Assembly (NCBI GenBank): GCA_050295575.1
Contig: JBNKPX010000005.1
Span: 1-62,864, forward strand
From: Gammaproteobacteria bacterium
GTDB taxonomy: Bacteria; Pseudomonadota; Gammaproteobacteria; GCA-001735895
Length of the DNA: 62,864 bases
Reading direction: 5' to 3'
Of this stretch, positions 1 to 62,864 are shown piece after piece. The first letter of the stretch is position 1. Every line of letters starts with the position of its first letter. Below the pieces are notes generated by a model that made no database searches, was not told where the DNA came from, and saw only the letters and a list, made by a program, of their open reading frames with translations. The translations under genes and the position numbers were made by a program.

Positions 1-1
1 C

Positions 2-955
2 TACTGCATCCATAATGCGGCCACCGGCCGTGAAGAAACCATGCCGCATGAAATCCCTAAGGCAAGCGAGCGTAAAAAAGTCGTCATCGTCGGCGCTGGA
101 CCTGGCGGTCTGGAAGCTGCTCGAGTCGCGGGTGAACGTGGCCACGATGTACTGGTTTTCGAAGCAGCAAAAGACCCAGGGGGGCAGGTGCGCCTGACTT
201 CACAGAACGAACGCCGCAAGGAGATGATCTCCATCATCGATTGGCGCATGGCACAGTGTGAGAAACTTGGTGTGCGTTTCGAGTTTTATACCTTTGCTGA
301 AATGGATACCGTATTAGCTGAAAATCCCAATGTCGTTGTTATTGCCACCGGAGGACTACCGCATACCGAGGTACTGGCTAAAGGCAATGAGCATGTCATT
401 TCTACCTGGGATATAATTTCCGGTGATGAAAAGCCGGGCAAAAATGTACTGATTTTTGATGACGCCGGTGACCATGCTGGTTTGCAGGCAGCAGAAGTCA
501 TTGCAAATAATGGTGGCAGAGTGGAAATTATGTCACCGGACCGCTCATTTGCGCCGGAAGTTATGGGTATGAACCTGGTTCCTTATATGCGCTCGTTACA
601 AAAGCTGGATACCATCTTCACCGTGACCTATCGTCTACATGCTGTTGAAAAGCAGGGCGCGGATTTAATCGCCCACATTGGCAGTGATTATGGTGGTGTC
701 GAGCAGCAACGCGTATACGATCAAATCATTGTCAACCACGGTGTGATTCCGCTTGATGAGCTGTATTTCGAATTGAAACCCCAATCGTCAAACCATGGCG
801 AGATATCACATGATCAACTGCTTGAAGGCCAGGCTCAGTCAGTCGTGCGTAATCCACAGGGCAGCTTTCAATTGTTCCGTATCGGTGATGCCGTTGCCAC
901 GCGCAATACCCATGCAGCGATTTACGATGCATTGCGCCTGATGAAGGATATCTAA
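2..955 (+). CDS. FAD/NAD(P)-binding C-terminal part of an NADH:flavin oxidoreductase / 2,4-dienoyl-CoA reductase-type enzyme (5' end outside window)
   Basis: Frame is open from the window edge (YCIHNAATGREETMPHE...), so the Met at 41 is internal. KKVVIVGAGPGGLEAARVAGERGHDVLVFE is a Rossmann dinucleotide-binding fold, as in the C-terminal half of dienoyl-CoA reductase / trimethylamine dehydrogenase / N-methylproline demethylase-type proteins. Stop at 953-955. Confidence 0.8.
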   Translation, partial: YCIHNAATGREETMPHEIPKASERKKVVIVGAGPGGLEAARVAGERGHDVLVFEAAKDPGGQVRLTSQNERRKEMISIIDWRMAQCEKLGVRFEFYTFAEMDTVLAENPNVVVIATGGLPHTEVLAKGNEHVISTWDIISGDEKPGKNVLIFDDAGDHAGLQAAEVIANNGGRVEIMSPDRSFAPEVMGMNLVPYMRSLQKLDTIFTVTYRLHAVEKQGADLIAHIGSDYGGVEQQRVYDQIIVNHGVIPLDELYFELKPQSSNHGEISHDQLLEGQAQSVVRNPQGSFQLFRIGDAVATRNTHAAIYDALRLMKDI

Positions 956-1260
956 GCCAGTGGGGGGCTCTATTTGCCCCCTGACGATTAGGGAAAATTT
1001 CAAATTCTCTAGAACAGCTTTCGATATCCTGACCTGATAGATCGAATGTTCCGCTAATTTTCTGGCATTAGATTCAGTAATATTGATTGTTATAGAAGAT
1101 CTGGGGCAGAGAATTAGATGTCTTAAAAAGATCTCAAAAACATGACAAAAGAGCGAAAAAAATCAGGCAGTGGAAACCACTCGTTTACCTTTAGAGTTTT
1201 GCTACAACCTCGTTAGGAACAATATTGCATTTTCCAATACTTTTGGATTAACGTCTTATG

Positions 1261-1294
1261 GGGCTGACTGCCACTCCTAACCGGCAGTCAGCCC
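1261..1294 (-). terminator. Perfect 12-bp stem hairpin just downstream of the DJ-1/PfpI gene
   Basis: GGGCTGACTGCC-actcctaacc-GGCAGTCAGCCC lies 10 nt after the minus-strand stop at 1304. No clear U-tract follows, so terminator function is tentative. Confidence 0.4.
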
Positions 1295-1303
1295 GATAGA
1301 GGA

Positions 1304-2002
1304 TCAGTTCGACACTGCGGCAGTGAGAGCTATGCGCAGTGCCGCTCCTACAGCGCTAGCTGACTGTGGGTTCTGACCGGTAATCAGGCGGCCATCAACT
1401 ACTACCTGTTCGGTCCAACTTTGCGCTGGCTGGTAGTGGGCGCCGCGTTGCTCTAGCGTGCTGGCTAGCAAGAAAGGCACTGTATTTTCAAGCTTGACTG
1501 CTCGTTCTTCATCATTGGTAAAGGCAGCGACACGCTTGCCATCAACTAGATAGCGCCCATCACTCAATTTGATATTTACCAAAGCCGAGGGACCGTGGCA
1601 AACGGCACCAACCACCCCATCGGCTTCATAGATGTCGCGGGTGACCTGTTGCACGGCAGGGCTATCAGGAAAGTCCCACATGGTGCCGTGACCACCGGCA
1701 AAGAAGATGCCACTGTATCGGCTTGCATCGATGTCGTCCAGGCGCTGGGTTTGCTGTATCGCGGCTCGGAATTTATCGTCATTCCAGTAGCGGGCATTGA
1801 GCTGATCATCCATATCAAGCCCGTCCACTGGTGGTTCGCCACCTGCAATCGAGGCAAATTCCACGGCGATGCCGGCTTTCTCCAGTTCTGCCAGCGGGTG
1901 AGTCACTTCAGAAAGGTAATAGCCGGTTGGTTCGCCGCCGGAAGCACCCTTGGTGGCGTGACTGGTCAAGACAAAAAGAATGGTTTTCTCTGTTGTGTTC
2001 AT
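1304..2002 (-). CDS. DJ-1/PfpI family (type 1 glutamine amidotransferase-like) protein
   Basis: Nucleophile elbow GAVCHGPSAL and overall ThiJ/PfpI/Hsp31-like pattern (ILFVLTSH..., FFAGGHG). I prefer the ATG at 2002 (MNTTEKTILF...) preceded by GAGGAA over the ORF-track start at 2044. Confidence 0.85.
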   Translation of the reverse strand: MNTTEKTILFVLTSHATKGASGGEPTGYYLSEVTHPLAELEKAGIAVEFASIAGGEPPVDGLDMDDQLNARYWNDDKFRAAIQQTQRLDDIDASRYSGIFFAGGHGTMWDFPDSPAVQQVTRDIYEADGVVGAVCHGPSALVNIKLSDGRYLVDGKRVAAFTNDEERAVKLENTVPFLLASTLEQRGAHYQPAQSWTEQVVVDGRLITGQNPQSASAVGAALRIALTAAVSN

Positions 2003-2013
2003 GATTTGTTCCT

Positions 2014-2037
2014 CACTGTTGTAAAAGAAGTACAGTG
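2014..2037. promoter_or_regulatory. Candidate LysR-type operator dyad in the divergent promoter region
   Basis: CACTGT-N12-ACAGTG perfect inverted repeat between the divergent DJ-1/PfpI (start 2002) and LysR (start 2102) genes. Spacing is one nt off the classic T-N11-A box. Confidence 0.3.
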
Positions 2038-2101
2038 TATTCATGCCTCCTTTGGTGATAAACTACCGATACTAATAAGCATTTGTTCTTAGGAGGATAA
2101 A

Positions 2102-3013
2102 GTGGCGCGTCAATTCGATCACTTACCTGACGTAGAGGCTTTTCTCGTGGTCATGGAGCAAGGCTCGTTTAGCGCGGCGGCGGTGACGCTGTCGACGACA
2201 GCTTCGGTGTTGAGTCGGGCAGTCACGCGGTTGGAAACTCGTTTGGGTTGCCAACTGGTACGTCGCACTACACGCCGCTTGCGATTGACCGACGCAGGTC
2301 AGGAATACCTGGAGCAGACTCGCATAGCTTTTGACCTGATTAATGATGCCGAACGCGATATTCAGGGTCAGGAAGGCACGTTGGTTGGTAGGGTTCGGCT
2401 GAGCGTACCAACTACCTATGGCCATTACCGACTGCCTCGACTGTTGCGGTCATTTTGCGAGGCACACCCGGATGTACAGGTGGAATTAAACATCGCTAAT
2501 CGCAACGTCGACCTGAATGCGGAAGGCTTTGATCTGGCCATTCGTCTTGGTCCACTCCCGGATAGCGGACTGGTAGGCCGCAAGCTGGAAGACGCTCCCC
2601 TGTGCCTGGTGGCTTCGCCAGATTACCTGAAACGTGTCGGTTCCCCAGTAAACCGCCACGAGCTAAACAATCATCAATGCCTGCCCTTTTTAATGCCCAG
2701 CACCGGCCGGGTCACACCCTGGCTACTGCGTGATGGTGGCGAAGAGGTGGATTGGCAGCCGCAGAGTCGGATTCAAGTAACTGATGATGTACTTGGCGTC
2801 GTTTCGTTGGCCGAACAGGGTTTGGGCATCTGCCAGACATTTGAGTTTATTGCCCAGAAATATATAGAGAGAGGTTCACTGGTGGAAGTGCTGCCGGAGT
2901 TACGTGGACGCTCTCGATCATTTTCACTCTTATATATGCCGCATCGACGACGCTCAGCCGTGTCCAGGGCCTTGAGTGATAGTTTGGTTGCAGCGGCTGA
3001 GATGCCGGAGTAA
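2102..3013 (+). CDS. LysR family transcriptional regulator
   Basis: N-terminal wHTH (FLVVMEQGSFSAAAVTLSTTASVLSRAVTRLETRLGCQLVRRTTRRLRLTDAG) plus a LysR substrate-binding region. GTG start preceded by AGGAGGA. Divergent from the DJ-1/PfpI gene. Confidence 0.9.
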   Translation: MARQFDHLPDVEAFLVVMEQGSFSAAAVTLSTTASVLSRAVTRLETRLGCQLVRRTTRRLRLTDAGQEYLEQTRIAFDLINDAERDIQGQEGTLVGRVRLSVPTTYGHYRLPRLLRSFCEAHPDVQVELNIANRNVDLNAEGFDLAIRLGPLPDSGLVGRKLEDAPLCLVASPDYLKRVGSPVNRHELNNHQCLPFLMPSTGRVTPWLLRDGGEEVDWQPQSRIQVTDDVLGVVSLAEQGLGICQTFEFIAQKYIERGSLVEVLPELRGRSRSFSLLYMPHRRRSAVSRALSDSLVAAAEMPE

Positions 3014-3270
3014 TTCCGATTGATCAGAAAATCCAACAATCATATCACCTTCGCTTCCGGCAGTTGTCGGATGCACTGGGTGGTGAGGTCAGGTCTTTTG
3101 CCTCACGAAGTAATTTGGGACAGTTTGAACCTCTCCCTGTTTAACGGAATTAGTGCACACTAATGAAAAAAGACAAGGCCTTCTTTTCGGCTGCAACAAG
3201 TTGAGAGCTGCTCCCGACTTTTTGGAAGGTATTAATTATCGTGACATCAATGTTTAATTAGAGATCTATC

Positions 3271-3903
3271 ATGATTAAAGTAAAGATTTTATTAGTCATA
3301 CTGTTATCCGTTTTCAGTTTCAATACGATTGCAGATGAATATTCAGATTTTTGGGACTGGTTTCAGTCCAATGAATCTAAGTACTATAAATTTGACTTTG
3401 GAGACTTGGAAAAAAGAGATGAATTGTTTGACCAACTGAGCTCACAACTTTTAAAAATTGATGAAAATCTTACATTTGAGTTTGGTCTATTGCCGGACGA
3501 GAGAATGGATTTCGTTATAAGTGCTGGAGGTATAAAAAGTTCTTTTCCCTCAGTAATAGCCCTGGTAGAAAAAGCGCCTGTGCTTGAAAAATGGAAATTT
3601 ACAGCATTTCGTCAAAAAAATGAATCTACAACTGAGATACAATTGGGTGGTATGTCACTGAGTGCTGAAAAAGTATTAGCTCAATTATTTAGAGATGGGG
3701 ATAAGATTGGTCTGGTCCTCTTTATGCCAGGTTATCAGAAGACCGGAAATCAAATATTTGAGCAAGTAGGTTTTTTACTTTTAGACCAGACTTTAGGGGA
3801 GTATGTGGTAGGTGCCAGAGTAGGTTTCGTTGAGTTTCAAAGGTTAGAGGGGGAGGTAGAAAATTCTTTTAAGTTATCTGATATTTCTCCTTTCTTTGAG
3901 TGA
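3271..3903 (+). CDS. Hypothetical secreted protein (signal peptide), no recognisable family
   Basis: MIKVKILLVILLSVFSFNTIA-DE looks like a Sec signal peptide. The ORF is visibly more AT-rich than its neighbours and is followed directly by repeat elements. Confidence 0.55.
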   Translation: MIKVKILLVILLSVFSFNTIADEYSDFWDWFQSNESKYYKFDFGDLEKRDELFDQLSSQLLKIDENLTFEFGLLPDERMDFVISAGGIKSSFPSVIALVEKAPVLEKWKFTAFRQKNESTTEIQLGGMSLSAEKVLAQLFRDGDKIGLVLFMPGYQKTGNQIFEQVGFLLLDQTLGEYVVGARVGFVEFQRLEGEVENSFKLSDISPFFE

Positions 3904-3968
3904 ATGCAGATTTCAAACTATTAAACATCAAGACTGCCACTACAATAGGAATAACTGGGTCCAGATAT

Positions 3969-4266
3969 TAATGGTACTTACTTAAGGCTGTTACGCTGTT
4001 CATTGCGAGGACGCCTATATGGATGTAGTGCTAGGGCGAAGCACGACTCCATGGAGGGAGGAGGTAGAGCGAAGCAGGATGCTAGAGCCGAGCTTGCGAC
4101 GTAGCAGGAGTGCTACAGGATGTAGCGTATACGGAAGCAAGGGATCTAATCCCTTCGTCAGTGGGGTTTCTGCAAAGTTAGAGATTCCATCCTTAGGTCC
4201 GTAAACGGTACATCCTTGTGCCACTCCTGCCGCGCTGACATTTTACCCTTAAGTAAGTGCCATTCT
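3969..4266. mobile_element. MITE-like non-coding insertion (~300 bp) with terminal inverted repeats and a flanking 10-bp direct repeat
   Basis: AATGGTACTTACTTAAGG (3970-3987) versus CCTTAAGTAAGTGCCATT (4247-4264) match 17/18 as inverted repeats. GTCCAGATAT occurs at 3959-3968 and 4267-4276, immediately outside them. The interior is related to the element at 48386-48541. Confidence 0.5.
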
Positions 4267-4430
4267 GTCCAGATATAAGGAAGCTCTGAATATTTCATCC
4301 ATGAATTATCCGAGCACGAAAAACGAAAAGTGTGATTTTCGTTTTTCTCATAAAGTCCATGGCTTGTTGCCATCGATTTTGGTGGCACATCCCTGTGCCG
4401 CAGGAACCTCTGAATATATTAGAGGTTCCA
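4265..4430. repeat. ~155-bp hairpin-rich intergenic element, copy 1 (second copy at 27235-27392)
   Basis: Aligns by eye with 27235-27392 (TAAGGAAGCTCTGAATA..., GAAAAACGAAAA-loop-TTTTCGTTTTTC hairpin, GCACATCCCTGTGCCGCAGGAACCTCTGAA). Ends in a 9-bp stem GGAACCTCT-gaatatatt-AGAGGTTCC. Confidence 0.6.
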
Positions 4431-4563
4431 TAAATTTAACCTAAGCACTTTCTGCCCCTCTATAATTTTGAAAACTCAGATCAGAGAGCAATACTTTCTT
4501 ATATTATCGAAAATTATTCTCTGCCCGGATTTTTCTGTTTTTTTGACAAACCTGAAGCACAGT

Positions 4564-4869
4564 TTACGTTTCTGCCTGTTCCAGTCCGCCCTGGCGAATC
4601 AGCTGCTTTAGACGTTCGGTGTCATATTCGCTGTCGATTTGCTGCAGCCGCTCCTGCACCAGTTGCTCAAGGTCACCGTTTAGATCTTCTACACGTCGCT
4701 GCCAATGTTCAAGATAGGCGTCTGTACCGGCGAGCTTGCTGCGCATTGCGGCCTTGTCGATTGCTTCGCTAAAGCGTTCGGGCAGTATCTTTTTGGCAGT
4801 TTTGCGCCCCTGTTTTGCGATGATCTGGGCCGGTATATCACGCCAGTAAAGCACGGTTAGTTTTGCCAT
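4564..4869 (-). CDS. Small 'virulence factor'-domain family protein (function unknown)
   Basis: MAKLTVLYWRDIPAQIIAKQGRKTAKKILPERF... matches my memory of the small conserved family annotated as virulence factor. It is often found near folate/corrinoid one-carbon genes. Product name is from recollection only. Confidence 0.5.
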   Translation of the reverse strand: MAKLTVLYWRDIPAQIIAKQGRKTAKKILPERFSEAIDKAAMRSKLAGTDAYLEHWQRRVEDLNGDLEQLVQERLQQIDSEYDTERLKQLIRQGGLEQAET

Positions 4870-5047
4870 ATTGTTTCCTCTAGCTGTTTGACCTTGTTTA
4901 GCCCGAATATCTCAGATAATACTATCGGAGTGAGATTATCCGTTTAGATATGCGGGCTGGCAGTGTAGCAGTTGCGGTTAACGCTGCACTATAATTTTAC
5001 GATTCTGAATGATTAATAATAATGCGCAGTGTTGTCTATCCTGATTC

Positions 5048-5764
5048 TCATTGAGCCTCATCTCGGACTGCCGCATTCCGGTTAGCGTGCAGGAAAGCGC
5101 GCAGATGAAATTGACTTTGCGCATCGTGATAACGCCAGGTTTGCCCCTGCGGACATCGATAGCGCGCCATACAACCATGCTGGTGACAGGCGGCATCTAC
5201 ATTGTGTTCGAGGTAACGGATGCAGACGGGAACGTCATAGCCCGACTCGGTCAATGCATTAACCGGACAGGTATGCAGGCAGGGTTTATTGCTACAACTA
5301 TCACAAACAGATGTCGTCTGATGCGCTTTCAGCATGACACTGGTATCCGGTAATAACAGGGCGAACCGATAAGCGTGCCATAGTCCGTATTGCGGGTGCA
5401 TCATCAAACCCAGTGGAGATTGTTCGAGCGCTTCAGCGCTGCGTGCCCAGCGTTGGAATGGCAGGTAGGGCGGTCCATCGAAGGGGAATATTGTCTCCAG
5501 CCCGAAATGCTCGCATACTCCAGTCGCCACCCGGCGGCTCCATCGATCCAGCGGATGTGGCTGCCCGTCATGATACTCGGCCGCTGCAGAAAAATGTCCC
5601 CACATGTCCGCACCGACATTGCCTACGAGCGCAATCCTCGATGCGGTCAATCCGTATTGCTGCCGCTCATCTTGCGTAATTTCTCCAATTCCACGCAGCG
5701 CCAGTCCGCATTGCGACAGGTAGTCGTTTAACGCTTGCAGGTTCACCTGCCGGGAGTCGCTCAT
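5048..5764 (-). CDS. 4Fe-4S ferredoxin-type iron-sulfur protein
   Basis: Cys cluster CDSCSNKPCLHTCP plus a second Cys-rich stretch CIRYLEHNVDAACHQHGCMARYRCP. Confidence 0.6.
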   Translation of the reverse strand: MSDSRQVNLQALNDYLSQCGLALRGIGEITQDERQQYGLTASRIALVGNVGADMWGHFSAAAEYHDGQPHPLDRWSRRVATGVCEHFGLETIFPFDGPPYLPFQRWARSAEALEQSPLGLMMHPQYGLWHAYRFALLLPDTSVMLKAHQTTSVCDSCSNKPCLHTCPVNALTESGYDVPVCIRYLEHNVDAACHQHGCMARYRCPQGQTWRYHDAQSQFHLRAFLHANRNAAVRDEAQ

Positions 5765-5922
5765 AGTTGAATCCGGCTTTGTTTTCGGTCAGCAAGCACA
5801 TGAGTCGCCTGCGCAAGGTCTTCGGATACCGCAATCATTGGGCGAGATTTATTGCACACAGTTTTCTCCTTTCTGGATAACGCTGAACATCGCTCAATCA
5901 GCTCGATAACATAACCGTATCA

Positions 5923-7965
5923 TCACGCGCTGCGCGATGGGGTATCGGATTTCCAGCTACAGGCAGGGCCAATGGCGGTAGCGACGATACGCGATTCGAG
6001 AAACAGCTCTCCATCTCCACTATCCGGGACATGTATATCATGATAGGCGATGGTAATTTCATGGCCATGCGCACCGGCGGCACAAATTTGTTGTGTTGCT
6101 TGCGCACGCACCAGTTCCTCTCCGTGCTGACGGGCTTCTTCCAGGCTGTCAAACAATAGCGGCTTACCGCCGTGGAACAGTTTGAATTCGCCCTGTTGTG
6201 GCTGTGTCACCATGACCTCTGCGCGCTGGATGATACTGCCCATGACAGCACCATAGGCATTGGCAACCTCTGCATGTGATGGTACCCGAAGATCCATCTT
6301 CATACTGCGTGCAACCTCATGGTAATAGGTCGCCGCTGGCGCGCCCACCGCGACAAGCGGGTAGTCACTGGCGAAATCTACCTTGAATAGAGGCTTGTGG
6401 TCATCATGCGTTCCACCGTGCATGATCATGCGCGTCACCGCGTCAATTAAGTGTTCCAGGTTTCCACCACCCTGATTTGGCACTGCCACGTTCATCCCCA
6501 CTGTAACGAGCAACTGGCGGATTCGCGTATGCACCAGTTGGTAAACCATGCGGCTGGCGGACTCGATATCGCCTTCAGCCCATTGACCGAATCCATACAG
6601 ATAACGCATCTGGCGCATCCATATACGCGCGGCAAGCTCGGCCGCCTCGCTGCTCCAATGCGTATTCATGCCTAATACATGTACCGCATCGCTCGGTGTA
6701 AAACCGCTGTAAATGGCCAGGCCCAGGCGTTTCAGCCGTGCCAGCGCGCGGCCGAGGTTGCGGTCGTTGCTCACAGCCTCATCCAGTTCAACAGGGCCGT
6801 CCGCGAGCAGTTCCCAGGCATCACGTTCGACTGAGTCCAGTTGCGCCAACAAAGCCGGATTGTTTTCCAGACGCAGTACGAAGCGGTTGCTGCGCGCATT
6901 GATCATGCCGGTAAGTTGCGCTTGCAGGCGCGGAATCACTTCCGGATACAGCTGACCCAACAGGCTGGTGGGCACCACCCGCCGTGGTCCTATAATCAGG
7001 CCGTCTGGTCCGCCAAAGCTGACTTCGCTATCACCCCCGAGACCGATCGAATTAACCTGCACCGCTTCGACCATCGGCTGCCAGTTGCCGATACGTGCAC
7101 CATCGACGGAGAGCCGTGGCAGGCCGCCGCTGACCACCGCGACATCGGTTGTGGTGCCGCCCATATCGGCAATAATCGCAGTATCTTCTCCACTCAACGC
7201 GCAGGCACCGATGACACTTGCAGCCGGTCCGGAAAGCACCGTCCCAATCGGCTTTTCCAGCGCTTGCGCGAGGCTTGCCAACGAACCATCGCCCTTAACG
7301 ATCATCAGCGGCGCATCGATGCCATATCGCTTCAGGATGGTCTGAACTGATTCGATCAGATCATGTATTGGCGCGACCATTCGAGCATTCAATGCGGCGG
7401 TCAGGGCGCGTCGGGGCGCACCAAGGGTAGATGCGAGTTCATGACCACAAATCACTGGAATATCTTTATCCAGCTCATGGATCAGGGCTTTGACACGTAA
7501 TTCATGGCTGTTGTTACGGGTACCGAACTGTGACGACACGGCAAAGGCCGAAACCTGCTTACGCAGACGCTGTATCGCGTTACGGATCTCGTTATCGTCG
7601 AGTGGCTGCAGTTCACAGCCTACCGCATCGAAGCCTCCTTGCAACGCAACCAGGTATTGTGGCGCAAGTATCTTCAACAACCCGGTTTGCTCGATCTGGC
7701 GTTGATCGTAACCCGGTAGCAGCACAGCAACCGGAGGCCCCAGATCTTCGACGACGGAATTAGTGGTCAAGGTGGTTGACAGTGACACCATACTGACTCG
7801 CGCCAGATAATCGCTGTCAAACTGACTTATGACGTCACCAATTCCGTGAGTCAAATCTAATCGGGTGGTCAGGCACTTTCCTGATGCGACGATATGCCGC
7901 TCATCGTCAACCAGAACCGCGTCGGTGAAGGTACCACCGGTATCGATGCCGAGGCGTAAACTCAT
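5923..7965 (-). CDS. Hydantoinase/oxoprolinase family (ASKHA-fold ATPase) protein
   Basis: N-terminus MSLRLGIDTGGTFTDAVLVDD is the hallmark phosphate-1 motif of hydantoinase A/oxoprolinase N-terminal domains. A second ASKHA motif, IADMGGTTTDVAVV, is present. Confidence 0.85.
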   Translation of the reverse strand: MSLRLGIDTGGTFTDAVLVDDERHIVASGKCLTTRLDLTHGIGDVISQFDSDYLARVSMVSLSTTLTTNSVVEDLGPPVAVLLPGYDQRQIEQTGLLKILAPQYLVALQGGFDAVGCELQPLDDNEIRNAIQRLRKQVSAFAVSSQFGTRNNSHELRVKALIHELDKDIPVICGHELASTLGAPRRALTAALNARMVAPIHDLIESVQTILKRYGIDAPLMIVKGDGSLASLAQALEKPIGTVLSGPAASVIGACALSGEDTAIIADMGGTTTDVAVVSGGLPRLSVDGARIGNWQPMVEAVQVNSIGLGGDSEVSFGGPDGLIIGPRRVVPTSLLGQLYPEVIPRLQAQLTGMINARSNRFVLRLENNPALLAQLDSVERDAWELLADGPVELDEAVSNDRNLGRALARLKRLGLAIYSGFTPSDAVHVLGMNTHWSSEAAELAARIWMRQMRYLYGFGQWAEGDIESASRMVYQLVHTRIRQLLVTVGMNVAVPNQGGGNLEHLIDAVTRMIMHGGTHDDHKPLFKVDFASDYPLVAVGAPAATYYHEVARSMKMDLRVPSHAEVANAYGAVMGSIIQRAEVMVTQPQQGEFKLFHGGKPLLFDSLEEARQHGEELVRAQATQQICAAGAHGHEITIAYHDIHVPDSGDGELFLESRIVATAIGPACSWKSDTPSRSA

Positions 7966-8138
7966 ACTTTATTCCGCAAATTTTTTGCTATTTTAGCGGC
8001 GTTTAACAATCAACATTACGCCAGGGACGACCCAGGAATGAACGTTCGCGACCTGGCCCTGGATACACACCCTGGCAGTAACTGGTATCTGATGCTGCTG
8101 AGTAAATCAGGCCCTGGCGAAACCCTGATTTTTATACC

Positions 8139-8212
8139 AGTTATCGAATGATTTATGGTCTATTCTAAGAGTGATAAAGATCATGTCTAAGGGATATGGA
8201 CTGAAAGAATAA
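8139..8212 (+). repeat. Partial third copy of the conserved leader block found upstream of the receptor gene and the giant kinase gene
   Basis: AGTTATCGAATGATTTATGGTCTATTCTAAGAGTGATAAAG...GGACTGAAAGAATAA aligns with 14481-14545 and 20518-20591. Confidence 0.6.
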
Positions 8213-8514
8213 TGTGGGTTAAGGCTCCGCTTGATCAGACAAAGCAATGATCCTGTGAAATATTGCAACTGATGCGCCGGCCTGTTGTTGCTTGCTTTCG
8301 CTTTGGACTCTCGGCTTCATATAGATAGAGAATATGACTACTGGATACAGGCAATACTGGCAGGAAAAGACCTGGCACGGCATAGGCATCGCTCTTATCG
8401 TGCTCGTGCTTTATGTCAGCAGACTCTTTAGCTACCTTCTGTTCCATAGTCTCATCTGCTGGAGCTGTTGCTGGAAGCCGAAGCCTCGGTGTGTCCTTCA
8501 GGAGAGGAATCATC

Positions 8515-11280
8515 GTGAGCGATAGCGACCACCGTCCCCCGGTCCTCGCTGCCGATCAAATCATGGCGGTGGAGGTTTTTTCCCAGATGCTTGCTGCTAC
8601 CGATGCGAGCCAGATGGGAGAGAAACTCACCGAGCAACTGCGTGAACTGACTGGCGCCCGCACCGTCATGGTCATCGCTCATGAGGATGAACTGGACAGG
8701 AATGAGTTGCTGCACGCCTGTCCAGCCCGGCGCAAAACCTTGTTTTCCGCAGCCGATCTCGATCTGCTTTGCTCGCTAGACTACCCGGAAATTTTGACCG
8801 GGCTTGTGAAGGATTTCCCGCAGAATCATCCGTTGCGGGCACTACTGTTAGGCCTGGGCATCGAATCATTGCTGCGCGTCCCGTTAAAAACGGGAAGCCG
8901 TCTGGTCGGTATGTTGTTGTTGCTGGACCTGCCAACAGTGGAACGGATTGATGAGATGAACAGGATAGTCAGTCACCTTTCCCCCGTACTGGTGCTGGCG
9001 CTGAGACCGGAAATTATCGAGTGTAAGGTTTCCGAAAAAGCATTGCTCCACGAGCAGACATTGCTCAACCGTATCATGCTAACCAGCCCGGTGGGTATCG
9101 CGGTGGTAAACCGCGAGGGGCAGATCACCTTCGCCAACCCGCAGGCAGAAAATATCCTCGGCTTGAGTAAGGAAGTTTTGACTCAGCTGAGCTACAACGC
9201 TCCCGAATGGCATACGACAGCCATAGATGGCGGACCTTTTCCAGATGAGGCACAACCATTCAATCGCGTGATGGCAGCACGTCAGGCAGTATTCGATGTC
9301 CAGCACGCAATCACCTGGACGGATGGTCGACGAGTGCTGCTATCGATCAATGGTGCTCCTATTTTTGATGCGCAGGGCGAGATTGAAGCAGTGGTCTTCT
9401 CGATCGAAGACATCACCGAACGCAAGCATGCCGAGGAGACGTTGCAGCGCAGCGAGCATGGTCTGGCCGAAGCGCAGCGCATCGCGCATCTGGGTAGTTG
9501 GGAGCTGGATCTACTTAACAATGTACTGACCTGGTCGGATGAAATATTCCATATTTTTGAGATAGACAAGGAAGAATTCGCTGCTTCCTACGAGGCGTTT
9601 CTTGATGCTATCCACCCGGACGATAGAGAGATGGTCAACCATGCCTATACCGAATCACTCAGCAGCAAAAAGCCCTACAACATCGAGCACCGCCTGTTAA
9701 TGAAAGATGGCCGCATCAAATACGTGCACGAGCAATGCGAAAGCTTTTTTGATGCCGCCGACAAACCGCTGCGTTCAGTGGGTACAGTACAGGACATCAC
9801 TGAGCAGAAGCTGAGAGAGGATGAGCTACGACGCTACCGTGACCACCTGGAAGAGGAGGTACAACAGCGCACCACTGAATTGATGCTGGCGCGTGATGCA
9901 GCGGAAGCCGCCAACAAGGCGAAGAGTACCTTCCTTGCTAATATGAGCCATGAGTTGCGCACCCCACTCAACGCCATCCTCGGTTTCTCGCAACTGATGC
10001 ATAAGGATGGGTCGCTAAGTGCACGGCAGCGTGAAAACCTGGAAATTATCAATAATAGCGGTGATCACCTGTTAAGGCTGATTAACGACGTACTGGAGAT
10101 TGCCAAGATAGAGGCGGGCAAACAGCAACTGGAGGTTACCACCTTTGATCTGTATGAAATGGTACGAGCGGTAAGCGACATGATGAGACTGAAGGCGCAA
10201 CAGAAGGGGCTGCAACTGGTACTGGATCAATCGTCAGCGTTTCCGCGCTTTATCAAGGCTGACGAGGCGCGACTACGGCAGATTCTGGTCAACCTGGTGA
10301 GCAATTCGGTGAAATTTACCGAACAGGGCGGTGTAACCATCCGCCTGCGCAACGAGCACAATGCACGTCACCATCTGCTAATAGAGGTTGAGGATACTGG
10401 GCCAGGGATTAGCCGCATCGATCAGCAGCGCCTGTTCCACCCCTTCGAGCAACTGTCTACAGGCCCCGCTTCGCAGGGGGGAACCGGCCTGGGGCTCGCC
10501 ATCGTGCGCCAGTTCGTGCAACTGATGGAAGGTGAGATCGCCGTTGAAAGTGAACCGGGTAAGGGGTCGCTGTTTCGCGTCAAGTTGCCGATTAATGAGG
10601 CTGATAAGGCGCAGATGATCCACCTGTGCGGTGAAAGGCGTGGAGTATTGGCAGGCCTGGCACCCGGGCAGCCCAGCCGCCGCATTCTGATCGCCGAGGA
10701 TCAGCACGAAAACCAGCTGCTGCTAAGCAAATTGATGACCGACCTCGGCCTGGAGGTTAAGGTCGCGCACAATGGCGAGGAGTGCATTCAGATATTCCAG
10801 CACTGGAAACCAGACCTGATCTGGATGGACCAGCGCATGCCGGTCATGGATGGGGGCGAAGCCACCCGGCGTATTCGCGAACTGCCGGGCGGAGACCAGG
10901 TGAAGATCGTCGCCGTTACTGCCTCAGCCTTAAAAGAGCAGGAGACAACCTTACGTGCATCAGGCATGGATGGCTATGTAAGCAAGCCCTACCGCCTGGA
11001 TGAGATCTACCACAGTCTGGAAAAGCAACTGGGGTTGACATGGGCGTACGCTGAGACAGATAGCGAGCGAGAGGCAACACTGGTTGTACCGCCCAGTGAA
11101 CAGCTATTTGAGCTATATCAGTTAGCGGATACAGGACAGATCTTTGAAATACAGGAGATAGCTTCTCGTCTGCAAGCAGACAATGAAGCTTTTATCCCGT
11201 TTGCCCAAAAGCTACAGAAACTGGCGAAAAGATTTGATATTGAGGGGATAAGCGCTTTTATAAAACAGTATCTAGAATGA
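8515..11280 (+). CDS. Hybrid sensor histidine kinase HK1: GAF-like N-terminus, 2 x PAS, HisKA, HATPase, REC, conserved ~80-aa tail
   Basis: H-box [17 protein letters not shown] (His codon 9949-9951). N/G boxes [25 protein letters not shown]. Receiver [14 protein letters not shown] (Asp codon 10828-10830) and YVSKP. I prefer the GTG at 8515 (AGGAGAGG 6 nt upstream) over the ORF-track start at 8413, which adds a low-complexity extension. Confidence 0.9.
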   Translation: MSDSDHRPPVLAADQIMAVEVFSQMLAATDASQMGEKLTEQLRELTGARTVMVIAHEDELDRNELLHACPARRKTLFSAADLDLLCSLDYPEILTGLVKDFPQNHPLRALLLGLGIESLLRVPLKTGSRLVGMLLLLDLPTVERIDEMNRIVSHLSPVLVLALRPEIIECKVSEKALLHEQTLLNRIMLTSPVGIAVVNREGQITFANPQAENILGLSKEVLTQLSYNAPEWHTTAIDGGPFPDEAQPFNRVMAARQAVFDVQHAITWTDGRRVLLSINGAPIFDAQGEIEAVVFSIEDITERKHAEETLQRSEHGLAEAQRIAHLGSWELDLLNNVLTWSDEIFHIFEIDKEEFAASYEAFLDAIHPDDREMVNHAYTESLSSKKPYNIEHRLLMKDGRIKYVHEQCESFFDAADKPLRSVGTVQDITEQKLREDELRRYRDHLEEEVQQRTTELMLARDAAEAANKAKSTFLANMSHELRTPLNAILGFSQLMHKDGSLSARQRENLEIINNSGDHLLRLINDVLEIAKIEAGKQQLEVTTFDLYEMVRAVSDMMRLKAQQKGLQLVLDQSSAFPRFIKADEARLRQILVNLVSNSVKFTEQGGVTIRLRNEHNARHHLLIEVEDTGPGISRIDQQRLFHPFEQLSTGPASQGGTGLGLAIVRQFVQLMEGEIAVESEPGKGSLFRVKLPINEADKAQMIHLCGERRGVLAGLAPGQPSRRILIAEDQHENQLLLSKLMTDLGLEVKVAHNGEECIQIFQHWKPDLIWMDQRMPVMDGGEATRRIRELPGGDQVKIVAVTASALKEQETTLRASGMDGYVSKPYRLDEIYHSLEKQLGLTWAYAETDSEREATLVVPPSEQLFELYQLADTGQIFEIQEIASRLQADNEAFIPFAQKLQKLAKRFDIEGISAFIKQYLE

Positions 11281-11613
11281 AAATGAAAGTAGAGAAAAGA
11301 TGGTTTTGTGGTTACTGGAGGCGTCACCAGTATCGTTCCAATATTAATTTCCAATCGCAGGGTGTTAGCGCGAATGGGATAGTTGGTCCTGGTGGTCAGA
11401 CAGGTGGATGTAGGCAATTTCCCACCACGCGCTGATCCGGCTTGACGTTGTTGTGGTGAACCGTATGATCGAAGACATAAGCGATCATGATTCCGCTTTG
11501 GCAAGGGCATTGGCTGAGCAAGCCAGGGATCTCCAGTTTGGCTGGATTCTGCAGTTGATTCGTATTAACCATAACTCAATAAGCGACACGGCGAATGCTA
11601 CGGAGAAGCAGAT

Positions 11614-14370
11614 ATGAACCATGCGCGCTTCAATCAGATTCTGATTGTTGACGACAACAGCGGTACTCTTCGGTTGCTGCAGAACCTGCTGACCGAGCAG
11701 GGCTACACTGTGTATCCCGTCCCCAGTGGCGAGCTGGCGCTGGGGTTCGTCCAGTCGAACCTCCCCGACCTCATCTTGTTGGACATCAAAATGCCTGGAA
11801 TGGATGGCTATGAGGTTTGCCGACGACTCAAGGCGGATGAGCGCACCGCTTCCATTCCCATCATTTTTCTCAGTGCCCTGGAGGATAAACAGGACAAGGT
11901 GAAGGGCTTTCAGGCCGGAGGCGTGGACTACATCGCCAAGCCGTTTGAGGCAGAGGAGATGCTGGCCCGGGTGCGCATTCATCTGCGCATGCGAGAACTC
12001 ACCGAAGGATTGGAACAGGAGGTTGGCGCACGTACCGAAGAGTTGATGCTCGCCAATAAACGGCTTGCTGAGGAGATCGCTGAGCGCAGACAGGCCGAGG
12101 AAGAGTTACGCCAGCTCAACAACGATTTTGTCACCCTGCTCGAAAACACAGATGACTTTATCTATTTCAAGGACAGGGACAACCGCTTCCTGTTTTGCAG
12201 CCAGACTCTGGCCGATATCACCGGTCATCGAAGTTGGCGTGACTTGACAGGTAAGGACGACTTCGAGGTGTTCCCTGAGGAAGCTGCGCGTATTTACCGT
12301 GCAGAAGAGCAGCCGATCTTCAGTGAAGGCAAGGTGCTATTGAACAAGGTCGATCCCTATTTCGATGCGCAGGGTGAACGGCGCTGGGTGAATACCAATA
12401 AATGGCCGGTGTTCGACGACAAACAGGCTGTAGTAGGGGTTTTTGGGATCAGCCGAGACATCACCGAGCAAAAACAGGCGGAGGAGGAATTGCGTCGGCT
12501 TACACTCTTCCAGCAGACGATTCTAAACAGCGTTTCTTACAGCATAATAACCACCACTCCTGATGGGATCGTCACCGTCTTCAATCCTGCCGCTGAGCGC
12601 TTGCTGGGTTACACGGCGGATGAAGTGGTTGGCAAACAAACCCCTGCGCTCTGGCACGATGCACAGGAGATCAGGCAACATGCCCTGCGCCTGTCCGAAG
12701 AACTGGGCGAAAAGATCCAGCCTGGACTGGATGTATTTACGGCACGTCCCAAACGCAACCTTCCTGAGGAGCACGAATGGACCGTAATTTGCCGGGATGG
12801 TACTCGAGTGCCGGTGAATCTTTCCGTAACCAAGTTGAGTGATGACGCTGGTCATATCATTGGATTCGTCGGCATGATCTATGACCTCAGCGAGCGCAAG
12901 CAGGCGGAACAGGAGCTGTGGCGTTACAAGGATCAACTGGAAGAAACAGTACAACAACGCACTGCCGAGCTGCAGCTGGCGCGCGATGCTGCTGAAGCCG
13001 CCAACAAGGCTAAGAGCGTCTTTCTCGCCAGCATGAGCCATGAGCTGCGAACCCCACTCAATGCCATCCTCGGCTTCTCGCAACTGATGCGCCAGGATCA
13101 CTCCCTGAATTCCCGCCAACTGGAAAATATGGACATCATCAATAATAGTGGCGGTCACCTGCTCAATCTAATCAATGATGTACTAGAGATCGCCAAGATC
13201 GAGGCGGGCAAACAGCAACTGGATATCGCTATTTTTAACCTGCACGAACTGATAGCTGAGGTGAGCGATATGATGAGGGTGAGGGCTCAACAGAAGGGGG
13301 TGCAACTGGAGCTGGATCAGTCGTCAGAGCTTCCACGTTTAATCTGGGGTGACAAGTCAAGGCTGCGGCAGATTCTGGTCAATCTGGTGAGCAATGCAGT
13401 GAGGTTTACCGAACAGGGCTGTGTAACCATCCGCCTGCGTAGCAGGCACAATGCCCATCACCATCTTTTGATCGAGGTCGAGGATACAGGTCCGGGGATT
13501 AGTAAAAAGGATCAGCGACGTCTGTTCAAGCCTTTCGAGCAACTGTCAGCAGGCTCTACTTCTCCGGGGGGAACTGGACTCGGACTCGCCATCGTACGCC
13601 AGTTCGTGCAACTGATGAAAGGTGAGATTGGCGTTGAAAGTGAGCCGGGCAAGGGGGCTCTGTTCCGCGTCGAGCTGCCGCTGAATAAAGCCGATAAGGC
13701 TGAAGTGGATCGTTTTAGCAGTATGGGGCAGGGAAAGGTTAGCGGCCTGGCCCCGGGACAGCCCCTTTATCGTATCCTCATTGCCGAAGACCAGCGCGAA
13801 AACCAGCTGTTGCTGAGCAAACTGATGACCGACCTTGGGCTTGGGGTGAAGGTGGCGGAGAACGGGGAAAAGTGTGTGCAACTGTTCCAGCAGTGGCAGC
13901 CGCACTTGATCTGGATGGACTGGCGCATGCCACTGATGGACGGTGAGGAAGCGACTCGGCAGATCCGAAAATTGCCGCACGGGGATCAGGTGAAGATCGT
14001 CGCCGTTACCGCCTCTGCCTTAAAAGAGCAGGAAGCAGCGTTACGCGCATCAGGCATGGACGACTACATCAGCAAACCCTACCGCCTGGATGAGATCTAC
14101 CACAGCTTGGAAAAACAGCTGGGATTGAGGTGGGAATACGCTAAGGCAGAAAGCGAGAGCGAGGCAGTTATGGTCACACCGTCCAGCGAACAGTTGCAGG
14201 AGTTGTATCAGTTAGCCGATGTAGGGCAGATTTTTGAAATACAGGAGATAGCCTCTCGCCTGCAGGAAGAGGACGAGGCTTACATCCCATTTGCCCGGCA
14301 GCTCTTGAAACTGGCGACAGGGTTTGATATTGAGGGGATAAGCGCTTTTATAAAACCATATTTAAGGTGA
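11614..14370 (+). CDS. Hybrid sensor histidine kinase HK2: N-terminal REC, 2 x PAS, HisKA, HATPase, second REC, conserved tail
   Basis: N-terminal receiver ILIVDDN...[13 protein letters not shown]...DYIAKPF. H-box [12 protein letters not shown] (His codon 13039-13041). The C-terminal ~1.49 kb is nearly the same as in HK1/HK3/HK4. Confidence 0.92.
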
Positions 14371-14795
14371 TAGAACAGGTAGTAAATGGAACTAGATTCT
14401 GGCCCTTTAAAAATATTGCATGAATTGAATTTGTAGGAGCAACTGACGGATAGTGTGTTACCGAAGCCCTATTTTTTACGAGTTATTGAATGATTTATGG
14501 CCTATTCTATGAGTGATAAAGGTTAAGTCTTGAGGATATAGACGCAAATGCTCTATGAAGCAGTGAGTTACCCTCTAATACGAGCGGTCAATTGCGGAAT
14601 CCAGGACTATACCTCCCAGTTGTAAAGGATGAATCTACTGCGCAGCTTTTATCCGGCCCGGCGTAGTGAGACCTCGGTAAAATGTCTTTGTGTAATAGGA
14701 TATTACTATATGGTTTGACCGTCAGTGAATCTAACTCTTTGATTCTCTAAGAGGTAATGGAGCATATTGATGGATGTATATTGGAGGACTAATCA
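14371..14795 (+). promoter_or_regulatory. Conserved ~0.4-kb leader, copy 1 (paralogous to 20414-20816)
   Basis: Aligns with 20414-20816 over most of its length, including the final GGAGGACTAATCAATGTT (versus GGAGAACTAATCAATGTT), that is RBS plus start codon. Confidence 0.65.
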
Positions 14796-17234
14796 ATGTT
14801 GACGCTAGTTTTTACTTCCTGTTTCCACTTGCGCGTACTTCCTGATAGGTGGATAGCGATGAAAAGGGATATTTTTTCAGGCCTTCCTGTTCGAGTTGCT
14901 GTCAAGATGGCGCTGGTGCCAGGCCTGGTGCTTCTGCAGTCTGTTATGGCTAATGAAGTTCATGCCGCTGCAGAGGCCGAGTTTGCGAATGAGCTGGCCG
15001 ATATGGATATAGGTGAACTGGTGAAAGTCAGGGTTTCTCCCTTCGTTGTTTCCACTAGCCAGGATAAAGGCTATCGCGCGTCGAACTCCATATCTGGTTC
15101 CCGCTTCGATGCCCCGATTCGTGACCTGCCTTTCGCCATACAGGCCTTTACCGAGTCGTTCATCGAAGATCAGAAGCCGGCGAACATCTTTGATGTCGCA
15201 CGCTACTCACCAGGCGTCACCTATCGCAGCAACGACTTCAACGAGGGCAATGCCAATCTTGCTATCCGCGGCTTCGCTGTTAGTGCTACACCCGGTAATG
15301 TCCAGATATTGCGCGACGGTTTTCACGGCCCGTCGATCTTTGACTTTACCAATATCGCGCGCGTGGAAGTGGTCAAGGGGCCTGCCTCGTTTCTGTACGG
15401 TCAGGTCGCTCCCGGCGGCATCGTCAACGTCATTACCAGAGATCCTCAGTCCCAATATGCTGCCTCTGCTGATGCCAGCTATGGTTCATACGACGAATAC
15501 CGGCTGGATGCCGACGTAACCGGACCGGCTTCAGAAACACTGTTCTACAGGCTCTCGGCCTCCTATGCTGAGGACATGCATTACTGGGATCCCTATGATG
15601 CGCACTCGACAGTCGTAGCCCCATCTCTGCTATGGCAGCCCAATGATCGCCTGAGTGTTTCGCTAAAATATGAAAATTTCAGCAAGGTAGAAACACCGCA
15701 ACTTATGCAGCTACCTGGCTACGGTGGCCAGAGTGGCGTGGTGCCGACTGCATCCGATCCCAACCGTCTGGGGGAGTTGCCCGATGTGCCGGATACCTGG
15801 AACAGCATGTCCTATGCTGACTTCCGCAATAGCGACACAGAGAGCCTGAATACCTCGCTGGACTTCAAGGCAGACGATCACTGGAACCTACGAGTTGGTT
15901 ACGCCCACCAGAAATACGAAGTTGATGCGCTTTTTTCCGGCAACTTCGGCATGGCCAATAACGCAACCACTCTACAGGGCCGGCGTGTCAGAGGGCAGAC
16001 CTACACCAACTGGGGTGACATATACGAGGCCGAGGCCGTCGGCAAATACGAATTTGGCCCCACCAGCCTGCGTCTGCTCCTCGGTGTACAGTACGTCGAC
16101 CGCCGATTCGATTCCTGGGCCGGTCAGGCCCCTAACGATCCGGCGCTTGGCAGCGATCCGACTGCATCGCCGTTTCCGCTGTGGGATCTGAGCGATCCCT
16201 CCAGCTGGGATCGCACAGGCACATTTCCACGCTCAGCACTTACCGAGAACGCATATGACCGCAGAGTCGATTACACCGACAAATCGATATACGGCGGCAG
16301 CACCTTCGGTTTTTTCGATGATCGTCTGCTACTTCTCACCGGCTGGCGCCAGACATCGACGGAAAGCCAGATTACTGACAATCTGACTAGCCTGAGCCAA
16401 CCCCGAATCACTGCGAGTGCGGTCACGCCACAATACGGCGTGCTGTACAAACTCACCCCTGCTCTCTCGGCATATGCCTCCTATTCAGAGTCATTCGTTC
16501 CCGGTTCACAAATCCTCGATAACCCTGATGGCTCGACCTCAGCTGCCAGGCCGACCTACGGGCAGGGTTACGATATCGGCGTCAAAGCAGATCTACTTGG
16601 TGGCCGTCTATCCGGTACGCTTACCCTCTTTGATATCCGCAACCGGAATATCGTCAATGATCTCGCTCACACAGACGCCTTTGGTTCGGTGGTGATCTAT
16701 AACGTGCAGAGCGGTGAGCAGCGTTCCCGCGGCGTCGAACTGGATGCCACGGCCACACTGACCGACAACTGGCAACTCTACTTTTCCTATAGCTATATGG
16801 ACGCACGGATTACCGAGTTCAGCGGCAACGATGCGGCTGTTCTTGCACAGGATCCCGTCACTCTGGATGCCGCAGGGCAGGCAAATTACAGGAATGTAAG
16901 CCTGCTGCACAACGCGCCCTTGCAAATGAGCTCGCCACATATGGCCAACCTGTGGACGCGCTATGACTTCAAGAAAGGAGGGCTTGACGGCCTTTATGTC
17001 GGTGGCGGTGCCAATTATGTTTACGACCAGACGATTCTGCCGGGTGGCCCTGACTCAACACATCAGACCTATACGCTGCTCAATGCGATGCTTGGCTATT
17101 CCTGGGCCAGGCACGAACAGCGCATGACTGTGGGCCTCATGGGGAAAAATCTTAGCAACGAACACTACCGGCCCTCGCAAAGCACTCGCAGCCGTCCGCG
17201 TGAGTTTCTCCTTACCTTTTCGGCAAAGTTTTGA
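14796..17234 (+). CDS. TonB-dependent outer-membrane receptor
   Basis: Plug-domain-like N-terminus (VSTSQDKGYRASNSISGSRFDAPIRDLPFAIQAF...VEVVKGPASFLYGQVAPGGIVNVITR), a long beta-barrel region and a terminal aromatic residue (FSAKF). Start is ambiguous: 14796 shares the RBS/ATG context of the duplicated leader, while 14859 (MKRDIF...) and 14907 give more conventional signal peptides. Confidence 0.9.
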   Translation: MLTLVFTSCFHLRVLPDRWIAMKRDIFSGLPVRVAVKMALVPGLVLLQSVMANEVHAAAEAEFANELADMDIGELVKVRVSPFVVSTSQDKGYRASNSISGSRFDAPIRDLPFAIQAFTESFIEDQKPANIFDVARYSPGVTYRSNDFNEGNANLAIRGFAVSATPGNVQILRDGFHGPSIFDFTNIARVEVVKGPASFLYGQVAPGGIVNVITRDPQSQYAASADASYGSYDEYRLDADVTGPASETLFYRLSASYAEDMHYWDPYDAHSTVVAPSLLWQPNDRLSVSLKYENFSKVETPQLMQLPGYGGQSGVVPTASDPNRLGELPDVPDTWNSMSYADFRNSDTESLNTSLDFKADDHWNLRVGYAHQKYEVDALFSGNFGMANNATTLQGRRVRGQTYTNWGDIYEAEAVGKYEFGPTSLRLLLGVQYVDRRFDSWAGQAPNDPALGSDPTASPFPLWDLSDPSSWDRTGTFPRSALTENAYDRRVDYTDKSIYGGSTFGFFDDRLLLLTGWRQTSTESQITDNLTSLSQPRITASAVTPQYGVLYKLTPALSAYASYSESFVPGSQILDNPDGSTSAARPTYGQGYDIGVKADLLGGRLSGTLTLFDIRNRNIVNDLAHTDAFGSVVIYNVQSGEQRSRGVELDATATLTDNWQLYFSYSYMDARITEFSGNDAAVLAQDPVTLDAAGQANYRNVSLLHNAPLQMSSPHMANLWTRYDFKKGGLDGLYVGGGANYVYDQTILPGGPDSTHQTYTLLNAMLGYSWARHEQRMTVGLMGKNLSNEHYRPSQSTRSRPREFLLTFSAKF

Positions 17235-17247
17235 TTCTGGATCAGGC

Positions 17248-17844
17248 ATGAAAACGCAGTTTAGATACCGTCGTCCGCTACGAGAGGCTGTGCCAGGTGT
17301 AATTTTTTTGTTTTACATATTGTTTATGCCGAGCCATGTTGCGAGTGCGGAGTTGGTGGTGGATAATCCGTACAGGGTCAAGGCTGCTTTTCTGCGTAAT
17401 TTCGCTCACTATGTGACCTGGCCAGACGAGGCATTCTCCGGTAGCGATTCGTCCTGGTGCATCGGCATTCTTGGGAAGGACCCCTTTGGCGAGATTCTGG
17501 AAAAGACGTTCGAGGGCCGTAGCGAACAGGGCCGGATGTTTGAAATATTCCGCGCAGATACGCCGGATGAGTTGCCACCATGTCAGATCATCTTTATTAC
17601 ATACAGGGATGCGGCGCAGCGACGTGCGGTTCTTGATAAATTGAAAAACAGGCCGGTACTGACGGTCGGTGATGCGCCGGAATTCCTGCGCGAAGGTGGT
17701 GTAATACGGTTCCAGGTCGGGGACAGGGTGTCCATGAGTATCAATCTCGACCAGGCCCGTGCTGCCGCACTGATGATACAGACCAAAATGCTGGAGGTAT
17801 CCAGCGATATTCTGGAACACGGTGAAATCCGCCACGTGAGATGA
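17248..17844 (+). CDS. YfiR family (DUF4154) periplasmic protein
   Basis: Signal peptide then YRVKAAFLRNFAHYVTWPDEAF, the signature start of DUF4154/YfiR proteins. Two Cys (SWCIG, PPCQI). Lies 13 nt after the receptor stop, and its stop is 1 nt before the HK3 ATG. Confidence 0.8.
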   Translation: MKTQFRYRRPLREAVPGVIFLFYILFMPSHVASAELVVDNPYRVKAAFLRNFAHYVTWPDEAFSGSDSSWCIGILGKDPFGEILEKTFEGRSEQGRMFEIFRADTPDELPPCQIIFITYRDAAQRRAVLDKLKNRPVLTVGDAPEFLREGGVIRFQVGDRVSMSINLDQARAAALMIQTKMLEVSSDILEHGEIRHVR

Positions 17845-17845
17845 G

Positions 17846-20413
17846 ATGTCTATCCAGCTGAACATACATAACAGACTAGCACTCGTGCTTTGGGGCACAG
17901 CTTTGCTGGCATTTGTGATGGTCGGCACTGGGGTAGTACTGTTTCAGAGTTTTACCCTGGAGCATCGTACCCGCCAGATTATGGAGCCTTATGCGCAACT
18001 GGTCTCCGTTGGTACGGACGCGGCTGTGGCTTTTGAGGATCCCGTCCGTGCCCAGGAAATTCTCGACACCCTGCGCGCAAATCTGCAGATACGGGAAGCA
18101 GTCATTTATCTGGATGGGGGGCGGATGCTGGCCCGTTTCAGCCGCCTGCCAAATGCCCCCCCGGCACCTTCACTTACCAGGCCGGATGGTCTCTATCTGG
18201 ATCATAACACGGCAGAACTGCTGCAAGCGCTCCCTGGAGGAGGGCGTTTGCGACTTAGCATGGGGCTCGAACAACTCAGCCAGCAAACGCATCAGGCCCT
18301 GTGGGTATTCGGCACGGGCGTAGTCGTTCTGCTTCTGGTCACGGTTGCCCAACTGCTGGTTTTGCGGCGCACGCTCACGCGGCCTATTGCAAACCTGACA
18401 CAGGCGAGTGAACTTGTTCGAGCCAGTGCGAGCTATACGCATCGTGTTCCCGCAACCGGCGCAGATGAAGTGGCTCAGCTAGGCAAAAACTTCAACGCCA
18501 TGATGGATGTTATCCAGCAACGAGAAGATGACTTGCGCAAGCTTACGATCTTTCAGCGCACGATTCTGAACAATGTGGCCTACGGCATCATCTCTGCAAC
18601 ACCTGAAGGAACCGTTACCAGCTTTAATCCTGCTGCTGAGCATTTGCTGGGTTACACAGCAGATGAGATAGTCGGTAAGCAGACGCCCGGTTACTGGCAC
18701 GATCCGGAAGAAGTTGTGCGCTATGCCCAACAGTTGACCGATGAACTGGGCGAAACGATTCAGGAGGGGTTTGACGTGTTTGCTGCCCGCCCGCGGCGCA
18801 ATCTTACCGAGGAGCGAGAATGGACCTTCATTCGCAAGGATGGAAAGCGAGTGCCGGTGAATTTATCCGTGACTGCGCTGTGGGATGAAGGGGGAGAAAT
18901 CACGGGATTCGTTGGTCTGGTTTACGACCTCAGCGAACGTAAGCAAGCGGAACAGGAACTTTTGCGCTACAGAGAGCAGCTTGAGGAAACTGTCCAGCAA
19001 CGTACCCATGAATTGCGCCTGGCACGCGATGCGGCGGACTCGGCAAACAAGGCTAAGAGCGCTTTCCTGGCCAACATGAGCCACGAATTACGCACCCCGC
19101 TCAACGCCATCCTGGGCTTTTCCCAACTGGTGCGCCAGGATCAGTCCCTGACTAGCAGCCAGCGGGAAAACCTGGACATTATCAACAACAGTGGCGATCA
19201 CCTGCTTAAGCTGATCAATGACGTACTGGAAATCGCCAAGATAGAGGCGGGTAAGCTGCAACTGGAGGTCGCCACCTTTGATTTGCACAAACTGGTGCGT
19301 GAGGTGAGTGACATGATGAGTCTGCGGGCGCAACAGAAGGGACTGCAACTGGAACTGGATCAGTCGTCAGCTTTTCCGCGCTTAATCAAGGGCGATGAGG
19401 CGCGGCTACGACAGATCCTGGTTAATCTGGTGAGCAATGCGGTGAAGTTCACCGAACAGGGCGGTGTGACCATGCGCCTGCGTAGCAGACACAATGCCCA
19501 TCACCATCTACTGATCGAGGTCGAGGATACAGGCCCAGGGATTAGCAAAAAGGATCAGCAGCGTCTGTTCAAGCCTTTCGAGCAACTGTCTGCAGGCGCT
19601 GCTTCGCAGGGGGGCACCGGTCTGGGACTTGCTATCGTGCACCAGTTCGTGCAACTGATGGCAGGAAATGTATCCGTTGAAAGCAAACCGGGCCAGGGCT
19701 CGCTGTTTCGTGTCGATCTGCCACTGAATGAGCCCGATGAGGCGGAGATGATCCGCCTGATTGATGAAAGTCACGGAGCAGTGGTCGGCCTCGCGCGGGG
19801 GCAGGGCTCCCGCCGCATCCTCATCGCCGAGGATCAGAGGGATAATCAAATCCTGCTCACCAGGTTGATGACCGACCTCGGCCTGGAGGTAAAGGTGGCG
19901 CAGAACGGGGAAGAGTGCATACAGATATTCCAGAGCTGGAAACCAGACCTGATCTGGATGGATCAACGCATGCCAGTCATGGACGGAGTCGAGGCTACCC
20001 GTCGCATTCGCGAATTGCCGGGTGGGAAACAGGTGAAGGTCGTCGCCGTTACCGCCTCCGCCTTAAAAGATCAGGAGAAAACCTTACGCACATCAGGTAT
20101 GGACGACTACGTCAGTAAACCCTACCGCTTCGATGAGATCTTCCACAGCCTGGAAAAGCAGCTGGGATTGACCCTGGTATATGCTGAGTCAGAAAGCGAG
20201 CACGAGTCTGCTCTGGTCACACCACCCAGCGAACAGCTGCGTGAGTTGTATCAGTTAGCCGATGTAGGACAGATCTTTGAAATAAAGGAGATAGCCTCTC
20301 GTCTGCAGGCAGAGAATGAGACTTACATTCCGTTTGCCCGGCAGCTACTGAAACTGGCCAAAGGGTTTGATATTGAGGGGATAAGCGCTTTTATAAAACA
20401 GTATTTAAAGTGA
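17846..20413 (+). CDS. Hybrid sensor histidine kinase HK3: TM, CHASE8-like periplasmic domain, TM, HAMP, PAS, HisKA, HATPase, REC, conserved tail
   Basis: TM1 [23 protein letters not shown]. Periplasmic [43 protein letters not shown] resembles the YfiN/TpbB-type CHASE8 sensor. TM2 [23 protein letters not shown] is followed by HAMP. H-box [12 protein letters not shown] (His codon 19082-19084). Confidence 0.9.
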
Positions 20414-20816
20414 AAGCAGAAAATTGAAGTCAACTCTGATTTCTTAAACGGTGTTCATTTATTGAATTTGTAAGTGCAACAGGCGGATAGTTTGTTATCG
20501 AAGCCCTATTTTTTACGAGTTATCGATTAATTTATGGTCTATTCTTATGAGTGATAAAGGTTAAGTCTTAGGCATAGGGCTGAAAGAATAAAGAAGTTAA
20601 ACGATAAAAATTGAGATATGAAAATAAAGAATATATCTCCCAGTTGAAAAGGATGAACCCACTGCAGCTTTTAGCCGCCCCGACGTTGTTAGACCTCGAT
20701 AAAAAATGACTTTTAATAAAGTATAGCTATTTGATTTGACAGCCAGGGAATCGGTCTCTTTGATTATCGCAGAGGTAACAGACCATCTTGATTGCTGCAT
20801 TTCGGAGAACTAATCA
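20414..20816 (+). promoter_or_regulatory. Conserved ~0.4-kb leader, copy 2 (paralogous to 14371-14795)
   Basis: Same blocks as copy 1 (ATTGAATTTGTA..., GAAGCCCTATTTTTTACGAGTTAT..., CTCCCAGTTGAAAAGGATGAA..., GGAGAACTAATCAATG). Confidence 0.65.
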
Positions 20817-27068
<6,252 letters not shown>

Positions 27069-27234
27069 TAACTGACGTAAGGCTATGGGGTACTTTATCA
27101 AATAAACTAGTTCATTCTCACCAATTAGCTGAGCTCGTTAACGCTACAGGAATTTGAAAAAATCCATGCACAACTGCGGATTCCAGCCTTAAAGTGTAGG
27201 AATTCTGGGGCAGCTGCCTGACTCAATTGGCCTG

Positions 27235-27392
27235 TATTATTTAAGGAAGCTCTGAATAATTCATGCATGAATTCTCAGAGCGAGAAAAACGAAAAATGCG
27301 ATTTTCGCTTTTCCCTAAAAAATCAGACACTTGCAGTCATTGATTTTGGCTGCACATCCCTGTGCCGCAGGAACCTCTGAAATAATCATAGG
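27235..27392. repeat. ~155-bp hairpin-rich intergenic element, copy 2
   Basis: Aligns with 4265-4430. Contains the 16-bp palindrome AATTCATGCATGAATT, the GAAAAACGAAAA/TTTTCGCTTTTC hairpin and GCACATCCCTGTGCCGCAGGAACCTCTGAA. Confidence 0.6.
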
Positions 27393-27812
27393 TTACTTAA
27401 GTCTTTTCCTGATCCCTGAAATAATGCGCCCCAGTAACGGAATATGCTCATAAAGCATGGCACCCACATCAAAATAATCGCGGTGGAAATATATCTGCTC
27501 ATCAAATTTTAAATGACTAATGCCATCGACATGAATGATTCTGGATTTATTCAGGCGAGGATGCTGGAAGTGCATAGTCCAGTGTATATAAGCTTCTTGC
27601 TCCTGTTCTGTAATCTGGTGGATTTCAAAATTACAGTGTATTAAATCCTGCATCATATTTTTGAAATACTGATGCAGCGCTTGTATGCCCTGTATATGGT
27701 GAACAGGGTCAATAAACTCGATGTCTGAGCGATAAATCTGGCCCAGACCCGCCAGCTCGGAGTTGTTTAGCTGTTGGTAAAACTGTTTGAATTTTTCCAG
27801 TGTGGGGTTCAT
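27393..27812 (-). CDS. SnoaL-like / NTF2-fold protein
   Basis: Size and pattern (FYQQLNNSELAGLGQIYRSDIEFIDPVH...) are typical of the small NTF2-like protein encoded after photolyase genes. Start is 2 nt after the phr stop. Confidence 0.6.
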   Translation of the reverse strand: MNPTLEKFKQFYQQLNNSELAGLGQIYRSDIEFIDPVHHIQGIQALHQYFKNMMQDLIHCNFEIHQITEQEQEAYIHWTMHFQHPRLNKSRIIHVDGISHLKFDEQIYFHRDYFDVGAMLYEHIPLLGRIISGIRKRLK

Positions 27813-27814
27813 GT

Positions 27815-29197
27815 CTATACCATTATTGTCTGATAACGCAGCAGGGTTTGTTTACGGGCCAGGTTGTGGTCAACAACCGGTTGTGGATAGCTGGATTGTA
27901 TATTTTGTGATTTAAACCAGATGTGGGGTTTATGAATGTATTTCTCCGGTACCTGTTTAAGCTCTTCCACCCAGAGTTTTATAAATTTCCCCTGTTTATC
28001 GAACTTTTCACCTTGCAGGCTAGGGTTGAAGATTCTGAAATAGGGTGCTGCATCCGCTCCGGTACCTGCGGCCCATTGCCAGCCGCCATTATTAGAGGCG
28101 AAATCTGCATCAATCAGTTGCTGCATAAAATACTGTTCGCCAAGTCTCCAGTCCATCTGCAGGTCTTTGCTGAGAAAACTCGCTACGATCATGCGTAGTC
28201 GATTATGCATCCAGCCGCTTTGATTCAGACAGCGCATGGCTGCATCTACGATGGGGTAGCCGGTTTTTCCTTCACACCAGGCTTTAAATAATTGTTTATC
28301 ATTTACCCATTGCAGCTGGTTCATAGGCGCTTTAAAGCAGCTATTTTTGGAGAGTTCAGGGTAGGCGGACATCAGGTGCCGGTAGAACTCACGCCATACC
28401 AGTTCGTTTAGCCAGGCAAAGCCTTTTTCACCTGGACTGAGTGGTAGATAACCCAGTGTTGACTGTATTGCATGCAGGCATTGTTTAGCCGAGAGAGTGC
28501 CGATAGCGAGATAGGGAGAGATTCGGCTGGTACTGTCAAGGTTGGGAAAATCTCGTTGCTCCTGGTAATCCAGCAGAGACTGTTGGCAAAAGCTGTGCAG
28601 GCGATCCTGCGCTGCGCTTTCACCCGCAGGCCACGATGAGCTGTCTGATTGAGCTGGAGTTATCAGGGGTTGGGTAAATATCTCTGGTAATGGTGCCAGT
28701 GTATAACCCTGCTGCTGTAACTGTCTGATCCATGCATTGCGAAATGCGGTAAATACCCGAAACATTTCATTGCTCTGCGTGAGTACTGTAGCGGGAGGTA
28801 AGATGCAGTCACCATTAAAACGCTGAAAAGGGATGTTTATCTGATCTTTAACCTGCTGGTCTCTACGCTCTTCATTGATGCCATTTTCGCGGTTAGCGAA
28901 TAAGGCAGTGATATTGTGTTGCTGGATAAAGTGGTTAAGCAAATTAGCTACAGCAGAAAACAGGTTGCATTCAAGGATATGGAATTCAATTTGATTTTGC
29001 TTGAATAGCTTTTTGAGTAATTGTAGATGCTGCTGGATAATAGTAAGCTGTCGAGCGCCTCGTTTGTGTAATCGGTCCTGTACAGGGCATTGGATGTAAA
29101 CAGCAAGCAGTGATTCTGCACCCTGACTCGCCTGATACAGGGCAGGGTTATCGTGGATTCTCAGATCGCTTCTAAACCAGAGCAAATGCTTTTTCAT
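27815..29197 (-). CDS. phrB: Deoxyribodipyrimidine (CPD) photolyase
   Basis: LLWFRSDLRIHDNPAL N-terminus. FAD-binding region TGYPIVDAAMRCLNQSGWMHNRLRMIVASFL...NNGGWQWAAGTGADAAPYFRIFNP. Confidence 0.93.
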   Translation of the reverse strand: MKKHLLWFRSDLRIHDNPALYQASQGAESLLAVYIQCPVQDRLHKRGARQLTIIQQHLQLLKKLFKQNQIEFHILECNLFSAVANLLNHFIQQHNITALFANRENGINEERRDQQVKDQINIPFQRFNGDCILPPATVLTQSNEMFRVFTAFRNAWIRQLQQQGYTLAPLPEIFTQPLITPAQSDSSSWPAGESAAQDRLHSFCQQSLLDYQEQRDFPNLDSTSRISPYLAIGTLSAKQCLHAIQSTLGYLPLSPGEKGFAWLNELVWREFYRHLMSAYPELSKNSCFKAPMNQLQWVNDKQLFKAWCEGKTGYPIVDAAMRCLNQSGWMHNRLRMIVASFLSKDLQMDWRLGEQYFMQQLIDADFASNNGGWQWAAGTGADAAPYFRIFNPSLQGEKFDKQGKFIKLWVEELKQVPEKYIHKPHIWFKSQNIQSSYPQPVVDHNLARKQTLLRYQTIMV

Positions 29198-30011
29198 TTT
29201 GCCTGACCAGTTGGGTTAAGGATTCGGCATAGGGTAAGGTTAGCCAGTTCCTGCTCTGATAAATCAGACCGAGTTGACCGCTATAGAAACTGTTTTCAGG
29301 AAGCTGCTTCTGTTTCTGGGTAAACCAGTTGGCATTTAATCCGCTACCAAGTTGCAGGATATAAGCCTGTACGGGAAGGCGTTCAGATATTAGTGGGAGC
29401 TGGGCGGGATCAGCATTGCCCAGATCGTAACAACGGCATTCCAGGCTTTGTAATTCGTAACGAGCGAGTTGCGCCTCTAACGCACTGATTTGACCCAGCT
29501 GCAGTAAAGCGACACGTGGACCGCTCTGGATGCTGATCATTTTTTCAACCTTACTGCCAAGCAGTCTGCGAGCAGCTTGTTCTATCAAGCCCTGGTCGGG
29601 TCTATCTAACAGGGAAAGCTGTTTTAACCAGGGCTCGATGATATGGCGTAACCAATGCTCTGCTGGATAGAGTTTGGAGGTTTCTGTGATCAGGGATTCC
29701 AGTTGATTGATTTTTAAATTCTGCGCAAGGGTTATCAATTCATATTGAATCTTTTGCCAGTTATCGCTGACGGATTCTGACTCCGGGCTTTTTAACAAAG
29801 ACTTAACTTGACCAATGCTGACGCCTTTATCCAGCCAGCTCAAAATCTGTCTTATCAACTGGATATCTGCATCGCTATACAGGCGATGGCCGCTTTCGGA
29901 GCGACCAGGTTTGATCAATCCATATCGACGTTGCCAGGCGCGCAGAGTGACCGGATTAACCCCGGTGAGCTGTGACACTTTTCGTATCGGATATTTATAC
30001 TCAGAGTCCAT
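29172..30011 (-). CDS. MerR family transcriptional regulator (LitR/CarH-like context, no obvious B12-binding motif)
   Basis: MerR HTH YPIRKVSQLTGVNPVTLRAWQRRYGLIKPGRSESGHRLYSDADI. The stop overlaps the phr start by 26 nt and the start overlaps the ybgA stop by 11 nt. Confidence 0.85.
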   Translation of the reverse strand: MDSEYKYPIRKVSQLTGVNPVTLRAWQRRYGLIKPGRSESGHRLYSDADIQLIRQILSWLDKGVSIGQVKSLLKSPESESVSDNWQKIQYELITLAQNLKINQLESLITETSKLYPAEHWLRHIIEPWLKQLSLLDRPDQGLIEQAARRLLGSKVEKMISIQSGPRVALLQLGQISALEAQLARYELQSLECRCYDLGNADPAQLPLISERLPVQAYILQLGSGLNANWFTQKQKQLPENSFYSGQLGLIYQSRNWLTLPYAESLTQLVRQNEKAFALV

Positions 30012-30951
30012 AACGTAAGGCCATTTCTGGTGGGTGAGGGATCAGGTAATGCTGCTGCGCGATATAATCGTTGGGATGTTCGTTGAGGTAATGTTTTATC
30101 ATTGTTAATGGGGCATCGACAGGCAGTGAACCCATACGATAATCATCAATCAGTTTGATCAGTTCAGTGCGTTGCCTGCTGGTCATTTTATCCTTGAAAT
30201 AACCATGGATATGATACAGCGTATTGCATTGATTCTTGCGTGTGGCTATATGCCTGAGAGCGCGCATAAACTTTAATTCATAGGTTTTGGCAATACACTC
30301 GATATCAGCAGAAAGGTCTGATAAGAGCAGACCTAATTCCTTATAGCTGTGCGGGTGATGCGCCATCAGCATATACTTATAACGGCTATGAAACTCTATC
30401 AACGAAGCGGGCGATATGCCCTCGTTGAGCATGGTTTTCCAATTATGGTAGGCATACAGGCGGGTGATAAAGTTTTCACGTAACAGCGCATCATTCAGTC
30501 TGCCATTTTCTTCGACAGGCAGGGAAGGGTATGTTTGCATGATATGACGCGCATAAAGTCCAATGCCATCACTCTGACTGTACCCATTCTGGCGATAGAT
30601 CTTCACCCGTTCCATACCACAGCTTGGTGATTTTGCACAAAAGATATAACCGCTTAGAGGCTCAAGTTGCGGTGCCTTCTGGTGGCAGAAATCTTCTAGC
30701 TCTGATGTGACATCACGACCATCCTGGCATTTGGCAATGATGCTTTGATTGTTTAATTCCAGCCGGATTGTGGGCCGGGGTGTACCGAGACCTATGCCCA
30801 TTTCCGGACAAATCGGTATATAGCTGACAAACTTGTTCAGAGAGTCAGCACAGAAAGGACTGCGTTTGTGTCCGCCATCGTAGCGAACCTCCTGGCCTAG
30901 CAGACAGCTGCTTATACCGAGCTGGATCGTATCAGGGTCAAACTTGTACAT
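30001..30951 (-). CDS. ybgA: YbgA family protein (DUF523 + DUF1722)
   Basis: LGISSCLLGQEVRYDGGHK (DUF523 start) and the C-terminal DUF1722-like half. ybgA-phr linkage is as in E. coli. Confidence 0.8.
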   Translation of the reverse strand: MYKFDPDTIQLGISSCLLGQEVRYDGGHKRSPFCADSLNKFVSYIPICPEMGIGLGTPRPTIRLELNNQSIIAKCQDGRDVTSELEDFCHQKAPQLEPLSGYIFCAKSPSCGMERVKIYRQNGYSQSDGIGLYARHIMQTYPSLPVEENGRLNDALLRENFITRLYAYHNWKTMLNEGISPASLIEFHSRYKYMLMAHHPHSYKELGLLLSDLSADIECIAKTYELKFMRALRHIATRKNQCNTLYHIHGYFKDKMTSRQRTELIKLIDDYRMGSLPVDAPLTMIKHYLNEHPNDYIAQQHYLIPHPPEMALRYGL

Positions 30952-31038
30952 TAAGGCGCCTTTTGTATAACTTTGTTAGAACTCTAATGCAAGTTGTACA
31001 GTAAATCAAATTTTGTACAAGTATTTCTAGCTCCGTAA

Positions 31039-32022
31039 TTAGTTGCTACGCGAGGTTTCCAGCTCGATGTACTCAGGTGACAGGGTGTTATCGTCCTCAG
31101 TCGATGTTGCCTGGGTATTGCGCAGGCGAGCCTCCACTCGGGCTGAGTTGATGAATTTCTGCTGCAGGATATCCGGATAGAGTCTATACAGGCGCTGCAC
31201 GCATTGCGCCTGTCGTGCTGCAAGTTGTTCAAAGTGCTTGCGTTGCTCACAGCTCAGGCTGGGCAGGGTTAGCAGATAGGGAGCGAGAAAGTCCAGGTAA
31301 TCTTCAAATACAAAATCATCGATATCGGTCTGGATTACCTCGGGAATAAAAAATTCAGGGAAACAGTTGTTTTCCAATGTACGACCTTGCAGCGTATCGG
31401 GCAGGTTGATACCGATTAAACCGACAGCAGTCTCATGTTGTCGATGAAACCATTGTGCTGTTGGCGATGACCCGGCCATCGATTTTACCGTGCTTTCCAG
31501 TTGACGAGTAAATGGCTGCTGGGGTTTTCTACCATCTAGTTTCTTAGTGAAAAAATCCTTACAGGCTATCCCAGCAGTCCAGTTGAGCGGAAGGTCGTAA
31601 TACAGGCGATGGGCAGAGAAAGCGCTCCCAATAAGTGCCAAAGGCTGTTCATTCTGGTCCAGCAGCCACAACTCGTATTGATCATCTAACGCAAAGGGGA
31701 TCTTATCGGCATGCAGCAACAGGTAGTCATAGACAAGCTGTCCCTGACGTTCCATCTCATTGAAATTCTCTGAGGGATAGAATGAACCACGCTTCAGGCC
31801 ATTCCTGGCTGACCAGTGTCCAAAGCGGATTTCAGTGATTAGCATATTTGACGATTGTTCAAGATCGTCAGTAAGACTCATATCTCTGACGTAGATATCC
31901 CAGTTCACGCCATCGATGGTCACTGCTTCGGCCCCTTTGTATTCGATAATATTCATCACACCACGAAAAGGATTAAGCAGACGAACGGCATGCCTCAGGA
32001 TCTGATTATGTTTGGTGGCCAT
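31039..32022 (-). CDS. Hypothetical protein, 327 aa, no family recognised
   Basis: Long ORF, same strand and upstream of the ybgA-merR-phr-snoaL operon. I recognise no motifs. Confidence 0.5.
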   Translation of the reverse strand: MATKHNQILRHAVRLLNPFRGVMNIIEYKGAEAVTIDGVNWDIYVRDMSLTDDLEQSSNMLITEIRFGHWSARNGLKRGSFYPSENFNEMERQGQLVYDYLLLHADKIPFALDDQYELWLLDQNEQPLALIGSAFSAHRLYYDLPLNWTAGIACKDFFTKKLDGRKPQQPFTRQLESTVKSMAGSSPTAQWFHRQHETAVGLIGINLPDTLQGRTLENNCFPEFFIPEVIQTDIDDFVFEDYLDFLAPYLLTLPSLSCEQRKHFEQLAARQAQCVQRLYRLYPDILQQKFINSARVEARLRNTQATSTEDDNTLSPEYIELETSRSN

Positions 32023-32280
32023 ACCTATGATTTTAGAGGATGAATCCAGGTTTACACCCTGGTTTGATTGTTTTCAGAAATTCATGCGGAGTTTGTTGTG
32101 AAGAATAAAAACAGAAAAATCATGAGATCTATGCTGGAATTATTCTCGGGCAGGGTTTTCTACAGGCGAAATCTGTGCCTGAAACAGAGTTTCTGGAATT
32201 TGTTTCGAGCACAAAGCCGAAACCTTAGACCAGGGGCTGTGCAGGCAAAGCCCCTTTCTGCGTAACAGGGTCTTCAGGAC

Positions 32281-33216
32281 CTAATGGTTCACAACGACCT
32301 GTGTGAAGGTGATGCTGTCAGAACATAGCTTTGATTTTAATTCATGCCAGACAGATTCCGAACTGATGATACGATCATGATCACGATTTCTTGTCACCAG
32401 TAGTTTGCATAAGGGAAATGTGGCACAGAATTTTTTAGAGTCTTCTATGGGGGACTCCTGGTCATCAGCATCATGCGCGATGACTGTGTGATGGGCATAC
32501 TGCTCAAGCTGTTTTGTCAACTCCAGCTGCGCATACTGTTGTGAGTAATTCCACTCAAACTGTTGCTCATATTGCTTCAAAAAGTGATGGCTAATTTTAA
32601 GGTTCCTGAGTTTACGCAGGAAATACTGTTTGTAGTTGAAAATAGGTGATATCAGGAATAGATGTAATCCGTTAATAAATGTAGGGGATGCATTAGCGAT
32701 CAGTAGGCTGCCAGTGTCATGCCCGATAGCCGCATGCAGCCCATCATGAAAATTACTCCGAGCATACTCTAATACCTGATTAGTGATATCAATCGATTGT
32801 TGAAGGGTAGCGGGTATTTTCTCACTACCACCATGCCCCAGATTGTCAAAAGCTAGAGTGCTAAAACCTAAAGTTTTTAATCCATGCATCAGGGTGAAAA
32901 ACTGATTAGCACTTCCGCCCCAGCCATGCGCTAAAACGACTAATGGCCCAGTACCTGTGTGGTAACAGTTGATTTTCCCATGCTTAGTCTGGATGTATTT
33001 CTGAGTGAAATCAGCTGGAACTTTGAGGGGTTGTTTTTTCTTGGCGTTAAATAGATATAATTGTGTATCTATCCTGCTTTTGTACCAGTCCAAAGCGATG
33101 TGGTTCCAGCGCAGCTTGAGATTGTTGATCAGATTTGGTTTTGGTCGATTTACGTCAGTCATTACTTTAAAAGAGGGAACACCTGGTAGTGGTAAATATT
33201 TGATAATGCCAGTCAA
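32281..33216 (-). CDS. Alpha/beta-fold hydrolase
   Basis: PLVVLAHGWGGSANQF oxyanion region and a GHDTG nucleophile-elbow-like motif (Asp in the Ser position), with a downstream DH pair. Start codon uncertain. Confidence 0.7.
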   Translation of the reverse strand: MTGIIKYLPLPGVPSFKVMTDVNRPKPNLINNLKLRWNHIALDWYKSRIDTQLYLFNAKKKQPLKVPADFTQKYIQTKHGKINCYHTGTGPLVVLAHGWGGSANQFFTLMHGLKTLGFSTLAFDNLGHGGSEKIPATLQQSIDITNQVLEYARSNFHDGLHAAIGHDTGSLLIANASPTFINGLHLFLISPIFNYKQYFLRKLRNLKISHHFLKQYEQQFEWNYSQQYAQLELTKQLEQYAHHTVIAHDADDQESPIEDSKKFCATFPLCKLLVTRNRDHDRIISSESVWHELKSKLCSDSITFTQVVVNH

Positions 33217-33395
33217 TCTAGAGGACTGGAATTATCAGGAACGAAGTAGTGTAGAAGCTAGGCAAAAATTTTCAGGGATTAATTCACAAAAAAGCATCAT
33301 TTTCTAGAAAAATTAACACTAACCTTATAAGTTGAAAGAAAATGGTACCATAGAAGTTTTCTCATTAATAGTGCCATAATCAGAAAGAGAACCCG

Positions 33396-36300
33396 ATGAG
33401 TTATTTGCAATTTCATCCCGCTGTTGGCGAATGGTTTAAAAACCATTTCGATAGCCCCTCCGAAGTTCAGGCCCAGGCCTGGCCAGCGATTCACTCGGGC
33501 AAAAATACACTTATCGCTGCACCCACCGGTTCCGGTAAGACTCTGGCGGCTTTTCTTGCAGCTATCGATCATCTGGTACAGGAGGGCCTACAATGCCCAT
33601 TACCTGATGAAACTCGAGTATTGTATGTGTCTCCGCTGAAAGCGTTATCTAATGACATTCATAAAAATCTGGAACTACCCCTCAACGGCATCCGCGATGC
33701 TTTACTGGAAAATGGATATGCGGATGTTCCAATAAGGGCGCAGGTTCGCACAGGAGATACTCCGCAGTCTGTTCGCACTATGATGATAAAACATCCGCCA
33801 CACATTCTGGTGACTACGCCTGAATCACTTTATATATTGTTGACCTCTGATTCAGGGCGTGAAATGCTGAAAACGGTGCGCAGTGTCATCGTCGATGAAA
33901 TTCATGCGCTGGCAGGCAATAAGCGAGGTGCTCATCTGACATTGAGTCTGGAACGTTTATCTCAGCTGTGTCAGCGATCTCCGGTGCGTATTGGTATCTC
34001 CGCTACTCAAAAGCCGATTGAGGATATGGCCCTGTACCTGATCGGGCAGCATGATGAGGCTGTGCAACGCGAGTGCTGTATAATCGATACCGGTTATGTG
34101 CGGGAACGGGATCTGGCGATTGAAATGACCGGGTCGCCGCTGGAGTCGGTAATGGCCAACGAAGTCTGGGATGAAATTTATCAACGCCTGCAGGAGCTGG
34201 TCGAGTCACACCGCACCACATTGATCTTTGTGAATACGCGTCGACTGGCGGAACGCGCCGCGGCTGCACTGGCAGAAAAGCTGGGTGAGGATGCGGTGAC
34301 CTCGCATCATGGCAGTCTCGCCAAAGAGCATAGGCTGGAAGCAGAGCAACGTCTGAAGTCTGGCTCGTTGCGGGCGTTGGTTGCGACAGCTTCGCTGGAA
34401 CTGGGTATCGATATCGGTGATATTGATCTGGTATGCCAGATGGGGTCTCCACGCAGCATTGCCACCTTTTTGCAACGCGCAGGGCGTTCTGGTCATCAAC
34501 TAGCAGCTACACCCAAAGCGCGCCTGTTTCCACTCAGTCGAGATGATCTGGTCGAATGTGTTGCCATGCTGGATGCGATCCGGCGCGATGAGCTGGATCG
34601 CATCGTGCAGCCACAGCAGCCACTGGATGTATTATCGCAACAGATTGTTGCCGAGGTTTCCGCACGCGAATGGCAGGAACTGGAATTATTTCGTGTATTT
34701 AAGTCTGCCTGGCCCTATCACGATCTGACTGAAAAACAGTTTATCGATATTGTGAAAATGCTGGCCGATGGATTTCATACCCGACGTGGGCGTCGAGGTG
34801 CTTATCTGCATCGGGATGCAGTGAATGGGGTGTTACGCGCACGGCGTGGGGCAAGACTTACTGCTATCACCAATGGCGGCGCGATCCCTGATCAATTTGA
34901 TTTCGATGTCATCCTACAGCCGGAAGGGCTGTTTGTCGGTACCCTGAATGAGGATTTCTCGTTTGAAAGTATGCCGGGCGATATCTTTCAGTTGGGTAAT
35001 ATCTCCTACCGCATTCTCAAGATCGAGCAGGGCAAGATGTATGTAGAAGATGCGCATGGGCAACCGCCTTCGATTCCATTCTGGATAGGTGAAGCTCCAG
35101 GGCGTAGCGATGAGCTGTCTCTGGCTGTTTCCAGACTGCGCGAGACCATCGATGAAAAGCTCCAGCAGGGCCAGGCTGAAGCCTTACAGTATCTGCAGAA
35201 AGATCTTCAGCTGAAAGAGCCTGCTTTAGATCAGTTACTGAATTATCTGGCGACCACTAAAGCGGTTCTGGGCGTGATACCTAGCCAGCATAGTGTCGTA
35301 TTCGAACGTTTCTTTGATGAAACCGGCGATATGCATTTTGTGATTCATGCGCCTTTTGGATCCAGAGTGAATAAGGCCTGGGGTCTGGCGTTAAGAAAAC
35401 GTTTCTGCCGTCGTTTTAATTTTGAGTTACAGGCCGCGGCCAATGAAGATAATCTGATTCTATCTCTAGGCCCGACACATAGCTTCCCGCTCGATGAACC
35501 GGCTAGTTATCTGAATGCTGAAACTGTGCAGCATATTCTGGTGCAGGCATTACTAGATGCACCTATGTTCCCTACCCGTTGGCGCTGGGTGTGTAATACC
35601 TCGCTGGCAGTGCCGCGCTTTCGCGCTGGAAAAAGAGTGCCTGCACCTTTTCAACGTAATGATGCTGAAGATCTGGTGGCGCTGGTGTTCCCCGATCAAC
35701 TGGCCTGTTTTGAAAATATTCAGGGCGAACGCGAAGTACCGGATCACCCGCTGGTGAATCAGGTGCTGCAGGATTGCCTGCACGAAGTTATGGATATAGA
35801 TGGCTTGAAACAGGTTCTGGAGCATATCGCCAGTGGGCAAATAACGGTGAGCAGCAAAGACTTGCCAACACCTTCACCCATGGCGCATGAAATTTTAAAT
35901 GCCAGACCCTATGCCTTTCTGGATGATGCTCCTGCCGAAGAAAGACGAGCGCTGGCAGTCAGGCAACGACAGCATGGAGATCCTCAAAGTGCCGTTGAAA
36001 TGGGACGTTTGAATCCTGATGCCATACAAAAGGTGAAGGATGAAGCCTGGCCCGATGTGCGAAACAGGGATGAATTGCATGATGCACTGGTGCTGATGGG
36101 GTTTATCGTTGAAGATGAAGTGCGACCCGAGGAGCGCAAGAGCTGGCAGGATTATCTGGGGCAATTGCAAACGGGTAAGAGAGCTACGCGATTGTTTAAT
36201 AGTGAAGGAAAAGCGCTTTGGGTAGCTGCGGAACGCTTACAGATGATGCTATGCGCTTGCCCAGCTTTAGAAATGAAACCACAGATTAAGGCCGTTGAAG

Positions 36301-37700
36301 GCAGTGAAGCGGAATCGACTGAACAGGCGTTAATCGAAATAATACGTAGTCGGCTGGAAGGCCTGGGGCCGGTTACTGAAGCAGAACTGGCCGAACCCTT
36401 ACCGCTTGAGATCCCGGCCATACATCAGGCCTTGCTGCATCTGGAGCAGGAAGGCTTCGTGATTCAGGGGCACTTTACTCCGCATACAGATCAGCTTGAA
36501 TGGTGTGAGCGAGGACTGTTGGCGCGTATTCATCGATATACGCTAAAGCAGTTACGTAATGAGATAGAGCCGGTGAGCGCTGCTGATTTTATGCGTTACC
36601 TGTTTAGCTGGCAGGGGCTGGATGATCCAGGCGAAGGTATAGCAACACTGGAACACGTGTTGTTACAACTGGAGGGTGTAAGTGTTGCTGCGGCAAGCTG
36701 GGAAGAGGAGATTCTGCCAGCTCGCCTGCAACCTTATTTTTCCACTCAGCTGGATGAGTTATGTAGTTCTGGTCGCTTAGCCTGGCTGCGCATTAAGAAT
36801 GCAGCACAAAAAGATAACAGGCGTAAGAACCCTGCTATAAAAACAACTCCCATCAGTTTCATCTATCGGCAAAATTTACCCCTGTGGAGTCAGCATATTG
36901 AATTTGATGCGGATGGCTTGAGCTCATCCGCCAACAAGGCGCTGCAGGTGTTGAAGCAATGGGGGGCGAGTTTCTTTGATGAATTACAGCAGCAGACCGG
37001 GTTATTAAAAACCCAACTGGAGGCGGCACTAGGCGAGCTGGTTGCCTGGGGGCTGGTGAATTCAGATCAGTTTCAGGGGCTACGTGCGCTGGTGAGTCCG
37101 GTGAAAAGATCGCATCCGCAAAGACGTCGAGCCATGGTACAGACACCGTTAGCTGCTGGTGGACGCTGGTCATTGATACGTCCTGTAATGGAACCGCCAG
37201 ACAAACGGCAACAGGCTGAACAGATCGTACGTACCCTGTTGACCCGTTATGGGGTGGTCTTCCGAAAGTTACTAGAGCGTGAGTATGGCCTGCCGCCCTG
37301 GCATGATTTACTGTATGTATTACGTCGAATGGAAGCGCGCGGTGAGCTACGTGGCGGACGTTTTGTACAGGGTTTTGCTGGTGAGCATTTTGCCTTACCC
37401 GAAGCAGTAAGTCTGTTGCGTGAAGTCAGAAAACACAGGGATTCTGATCAGCTGATTAGTATCAGTGGCACTGACCCATTAAATCTGACCGGGATTATAA
37501 CGCCGGGTAAACGCATGCCCGCTCAATCGGGTTACCGCATTCTGTATCGAGACGGTAAGCCTGTAGCGAGTAACCAGAATGGTGAAGTGATCATCGATGA
37601 CAATATCCCCGAACAAGACCACTGGCAGATCAAGAAGCTGTTGACCCGAAAACATCATCCAGCCTCTTTTCATAAACCGCCTGCGGGGCGGTTTTTTTAA
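33396..37700 (+). CDS. lhr: Lhr-type large ATP-dependent DEAD/DEAH-box helicase
   Basis: Motif I AAPTGSGKT, motif II VDEIH, and a 1434-aa length with the long Lhr C-terminal extension. Confidence 0.9.
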   Translation: MSYLQFHPAVGEWFKNHFDSPSEVQAQAWPAIHSGKNTLIAAPTGSGKTLAAFLAAIDHLVQEGLQCPLPDETRVLYVSPLKALSNDIHKNLELPLNGIRDALLENGYADVPIRAQVRTGDTPQSVRTMMIKHPPHILVTTPESLYILLTSDSGREMLKTVRSVIVDEIHALAGNKRGAHLTLSLERLSQLCQRSPVRIGISATQKPIEDMALYLIGQHDEAVQRECCIIDTGYVRERDLAIEMTGSPLESVMANEVWDEIYQRLQELVESHRTTLIFVNTRRLAERAAAALAEKLGEDAVTSHHGSLAKEHRLEAEQRLKSGSLRALVATASLELGIDIGDIDLVCQMGSPRSIATFLQRAGRSGHQLAATPKARLFPLSRDDLVECVAMLDAIRRDELDRIVQPQQPLDVLSQQIVAEVSAREWQELELFRVFKSAWPYHDLTEKQFIDIVKMLADGFHTRRGRRGAYLHRDAVNGVLRARRGARLTAITNGGAIPDQFDFDVILQPEGLFVGTLNEDFSFESMPGDIFQLGNISYRILKIEQGKMYVEDAHGQPPSIPFWIGEAPGRSDELSLAVSRLRETIDEKLQQGQAEALQYLQKDLQLKEPALDQLLNYLATTKAVLGVIPSQHSVVFERFFDETGDMHFVIHAPFGSRVNKAWGLALRKRFCRRFNFELQAAANEDNLILSLGPTHSFPLDEPASYLNAETVQHILVQALLDAPMFPTRWRWVCNTSLAVPRFRAGKRVPAPFQRNDAEDLVALVFPDQLACFENIQGEREVPDHPLVNQVLQDCLHEVMDIDGLKQVLEHIASGQITVSSKDLPTPSPMAHEILNARPYAFLDDAPAEERRALAVRQRQHGDPQSAVEMGRLNPDAIQKVKDEAWPDVRNRDELHDALVLMGFIVEDEVRPEERKSWQDYLGQLQTGKRATRLFNSEGKALWVAAERLQMMLCACPALEMKPQIKAVEGSEAESTEQALIEIIRSRLEGLGPVTEAELAEPLPLEIPAIHQALLHLEQEGFVIQGHFTPHTDQLEWCERGLLARIHRYTLKQLRNEIEPVSAADFMRYLFSWQGLDDPGEGIATLEHVLLQLEGVSVAAASWEEEILPARLQPYFSTQLDELCSSGRLAWLRIKNAAQKDNRRKNPAIKTTPISFIYRQNLPLWSQHIEFDADGLSSSANKALQVLKQWGASFFDELQQQTGLLKTQLEAALGELVAWGLVNSDQFQGLRALVSPVKRSHPQRRRAMVQTPLAAGGRWSLIRPVMEPPDKRQQAEQIVRTLLTRYGVVFRKLLEREYGLPPWHDLLYVLRRMEARGELRGGRFVQGFAGEHFALPEAVSLLREVRKHRDSDQLISISGTDPLNLTGIITPGKRMPAQSGYRILYRDGKPVASNQNGEVIIDDNIPEQDHWQIKKLLTRKHHPASFHKPPAGRFF
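37674..37698 (+). terminator. Rho-independent terminator overlapping the lhr stop codon
   Basis: AAACCGCC-tgcgg-GGCGGTTT followed by a T7 run. The TAA stop (37698-37700) uses the last T. Confidence 0.75.
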
Positions 37701-37710
37701 GGTCGCTGTG

Positions 37711-38297
37711 TTAACCACGAAGGGCACGAAGGGTATTAGTGTGGGGGCATCTTTGTGCACTTCGCGAGCTTTGTGGTTAGGGGGTTCCTTTTGCGGGTTT
37801 ATTTAACCACAGAGCACACAGAGGACACTGAGAGGGATGTTTTGGGTGGGAACCTGTGGTATGAATTATTTAGTCAAACCAAGTAGCAGTGTTTCAAAGA
37901 AAAACAAAAAAACTCTGTGTTCTCTGTGTCCTCGGCAACTGCTCCTGCGTTGCCCTACTTACGGGCGTCCTGCCCTAATCCGTGGTTACAAACTGCTTTT
38001 AGTCTTTTTCAATTTATAGCTTAATTTAACCACGAAGGGCACGAAGAACACGAAGGGTATTAGTGTGGGGGTATCTTAGTGATCATCGTTTGCTTTGTGG
38101 TTAGGGGGTTCCTTTTGCGGGTTTATTTAACCACAGAGCGCACGGAGGACACTGAGAAGGATGTTTTGGGGTACCCTGTTTATACACCTTATTAAGTTAA
38201 GCCAAAGAACAGTGCTTCTAAGATAATCCAAAAAACTCTGTGCTCTCTGTGTCCTCTGTGGTTTCTAACTGCTTTTAGTCTTTTTCTTCGTGGTTAA
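37711..38297. repeat. Two tandem ~315-bp units built from nested inverted ACCACGAAG / ACCACAGAG REP-like motifs
   Basis: Unit 1 starts at 37711 and unit 2 at 38026, both with TTAACCACGAAGGGCACGAAG. Each has TTAACCACAGAGCRCACRGAGGACAC paired with a downstream GTGTCCTC(N)GTGGTT. Unit 2 ends in CTTCGTGGTTAA, abutting the MocR stop codon. Unit 1 carries a ~47-nt extra segment. Confidence 0.8.
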
Positions 38298-39719
38298 TCA
38301 ACTCTCTGAATCGATAACCTGTTTTAGTTTTATCATTGCCTGCTCCATTTCTGTTTCTGTAAAACTGCAAAATCCCATTAACAATCCGTTCTGAGAAGAG
38401 CTTGAGGCGTAGTAGCTCGATAGCGCGAGGCAGGTGATACCCTGTTGAGCTAATCTTTCAGCGACTTCGGTGTCTTTCAAAGCAAGGGGTAATTTAACGG
38501 CAATATGCATACCTGCTTTATGATCTTCGAATGTGGCCAATTCGCCCAGATGAGCCTGTAGCAGGTTGATAAAGACCTGCCTGCGTTCGGCATATATTCG
38601 GCGTACGCGTCGTATGTGCCGAAAATATTCGCCATTTTGCATGAATAAGGCGAGTGGGCGTTGGGGCATGACAGAGGCTTTTGAACCAAACTTTTTAATG
38701 TTGGCGACAAAATGGGGGATGAGTGCCGCTGGCATGACTAAAAAACCCATGCGAATTCCATGTGAAAATATCTTGGAGAAACTACCGACATAAAGGGTTC
38801 TCTGGTTGCTATCCAGGCCAGCAAGAGAGGGGATCGGACGACCAGAATAGCGAAACTCACTGTCATAATCATCTTCAATAATCCAGCCATTTTGCCGCTT
38901 TGCCCAGGCGATAAATGCATTGCGTCTTGCCTGAGGCAATGCTCCGCCTAATGGGAACTGAGAAGAGGGGGTCAGTATGACCAGATTTTGCACGGATGTG
39001 TTTTTGCTTATGGACGGTGGGAGCGCCCCATGGTGGTCCATTTTCAGTTCGCTGACCGCTATGCTGAGGTTTTTCACGAATGCACGCAGTGGTGGGTAAC
39101 AGGGATCTTCCAGAAAAATCTGGTCTTCATGCCGTATCAGGGTACGAATACAATGCTCCAGTGCTTCACTGGCTCCGGCTGTTATTAACACCTGACCTGG
39201 GTCAGCCCTTAATCCACGCCACTCGGCAAGATAGCGACAGATTTCTTGGCGCAGCTCAGGGTCTCCAAATAGTTCATTACTTCTCACCAGTGATTCAGCC
39301 TGTGTTCTTGCTACATGGGCAATGCACTTGCCCCATTGTCGATAGGGGAACAGGCGTGCATCAGGATTGCCCGGGTGGAATGGCTGTAGTTTGCTGCTGG
39401 AAATAGATGCAAGCGATGTACTGCTAGTGGACATCTTCCTGCGCTCTAGCTGTTCAACTTCACCGATGTCACTGACATAAACTCCCGAGCCCGTTTTACT
39501 GTAAGCAAAACCCTCTGCAATCAGTTGTTCATAGGCTGTGATCACGGTAGAGCGCGAAACCCCCAACTCTTCCGCTAACTTTCTTGTGGGTGGTAGACGT
39601 TCATCTTGCTTGAGCTGAGTAGAGACAATGCGCTCGCGCAGCGATTCGTAGACCTGTACAAACAGAGGGATTGATGAATCTGGGGCAATGTTAAGGTCGA
39701 GCAAGGGAATGTCTATCAT
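38298..39719 (-). CDS. MocR/PdxR-type regulator (GntR wHTH fused to an aminotransferase class I/II-like domain)
   Basis: GntR HTH LPPTRKLAEELGVSRSTVITAYEQLIAEGF followed by a ~350-aa aminotransferase-fold region (YVGSFSKIFSHGIRMGF, PLP-lysine context). Confidence 0.88.
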   Translation of the reverse strand: MIDIPLLDLNIAPDSSIPLFVQVYESLRERIVSTQLKQDERLPPTRKLAEELGVSRSTVITAYEQLIAEGFAYSKTGSGVYVSDIGEVEQLERRKMSTSSTSLASISSSKLQPFHPGNPDARLFPYRQWGKCIAHVARTQAESLVRSNELFGDPELRQEICRYLAEWRGLRADPGQVLITAGASEALEHCIRTLIRHEDQIFLEDPCYPPLRAFVKNLSIAVSELKMDHHGALPPSISKNTSVQNLVILTPSSQFPLGGALPQARRNAFIAWAKRQNGWIIEDDYDSEFRYSGRPIPSLAGLDSNQRTLYVGSFSKIFSHGIRMGFLVMPAALIPHFVANIKKFGSKASVMPQRPLALFMQNGEYFRHIRRVRRIYAERRQVFINLLQAHLGELATFEDHKAGMHIAVKLPLALKDTEVAERLAQQGITCLALSSYYASSSSQNGLLMGFCSFTETEMEQAMIKLKQVIDSES

Positions 39720-39721
39720 TA

Positions 39722-39769
39722 ATTGGTATGTATAAAAATATAAAAATTGGATATTAATTAAATACCAAT
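39722..39769. promoter_or_regulatory. Candidate MocR operator repeats in the divergent intergenic region
   Basis: ATTGGTAT (39722-39729), ATTGGATAT (39746-39754) and the inverted ATACCAAT (39762-39769) lie between the MocR gene and the GNAT gene. MocR regulators typically bind such direct/inverted repeat sets. Confidence 0.35.
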
Positions 39770-39813
39770 ATATCTCTATAGTGCAAGCTAAGTTAAATCA
39801 AAAAGGGTTTCCC

Positions 39814-40254
39814 ATGATTGAATCCGTATCCTCAAATAACCTTGATCAAGTCCTGCCATTGGTTCGACAGTATCAGGAGTTTTATAAAGTGGCTGATATT
39901 TCAGATTCGCGTAACGCGACATTCTTTTCACAATTTGGGGAATCAAGTTCTGCGGGCTGTCAGTTCATCTACCGTGACTCCGGTCAGGTGGTTGGCTTTG
40001 CCACAGTTTACTTTTCATTTACCACTAGCATTACGGCAAAGGTCGCAGTGCTTAACGACCTGTATACCCTGGATGGGTATAGAGGCAGGGGGATTGGCCG
40101 TCAGCTAATTCAGCATTGCCAGCGCTATGCGGCAAAAAATGGGGCGGCTCGTCTGCAATGGGTGACCGCTGTTGACAATGAGCCGGCGCAGAAGCTGTAT
40201 GACGGAGTCTGTACGAGTAAAAGTAGCTGGTTTTTTTATACGCTCAATACCTGA
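39814..40254 (+). CDS. GNAT family N-acetyltransferase
   Basis: Acetyl-CoA motif YRGRGIGRQLIQHCQRYAAKNGAARL. The ATG at 39814 is preferred to the upstream GTG. Confidence 0.8.
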   Translation: MIESVSSNNLDQVLPLVRQYQEFYKVADISDSRNATFFSQFGESSSAGCQFIYRDSGQVVGFATVYFSFTTSITAKVAVLNDLYTLDGYRGRGIGRQLIQHCQRYAAKNGAARLQWVTAVDNEPAQKLYDGVCTSKSSWFFYTLNT

Positions 40255-40315
40255 AAACTACAGCTTGATAATTTTGATATAAATTTATCTATAAACGTGG
40301 ATAGAGAAAAACACG

Positions 40316-40969
40316 ATGAATGATCTAGTTAATAAAACTGAACGTACTCGCTTACGCAGGCTGCGAGAGCGTGGACATTACGACCGGGAAACCATTTACG
40401 AAATTCTCGATGCTATGCCGATGTGTCATATCGGATATATGCAACAGGGATCTCCTGTTGTTATGCCTACCATTCAATGGCGCGAGGGGGATCATATCTA
40501 CTGGCATGCATCCAGCGCTGGTCGAGGAGTGAAAGCATGGCTGCAAGGCGAAGTATGCATCACGGTATCTTTACTGGATGGGCTGGTGTTAGCGAGGTCT
40601 GCATTGCATCACTCGGCGAATTTTCGTTCCGTTTTGATCTTCGGCCAGCCGACCCTGATAACGGATTACGATGAAAAGTACCAAAAACTAAATGGGCTTA
40701 TCGATCATCTGTACCCTGGCCGAAGCCCTGATTTACGACCTATGACTGATGCAGAGGTTAAGCAAACCGCCGTGTTGTCTCTTCCGGTTGAGGAAGCATC
40801 GGCCAAGATCCGTAATACCGGTGTAAGCGATGATGAAGAGGACTATGCTCAGGCGGTCTGGTCAGGTGTTATTCCGATAAAAACGCAACTAATGGAGCCA
40901 GAGCCAGACGGCAGGAATCTAGAGGGTATTGAGATGCCTGACTATGTTAAGCAGATATCTATTGGCTAG
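40316..40969 (+). CDS. Pyridoxamine 5'-phosphate oxidase-like FMN-binding family protein
   Basis: Pattern RRLRERGHYDRETIYEILDAMPMCHIGY...HASSAGR is typical of the PNPOx-like split-barrel family often placed next to MocR regulators. Confidence 0.65.
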   Translation: MNDLVNKTERTRLRRLRERGHYDRETIYEILDAMPMCHIGYMQQGSPVVMPTIQWREGDHIYWHASSAGRGVKAWLQGEVCITVSLLDGLVLARSALHHSANFRSVLIFGQPTLITDYDEKYQKLNGLIDHLYPGRSPDLRPMTDAEVKQTAVLSLPVEEASAKIRNTGVSDDEEDYAQAVWSGVIPIKTQLMEPEPDGRNLEGIEMPDYVKQISIG

Positions 40970-41213
40970 CGGCCTTATCTTCGGCTTTCTTAACTCGAAT
41001 AGTGTTGCCATTTAGCTCGGATCCATTGGTGGATTTCATTGCTGCTTTGGCTTCACCGGGTTTGGGCATTTCAACAAAGCCAAAGCCTTTGGACAGGCCT
41101 GTCTTGTTATCCATCACCAGGTTGCAGGATTGAACCTTACCATGGGCTTCGAACAGGGCCTTTAACTCTGCTTCGGTGGTAGTGCGGGACAGATTGCGGA
41201 TTAACAATTTCAT
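40959..41213 (-). CDS. RRM-type RNA-binding protein (84 aa)
   Basis: MKLLIRNLSRTTTEAELKALF (RNP2) and KGFGFVEM (RNP1). Only the last 84 codons of the 159-aa ORF look real. The 3' end overlaps the convergent upstream gene by 11 nt. Confidence 0.85.
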   Translation of the reverse strand: MKLLIRNLSRTTTEAELKALFEAHGKVQSCNLVMDNKTGLSKGFGFVEMPKPGEAKAAMKSTNGSELNGNTIRVKKAEDKAASQ

Positions 41214-41302
41214 GATGGGGCTATGGGTAATGAATGAATGGTTCGCACTATACTCTGTTCCACCTTTGATGGAAAAGTATTCGACTAAAAGCTGGAGATA
41301 AT

Positions 41303-42061
41303 ATGCAATTTTCTGCCAATCTGGGATTTCTCTGGAAAGAGCTTGCGCTGCCAGATGCCATTCATAAAGCTGCGGCGGCAGGCTTTGCTGCGGTAGAGTG
41401 TCACTGGCCTTACGCAACGCCTGCGCATCAGGTTGCACAGGCTTTGGCTGAGGCCGGGATACCTATGCTGAGCCTGAATGCCTGGCGTGGGGATGCGGCA
41501 GGGGATTATGGTCTAACGGCAGTGCCAGGTAGAGAAAAGGAAGCTCGGGCTGCTATTGATCAGGCGATACAGTATGCACTGGCTATTCATACCAATAATA
41601 TTCATGTGATGACAGGCAATGCCAGTGGTGACCTGGCCTGTAAAACCTATGTTGAAAATCTGCGATATGCTACCTCTAAAGCTGATGAGTTCGGTATTAC
41701 TATCCTGATTGAGCCATTGAATCATTATGATGCTCCAGGGTATTTTCTGCACAATACTGAGCAGGCTAAACAGGTGATCGATGAGGTTGCTGCGTCTAAT
41801 CTAAAGCTGATGTTTGACTGTTATCACCTGCAAATCATGCAGGGTGATATCTCGCGTAGGCTGCAGGAACTGATGCCGATTATCGGTCATATCCAGATTG
41901 CCTCAGTGCCTGATCGTGCCGAACCGGATGGTGGCGAGTTGGATTATAGGTATATTATGAATCTGCTTGAGGATATCGGCTACAGCCAGCCGATAGGCGC
42001 AGAATACAAACCACGAAGTACTACAGAGGCGGGCCTTGGCTGGATGGACGCGCTGAGTTAA
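41303..42061 (+). CDS. Hydroxypyruvate isomerase family / xylose-isomerase-like TIM-barrel protein
   Basis: MQFSANLGFLWKELALPDAIHKAAAAGFAAVE..., LIEPLN, FDCYHLQIMQGD and HIQIA are characteristic Hyi/OtnI-type blocks. Confidence 0.8.
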   Translation: MQFSANLGFLWKELALPDAIHKAAAAGFAAVECHWPYATPAHQVAQALAEAGIPMLSLNAWRGDAAGDYGLTAVPGREKEARAAIDQAIQYALAIHTNNIHVMTGNASGDLACKTYVENLRYATSKADEFGITILIEPLNHYDAPGYFLHNTEQAKQVIDEVAASNLKLMFDCYHLQIMQGDISRRLQELMPIIGHIQIASVPDRAEPDGGELDYRYIMNLLEDIGYSQPIGAEYKPRSTTEAGLGWMDALS

Positions 42062-42094
42062 AGTAGCGCCACATTTTGTGACCGAGATAGTTCA

Positions 42095-42694
42095 TTGATC
42101 CGCTTATACTTTCCCCATTTTCTTGCCGCTGTTTATGTGGTTTTTTTCATTATACTGGGTATTGAGCCGGTATCGCGGGAGGTGTGGATAGCTGAGGTTA
42201 TTCCGGTTGTGGCTATCTTTCTGCTGCTTGTTTTTACCTTCAGGTTGTTTCGTTTCAGTAATCTGGCGTATGCATTGATGGCTATCTGGATATTCTGGCA
42301 TACGGTAGGCGGGCACTATACCTTTGCCAATGTCCCTTTTCAGTGGTTCAGTGATTTGATTGGTGCAGAAAGGAATCACTTCGATCGCATCGGTCATTTT
42401 GTCATAGGTTTTTTTGCATTTGGCATGGCAGAGTGGTTACTCAGGAAAAAGTATTGCTCTTTCTGGTTGGCAGCAGCCTTCGGTCTGTTTTTTATCATGA
42501 GTGTAGCCGCCGCCTATGAAATCATCGAATGGTGGTATGCAGTAGCCGAAGGGGGAGATGCCGGTGTTGAATTTCTGGGTTCTCAGGGCGATATCTGGGA
42601 TGCGCAGAAGGATATGCTTGCAGATACACTGGGGGCGATTAGCTCGTTAATTCTGTTTTCAATGCTGCGCCCGGACCAGAAACTCGTTGAATGA
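42095..42694 (+). CDS. DUF2238 (YjdF-like) inner-membrane protein
   Basis: Multi-TM protein with WHTVGGHYTFANVPF, NHFDRIGHF and YEIIEWW blocks. Non-ATG start in the ORF track, so the start is uncertain. Confidence 0.65.
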   Translation: MIRLYFPHFLAAVYVVFFIILGIEPVSREVWIAEVIPVVAIFLLLVFTFRLFRFSNLAYALMAIWIFWHTVGGHYTFANVPFQWFSDLIGAERNHFDRIGHFVIGFFAFGMAEWLLRKKYCSFWLAAAFGLFFIMSVAAAYEIIEWWYAVAEGGDAGVEFLGSQGDIWDAQKDMLADTLGAISSLILFSMLRPDQKLVE

Positions 42695-42772
42695 CTAGCC
42701 ACTCAGATAGCTTGTCTATCTCTGCTCATATACATGCTCAGACAGCAAGGTTTACACCTTAAGGCGGGTTAA

Positions 42773-43624
42773 TTACTGGGTCATGCCAAAAGACAGCATG
42801 ACGTCATAGGCCTGGTCTTCAGCCAGATGCCAGGCCACCAGAATTTGATTAGCCGGGCATTTCGCCTGTTGCCAGTTGGTGATTTTATCCAGTATCGGTA
42901 GTAGCTCTTCTTCTTCCGCCGGCGGTGATCCATTGCTAAGCTGATTGGCCAGATAAATAATGCAATTGGTATCGGCATAGGGACCGTAATGGTCTGTTTC
43001 ATGGTGGTTTTTAACGGCATAAACCAGTAAATCAGGCAGACGCCATTTTTGCAGCAGGGCCTTGCTCACGTTGGTGTGATCAAATCCCAGAATGTCGAAT
43101 TCAGCCTGGATAATATCTAAGCCCTGTTCCGCAACTAATGTATCTATTTGCTGCTGAAATTCGGGTAGTTTGGAGGCTATTACCAATCTGCCAACATCAT
43201 GTAACAGTCCTGCAGTGAATAGCGCTTCATGATCAATAATATGGGCGCTTTGCATCGCAATATGGCGCGCGATGATGGCGGTTTTGATGCTATGTCTCCA
43301 GAAATCGTTCATGGAGAAGTTTTTGTTTTCAATATTCCTGAAAAGCCCTGCCAGCAGGGTGCCGATCAGGATGTCTTTCAGACGCTCGCGGCCGATCAGT
43401 GAGATGGTTTGAGGTATAGATGTTACAGAATAGGGTAGCCCGTAGTAGGCGCTGTTAACCATCCTGAGGATTCTTGAGGTAATGGATGGCTCTGTTTGTA
43501 CGGCTTCTCCTATCTTATTCACGGATGCATTAACGTCATCCAGCAGGGCTGTTACTCGTGTATAGATCTGGGGCAGGGCCGGTAATTCTTTTACTTTGGA
43601 AAGCAGTAACTCTAATTCGGACAT
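42773..43624 (-). CDS. HDOD domain protein
   Basis: LPALPQIYTRVTALLDD..., ISLIGRERLKDIL, GLLHDVGRLV and FDHTNVSKALLQKWRLP are typical HDOD blocks. Confidence 0.85.
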   Translation of the reverse strand: MSELELLLSKVKELPALPQIYTRVTALLDDVNASVNKIGEAVQTEPSITSRILRMVNSAYYGLPYSVTSIPQTISLIGRERLKDILIGTLLAGLFRNIENKNFSMNDFWRHSIKTAIIARHIAMQSAHIIDHEALFTAGLLHDVGRLVIASKLPEFQQQIDTLVAEQGLDIIQAEFDILGFDHTNVSKALLQKWRLPDLLVYAVKNHHETDHYGPYADTNCIIYLANQLSNGSPPAEEEELLPILDKITNWQQAKCPANQILVAWHLAEDQAYDVMLSFGMTQ

Positions 43625-43654
43625 ATTCTAGTTCTAAATACCTGTGTACCTTAA

Positions 43655-44143
43655 GAATAGCAGAGCTTGTACAGGTTTGTAATTGCTTAAAAGCGGCATC
43701 AATAATCCAGCTGCCGACTGCCATAATAATTCCTGTTTCTTCAGCCATGGGGATGAAGCTCGCCAGGTTGATCATGCCTTTTCGGAATCGCTCCAGCAGA
43801 ATAATGCCTCTGCTTTGTGCTGGGCTCCAGTTTGCAGATTGATGATAGCTTGATCGTACAGTTCAAAATGAAGCTGGACGATGGCCTGATGCAGACTGGC
43901 GGTGATTTGTACCCGCTGTAAAGCCGGTTTCTGGTATTCAGGGGAAATATGAAATGCGATTTCCCCCATCCTGTTTGGATAGATAGATTAATCTGCGAAT
44001 ATCAGAATCTCATCAGCATTGCTGGCATCATGCGGATCGTTAGCAATGCCTATACTGGCTGATATATGTACTATCGCCAGTTTTTCTACCTCTGATAACC
44101 CTGAAATTTTCAAGGTATTGCTTAAGCAGGGCTAGATGCAGAG
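43655..44143 (-). pseudogene. Decayed remnant of a GGDEF-EAL gene (end of GGDEF plus first ~95 aa of EAL; stops and frameshifts; both ends deleted)
   Basis: Minus-strand pieces read ...LKISGLSEVEKLAIVHISASIGIANDPHDASNADEILIFAD* (GGDEF end), KQDGGNRISYFP* in another frame, SPEYQKPALQRVQITASLHQAIVQLHFELYDQAIINLQTGAQHKAEALFCW...* (EAL start, ELYYQP / EALxRW-like), then INLASFIPMAEETGIIMAVGSWIIDAAFKQL in a third frame. Homology ends just before the HDOD start. Confidence 0.8.
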
Positions 44144-44144
44144 G

Positions 44145-45017
44145 CTATTTGAAGATAACAGTTTTATTTCCATCCAGGAAAACCCGGTGTTCGATATGCA
44201 AACGTACTGCCTTTGCCAGGGCAACGGTTTCGGTATCCCTGCCTATTGCTACTAGCATGTCAGGGCTATAGGTATGGTCTACCTGTTGCACCGATTGTTC
44301 GATGATTGGGCCTTCATCGAGATCTGAAGTGACATAGTGTGCGGTTGCTCCAATCAGCTTTACACCACGGTCATAGGCCTGATGATAAGGTTTGGCACCC
44401 TTGAATCCTGGCAGGAAGGAGTGATGGATATTGATTGCACGGCCATTCAGTTCCTTGCACAGCTTATCGGACAATATTTGCATATAGCGTGCTAGCACCA
44501 CAAGGTCGGTCTGGGTCTCTTCTACGATTTCGAGTAAGGTTTTTTCCTGTTCAGATTTATTATCCTTATTCACCGGTAAATAAACAAAACGGATGCCCTC
44601 ACGCTCTACCATGGGGCGCAGATCTTTATGGTTAGAAACCACGGCAGTTATTTCCATCGGCAGTTCGCCTTTGTGTAGGCGGTATAACAGATCATCCAGG
44701 CAATGATCGAACTTGCTCACCATAATTAATACCTTGCTCAGTGAAGAGCGGTCGAAGATCTGCCATTGCATAGCAAACTGTTCAGCGACCTGAGGGAACT
44801 CCTGTTTTATATCTTCAATGGAGTAGTTGTCACTCTCAATACGGCACACGGCACGCATAAAGAATTGACCGGTGTTTTCATCATCAAATTGATTCAATTC
44901 AGACAGATAACAGCCTCGGGAGCTGAGATAACTGGTGACGCTAGCCACAATGCCACGGGTTGCATGACAGGTTGCCTTGAGGATGAATTGTTTGGTGGTT
45001 GTTAGGGATTCTGACAT
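44145..45017 (-). CDS. purU: Formyltetrahydrofolate deformylase
   Basis: ACT-like N-terminus plus formyltransferase core INIHHSFLPGFKGAKPYHQAYDRGVKLIGATAHYVTSDLDEGPII. Confidence 0.92.
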   Translation of the reverse strand: MSESLTTTKQFILKATCHATRGIVASVTSYLSSRGCYLSELNQFDDENTGQFFMRAVCRIESDNYSIEDIKQEFPQVAEQFAMQWQIFDRSSLSKVLIMVSKFDHCLDDLLYRLHKGELPMEITAVVSNHKDLRPMVEREGIRFVYLPVNKDNKSEQEKTLLEIVEETQTDLVVLARYMQILSDKLCKELNGRAINIHHSFLPGFKGAKPYHQAYDRGVKLIGATAHYVTSDLDEGPIIEQSVQQVDHTYSPDMLVAIGRDTETVALAKAVRLHIEHRVFLDGNKTVIFK

Positions 45018-45300
45018 TTCTTAGTAAGTATTTAGCAGGTGCTCAGGGGGGTGGATGATAATATGTTCAGAGCAAATTACCAATAGCTAATTTACCAATA
45101 GCTAATAATGCAAAAAGACTCTGTGTAGGGGGGGGCGCAAATTCAATTAGAGCTTCTGAGGTATTGAGGTGTGAGTCAAAATCACCGCTTATCAGAGCTT
45201 ACTTACTTGATATGGATTATATTTTCACAGGCCAGTTTGCAATTGCTTAGTGCTTAAGTAAAAGAAAATGCTGGAGGTTAGTGTTTGGTAGGGAAATAAG

Positions 45301-45322
45301 CCGGGCCCGATCTCTGGCCCGG
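45301..45322 (-). terminator. GC-rich hairpin downstream of the DUF3592 gene
   Basis: CCGGGCC-cgatctct-GGCCCGG about 45 nt after the minus-strand stop at 45365, followed on that strand by CTTATTTCCC. Confidence 0.45.
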
Positions 45323-45364
45323 GCCAATAGTTTTAGCTATCTCAGGGTGTCTGATAGAAGTCGT

Positions 45365-46444
45365 TCAGACCCCTTCCTGTTGAGGCTTTACCCAGCTTTT
45401 TGTTTCAGTAGGATCGAGCAGGCGCGAAAAGATCGTGGGTATGACCCAGGCAATACCAATAAATCCGAGTACCAGCTGTATTAAAAGCATATTGACAAAA
45501 TACCCGATCAAAAAGATGGCTAACAATGTCAGGGCTGCGGGGATGGTGGCCCCTAAGCGTGATTTTTGATCTAACTGATAATTAAGTTCTTTAGGTATCT
45601 GGAGTTTTATTATTTCCAGTGCATGGGCCTTAATAGCCTGATTTAGAAATTCAATCGAATGTGTTTTGTCTTCATATTCAATATAAATAATGTCGGAGTT
45701 GTGATTGCTGCTTAGTTCAGTGATCTGTTGCAGAGGTATACGATTAATCTCTTTGGGTTTACTGATCGAAATGAGTTCATCCAGTGCTTTATCTTCCTGA
45801 TAGGCCTGCTGGACTTTTGACGATACGCGTTTATCAAAAGCGAAATACACCAGCTCATCCTGATCCAGATAGACAATGTATTTGTCATCGATATCCAGCC
45901 AGGACTGGTCATTATAAAAACCTGGTACCAGTTTCTTTTTCGACTCTCTGACAAAAATAAAAGATAGTAAATAGTATAAAAAAAGAGAGGCAGGTGCCGT
46001 ATAAGGGGCTGCGCTAAGCATGTTGCCAAGAGTAGTATTGCTGGCAATCGTCGATTCGATATTAGCCCGGGCATCATTGAGTAGGGGATCGCTGGATGCA
46101 TACCAGACAATTAAGGAGTCACCCGGTTGCAGACTGGAATACAGGGAGTGATCCACTTCTATGGTATTTTCAAATTTCTCCTGACCGATTTCAAAAGTAT
46201 AAGAAATCATATAGATAGTAGTAGAGCGCTTGCGGCCCTTAAGATTACGGTATTCATCCTCTTCGGTGCTGAGATCCATTACCAGTGCTGTTACCTGCTG
46301 GTGGTCATCAATCCATTGATAAATAGTGTTTTTAAAGTGAGCAGCTACTATAGATCCAACGTAGGTAGCAACTAAAAAGATAATGAATGAAAGGATACGA
46401 ACAATTTTTTTACGCTTTTGTCCGGGTGATTGAAGTTTTGGCAT
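45365..46444 (-). CDS. Membrane protein with N-terminal DUF3592-like domain
   Basis: N-terminal TM, then VTALVMDLSTEEDEYRNLKGRKRSTTIYMISYTFEIGQEKFENTIEVDHSLYSSLQPGDSLIVWY (DUF3592-like beta-rich module), with further TM segments in the middle and at the C-terminus. Confidence 0.55.
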   Translation of the reverse strand: MPKLQSPGQKRKKIVRILSFIIFLVATYVGSIVAAHFKNTIYQWIDDHQQVTALVMDLSTEEDEYRNLKGRKRSTTIYMISYTFEIGQEKFENTIEVDHSLYSSLQPGDSLIVWYASSDPLLNDARANIESTIASNTTLGNMLSAAPYTAPASLFLYYLLSFIFVRESKKKLVPGFYNDQSWLDIDDKYIVYLDQDELVYFAFDKRVSSKVQQAYQEDKALDELISISKPKEINRIPLQQITELSSNHNSDIIYIEYEDKTHSIEFLNQAIKAHALEIIKLQIPKELNYQLDQKSRLGATIPAALTLLAIFLIGYFVNMLLIQLVLGFIGIAWVIPTIFSRLLDPTETKSWVKPQQEGV

Positions 46445-46610
46445 GACATCATTCCCTGATATGTTATGAATAGTTCAATTGAGATTAGTAGATATCTGGA
46501 TAGTGTCAAGCTAACAGAGCAAAACGGGTATAACCGCTTAGAGCCTGTTAACACTTTTATCAAACTGTAATAATTACTTAATAAGCTTACGGCATATAAA
46601 TGATTAAAGT

Positions 46611-48368
46611 GTGACTGACATGATCAATGTCGAAGCAATGCTGGATAATTTCTTACCAGATTTTAGAAACAAAAAGAAACGTCTGTATAAAACCACAGTA
46701 ACGGTATTAAAAAAGATTCTACATCAGGATGAGATCAACCAGTTTATCGATACCCATAGACACCTTGAAGGCTTAGAGTTTCTGGATGCGGTACTGGATC
46801 ATTTTGATTTTAAATATAGCCTGTCCAATCGTGATCGTGCCAATATACCTGCGCAGGGACGGGTCATTATCGTAGCCAATCACCCGCTGGGTTCGTTGGA
46901 TGGGCTGGCACTATTGAAAATGATTGCCGAGATCCGACCCGATGTGAAAATTGTCGCGACCAACGTGTTGAGTCAGGTCAAGCCACTGGAGAACCTGTTT
47001 CTCAGTGTAGATAACCTGTCCACTAAAGCAAATCATATCGCAGGCCTGAAAAAGATTTTGTCTACCTTGCGGCAGGAGCAGGCGGTGATTATGTTCCCGA
47101 CTGGAGAAGTATCTCGCATACGTCCACAGGGTGTACGTGATGGTAAGTGGAAAACAGGTTTTGTCAGTATGGCTTATAAGACCAGTTCGCCGGTAGTTCC
47201 TGTGTATATCAATGGGAAAAATTCCACCCTGTTTTACAGCATGTCTACTCTGTATAAACCGCTGGGCACCCTGATGCTGGTGATGGAAATGTTTAATAAA
47301 CAGGATCAGGAAATTTCATTTCGTGTTGGAAAACCAATCCCGGTTGATTCAATGAGGTTGCTGGATCTGCCGCCTAAAAAAATCGCAAAGCGGATGCGTA
47401 AGCAGGTTTATCGCCTGGCAAAAAATTATAAGAAGCCCCTGTTCGAAACCATTGAGAATATCGTACATCCGGTAAACCGTAAAAGTATCCGAGATGAGTT
47501 AAAACAATCTGAATTCCTCGGGGCTACCCAGGATGGAATGGAAATCTATCTGTTTGATTACCGCTCTAACTCTAGTGTGATCCGTGAAATAGGCAGGCTT
47601 AGAGAGCTGTCGTTTCGACAGGTACATGAGGGTACCGGTAAACCCATCGATATCGATGAGTTCGACCGTTATTATCGCCATCTGGTGTTATGGGATGATA
47701 AACAGCTGGAGATCGTCGGCACTTACCGTATCGGTGAAGGTATGCATATTCTGGCGCAACAGGGAGTACAGGGCTTTTATACCAATACCCTGTTTGAGTT
47801 GCAGGGAGGCATGGTGAGTTATCTGGAAAAGTCAATCGAGCTGGGACGTAGCTTTATCCAGCCGCGTTACTGGGGTAAGCGAAGTCTTGATTATCTGTGG
47901 TATGGCATAGGTGCTTATCTGCAAAGACATCCGCAGGTTGAGTATATGATTGGGCCGGTGACCCTGAGTGCCTCCTATCCAGAGGCCGCCAGGCATGAAA
48001 TAGTAAACTTCTACCAACAGCTATTTGGCTATAGCAATAATCTGGTTAAACCCAGATTGCCTTATGACTACCCTGTTAGCAGTGACTATGCTGAGTTTCA
48101 GCATGTTAAAGATGAATCAGATTATAAACAGGCTTATTCACGTATGAAAGTTAAGCTGGATAAGTTAGGGGTCAGAGTACCACCTCTATTTAAACAGTAT
48201 GTTGAGCTATGTAAGCCGGGTGGTTGTGAATTTCTGGGATTCAATGTTGATCCTGAATTTTCAAACTGTGTTGATGCGATGATACTGGTACATATTGATG
48301 CGGTTTATGAAAAAAAGCGTGATCGATATATTAATGTTCATAGTGCAAAGGTTGAGCAGGCGGCATAG
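46611..48368 (+). CDS. Bifunctional acyltransferase, OlsF-like (PlsC-type lysolipid acyltransferase domain fused to an OlsB/GNAT-like N-acyltransferase domain)
   Basis: N-terminal half: IIVANHPLGSLDG ... MFPTGEVSR (acyltransferase blocks). C-terminal half: LRELSFRQVHEGTGKPIDIDEFDRYYRHLVLWD (hemolysin/OlsB-like N-acyltransferase pattern). The ~585-aa size fits OlsF. Start is GTG 46611 or ATG 46620. Confidence 0.65.
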   Translation: MTDMINVEAMLDNFLPDFRNKKKRLYKTTVTVLKKILHQDEINQFIDTHRHLEGLEFLDAVLDHFDFKYSLSNRDRANIPAQGRVIIVANHPLGSLDGLALLKMIAEIRPDVKIVATNVLSQVKPLENLFLSVDNLSTKANHIAGLKKILSTLRQEQAVIMFPTGEVSRIRPQGVRDGKWKTGFVSMAYKTSSPVVPVYINGKNSTLFYSMSTLYKPLGTLMLVMEMFNKQDQEISFRVGKPIPVDSMRLLDLPPKKIAKRMRKQVYRLAKNYKKPLFETIENIVHPVNRKSIRDELKQSEFLGATQDGMEIYLFDYRSNSSVIREIGRLRELSFRQVHEGTGKPIDIDEFDRYYRHLVLWDDKQLEIVGTYRIGEGMHILAQQGVQGFYTNTLFELQGGMVSYLEKSIELGRSFIQPRYWGKRSLDYLWYGIGAYLQRHPQVEYMIGPVTLSASYPEAARHEIVNFYQQLFGYSNNLVKPRLPYDYPVSSDYAEFQHVKDESDYKQAYSRMKVKLDKLGVRVPPLFKQYVELCKPGGCEFLGFNVDPEFSNCVDAMILVHIDAVYEKKRDRYINVHSAKVEQAA

Positions 48369-48385
48369 TGAAGTTCTGATTAATT

Positions 48386-48541
48386 CATCATCTACCTCGT
48401 TCCAACGCAGACGTCTACAGGGATAATGTAGGTGTTAAGGCGAAGCACGACTTCAGGGAAGAAGGAGGTAGAGCGAAGCAGGATGCCAGAGCCGAAGATG
48501 CCAGAGCCGAGGATGCCAGAGCCGAGCATGGGAACGAGGTG
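48386..48541. repeat. Intergenic element related to the interior of the 3969-4266 insertion, bounded by a 10-bp inverted repeat and containing a 3 x 15-bp tandem
   Basis: ACCTCGTTCC ... GGAACGAGGT inverted repeat. Shared core GGCGAAGCACGAC...GGAGGTAGAGCGAAGCAGGATGC. RGATGCCAGAGCCGA appears x3 at 48481-48525, versus one unit at the 4.1-kb copy. Confidence 0.65.
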
Positions 48542-48644
48542 AAAAAACACAGCGATATGGGTATTTGTTTCTCACTTTATCTGAAGCTATTAAAGCCACT
48601 CAAATAAGAAGCTTAGCGAATAAATGTGATACCCCGTTTAGCTT

Positions 48645-48700
48645 CTGTAACACAATCTTAATCTTTCCATAATATTTCCGTCACATTTGAAGACTAAAGT
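48645..48700 (+). promoter_or_regulatory. Pho-box-like promoter of the phn operon
   Basis: Four 7-mers phased every 11 bp: CTGTAAC(48645) acaa TCTTAAT cttt CCATAAT attt CCGTCAC(48678). The outer two match CTGTCAT 5/7. TAAAGT, a -10-like hexamer, lies 10 nt downstream at 48695-48700. This supports the phnC start at 48729. Confidence 0.5.
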
Positions 48701-48728
48701 CTGCCCCATCAATTTTTCGGAAACTGAA

Positions 48729-49571
48729 ATGTCTGAAGCCATTAAAATTTCATCACTGTCCAAGACCTTTAGCAAGAAGATTGCGCTTGATGATATATCT
48801 ATACAGATAGCTGAAGGCGAAATTGTAGCTCTAATCGGTCCCAGTGGATCAGGCAAGTCAACACTGTTGCGTCACATTGCAGGACTTGAAGCTTCTGACA
48901 GAAATTTTAGCACTGAAATTATTGTAGATGGTTCACCAGTACAGAAAAATGGAAGGCTTGCAAAAGGTGCCAGAAAGGCTCGCGTTAAAATCGGACTTAT
49001 ATTTCAGCAGTTTAATTTAATCAATCGCCTGAATGTACTTACCAATGTATTGATTGGTTGTCTGGGTAGCATTCCTGCATGGCGTGGCACCTTAGGTCTT
49101 TTCACTGAAGAAGAAAAGATGAGAGCGTTAAAGGCACTTGATCGTGTCGGATTGAAGGATATTGCTTTTCAGCGAGCTTCTACGTTATCTGGTGGACAGC
49201 AACAACGCGTAGCTATTGCACGTAGTTTAATGCAGCAGGCTAATGTAATACTGGCCGACGAGCCAATCGCATCTCTGGATCCAAAATCAGCCAAAACTGT
49301 CATGCGATATCTACGTGATATCAATAAACACGACGGCAAGTCAGTGGTCGTTACCCTTCATCAGGTGGATTATGCGCGTAAATATTGTAAGCGTGTCATA
49401 GCGCTTGTGGATGGAAAAATTGCTTTTGATGGAAAGGCTAAAGAGCTAACCGAAAAGGTTTTGGAAAAGCTCTATGGCACAGCAATGTCAGATGACGATG
49501 AAGAAGTCATTGTCGAGCAACAAAACCCAGCCTACCCAACAGCAAACTTAATAGCTGGTCTGTCAGGCTAA
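48729..49571 (+). CDS. phnC: Phosphonate ABC transporter ATP-binding protein
   Basis: Walker [10 protein letters not shown], signature [13 protein letters not shown], Walker B ILADEP. First gene of the phn cluster. The ATG at 48729 is preferred over 48687. Confidence 0.9.
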
Positions 49572-49598
49572 CAATTATTTAATCAACTGGAGAACTTT

Positions 49599-50609
49599 AT
49601 GTTTCGTAAATTTATCAAGCCCGCCATAGCCGCGGCTGCTATCACCGCCTCAGTGATGATGCCGAGTGCTTCATTCGCAGACAGCAAAACCTTGAACTTC
49701 GGTATTATATCAACCGAATCATCTCAAAATCTGCGCGCAATCTGGAACCCTTTCCTGGAAGATATGGGTAAAAAACTGGGTGTAAAGGTTAAAGCGTTTT
49801 TCGCACCTGACTATGCCGGTATCATCGAAGGTATGCGTTTTAACAAGGTTGACGTTGCCTGGTACGGAAATAAATCTGCTATGGAAGCGGTTGATCGTGC
49901 AGGCGGCGAAATCTTTGCACAGACTGTAGATGTTGAAGGTAATCCTGGTTACTGGTCATTGCTGGTTACACACAAGGATAGCAATATCAATTCAGTAGAC
50001 GATATGCTGAAGCACTCAAAGGAGCTGGTTTTTGGTAATGGTGATCCTAATTCAACCTCTGGCTTCCTGGTGCCTTCATACTATATTTTTGCCAGGAACA
50101 ATGTTGATCCGAAGAAGGCGTTCAAGCGCGTACTGAATTCAAACCATCAGACTAATCTGCTGGCCGCTGCTAGCAAGCAGGTAGATGTAGCCACCAACAA
50201 TACTGAAAACTTCCGACGTCTTGAAGAAACCCATCCTGATAAGGTTAAGAATATCAAGGTTATCTGGAAATCTCCTTTGATTCCTTCTGACCCTATCGTA
50301 TGGCGCAAGAATATGGACGAAGGTCTCAAGCACAAGATTTTTGATTTTTTCATGACTTACGGTACTAAAAGTGCAAAGGAAAAAGAAGTTCTGGCTGCTT
50401 TGCAATGGGCTCCATTTAGCGCATCCAGCAACGATCAGCTGATTCCTATCCGTCAGCTGGTACTGTTCAAAAAGCGTGTAAAGCTAGAAGCAGATAGCAA
50501 ATATTCTGCCAGCGAAAGGAAAGCAAAGCTTGCTGAAATCGATGATCAATTAAACATGCTAAAGCGTCGCTCTGCAGCACTAAAGGCCTTCGCAGCTAAA
50601 AATTCATAA
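49599..50609 (+). CDS. phnD: Phosphonate ABC transporter periplasmic substrate-binding protein
   Basis: Signal peptide, then LNFGIISTESSQNL ... YGNKSAMEA ... GDPNSTSGFLVP, as in PhnD. Confidence 0.9.
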   Translation: MFRKFIKPAIAAAAITASVMMPSASFADSKTLNFGIISTESSQNLRAIWNPFLEDMGKKLGVKVKAFFAPDYAGIIEGMRFNKVDVAWYGNKSAMEAVDRAGGEIFAQTVDVEGNPGYWSLLVTHKDSNINSVDDMLKHSKELVFGNGDPNSTSGFLVPSYYIFARNNVDPKKAFKRVLNSNHQTNLLAAASKQVDVATNNTENFRRLEETHPDKVKNIKVIWKSPLIPSDPIVWRKNMDEGLKHKIFDFFMTYGTKSAKEKEVLAALQWAPFSASSNDQLIPIRQLVLFKKRVKLEADSKYSASERKAKLAEIDDQLNMLKRRSAALKAFAAKNS

Positions 50610-50637
50610 AGTCATTTGTTTGTCCCTGACGGATATT

Positions 50638-50659
50638 CCGGGTCGTTTTTACGACCCGG
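50638..50659 (+). terminator. Intra-operon hairpin after phnD (possible attenuator or mRNA stabiliser)
   Basis: CCGGGTCGT-tttt-ACGACCCGG followed by TCATTTT, located in the 135-nt phnD-phnE gap. Confidence 0.5.
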
Positions 50660-50744
50660 TCATTTTAGTCATTTCATCAAAGGCTGCGAACTGGCGGACT
50701 TTAATTAAATGAAAACCCAACTACGAATTCATTAGGCCAATATC

Positions 50745-51533
50745 ATGAGTGAAGTACTCGAATTTAAAAAACCACAGCAACGTAGTTCAATGCTTAACCT
50801 GATCGCATGGGCTGGGGTTTTAATGTTGCTGGGCTGGTCCTGGGAGGGGGCAGAAATGAATCCCTGGGCGCTGGTTGAATACAGCGGCAATATGCTGGAG
50901 TTGAGTGCTGATTTTTTTCCACCTAATCTGCATGACTGGGAGCTGTATGTTCAGGAAATGATTGTCACGATCCAGATTGCAATCTGGGGAACGGTACTGG
51001 CGATTATCGCAGCAGTACCCTTTGGGATTATGTCTTCAGAAAATCTCATGCCGTGGTGGATCTCCCAGCCCACAAGACGACTGATGGATTCAGCCCGAGC
51101 CATCAATGAAATGGTATTCGCGATGCTGTTTGTCGTCGCCGTGGGACTGGGACCTTTTGCAGGTGTGATGGCATTGTTCGTACACACCACAGGTATTCTG
51201 GCGAAGCTGTTTTCAGAAGCCGTTGAAGCCATAGAGCCTGGCCCCGTTGAAGGTGTGCGTGCAACCGGTGCTACCGCTATACAGGAAATTATTTATGGGG
51301 TCATTCCGCAGGTATTGCCGTTATGGATTTCATTCTCGCTATATCGTTTCGAGTCTAATGTTCGATCTGCCACTGTACTGGGTATGGTGGGTGGCGGTGG
51401 TATCGGCGTTATCCTGTGGGAGAGTATTCGCGGCTTTATGTTTCAGGAAACCTGTACCGTGATACTGATCATTATCGTATCGGTAACCTTGCTCGACCTG
51501 CTGTCACAACAGTTACGCAAAATGGTGATTTAA
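50745..51533 (+). CDS. phnE: Phosphonate ABC transporter permease
   Basis: Multi-TM protein with the conserved [16 protein letters not shown] permease loop. Position is between phnD and phnG. Confidence 0.9.
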
Positions 51534-51977
51534 ATGAATACTCAACAACGACAACAACTGCTCTCGGTACTGGCCAAATCATCTCTGCAGGATATCAAGC
51601 AGTGTTGGGATCACTCTCTGGATGACTACGAATATAGCACGCTACGACAGCCACAGACGGGTATGGTGATGGCGGTAGCCAGAACTGAAGCCAAAGGCGA
51701 ACCCTTTAATCTGGGTGAGATTAGCGTCACACGCTGTGCGTTGAGGCTGAGCAGTGGCGAAACTGGTATTGGTTATGTGATGGGTAGTAATAAGGAACAT
51801 GCGCTGCACGTTGCGATGCTGGATGCTGTTGCGCAACAACACAATCAGTACACAGAGATACATACTCAGGTTATTCAGCCGCTACAGCAAAAGCTATTAC
51901 AGACACATCAGGCTCAACAGCAAAAAACAGATACAAGTCGGGTGGATTTTTTCACTATGGTTAGAGGAGAAGATTAA
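51534..51977 (+). CDS. phnG: C-P lyase core complex subunit PhnG
   Basis: LSVLAKS..., GMVMAVARTEAKGEPFNLGEISVTRCALRL and GYVMGSNKEHA parallel E. coli PhnG blocks. Abuts the phnE stop. Confidence 0.88.
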   Translation: MNTQQRQQLLSVLAKSSLQDIKQCWDHSLDDYEYSTLRQPQTGMVMAVARTEAKGEPFNLGEISVTRCALRLSSGETGIGYVMGSNKEHALHVAMLDAVAQQHNQYTEIHTQVIQPLQQKLLQTHQAQQQKTDTSRVDFFTMVRGED

Positions 51978-52582
51978 TGAATAATATTCAGTCACAGGTT
52001 CAAGCTGGATTTACAAATCCCGTTTATGATTCTCAGAGCATCTTTCGCCTGTTATTAAAAGGCATGGCTGAGCCGGGCCTGATCGCAGGTCTGTATGATG
52101 TGCCGGATTTTCCAGTTGGCCTGAATACCGCAAGTTATGCGGTGGCTCTGGCGCTGTTTGATCAGGATACTTCTATTAATTTGGCGGCATCGCTACAACA
52201 GGATGAGATTAAAGCTTCGTTACGCTTCCACACGGCGGCTGATCTGGTGGATAGTTGCGATATGGCTGATTTTGTAATCTGCAACGAATCCGATCGGCCC
52301 GATCTTGATCAACTCAATGCAGGTACTGAAACCTATCCGGATCAATCCTGCACCCTGATTATTCAATGTGAATCCTTTTTTAAGGGGATTATCTACCGAG
52401 CTACTGGCCCGGGCATTGAAACCTCGCGCAAGATTCGCTGTAGTGGCTTTAATGGAACATTACTGCATCAACGTGAAAGCCTGGCTGCTCAATTCCCGCT
52501 GGGTATAGATTTGATTCTTACCTGTGGGCGCGAATTTTTCTGTATTCCTCGGACCACAAAACTATTGATCGAGAATAACTGA
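51977..52582 (+). CDS. phnH: C-P lyase core complex subunit PhnH
   Basis: FTNPVYDSQSIFRLLLKGMAEPG is the PhnH signature start. Overlaps the phnG stop by 1 nt. Confidence 0.88.
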   Translation: MNNIQSQVQAGFTNPVYDSQSIFRLLLKGMAEPGLIAGLYDVPDFPVGLNTASYAVALALFDQDTSINLAASLQQDEIKASLRFHTAADLVDSCDMADFVICNESDRPDLDQLNAGTETYPDQSCTLIIQCESFFKGIIYRATGPGIETSRKIRCSGFNGTLLHQRESLAAQFPLGIDLILTCGREFFCIPRTTKLLIENN

Positions 52583-52726
52583 TGGGAACCTCCAAAAATT
52601 GTCTTTTTCCGCGATTGCGGCGTCAGCTCCGTACTCGAATCCTCATGTATGCTTTTATACATTGCGGTTCTCCGTGCGGTGCTTCCTTGCACTCACAAAA
52701 AAATCCTAATTTTTAGAGGTACCCAA

Positions 52727-53833
52727 ATGTACGTAGCAGTAAAAGGTGGAGAAAAGGCGATACATGCAGCGCATAAGATTTTGCGAGAAAAACGTCGTGG
52801 TGATCACAGCGAGCAGCCATTAAGTATTGCACAAATCCAGCAGCAAATGCCCTATGCGGTTGATCGAGTGATGAGCGAAGGTTCTCTATACGATCCACAG
52901 CTGGCTGCATTGGCGATCAAACAGGCCGCGGGGGATTTAATAGAGGCGATCTTTTTATTACGTGCTTTTAGAACGACTTTGGAGCGCTTTTGCGACAGCC
53001 TGCCTCTGGATACCGGTAATATGCGTATCGAAAGACGTATATCGGCAGCCTTCAAGGATATACCAGGAGGGCAGGTGTTAGGGCCGACATTCGATTACAC
53101 CCACCGTCTGCTGGATTTTAGCCTGCTGGATGAAGAAGAAACCGAGTCCACTGTTGAACAGGATAGTGTAGTCATGCAGCAAGATCAGGCATTTGCTCAT
53201 GTTCTGGATACGATGAATGGTGAAGATATTATTGAGCAGCACGCGTCGGATAAGCTCTCCCCCAGTTTTGATATTACTCAGCAACCGATCGAATACCCGG
53301 CTGATCGTAGTACCCGCCTGCAGGCACTGGCCAGAGGCGATGAAGGTTTTCTGCTGGCACTGGGGTATTCGACCCAGCGCGGTTATGGCAGAACGCATCC
53401 TTTTGCCGGTGAAATCAGAATAGGACAGGTTGCTTTAAGTATACAGCCCGAAGAGCTGGGCTTTTCAATTGAAATCGGTGAAATCACCCTGACCGAGTGC
53501 GATATGATTAATCAGTTTAAGGGGTCAAAGAAGGTGCAGCCAAAGTTTACTCGTGGATATGGATTATCCTTCGGACATAATGAGCGCAAGGCGATGTCAA
53601 TGGCTCTGGTCGATCGCGCATTACGCGGCAGCGAACTGGATGAGGATTTTGGTAGTCCCGCGCAGGATCAGGAGTTTGTGCTGGCACATGCAGATAATGT
53701 AGAAGCGGTGGGTTTTGTGTCACATCTCAAATTACCGCATTACGTAGATTTTCAATCTGAACTGGAATTGATCCGCAAGATACGCAAGGCAGGTGATAAA
53801 GGTGAAGCGAGTGATGTGGAGTCTGCAGCATGA
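52727..53833 (+). CDS. phnI: C-P lyase core complex subunit PhnI
   Basis: MYVAVKGGEKAIHAAHKIL... is almost identical to the E. coli PhnI N-terminus. The ORF-track start at 52649 is an upstream extension. Confidence 0.92.
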   Translation: MYVAVKGGEKAIHAAHKILREKRRGDHSEQPLSIAQIQQQMPYAVDRVMSEGSLYDPQLAALAIKQAAGDLIEAIFLLRAFRTTLERFCDSLPLDTGNMRIERRISAAFKDIPGGQVLGPTFDYTHRLLDFSLLDEEETESTVEQDSVVMQQDQAFAHVLDTMNGEDIIEQHASDKLSPSFDITQQPIEYPADRSTRLQALARGDEGFLLALGYSTQRGYGRTHPFAGEIRIGQVALSIQPEELGFSIEIGEITLTECDMINQFKGSKKVQPKFTRGYGLSFGHNERKAMSMALVDRALRGSELDEDFGSPAQDQEFVLAHADNVEAVGFVSHLKLPHYVDFQSELELIRKIRKAGDKGEASDVESAA

Positions 53834-54669
53834 ATGAATACAACTTTGCCTATCTGGATGAGCATAGCAAACGCATGATTCGTCGTGCCCTGTTGAAGGC
53901 TGTGGCCATACCCGGTTATCAGGTGCCATTTGGTGGACGTGAAATGCCTATGCCCTATGGCTGGGGAACGGGCGGCATACAATTGACGGCCTCGGTGATC
54001 GGGCCTGATGATGTACTCAAGGTGATCGATCAGGGTGCGGACGATACCACCAACGCGGTCAGTATCCGTAATTTTTTCAAGCGCGTATGCGGAGTGAAAA
54101 CCACCGAAGCTACCGTGCAAGCTACAATAATTCAGACGCGTCATCGCATTCCTGAAACACCGTTGAACAATGATCAGATTATGATTTATCAGGTACCTAT
54201 CCCCGAGCCATTGCGTTTTATCGAACCGCGCGAAACCGAAACCCGAACCATGCATGCGCTGGAAGAATATGGTGTGATGCATTTAAAGCTGTATGAGGAT
54301 ATCGCGCGCTTTGGCCATATCTCCACCGCTTATGCCTACCCTGTACGTGTGAATGGTCGTTATATTATGGACCCTTCGCCTATCCCAAAATTTGATAACC
54401 CCAAAATGCATCGAAGTCCTGCACTGCAACTGTTTGGTGCCGGGCGTGAAAAACGTATCTACGCAGTACCGCCCTATACCGATGTGGTCAGCCTGGACTT
54501 TGAAGATTATCCCTTTGAAATTCAGCAATGGGATGATAACTGTGCCATCTGCGGTGCAGAGCATAGCTTTCTGGATGAAATTATTACCAACAACGAAGGC
54601 AATCGTATGTTTGTCTGTTCCGACTCCGATTACTGTCAACAACGGGTAGAGGGCAATACTCATGGCTGA
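53830..54669 (+). CDS. phnJ: Radical-SAM C-P lyase catalytic subunit PhnJ
   Basis: YNFAYLDEHSKRMIRRALLKAVAIPGYQVPFGGREMPMPYGWGTGGIQ plus the C-terminal Cys cluster CAICGAEHSF...VCSDSDYC. Confidence 0.95.
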   Translation: MNEYNFAYLDEHSKRMIRRALLKAVAIPGYQVPFGGREMPMPYGWGTGGIQLTASVIGPDDVLKVIDQGADDTTNAVSIRNFFKRVCGVKTTEATVQATIIQTRHRIPETPLNNDQIMIYQVPIPEPLRFIEPRETETRTMHALEEYGVMHLKLYEDIARFGHISTAYAYPVRVNGRYIMDPSPIPKFDNPKMHRSPALQLFGAGREKRIYAVPPYTDVVSLDFEDYPFEIQQWDDNCAICGAEHSFLDEIITNNEGNRMFVCSDSDYCQQRVEGNTHG

Positions 54670-55456
54670 TGCAGCATTATTACTGGATCAATTACCGCTG
54701 ATGCAGGTTGATCAATTAACGCGCCTATATGGTATTAATAAGGGCTGTCAGCAAATCGATATGGAGGTGTATCCAGGAGAGGTACTGGGGATAGTCGGTG
54801 AATCCGGTTCCGGAAAATCCACCCTGTTACGCTGTCTTTCCGGACTGGAAGAAATAGATCAGGGCCAGGTGATTTATCAGTCAGAAAAAGGACCAGTGTC
54901 GTTGCATGGCTTACGCGAAGCCGAACGTCGACAGTTACTGCGCTTTGACTGGGGTATTGTGCAGCAGAATCCACGCGATGGATTGCATCTGGATATCAGT
55001 GCCGGGGCCAATATTGGCGAACGGTTGATGGCACAGGGACAGCGCCATTACGGCAATATTCGCCAGCAGGCCCAGGAGTGGATGGAGCGCGTAGAGCTGG
55101 ATCGGGATCGTATCGATGATAAGCCAAAAACATTTTCTGGTGGTATGCAGCAGCGCCTGCAGATTGCACGAAACCTGGTGACGCGCCCACGCCTGTTATT
55201 TATGGATGAGCCTACCGGAGGACTGGATGTATCGGTGCAGGCCAGAGTACTGGACCTGATCAGAAAGCTGGTACATGAACTCAATGTCTCGGTGATTCTG
55301 GTGACCCACGATATGGGGGTTGCACGTCTGCTAGCTGATCGTCTGATTGTGATGCGACATAGCCGTATCGTAGAAAGTGGCCTCACCGATCAAATTCTGG
55401 AAGATCCCCAGCAACCCTACACCCAGTTGCTGGTGTCCTCAATTTTACAGGTATAG
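54662..55456 (+). CDS. phnK: C-P lyase ATP-binding subunit PhnK
   Basis: Walker A GESGSGKST, FSGGMQQRLQIAR, Walker B LLFMDEP. Overlaps the phnJ end. Confidence 0.9.
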   Translation: MADAALLLDQLPLMQVDQLTRLYGINKGCQQIDMEVYPGEVLGIVGESGSGKSTLLRCLSGLEEIDQGQVIYQSEKGPVSLHGLREAERRQLLRFDWGIVQQNPRDGLHLDISAGANIGERLMAQGQRHYGNIRQQAQEWMERVELDRDRIDDKPKTFSGGMQQRLQIARNLVTRPRLLFMDEPTGGLDVSVQARVLDLIRKLVHELNVSVILVTHDMGVARLLADRLIVMRHSRIVESGLTDQILEDPQQPYTQLLVSSILQV

Positions 55457-55460
55457 AGAC

Positions 55461-56162
55461 ATGTTGCAGGCCGTATTAGAGATACAGAATTTAACTAAAT
55501 CATTCACCATGCATAATCAGGGTGAAGTCGGCTTTCAGGTATTTAGTGATCTAAACCTAAAGGTTCATCAGGGGGAGTGTGTGGTACTACATGGTGAGTC
55601 AGGTATGGGTAAGAGCACACTGTTGCGTTGCCTGAATGCCAATTACCTGAGCGACTCAGGTGCGATCATCTTTTCAGATCATGACCAACAATACGATTTG
55701 AACCAGCTAAGTGACCGGCAGTTGATTCGCCTACGGCGAGAAAAGATTGCCTATGTCAGTCAGTTTCTACGAGTGATTCCGCGTATACCGACGCTGGAGA
55801 TTGTCATGCAGCCTATGCTGGAATTGTCCATGGACAGAATACAGGCGCAAGGCAGAGCAAAAGAACTGTTACAGCGTCTGAATATTCCTGAAAGATTATG
55901 GGGGCTGTCACCCAGCACATTCTCCGGTGGTGAACAGCAGCGCGTTAATATTGCACGCGAGTTTACGGTTATCCGCCCCTTGATGTTACTGGATGAACCG
56001 ACTGCCTCACTAGACCAGCAGAATAGAAATACCGTGATTGAATTGATCCTAGAAGCCAAGGCGAAAGATGCAGCTATCGTGGGTATTTTTCATGATGCAG
56101 AAAGTCGTGCTCGTGTAGCTGACCGATTATTTGATTTAAAAAAAGGTGTTTTCCATGAGTGA
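55461..56162 (+). CDS. phnL: C-P lyase ATP-binding subunit PhnL
   Basis: Walker A GESGMGKST, FSGGEQQRVNIAR, Walker B LLDEP. The ATG at 55461 follows the phnK stop. Confidence 0.9.
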   Translation: MLQAVLEIQNLTKSFTMHNQGEVGFQVFSDLNLKVHQGECVVLHGESGMGKSTLLRCLNANYLSDSGAIIFSDHDQQYDLNQLSDRQLIRLRREKIAYVSQFLRVIPRIPTLEIVMQPMLELSMDRIQAQGRAKELLQRLNIPERLWGLSPSTFSGGEQQRVNIAREFTVIRPLMLLDEPTASLDQQNRNTVIELILEAKAKDAAIVGIFHDAESRARVADRLFDLKKGVFHE

Positions 56163-57297
56163 ACAGATAATCAGCAATGCTCATATTGTATTAAGCGATG
56201 AAGTGATTCATGGAAGCATTGTCATTGAGCATGGCAATATCAAATCGATTGAGCAGGGCAGTAGCTCACTACCCTCAGCTATCGACTGGGATGGTGATTA
56301 TCTGATGCCGGGCCTGATCGAGCTGCATACCGATAATATGGAGAAATATTTTTCTCCCCGACCTGGTGTGATTTGGCCAAAGGTCTCAGCTATCATGACA
56401 CATGATAGCCAGATGGTTTCATCGGGTGTGACCACGGTATTTGACGCCGTTGCGGTAGGCTATGATATCTACAAAAGTAGTCGTAAGGAGGTGCTTCAGG
56501 ACATCATCGAATCTATTGCCTATATCAGTGATCATAAACTCGCGCGTGCAGATCATTTTATACACCTGCGCTGCGAACTGAGTTGTGAAGAAACCTCAAA
56601 AGAATTTGATCAATACGTCAATGACCCCAGATTGAAGCTGGTGTCGCTGATGGATCATGCACCTGGGCAAAGACAGTTCGCCAAACTGGAAAAATACGTT
56701 GAGTATTATCAGAAAAAATATGCATTCTCTGATGAAGAGATTCAGGCCTCAATAGAACAGCATCTGCAATCTTCAGAAACCTGGTCGGCAGCGCATAGAC
56801 ACTATATTGCAGAAACCTGCCTGGAGCGCAGTATTCCCATGGCCAGTCACGATGATGCCACTCAGGCTCATGTGGAAGAGGCATTGAGTTATGAAGTTAG
56901 CATCGCCGAATTCCCAACCACACTGGAAGCAGCCAGCCTGTCGCATCAAAGTAATTTAAAGGTTTTGATGGGGGCACCCAATTTAATGCGTGGATACTCA
57001 CATTCCGGAAATGTAGCCGCACGTGAGCTGGCCGAGGGTGGCTGCCTGGATATACTGTCATCGGATTACTATCCCAGTAGTCTATTGCACAGTGCGTTTC
57101 TGCTATCAGAACTGGAAATGGGCTACTCATTACCGCAGGCGATAAAATGTGTCACACAAAATCCAGCCGATGCGGTAGATCTACATGACAGGGGGAGTAT
57201 TCAGGCTGGTTATCTGGCAGACATATTACGAGTAGACAAGCATAAAGATATGCCGCTATTAAAAGAGACCTGGAAATCAGGTAAAAGAGTCAGCTAA
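56155..57297 (+). CDS. phnM: Alpha-D-ribose 1-methylphosphonate 5-triphosphate diphosphatase PhnM (amidohydrolase fold)
   Basis: GLIELHTDNME (metal-binding HxD-type motif), SLMDHAPGQRQF, ASHDD. The ATG at 56155 overlaps the phnL stop; 56146 is an alternative. Confidence 0.9.
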   Translation: MSEQIISNAHIVLSDEVIHGSIVIEHGNIKSIEQGSSSLPSAIDWDGDYLMPGLIELHTDNMEKYFSPRPGVIWPKVSAIMTHDSQMVSSGVTTVFDAVAVGYDIYKSSRKEVLQDIIESIAYISDHKLARADHFIHLRCELSCEETSKEFDQYVNDPRLKLVSLMDHAPGQRQFAKLEKYVEYYQKKYAFSDEEIQASIEQHLQSSETWSAAHRHYIAETCLERSIPMASHDDATQAHVEEALSYEVSIAEFPTTLEAASLSHQSNLKVLMGAPNLMRGYSHSGNVAARELAEGGCLDILSSDYYPSSLLHSAFLLSELEMGYSLPQAIKCVTQNPADAVDLHDRGSIQAGYLADILRVDKHKDMPLLKETWKSGKRVS

Positions 57298-58013
57298 TGT
57301 CTGAACGCTACGCAATCTATTTCACTCTGGCACAAAATGACCCTCTGTATCAGTTAGTGGCGCAGTGGTTTGACTACGATTTTTATCTGGGTGATAAACC
57401 AGCAATAAAAATGGATTATGATGCATTGTTGAAACCCTTGCTACCCTATAGTGACTATAATGCGCAGGCGGCCGTATATGGCTTCCATGCTACCTTAAAG
57501 CCACCCTTTCGATTGAAGCCAGGTATATCGCATAAACAGCTGGTCAAGATACTAAAACATTTTTCAAAACTACAACGCCCCTTCACCTGCTCACCGCTAC
57601 AGGTAGAGCAAATAGGTGATTTTCTGGCGCTGGTACCTCAGCAGCCCTGTACCCAGCTGGACGATCTGGCAAAAGACTGTGTGCAAACCTTTGATGTTTT
57701 TCGCGATGAATTAGCTGTAGAAGAAATTCAGAGGCGCAACCCGACGGCTCTGAGCGAAGAGCAACGCTTAATGCTTAAGTTGTGGGGCTATCCGTATGTG
57801 CTGGATGAGTTTCGCTTTCACATGACGCTTACGGACAAACTAACACAGCAACAGATAGACAAGTGCAGGCCACTATTGGAAAGCTATCTGCAGCCCTATA
57901 CCTCCCGTGTACTCACTATTGATCAAATAAGTCTGTGCTATCAGGCTACTGAGCATTCACCCTTCGTTGTGCTGGAAACCTATTCATTAAAGCAGAAGAA
58001 AGAGAAAGGTTAA
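57297..58013 (+). CDS. DUF1045 / 2H-phosphoesterase-type phosphonate metabolism protein (occupies the PhnP position)
   Basis: Two H-x-T-x motifs (FHATLKPPF and FHMTLTDK) typical of 2H cyclic phosphodiesterases. Its ATG overlaps the phnM TAA by 1 nt. Confidence 0.8.
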   Translation: MSERYAIYFTLAQNDPLYQLVAQWFDYDFYLGDKPAIKMDYDALLKPLLPYSDYNAQAAVYGFHATLKPPFRLKPGISHKQLVKILKHFSKLQRPFTCSPLQVEQIGDFLALVPQQPCTQLDDLAKDCVQTFDVFRDELAVEEIQRRNPTALSEEQRLMLKLWGYPYVLDEFRFHMTLTDKLTQQQIDKCRPLLESYLQPYTSRVLTIDQISLCYQATEHSPFVVLETYSLKQKKEKG

Positions 58014-58087
58014 GCTGTGGTTTTTCTAAGAGGTTAAAGTCTTAGCTAATTGCCCCTTAGTTTTGGTATTTCAAAAAATAAAACATT

Positions 58088-58120
58088 TTAACCACGGAGA
58101 GCACGGAAGTCACAGAGAGG
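58088..58120. repeat. Solo ACCACRGAG-type REP unit
   Basis: TTAACCACGGAGAGCACGGAAGTCACAGAGAGG is related to the units in 37711-38297 and 60744-60773. Confidence 0.6.
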
Positions 58121-58537
58121 AAAGCTTAACCAGATTAACCCCTGTTTTTTTTGGAACAAAGGATTGTAACCTCACCGAAAATAGCTGGTCAGTCGATCTT
58201 TTAGTTGGAGACGAGTTGTTCGTTATCCTCACAGATGAGTGAATAAATCGATCTAAGAGGCTGAATTCATCGTAAAGAACAGCAAAAAAAAGAGGTAAAA
58301 AGGGGACGAACGGTTAATTTATTTCTCTGGTTGAGGGAAAAAACTGGTTATTTTTAGCGGAAAGAGGGGCTGGTCAGGTCAATAAAACAAATATTTTTCG
58401 CTTAAAAGCCTTTATTTACCCCATTTTGGCCAGAATATGCCTACTATTTTTTTATTTTCCAGATTTACTTGAATATAAAGGTTATACTGCACTGGCAGAT
58501 AACTGCAAACAATCAATATTAATTTAAAGAGTATAGT

Positions 58538-58744
58538 ATGAGTAAAGGCACAGTAAAATGGTTTAACGCGGATAAAGGTTTTGGTTTCATTACACCGGAA
58601 GACGGTGGTAAAGACCTATTCGTTCACCATTCTGAAATCAAAAGCGGAAGCAACTACGCGACCCTTAATGATGGACAGGCAGTAGAATTTGAAGTGGGCC
58701 AGGGCCAGAAAGGACCTTGCGCTAACAATGTTGTCCCTGCGTAA
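58538..58744 (+). CDS. Cold-shock protein, CspA family
   Basis: [17 protein letters not shown] (RNP1) and DLFVHHS (RNP2). Preceded by a long AT-rich untranslated region (~58140-58537), as is usual for csp genes. Confidence 0.95.
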
Positions 58745-58884
58745 TTAAAGTAAAGCAGTAACATTTTAAAGGCAAGTCTGTTGAGCTGTAATGCAGCTCA
58801 CAGCTTGTCACGTAATTATCTTATACCCCCTCCCTGGTTTACCTCTTAATACTTAGTATCATCGTTACCACATTCTAGATAGCT

Positions 58885-59358
58885 TTAAAGCAATAAGTTC
58901 ATATCGATAGCGTGATATTCGTTTACAGAATTTATTAATGAGTTAGCAGTTAGTGAAGGTACACCGTATGCTTCAGCTGTGACCCCATAATCTTTTCTAA
59001 CCTTGTCCATAAGCAGGTCAAAATCACCATCGCCCGATAGCAGTATAATACAGTCAACCTGACTGGCCGCCTGCATGATATCAATCGTAATGCCGACATC
59101 CCAGTCACCTTTAGCACTGCCATCACTACGCTGTATATAGGGCTTAAGCTTTATTTCGAAACCGATATTCTTCAAAGCCGATTGAAATTTATGCTGTTTA
59201 TCATTTTCTCGTGCAATGGCATAAGCATAGGCTTGCACTATCTCACCCTGTTGACTGACGCGATCCCATAATGCGCGATAGTTAAACTGGCGACCATAGG
59301 CCTGACGAGTGGTGTAGTAGATGTTCTGTACATCGGCAAACAGGGCGATTTTTTTCAC
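58885..59358 (-). CDS. NYN (LabA-like, PIN-related) domain protein
   Basis: IALFADVQNIYY ... KGDWDVGITIDIM ... ILLSGDGDF are LabA/NYN acidic-residue blocks. Confidence 0.8.
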   Translation of the reverse strand: MKKIALFADVQNIYYTTRQAYGRQFNYRALWDRVSQQGEIVQAYAYAIARENDKQHKFQSALKNIGFEIKLKPYIQRSDGSAKGDWDVGITIDIMQAASQVDCIILLSGDGDFDLLMDKVRKDYGVTAEAYGVPSLTANSLINSVNEYHAIDMNLLL

Positions 59359-59491
59359 AGGTATTAGACAATCATTTGAATCAAGGCATATTGTAAATTA
59401 TGCTGGCTTACATTGTTGATTTATTGTCTTTACGCAGCAACAATATCCGCCTTTCAGATTTATTAATCGTTTCAGAATTCAGAGATTTAAC

Positions 59492-60436
59492 ATGGCTTCA
59501 GGCTCCAGAAAAGTTATCTTTGCCGCACTGGCAGGTAATACACTTATTTCCATAACAAAATTTGCCGCAGCGGCGTTTACCGGAAGTTCGGCGATGTTAT
59601 CAGAAGGCATACATTCACTGGTCGATACCGGTAATCAGTTTTTACTGCTCCATGGCATGAAGCAGGCGGCCAAGCCAGCGGATGAGAATTTTCCTTTTGG
59701 GCATGGTAAAGAGATCTATTTCTGGAGCTTCATTGTGGCCATACTCATTTTTGCTCTGGGTGGAGGGATTTCCATCTATGAAGGCATTAAGCATTTATCA
59801 CATCCAGAACCAATCAGTAACCCTCTGGTTAATTACATCATTCTCGGGCTGGCTTTATTGTTTGAAGGCGCGGCATGGTTTTTTGCATTCAAAGAATTCA
59901 CTAAGGTTAAAGGTAAATGGGGATATATAGAAGCGATACAGCGGGCCAAGGATCCATCTATCTTTGTGGTACTGTTTGAAGATTCTGCCGCTATGTTAGG
60001 TCTACTGGTGGCCTTTATCGGGGTGGCTTTGAGTCAATATACCGGGATTCTCATTTTTGATTCTATAGCATCAATCATTATTGGCTTTATCCTGGTAGGC
60101 ACCTCGGTATGGTTAGCTTATGAGACTAAAAGTCTGTTGATTGGTGAAAGTGCCAGCCAGGCAACCATCAAGGGTGTGCGCGAGATTTTACAGGCGGAAA
60201 CCTCTATTCAGCATGTGAATGAGGTGTTAACCATGCATATGGGGCCAGATTTTATTCTGGCCAATATCAGTGTCGATTTTGCAGATAATAAAACAGCCGA
60301 TCAAATTGAAGATGTGATCGCCAGAATCGATACAACTATCAAACAGGGCTTTCCACAGATCAAACGTGTTTTTATCGAAGCCGAAAAGAGAAAAATTCAG
60401 AAAGCAGAAGGAGAGAATCTTGAAAGCAACAGCTGA
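59492..60436 (+). CDS. Cation diffusion facilitator (CDF) family transporter
   Basis: TM-rich N-terminus with SAMLSEGIHSLVDTGNQ (HxxxD metal site) and a C-terminal cytoplasmic domain. Confidence 0.88.
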   Translation: MASGSRKVIFAALAGNTLISITKFAAAAFTGSSAMLSEGIHSLVDTGNQFLLLHGMKQAAKPADENFPFGHGKEIYFWSFIVAILIFALGGGISIYEGIKHLSHPEPISNPLVNYIILGLALLFEGAAWFFAFKEFTKVKGKWGYIEAIQRAKDPSIFVVLFEDSAAMLGLLVAFIGVALSQYTGILIFDSIASIIIGFILVGTSVWLAYETKSLLIGESASQATIKGVREILQAETSIQHVNEVLTMHMGPDFILANISVDFADNKTADQIEDVIARIDTTIKQGFPQIKRVFIEAEKRKIQKAEGENLESNS

Positions 60437-60698
60437 ATTACAGGTTATACCCATAGGCGCAGGTGTTACTGTGCGTGAAGAAGTAAAACAGATAGTTGAA
60501 TTGCTAAATAGTTATGATTTTATTCTACAAACCCATGCCTCCGGTACTAATATCGAAGGCGAGCTGTCGGAGATATTAAGGGCGGTAGAATCTGTGCACG
60601 AAACCCTGCATCAGCAGGGGAGTGTGCGACTGGTTAGTTATCTTAAGCTGGAAACACGTACTGATAAAGTTCCGACGTTGGCTGGGAAACAGCTGTGA
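60420..60698 (+). CDS. MTH1187/YkoF-like (DUF77) small protein
   Basis: KATAELQVIPIGAGVTVREEVKQIVELL...THASGTNIEGE matches the DUF77 pattern. Likely TTG start at 60420 with GAAGGAGAG upstream, overlapping the last 17 nt of the CDF gene. The ORF-track start at 60366 is an in-frame upstream extension. Confidence 0.65.
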   Translation: MKATAELQVIPIGAGVTVREEVKQIVELLNSYDFILQTHASGTNIEGELSEILRAVESVHETLHQQGSVRLVSYLKLETRTDKVPTLAGKQL

Positions 60699-60743
60699 TA
60701 TCTGACTAAGCGAAAACTGCTATATCGGTATTTATAACCTTTT

Positions 60744-60773
60744 TACCACAGAGTACACAGAGAGCACGGAGGT
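60744..60773. repeat. Solo ACCACRGAG-type REP unit
   Basis: TTACCACAGAGTACACAGAGAGCACGGAGG. Confidence 0.55.
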
Positions 60774-60863
60774 TGATTTGTATGTCTTTTAATTCTAGCC
60801 CTCTGAAATTTCAGAAAGGATTGTTCCATCCAGATATGTCGATAACCAGGGTAAGTCCATTGT

Positions 60864-61613
60864 TCAGTAGTGAGTTATTCTCTGGTCAAGTAAATCCATA
60901 AGCTTAAACATCTGTAGCGAGTCTAGTGCACTCGATTCAGTCAAAGAACTGCACAGGTTCGCACCCGCTATGGGCGTGGATGATTGCTGTATGAATGCTT
61001 CCAGTGCATCACCTTGCCCCTTCTGAATATCTTCTAATACTAATGGGCTAAGCATCCCTGCGCCTTCCATCACAGGGAGTTGGCAGATGTTATGCAATGC
61101 TGTCAAAAGTTTTGGGCCGATAAACTGTGGTGCAATGTCCCCCTTATTTTGATGCAATAACTTTTCAGCAGTTTGCAGATAAAACTCCAGAAAAGGGTTG
61201 TGCTGTCGAAACATCAGGAATGCATTGTGTACCTTTTTATAGGTTTTCAGCTGTCCTCGTTTATCCTGCTGAACCCAAACCTCTCGTCCCACGGCATAAC
61301 TACTATCAGGTAAAATGAATTGCTCAGGATTGAAGATATAAAAATCCGCATCTATCCACACAACGGTCTGGTACCCATCAGACAAGCCCTTTCGGATCGC
61401 ATATAAACGTGCTAGATCACTGGTGATAACTTTTTGTGCTGCGGTTTTGTACAGCAAAGCCTGAGGAACCGGTTCGAATATTTCATCAGTGATGAAGCGA
61501 TATTCAAATTCCATCTGTTCAGCCCATGCTGCCACGGAGTCAAGACAGCGCTGTAACCATAGGTAGGGCAGGGGGCTGCGATGAGACTGGATGACTAATG
61601 TGTTTTGTTGCAT
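60864..61613 (-). CDS. Putative glycosyltransferase with DXD motif (capsule-synthesis/OCH1-like sugar-binding region)
   Basis: SDLARLYAIRKG...VVWIDADFYIF resembles the DXD sugar-binding region family. The ATG at 61613 (MQQNTLVIQSH...) is preferred over 61652. Confidence 0.45.
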   Translation of the reverse strand: MQQNTLVIQSHRSPLPYLWLQRCLDSVAAWAEQMEFEYRFITDEIFEPVPQALLYKTAAQKVITSDLARLYAIRKGLSDGYQTVVWIDADFYIFNPEQFILPDSSYAVGREVWVQQDKRGQLKTYKKVHNAFLMFRQHNPFLEFYLQTAEKLLHQNKGDIAPQFIGPKLLTALHNICQLPVMEGAGMLSPLVLEDIQKGQGDALEAFIQQSSTPIAGANLCSSLTESSALDSLQMFKLMDLLDQRITHY

Positions 61614-61865
61614 GGCTGCATTATAATTGGGCAAAAAAAGAAAAGGGGCCATTTTTCTTTACAAATCAAAAAGTTCAGGAGTAAACTCTACAACGCATTT
61701 TTTCCATCGGAAGGGTTGAGATTCTATGATCAGGGACCTGCGAATAGAGCGATGGGTTTGTAAACATCAAACACTACTGAACCATCTCGTTTTATTCAGA
61801 GGTTCTGTCAAAATATCTGCAAACCTCTTACTGTTTAACATTAATAGTTATGGAGAGATAGCATA

Positions 61866-62864
61866 ATGAAAACAATCACTAAGATCTTTATCTTTTTTAT
61901 CGCGGCTATGGGTATCAGTTTTGCTGCGCAGGCAAAAACGTTACGCCTCGCGTATGACGCTGACCCTGTATCTCTGGACCCGCATGAGCAGCTATCAGGC
62001 GGTACACTTCAGTATTCCCACATGGTTTTCGACCCATTGGTACGCTGGTCCAAAACGATGGACTTTGAGCCCCGTCTGGCAACATCATGGGAACGTACCG
62101 ACAAATATACCGTACGCTTCAATTTACGTAAGAATGTAAAATTCCATTCGGGTAACACGCTCACTACTAAAGATGTACTGTTCACTTACAACCGCCTCTT
62201 AGAAAGCCCTGACTTCAAGGCACTGTTCCAGCCATTCAAAGAATTGAAAGTGATTGATGACTACACTTTTGATCTGATTACCACTGAGCCATACCCTCTG
62301 GTAATGCATATGGCGACCTATATTTTTCCTATGGATAGCACTTTTTACAGCGGTAACGATGATAAAGGCCAGCCCAAAGCCATGCTGAAAAAGCACGGTG
62401 ATACCTATGCTTCAACCCATGCTTCCGGTACCGGGCCGTATATAGTGAGTGCTCGTCAGCAGGGCGTAAAAGTTGAGTTCGACCGCTTTGACGGTTACTG
62501 GGATAAAAGTTCTCCCGGCAATGTTGATAAAATTGTTTTGACACCTATCAAAGAGGCACCGACTCGCGTTGCGGCTTTACTGTCTGGCGATGTGGACTTC
62601 ATTGCTCCAGTTCCGCCTACCGATCTGGAACGTATTAAGAAAAACCCTGACACTGACCTGATTACAATGTCGGGTACGCGAATTATCACTTTGCAGATGA
62701 ACCAGAAAAGAGTCCCTCAGTTTAAGGACGCACGTGTACGTCAGGCGATGGTTTATGCAGTGAATAATGCGGGAATCGTGAAAAAAATCATGCGTGGTTT
62801 TGGTACCGCAGCTGCACAGCAAAGCCCGCGGGGTTATGTGGGACATGGTCCAGGATTGGTTACA
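61866..62864 (+). CDS. ABC transporter substrate-binding protein, family 5 (peptide/nickel/opine type), 3' end outside window
   Basis: My own translation: MKTITKIFIFFIAAMGISFAAQA-KTLRLAYDADPVSLDPHEQLSGGTLQYSHMVFDPLVRW...TGPYIVSARQQGVKVEFDRFDGYWD... The frame is open to the window end and is absent from the ORF track. Confidence 0.85.
   Translation, partial: MKTITKIFIFFIAAMGISFAAQAKTLRLAYDADPVSLDPHEQLSGGTLQYSHMVFDPLVRWSKTMDFEPRLATSWERTDKYTVRFNLRKNVKFHSGNTLTTKDVLFTYNRLLESPDFKALFQPFKELKVIDDYTFDLITTEPYPLVMHMATYIFPMDSTFYSGNDDKGQPKAMLKKHGDTYASTHASGTGPYIVSARQQGVKVEFDRFDGYWDKSSPGNVDKIVLTPIKEAPTRVAALLSGDVDFIAPVPPTDLERIKKNPDTDLITMSGTRIITLQMNQKRVPQFKDARVRQAMVYAVNNAGIVKKIMRGFGTAAAQQSPRGYVGHGPGLVT

Follow-up and report, generated by a model that had tools for sequence, protein, structure and literature searches.

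Four hybrid kinase genes

The window (the whole stretch of DNA that was analysed, 62,864 nucleotides) comes from a metagenome-assembled genome, and its ORF list contains four intact hybrid histidine kinase genes, at 8515-11280, 11614-14370, 17846-20413 and 20817-27068. The architectures of their products, for the most part assigned with Pfam, are as follows.

HK1, 8515..11280, + strand: cytoplasmic; weak GAF-like region, PAS, PAS_3, then the common module
HK2, 11614..14370, + strand: N-terminal REC, two PAS, then the common module (Pfam)
HK3, 17846..20413, + strand: membrane hybrid kinase; CHASE8, HAMP, PAS, then the common module (Pfam)
HK4, 20817..27068, + strand: Pkinase, AAA_16/STAND, TPR (aa 1-~1300), GAF, PAS, then the common module (Pfam)

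In Pfam, HisKA, HATPase_c and Response_reg form the C-terminal end of HK1 to HK4 alike, and each of the four proteins has what defines a hybrid kinase: a HisKA domain whose H-box contains the histidine, HATPase_c, and at the C-terminus a REC that carries the acceptor aspartate. All four show SHELRTPLN as the H-box, LIWMD.RMP.MDG as the REC motif, and SKPY; their reading frames are open and their catalytic motifs intact. The GAF match of HK1 is weak, lying under the Pfam cut-off; this gene also has an alternative longer ORF from 8413, while the start in the public annotation is 8515 (921 aa). The ORFs and the Pfam assignments agree with the genes and architectures listed in an earlier note on this DNA, made from the sequence alone. 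That note had also called the four input regions unrelated, which is not entirely so: the last PAS domain is common to HK2 and HK3 (65% aa and ~69% nt identity).

Comparison with the metagenome-assembled genome A44 showed that HK1 has a positional orthologue there (L001 2478-5450; 84% aa identity from residue 196 on), and that the orthologue of HK2 (L025 9116-11509) lies at another contig site and has one PAS fewer. Full-length orthologues of HK3 were found in A44 (91% aa), C13 and H43. In A44 no HK4 follows HK3, and no HK2 is located between HK1 and the TonB receptor gene.

Divergence of the output module

The common module measures ~495 aa (~1.5 kb). An S-helix is followed in it by HisKA (DHp), HATPase (CA), REC and, last, a tail of 85 aa.

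Module copy 1 (HK1), 9793..11280, + strand: S-helix, HisKA, HATPase_c, REC, tail
Module copy 2 (HK2), 12883..14370, + strand: the most divergent copy, basal in the tree
Module copy 3 (HK3), 18926..20413, + strand: in register with the other copies
Module copy 4 (HK4), from 25560, + strand: in register with the other copies

The four copies align in register and without gaps at 72-92% nt identity, far above chance, which bears out the common C-terminal module of the earlier note. The word "near-identical" used there fits HK3 and HK4 (nt identity 0.92) but not the other pairs (0.77-0.80); amino acid identity to the HK3 module is 91.5% for HK4, 80.6% for HK1 and 77.6% for HK2.

The synonymous divergence (dS) of the modules, a simple Nei-Gojobori estimate in which values near 1 approach saturation, was 0.25 for HK3/HK4 and 0.77-1.02 for the other five pairs. 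Between orthologues of the window and the nearest other species, dS was 0.22 for the TonB receptor, 0.24 for the HK3 sensor and 0.35 for both the YfiR-like gene and the HK3 module, so that the five pairs stand at 3-4 times this baseline (0.22-0.35). Paralogues compared across genomes gave 0.65-0.95; those within one genome are no closer. In a distance (NJ) tree, built without bootstrap support, the modules of the window, A44, C13, H43 and H24 form one clade, inside which they sort by orthologue and not by genome: there is an HK3-type and an HK1-type orthologue group, HK2 is basal, and HK4 is the sister of HK3 within the HK3 group. The grouping by orthologue and the 3-4-fold excess of the five pairs over the baseline argue that there has been no general concerted evolution. 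We also considered the module of the A44 HK1 orthologue as a deletion product derived from HK2, and rejected this because the pair has the lowest identity (0.767 nt).

As the earlier note had expected, the output and sensor parts are not equally diverged: dS between HK2 and HK3 is 0.84 in the module and 1.65 in their common PAS. Over the first 42 codons (the S-helix), the paralogue pairs computed were saturated in dS, with one exception. These values support a younger shared ancestry for the module than for the homologous sequence adjoining it. A module of this kind is no peculiarity of the locus, since it belongs to a large family, with 2,453 proteins at E<=1e-100 and many sensor types; one module under many heads is thus a family trait.

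The excess similarity of HK3 and HK4 is concentrated in one tract, delimited by a sliding window and by segmentation.

Exchange tract, HK3 side, 19064..20299, + strand: begins at the H-box and takes in most of the tail; three-segment likelihood fit, 2ΔLL = 93
Exchange tract, HK4 side, 25698..26933, + strand: the HK3 tract coordinates plus a register offset of 6,634 nt

Over its 1,236 nt (1.24 kb) the identity of the two genes reaches 94.7%, whereas the segments 5' and 3' of it stand at 67% and 86%, respectively; dS is 0.159 here and 0.347 when HK3 is compared with its orthologue over the same columns. Within the tract, 103 sites unite HK3 and HK4 to the exclusion of the A44 orthologue, 40 unite HK3 with A44, and 22 unite HK4 with A44. 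A permutation test gave P = 0.0035-0.005 for HK3/HK4, the sole pair to pass global correction, and HK3/HK4 is also the one pair in which paralogues are nearer to each other than to their orthologues, this not being so in the other five. The 65-nt run at 19724 and 26358 reported in the earlier note is exact and is the longest confirmed run of identity between HK3 and HK4; the 63-aa block reported with it is identical in the two proteins. By these measures the tract is a real exchange, younger than the species split, in which the DHp-CA-REC-tail of HK4 may have been overwritten by HK3 or HK3 may have been the recipient.

Two other accounts of this similarity have to be weighed. That a chimeric or collapsed short-read metagenome assembly over a repeat made the array or the HK3/HK4 identity is hardly conceivable: the source is indeed a metagenome-assembled genome, one related assembly breaks within the locus (the L082 contig begins in the TonB receptor gene) and tiny contigs of the H24 MAG bear the leader core described below, but the arrangement is alike in three independent assemblies from one population (the window and two others), and the array is therefore not an assembly artefact. 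These assemblies differ from each other only in the TonB receptor gene, and the 110 mismatches between HK3 and HK4 recur in each of the two others when aligned to the window modules; the open frames with intact motifs and the mere 65 nt of the longest identical run tell against an artefact as well.

Ongoing concerted evolution, in which repeated gene conversion would keep the four outputs uniform and matched to one partner, is an improbable account, and the evidence for it is of several kinds. Besides the genuine HK3/HK4 tract and the module dS below that of the adjoining PAS or S-helix (0.84 against 1.65, or saturated), the orthologous modules have diverged faster than their own sensors (dS of module and sensor 0.35 and 0.24 for HK3, 0.69 and 0.51 for HK1, 0.76 and 0.48 for HK2, respectively), and local identity between HK2 and HK3 peaks at 0.87-0.91 at alignment columns 380-400. 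Modules that diverge beyond the sensors attached to them hint at more exchange between paralogues than the permutation test picks up. Against this account stand the dS of five of the six pairs, at 3-4 times the species-split baseline, paralogues of the same genome that are no nearer than those of different genomes, the clustering of orthologues in the tree and a globally corrected significance for HK3/HK4 alone. The recent duplication or conversion proposed in the earlier note thus holds for the HK3/HK4 tract (dS 0.16, P = 0.0035-0.005) and not for the five pairs with dS of 0.77-1.02, and its claim that conversion keeps all four outputs uniform has to be given up, the tree being ordered by orthologue and no other pair passing the corrected permutation test. 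HK1, HK2 and HK3 would instead be old paralogues, older than the split from the nearest sequenced species, without homogenisation.

Flanking operon, leader copies and the HK4 head

HK3 is the last gene of an operon that begins with a TonB-dependent receptor gene, and non-coding sequence from in front of this operon recurs in the cluster.

TonB-dependent receptor, 14796..17234, + strand: Pfam Plug and TonB_dep_Rec_b-barrel; first gene of the operon ending in HK3
YfiR-like periplasmic protein (DUF4154), 17200..17844, + strand: Pfam PF13689; NCBIfam NF053591, 127.1 bits against a cut-off of 125
IGR-T leader/spacer, 14371..14795, + strand: upstream of the TonB-receptor operon; orthologous to A44 L001 5451-5864
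Second, full IGR-T copy, 20414..20816, + strand: directly 5' of HK4, reaching its ATG
Third, partial copy of the IGR-T core, 8120..8212, + strand: upstream of HK1; 86% identical to A44 L001 5544-5636
Relic in the HK1-HK2 spacer, 11426..11613, + strand: blastn 72-78% to L025 8943-9119

The TonB receptor is 93% identical (aa) to that of A44, with a dS of 0.22. NCBIfam places the YfiR-like protein in the TOL_0243 family, and the CHASE8 domain of HK3 scored 53.1 bits against a Pfam cut-off of 27, so that a CHASE8 sensor lies beside a gene of the YfiR family, as in YfiR-YfiN-type systems. In systems of the YfiBNR/HmsCDE type, YfiR acts as a repressor on the periplasmic, CHASE8-type domain of YfiN. 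The HK3 operon resembles these systems in the CHASE8 domain and in the DUF4154 gene immediately 5' of it, and differs from YfiBNR in its output, which is a hybrid kinase whereas YfiN is a GGDEF cyclase, and in its outer-membrane part, a TonB-dependent receptor here and the lipoprotein YfiB there. In HK3, the CHASE8 domain is likely to have the YfiR-like protein as its partner in the periplasm. A literature search on YfiR together with TonB receptors and kinases found nothing specific.

IGR-T is 78.5% identical to its A44 copy and 75.5% identical to the copy at 20414-20816. Homology continues past the stop codon, through the ~400-nt spacers after HK2 and HK3 alike, up to the next ATG; in A44, C13 and H43, what follows the HK3 orthologue gave no alignment with IGR-T. 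The relic at 11426-11613 shows homology to the 3' end of another hybrid kinase gene, which in A44 lies in front of the HK2 orthologue. Synteny with the sister species breaks at the module ends, with relics close by. We ruled out that the leader core is a dispersed repeat, as it is confined in A44 to the kinase cluster and was otherwise found on two tiny contigs of the H24 MAG. We found no support for deriving the second leader copy from unequal crossover of the HK2 and HK3 modules, since towards its 3' end the HK3 module shows no specific likeness to HK2. An Rfam scan of 8000-27500 assigned no family to the conserved leader and gave one sub-threshold fluoride-riboswitch match inside HK4; in a promoter and terminator scan of 11.2-21 kb, matches were less frequent than in shuffled sequence, and the leader copies had none.

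The head of HK4 has relatives of another kind. Against non-hybrid kinases of distant taxa, Sideroxyarcus among them (L086/L087), its identity is 66-84%, and this drops to 28-46% past aa 1300; the L086/L087 relatives stop after HATPase, having neither REC nor tail. HK4 is chimeric, with a pseudokinase/STAND head that is widely conserved and a C-terminus that is local. HstK-like giant sensors (Ser/Thr-kinase-like, AAA_16/STAND, GAF and histidine kinase) of many phyla are 55-84% identical to aa 1-1300 of HK4; the relatives inspected end after HATPase or have other C-termini, none with REC and tail, whereas HK4 carries the local GAF-PAS and module. Its kinase-like domain retains HKDLKPEH, and the motif check found no Gly-rich loop (GxGxxG) and GLG in place of DFG. 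The N-terminus of HK4 hence lacks the set that marks an active Hanks-type Ser/Thr kinase (Gly-rich loop, HRD...N and the DFG aspartate) and is probably a pseudokinase scaffold.

Tail domain, output partner and origin of the cluster

At the extreme C-terminus, after REC, the proteins carry a tail domain of ~62 aa with four short helices and no match in Pfam or NCBIfam. A full HMMER profile search was required to trace it, a word-indexed search with the tail only having given one protein; the profile found it in ~1,186 protein clusters, C-terminal in 150 of the 150 best-scoring, and all 45 long tail-bearing proteins scanned were hybrid kinases. Searches against PDB sequences returned chance helical matches alone. 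With a model of the tail, the top Foldseek matches were the HPt domains of RcsD (1sr2) and HptB (7c1i), at E-values of 0.38-5, which are not significant, and hhalign against an alignment of E. coli HPt domains (RcsD/ArcB/BarA/EvgS/TorS) gave a probability of 1% (P 0.056). No histidine is conserved among 43 tails, and no Hpt match was obtained in Pfam or NCBIfam. In view of the non-significant Foldseek matches and the 1% of hhalign, we rejected membership of the tail in the HPt family, and the likeness remains a lead. ArcB, BarA, TorS, EvgS and RcsD likewise have a helical domain at the C-terminus, there an HPt and here a domain after REC that differs in its ~62 aa, in the missing conserved histidine and in the missing Pfam Hpt match; the C-terminal HPt with its conserved phospho-accepting histidine (HxxKG) that marks unorthodox, or tripartite, kinases is absent here. 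We consider it quite doubtful that the tail might dock a dedicated phosphotransfer partner, as a relative of HPt without the histidine. Such docking, if true, would explain why REC and tail move as one cassette and would wire the four sensors to one output. A literature search on pseudo-HPt domains found nothing specific. A widespread C-terminal domain of hybrid kinases that is absent from the family databases is in any case a cheap target for structural and interaction work.

Each kinase would autophosphorylate at the H-box histidine and pass the phosphoryl group to the aspartate of its own REC, from which a separate HPt protein would be required next. The four proteins lack an HPt of their own, and none of the window ORFs scanned encodes an HPt or a stand-alone REC. 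The REC domains are 76-96% identical, that of HK2 being the most diverged (76-83%), and helix alpha-1 of REC and the tail are nearly alike in four of four. It is most likely that the four REC-plus-tail ends address one partner or a small set, and convergence on a single HPt partner is plausible. LuxN, LuxQ and CqsS of Vibrio, which feed LuxU, and the HptB network of P. aeruginosa likewise receive several inputs through hybrid kinases without an HPt of their own, which must use a separate one. The best-scoring models for the module were TorS, ArcB, BarA and LuxQ, all under cut-off. The LuxU and HptB networks are dispersed over the genome and their RECs are far less alike, whereas the present kinases are clustered, and membership in such a network is not claimed.

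It is also possible, though rather unlikely, that the paralogues are insulated, the kinases feeding different partners or one another, so that the array would form distinct pathways or a cascade. The N-terminal REC of HK2, which could be phosphorylated by HK1 or another kinase, would fit such wiring, as would the divergence of the HK2 C-terminal REC and the arrangement in A44 and H24, where another hybrid kinase gene has its stop codon inside the HK2 orthologue, an operon typical of kinase-to-kinase wiring; Capra and Laub reportedly found that a few specificity residues suffice for insulating paralogous two-component pathways. The almost identical helix alpha-1 and tail of the four argue against insulation, and known shared-HPt networks (LuxN/LuxQ/CqsS; HptB) run on far lower REC similarity.

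Our preferred reading is that the locus is, very probably, a clade-specific, clustered expansion of orphan hybrid kinases by duplication and domain shuffling. Rearrangements appear to use the homology of the module, which has been joined to different heads. Some duplicated blocks would have taken downstream non-coding sequence along, which would explain why the leader of the TonB-receptor/YfiR-like/HK3 operon recurs in front of HK4. HK4 would combine the widely conserved pseudokinase/STAND head with the local module, and after the species split its DHp-CA-REC-tail would have been overwritten by, or copied from, HK3 over 1.24 kb.

An event of this kind is known: it is an ordinary lineage-specific expansion with domain shuffling, and the NJ tree, the Pfam assignments and HK4 itself provide its marks, monophyletic cores in one lineage with differing upstream domains. 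[quoted passage not shown] The cluster resembles these expansions in that cores of recent paralogues form a clade of one lineage, the sensor domains differ and the kinases are orphans without an adjacent response regulator. It differs in that the copies are adjacent, the blocks include a non-coding leader, one pair carries an exchange tract younger than the split, and the breakpoints relative to the sister species lie at the module ends. A literature search on gene conversion in hybrid kinases found nothing specific. The locus does not reveal a new signalling principle, and many-to-one wiring is offered as a hypothesis. What it provides is a clean, datable case of how bacteria build sensors, a kinase-receiver cassette being reused under different heads, with breakpoints at the cassette ends and a grafted head of foreign ancestry.

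Four hybrid kinases and their common output module

Four long open reading frames, HK1 to HK4, were found on the forward strand where the earlier note had placed them, and Pfam confirmed the architectures that it had named.

8515-11280, + strand: HK1, weak GAF (below cut-off), PAS, PAS_3, then HisKA, HATPase_c, Response_reg
11614-14370, + strand: HK2, N-terminal REC, two PAS, then HisKA, HATPase_c, Response_reg
17846-20413, + strand: HK3, CHASE8, HAMP, PAS, then HisKA, HATPase_c, Response_reg
20817-27068, + strand: HK4, Pkinase-like, AAA_16, TPR, GAF, PAS, then HisKA, HATPase_c, Response_reg

The ~1.5-kb C-terminal blocks (the module: S-helix, HisKA, HATPase, REC and tail) aligned gap-free and in register from starts at 9793, 12883, 18926 and 25560, and the H-box and REC motifs were intact in all four kinases. 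The 65-nt run and the 63-aa block quoted as identical in HK3 and HK4 were exact. The description of the modules as near-identical held for HK3/HK4 (0.92 at the nucleotide level) but not for every other pair (0.77-0.80); amino acid identity to HK3 was 91.5% for HK4, 80.6% for HK1 and 77.6% for HK2. The heads, reported as unrelated, are not wholly so, the last PAS domain also being common to HK2 and HK3, and the similarity between the kinases extends past their stop codons and is not confined to the coding module. The observation was largely right.

The HK3 protein was present, with identical sequence, on five public contigs (MAGs of one project). An assembly artefact as the origin of the array was ruled out because two other assemblies, which differed from the window at 9 positions over 22.6 kb and at 13 over 14.5 kb, matched it in gene order and gave one and the same set of 110 mismatches on alignment of their HK3/HK4 modules with the window's, every difference falling in the TonB-dependent receptor gene, at 16022-16271. 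This 250-nt patch, which holds all 9 and all 13 differences within the same population, suggests a hypervariable, perhaps surface-exposed, receptor segment. Elsewhere in the window, 48687-58013 is a phosphonate uptake and C-P lyase cluster unrelated to the kinase array (ABC transporter with phosphonate-binding protein, PhnG/H/I/J, ATPases, amidohydrolase and DUF1045).

Age of the module copies and exchange between HK3 and HK4

A scan of species-representative genomes placed the closest relatives among Gammaproteobacteria MAGs near Thiohalomonadaceae, Sedimenticolaceae and Thiodiazotropha, the nearest being A44 (JBNKUM010000040.1).

Module dS between the four kinases (Nei-Gojobori estimates)
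HK1/HK2: 1.02
HK1/HK3: 0.79
HK1/HK4: 0.77
HK2/HK3: 0.84
HK2/HK4: 0.88
HK3/HK4: 0.25

Between window and A44 orthologues, the baseline dS was 0.22 (TonB receptor), 0.24 (HK3 sensor) and 0.35 (YfiR-like gene, and likewise HK3 module); cross-genome paralogues gave 0.65-0.95, not above the within-genome values. In a distance tree, all modules of the window's clade came together and inside it grouped by orthologue, with HK2 basal and HK4 sister to HK3, inside the HK3 group. Taken together, the module dS against these values and the orthologue-wise tree point to HK1, HK2 and HK3 being old paralogues, with no upkeep of uniformity. The proposal of recent duplication or gene conversion keeping the outputs uniform stood for one pair only, HK3/HK4, and failed for the other pairs (dS 0.77-1.02).

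Output and sensor parts were unequal in dS (0.84 for the HK2/HK3 module against 1.65 for their common PAS), which supports modular exchange. Over the first 42 codons (S-helix), synonymous sites were saturated for HK3/HK4, HK1/HK3 and HK2/HK3, and HK1/HK2 gave a dS of 1.65; from the H-box on, dS was 0.72-1.0, below that of the S-helix, and lower still in one HK3/HK4 tract. The module is thus younger than the sequence adjoining it.

HK3 19064-20299 = HK4 25698-26933, + strand: HK3/HK4 tract, three-segment fit (2ΔLL = 93)

The sliding-window identity of HK3 and HK4 was 67-83% over the first ~50-70 module codons, 94-98% for ~1.2 kb and 87-89% over the last ~40-60 codons; that of HK3 and its A44 orthologue was flat, at 0.87-0.95. 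The tract (1,236 nt, 94.7% identity) begins at the H-box and takes in DHp, CA, REC and the greater part of the tail. In a Sawyer-type permutation of polymorphic sites, HK3/HK4 was the only pair to pass with global correction (P=0.0035-0.005). The dS of the tract was 0.159 for HK3/HK4 versus 0.347 for HK3 and its A44 orthologue, and the 103 tract sites at which HK3 and HK4 agree against that orthologue argue that the exchange is younger than the species split.

Gene order, leader copies and the HK4 head

The A44 order is HK1 orthologue, spacer, TonB receptor (93% amino acid identity), YfiR-like gene and HK3 orthologue (91%); HK2 is absent between the HK1 orthologue and the receptor, as is HK4 after the HK3 orthologue. 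The HK2-type gene of A44 (REC, PAS, module) lies ~20 kb away, directly 3' of another hybrid kinase. An HK4 orthologue was sought in the sister MAGs and none appeared.

14371-14795: leader of the TonB-receptor operon (~400-nt spacer 3' of HK2), 78.5% identity to the A44 orthologue
20414-20816: second full leader copy, 3' of HK3 and up to the HK4 ATG, 75.5% and 80.5% identity to the other two copies
8120-8212 (5' of HK1), ~14464-14556 (TonB operon), ~20507-20600 (HK4), A44 regions L001 5544-5636 and L025 5432-5592: leader core, ~75-93 nt
A44 L025 5259-5592: decayed tail-plus-leader relic (tail remnant 5259-5405, leader relic 5432-5592)
11426-11613: 3' scrap of the hybrid kinase gene preceding HK2's A44 orthologue, in the HK1-HK2 spacer
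~27097-27165: HK4 3' flank match (~70 nt), 81% to sequence just 3' of the A44 hybrid kinase preceding the HK2 orthologue

The non-coding leader core, which precedes HK1, HK4 and the TonB-receptor operon, contains TTATGGTCTATTCTATGAGTGATAAAG and could act as a common promoter or operator or as an RNA element; a collection-wide motif scan found it only in this kinase cluster and on two tiny contigs of a sister MAG (H24). The sequences 3' of the HK3 orthologues of A44 and two further MAGs (C13, H43) failed to align to the leader. The isolated tail remnant in L025 (47% amino acid identity over 49 residues) is, with its leader relic, evidence for gene death within the kinase family, and 11426-11613 and 27097-27165 are traces of sequence having moved from one kinase locus to another. 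From the leader copies, relics and flank matches it follows that changes in gene order between the window and A44 are bounded by copies of the module. We infer that the module was the homology used for rearrangement, the breakpoints being as expected under that reading.

Over its first ~1,300 residues, HK4 shared 66-84% identity with Sideroxyarcus and saline-biofilm gammaproteobacterium proteins and 55-73% with those from many other phyla; beyond residue 1300, identity to these relatives dropped to 28-46%. The relatives inspected ended after the HATPase or had other C-terminal ends, and none had REC plus tail. HK4 is a chimera, and the 55-84% identity of its head over several phyla suggests horizontal spread or strong constraint. 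Its N-terminal kinase-like domain (20817-21700) is probably a pseudokinase: it keeps HKD, but GLG stands where DFG with its aspartate would be, and there is no Gly-rich loop. An Rfam match to the fluoride riboswitch within the HK4 coding sequence (23673-23738, - strand) stayed below threshold (22.1 bits, gathering score 34, E 0.028) and is most likely due to chance.

The tail domain and the predicted signalling partner

20156-20410, + strand: tail, HK3 copy (equivalent ends in HK1, HK2 and HK4)

The last 85 residues had zero matches in Pfam and NCBIfam. Searching 1.84 billion representative proteins with a tail profile gave 1,186 matches at E<=0.001; the tail ended at most 15 residues from the C-terminus in all of the 150 best, and all 45 long matches examined were HisKA-HATPase-REC hybrids with a wide variety of sensor domains. 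A few proteins have two tails in tandem, and close kinase relatives from Thiohalomonadaceae and Sedimenticolaceae have none. The tail is a C-terminal domain, hitherto undescribed, found in one subfamily of hybrid kinases. AlphaFold2 (43-sequence alignment) predicted four short helices (pLDDT >90), for which the best Foldseek matches in the PDB were HPt domains (RcsD, HptB) with non-significant E-values of 0.38-5. No conserved histidine was found in the tail family, and its profile, compared with that of E. coli HPt domains, gave a probability of 1%; HPt kinship is a lead at most.

HK1 to HK4 are intact hybrid kinases lacking an HPt domain, and the scanned ORFs of the window included no gene for an HPt or a stand-alone receiver. 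Each kinase would act through a His to Asp to external HPt relay, and the identity between the four kinases in REC (76-96%) and tail (76-85%) would make the common partner predicted in the earlier note likely. HK3 shares its operon with the genes for the TonB-dependent receptor and for a periplasmic protein resembling YfiR, and its CHASE8 is the domain on which YfiR-type proteins act. HK4 may be co-regulated with this operon via the copied leader, and HK2, having an extra N-terminal REC, may instead be downstream of another kinase. In two sister MAGs, the gene of an HK2-type kinase with N-terminal REC and the stop codon of a second hybrid kinase, only 44-48% identical, overlap (6846-9119/9116-11509 in L025, 4363-6669/6666-8618 in L003); the overlapping operon suggests kinase-to-kinase wiring.

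That histidine kinases expand within single lineages while their upstream domains are shuffled is well documented, hybrid kinases being noted as prone to it (PMC1630713). The module family is very large, at 2,453 proteins for E<=1e-100, with many head types, and the locus is a tidy new example of such expansion with domain shuffling. Its additions are modest: the HK3/HK4 exchange after the species split, module-bounded breakpoints together with a leader that was duplicated alongside, and a tail domain absent from the family catalogues.
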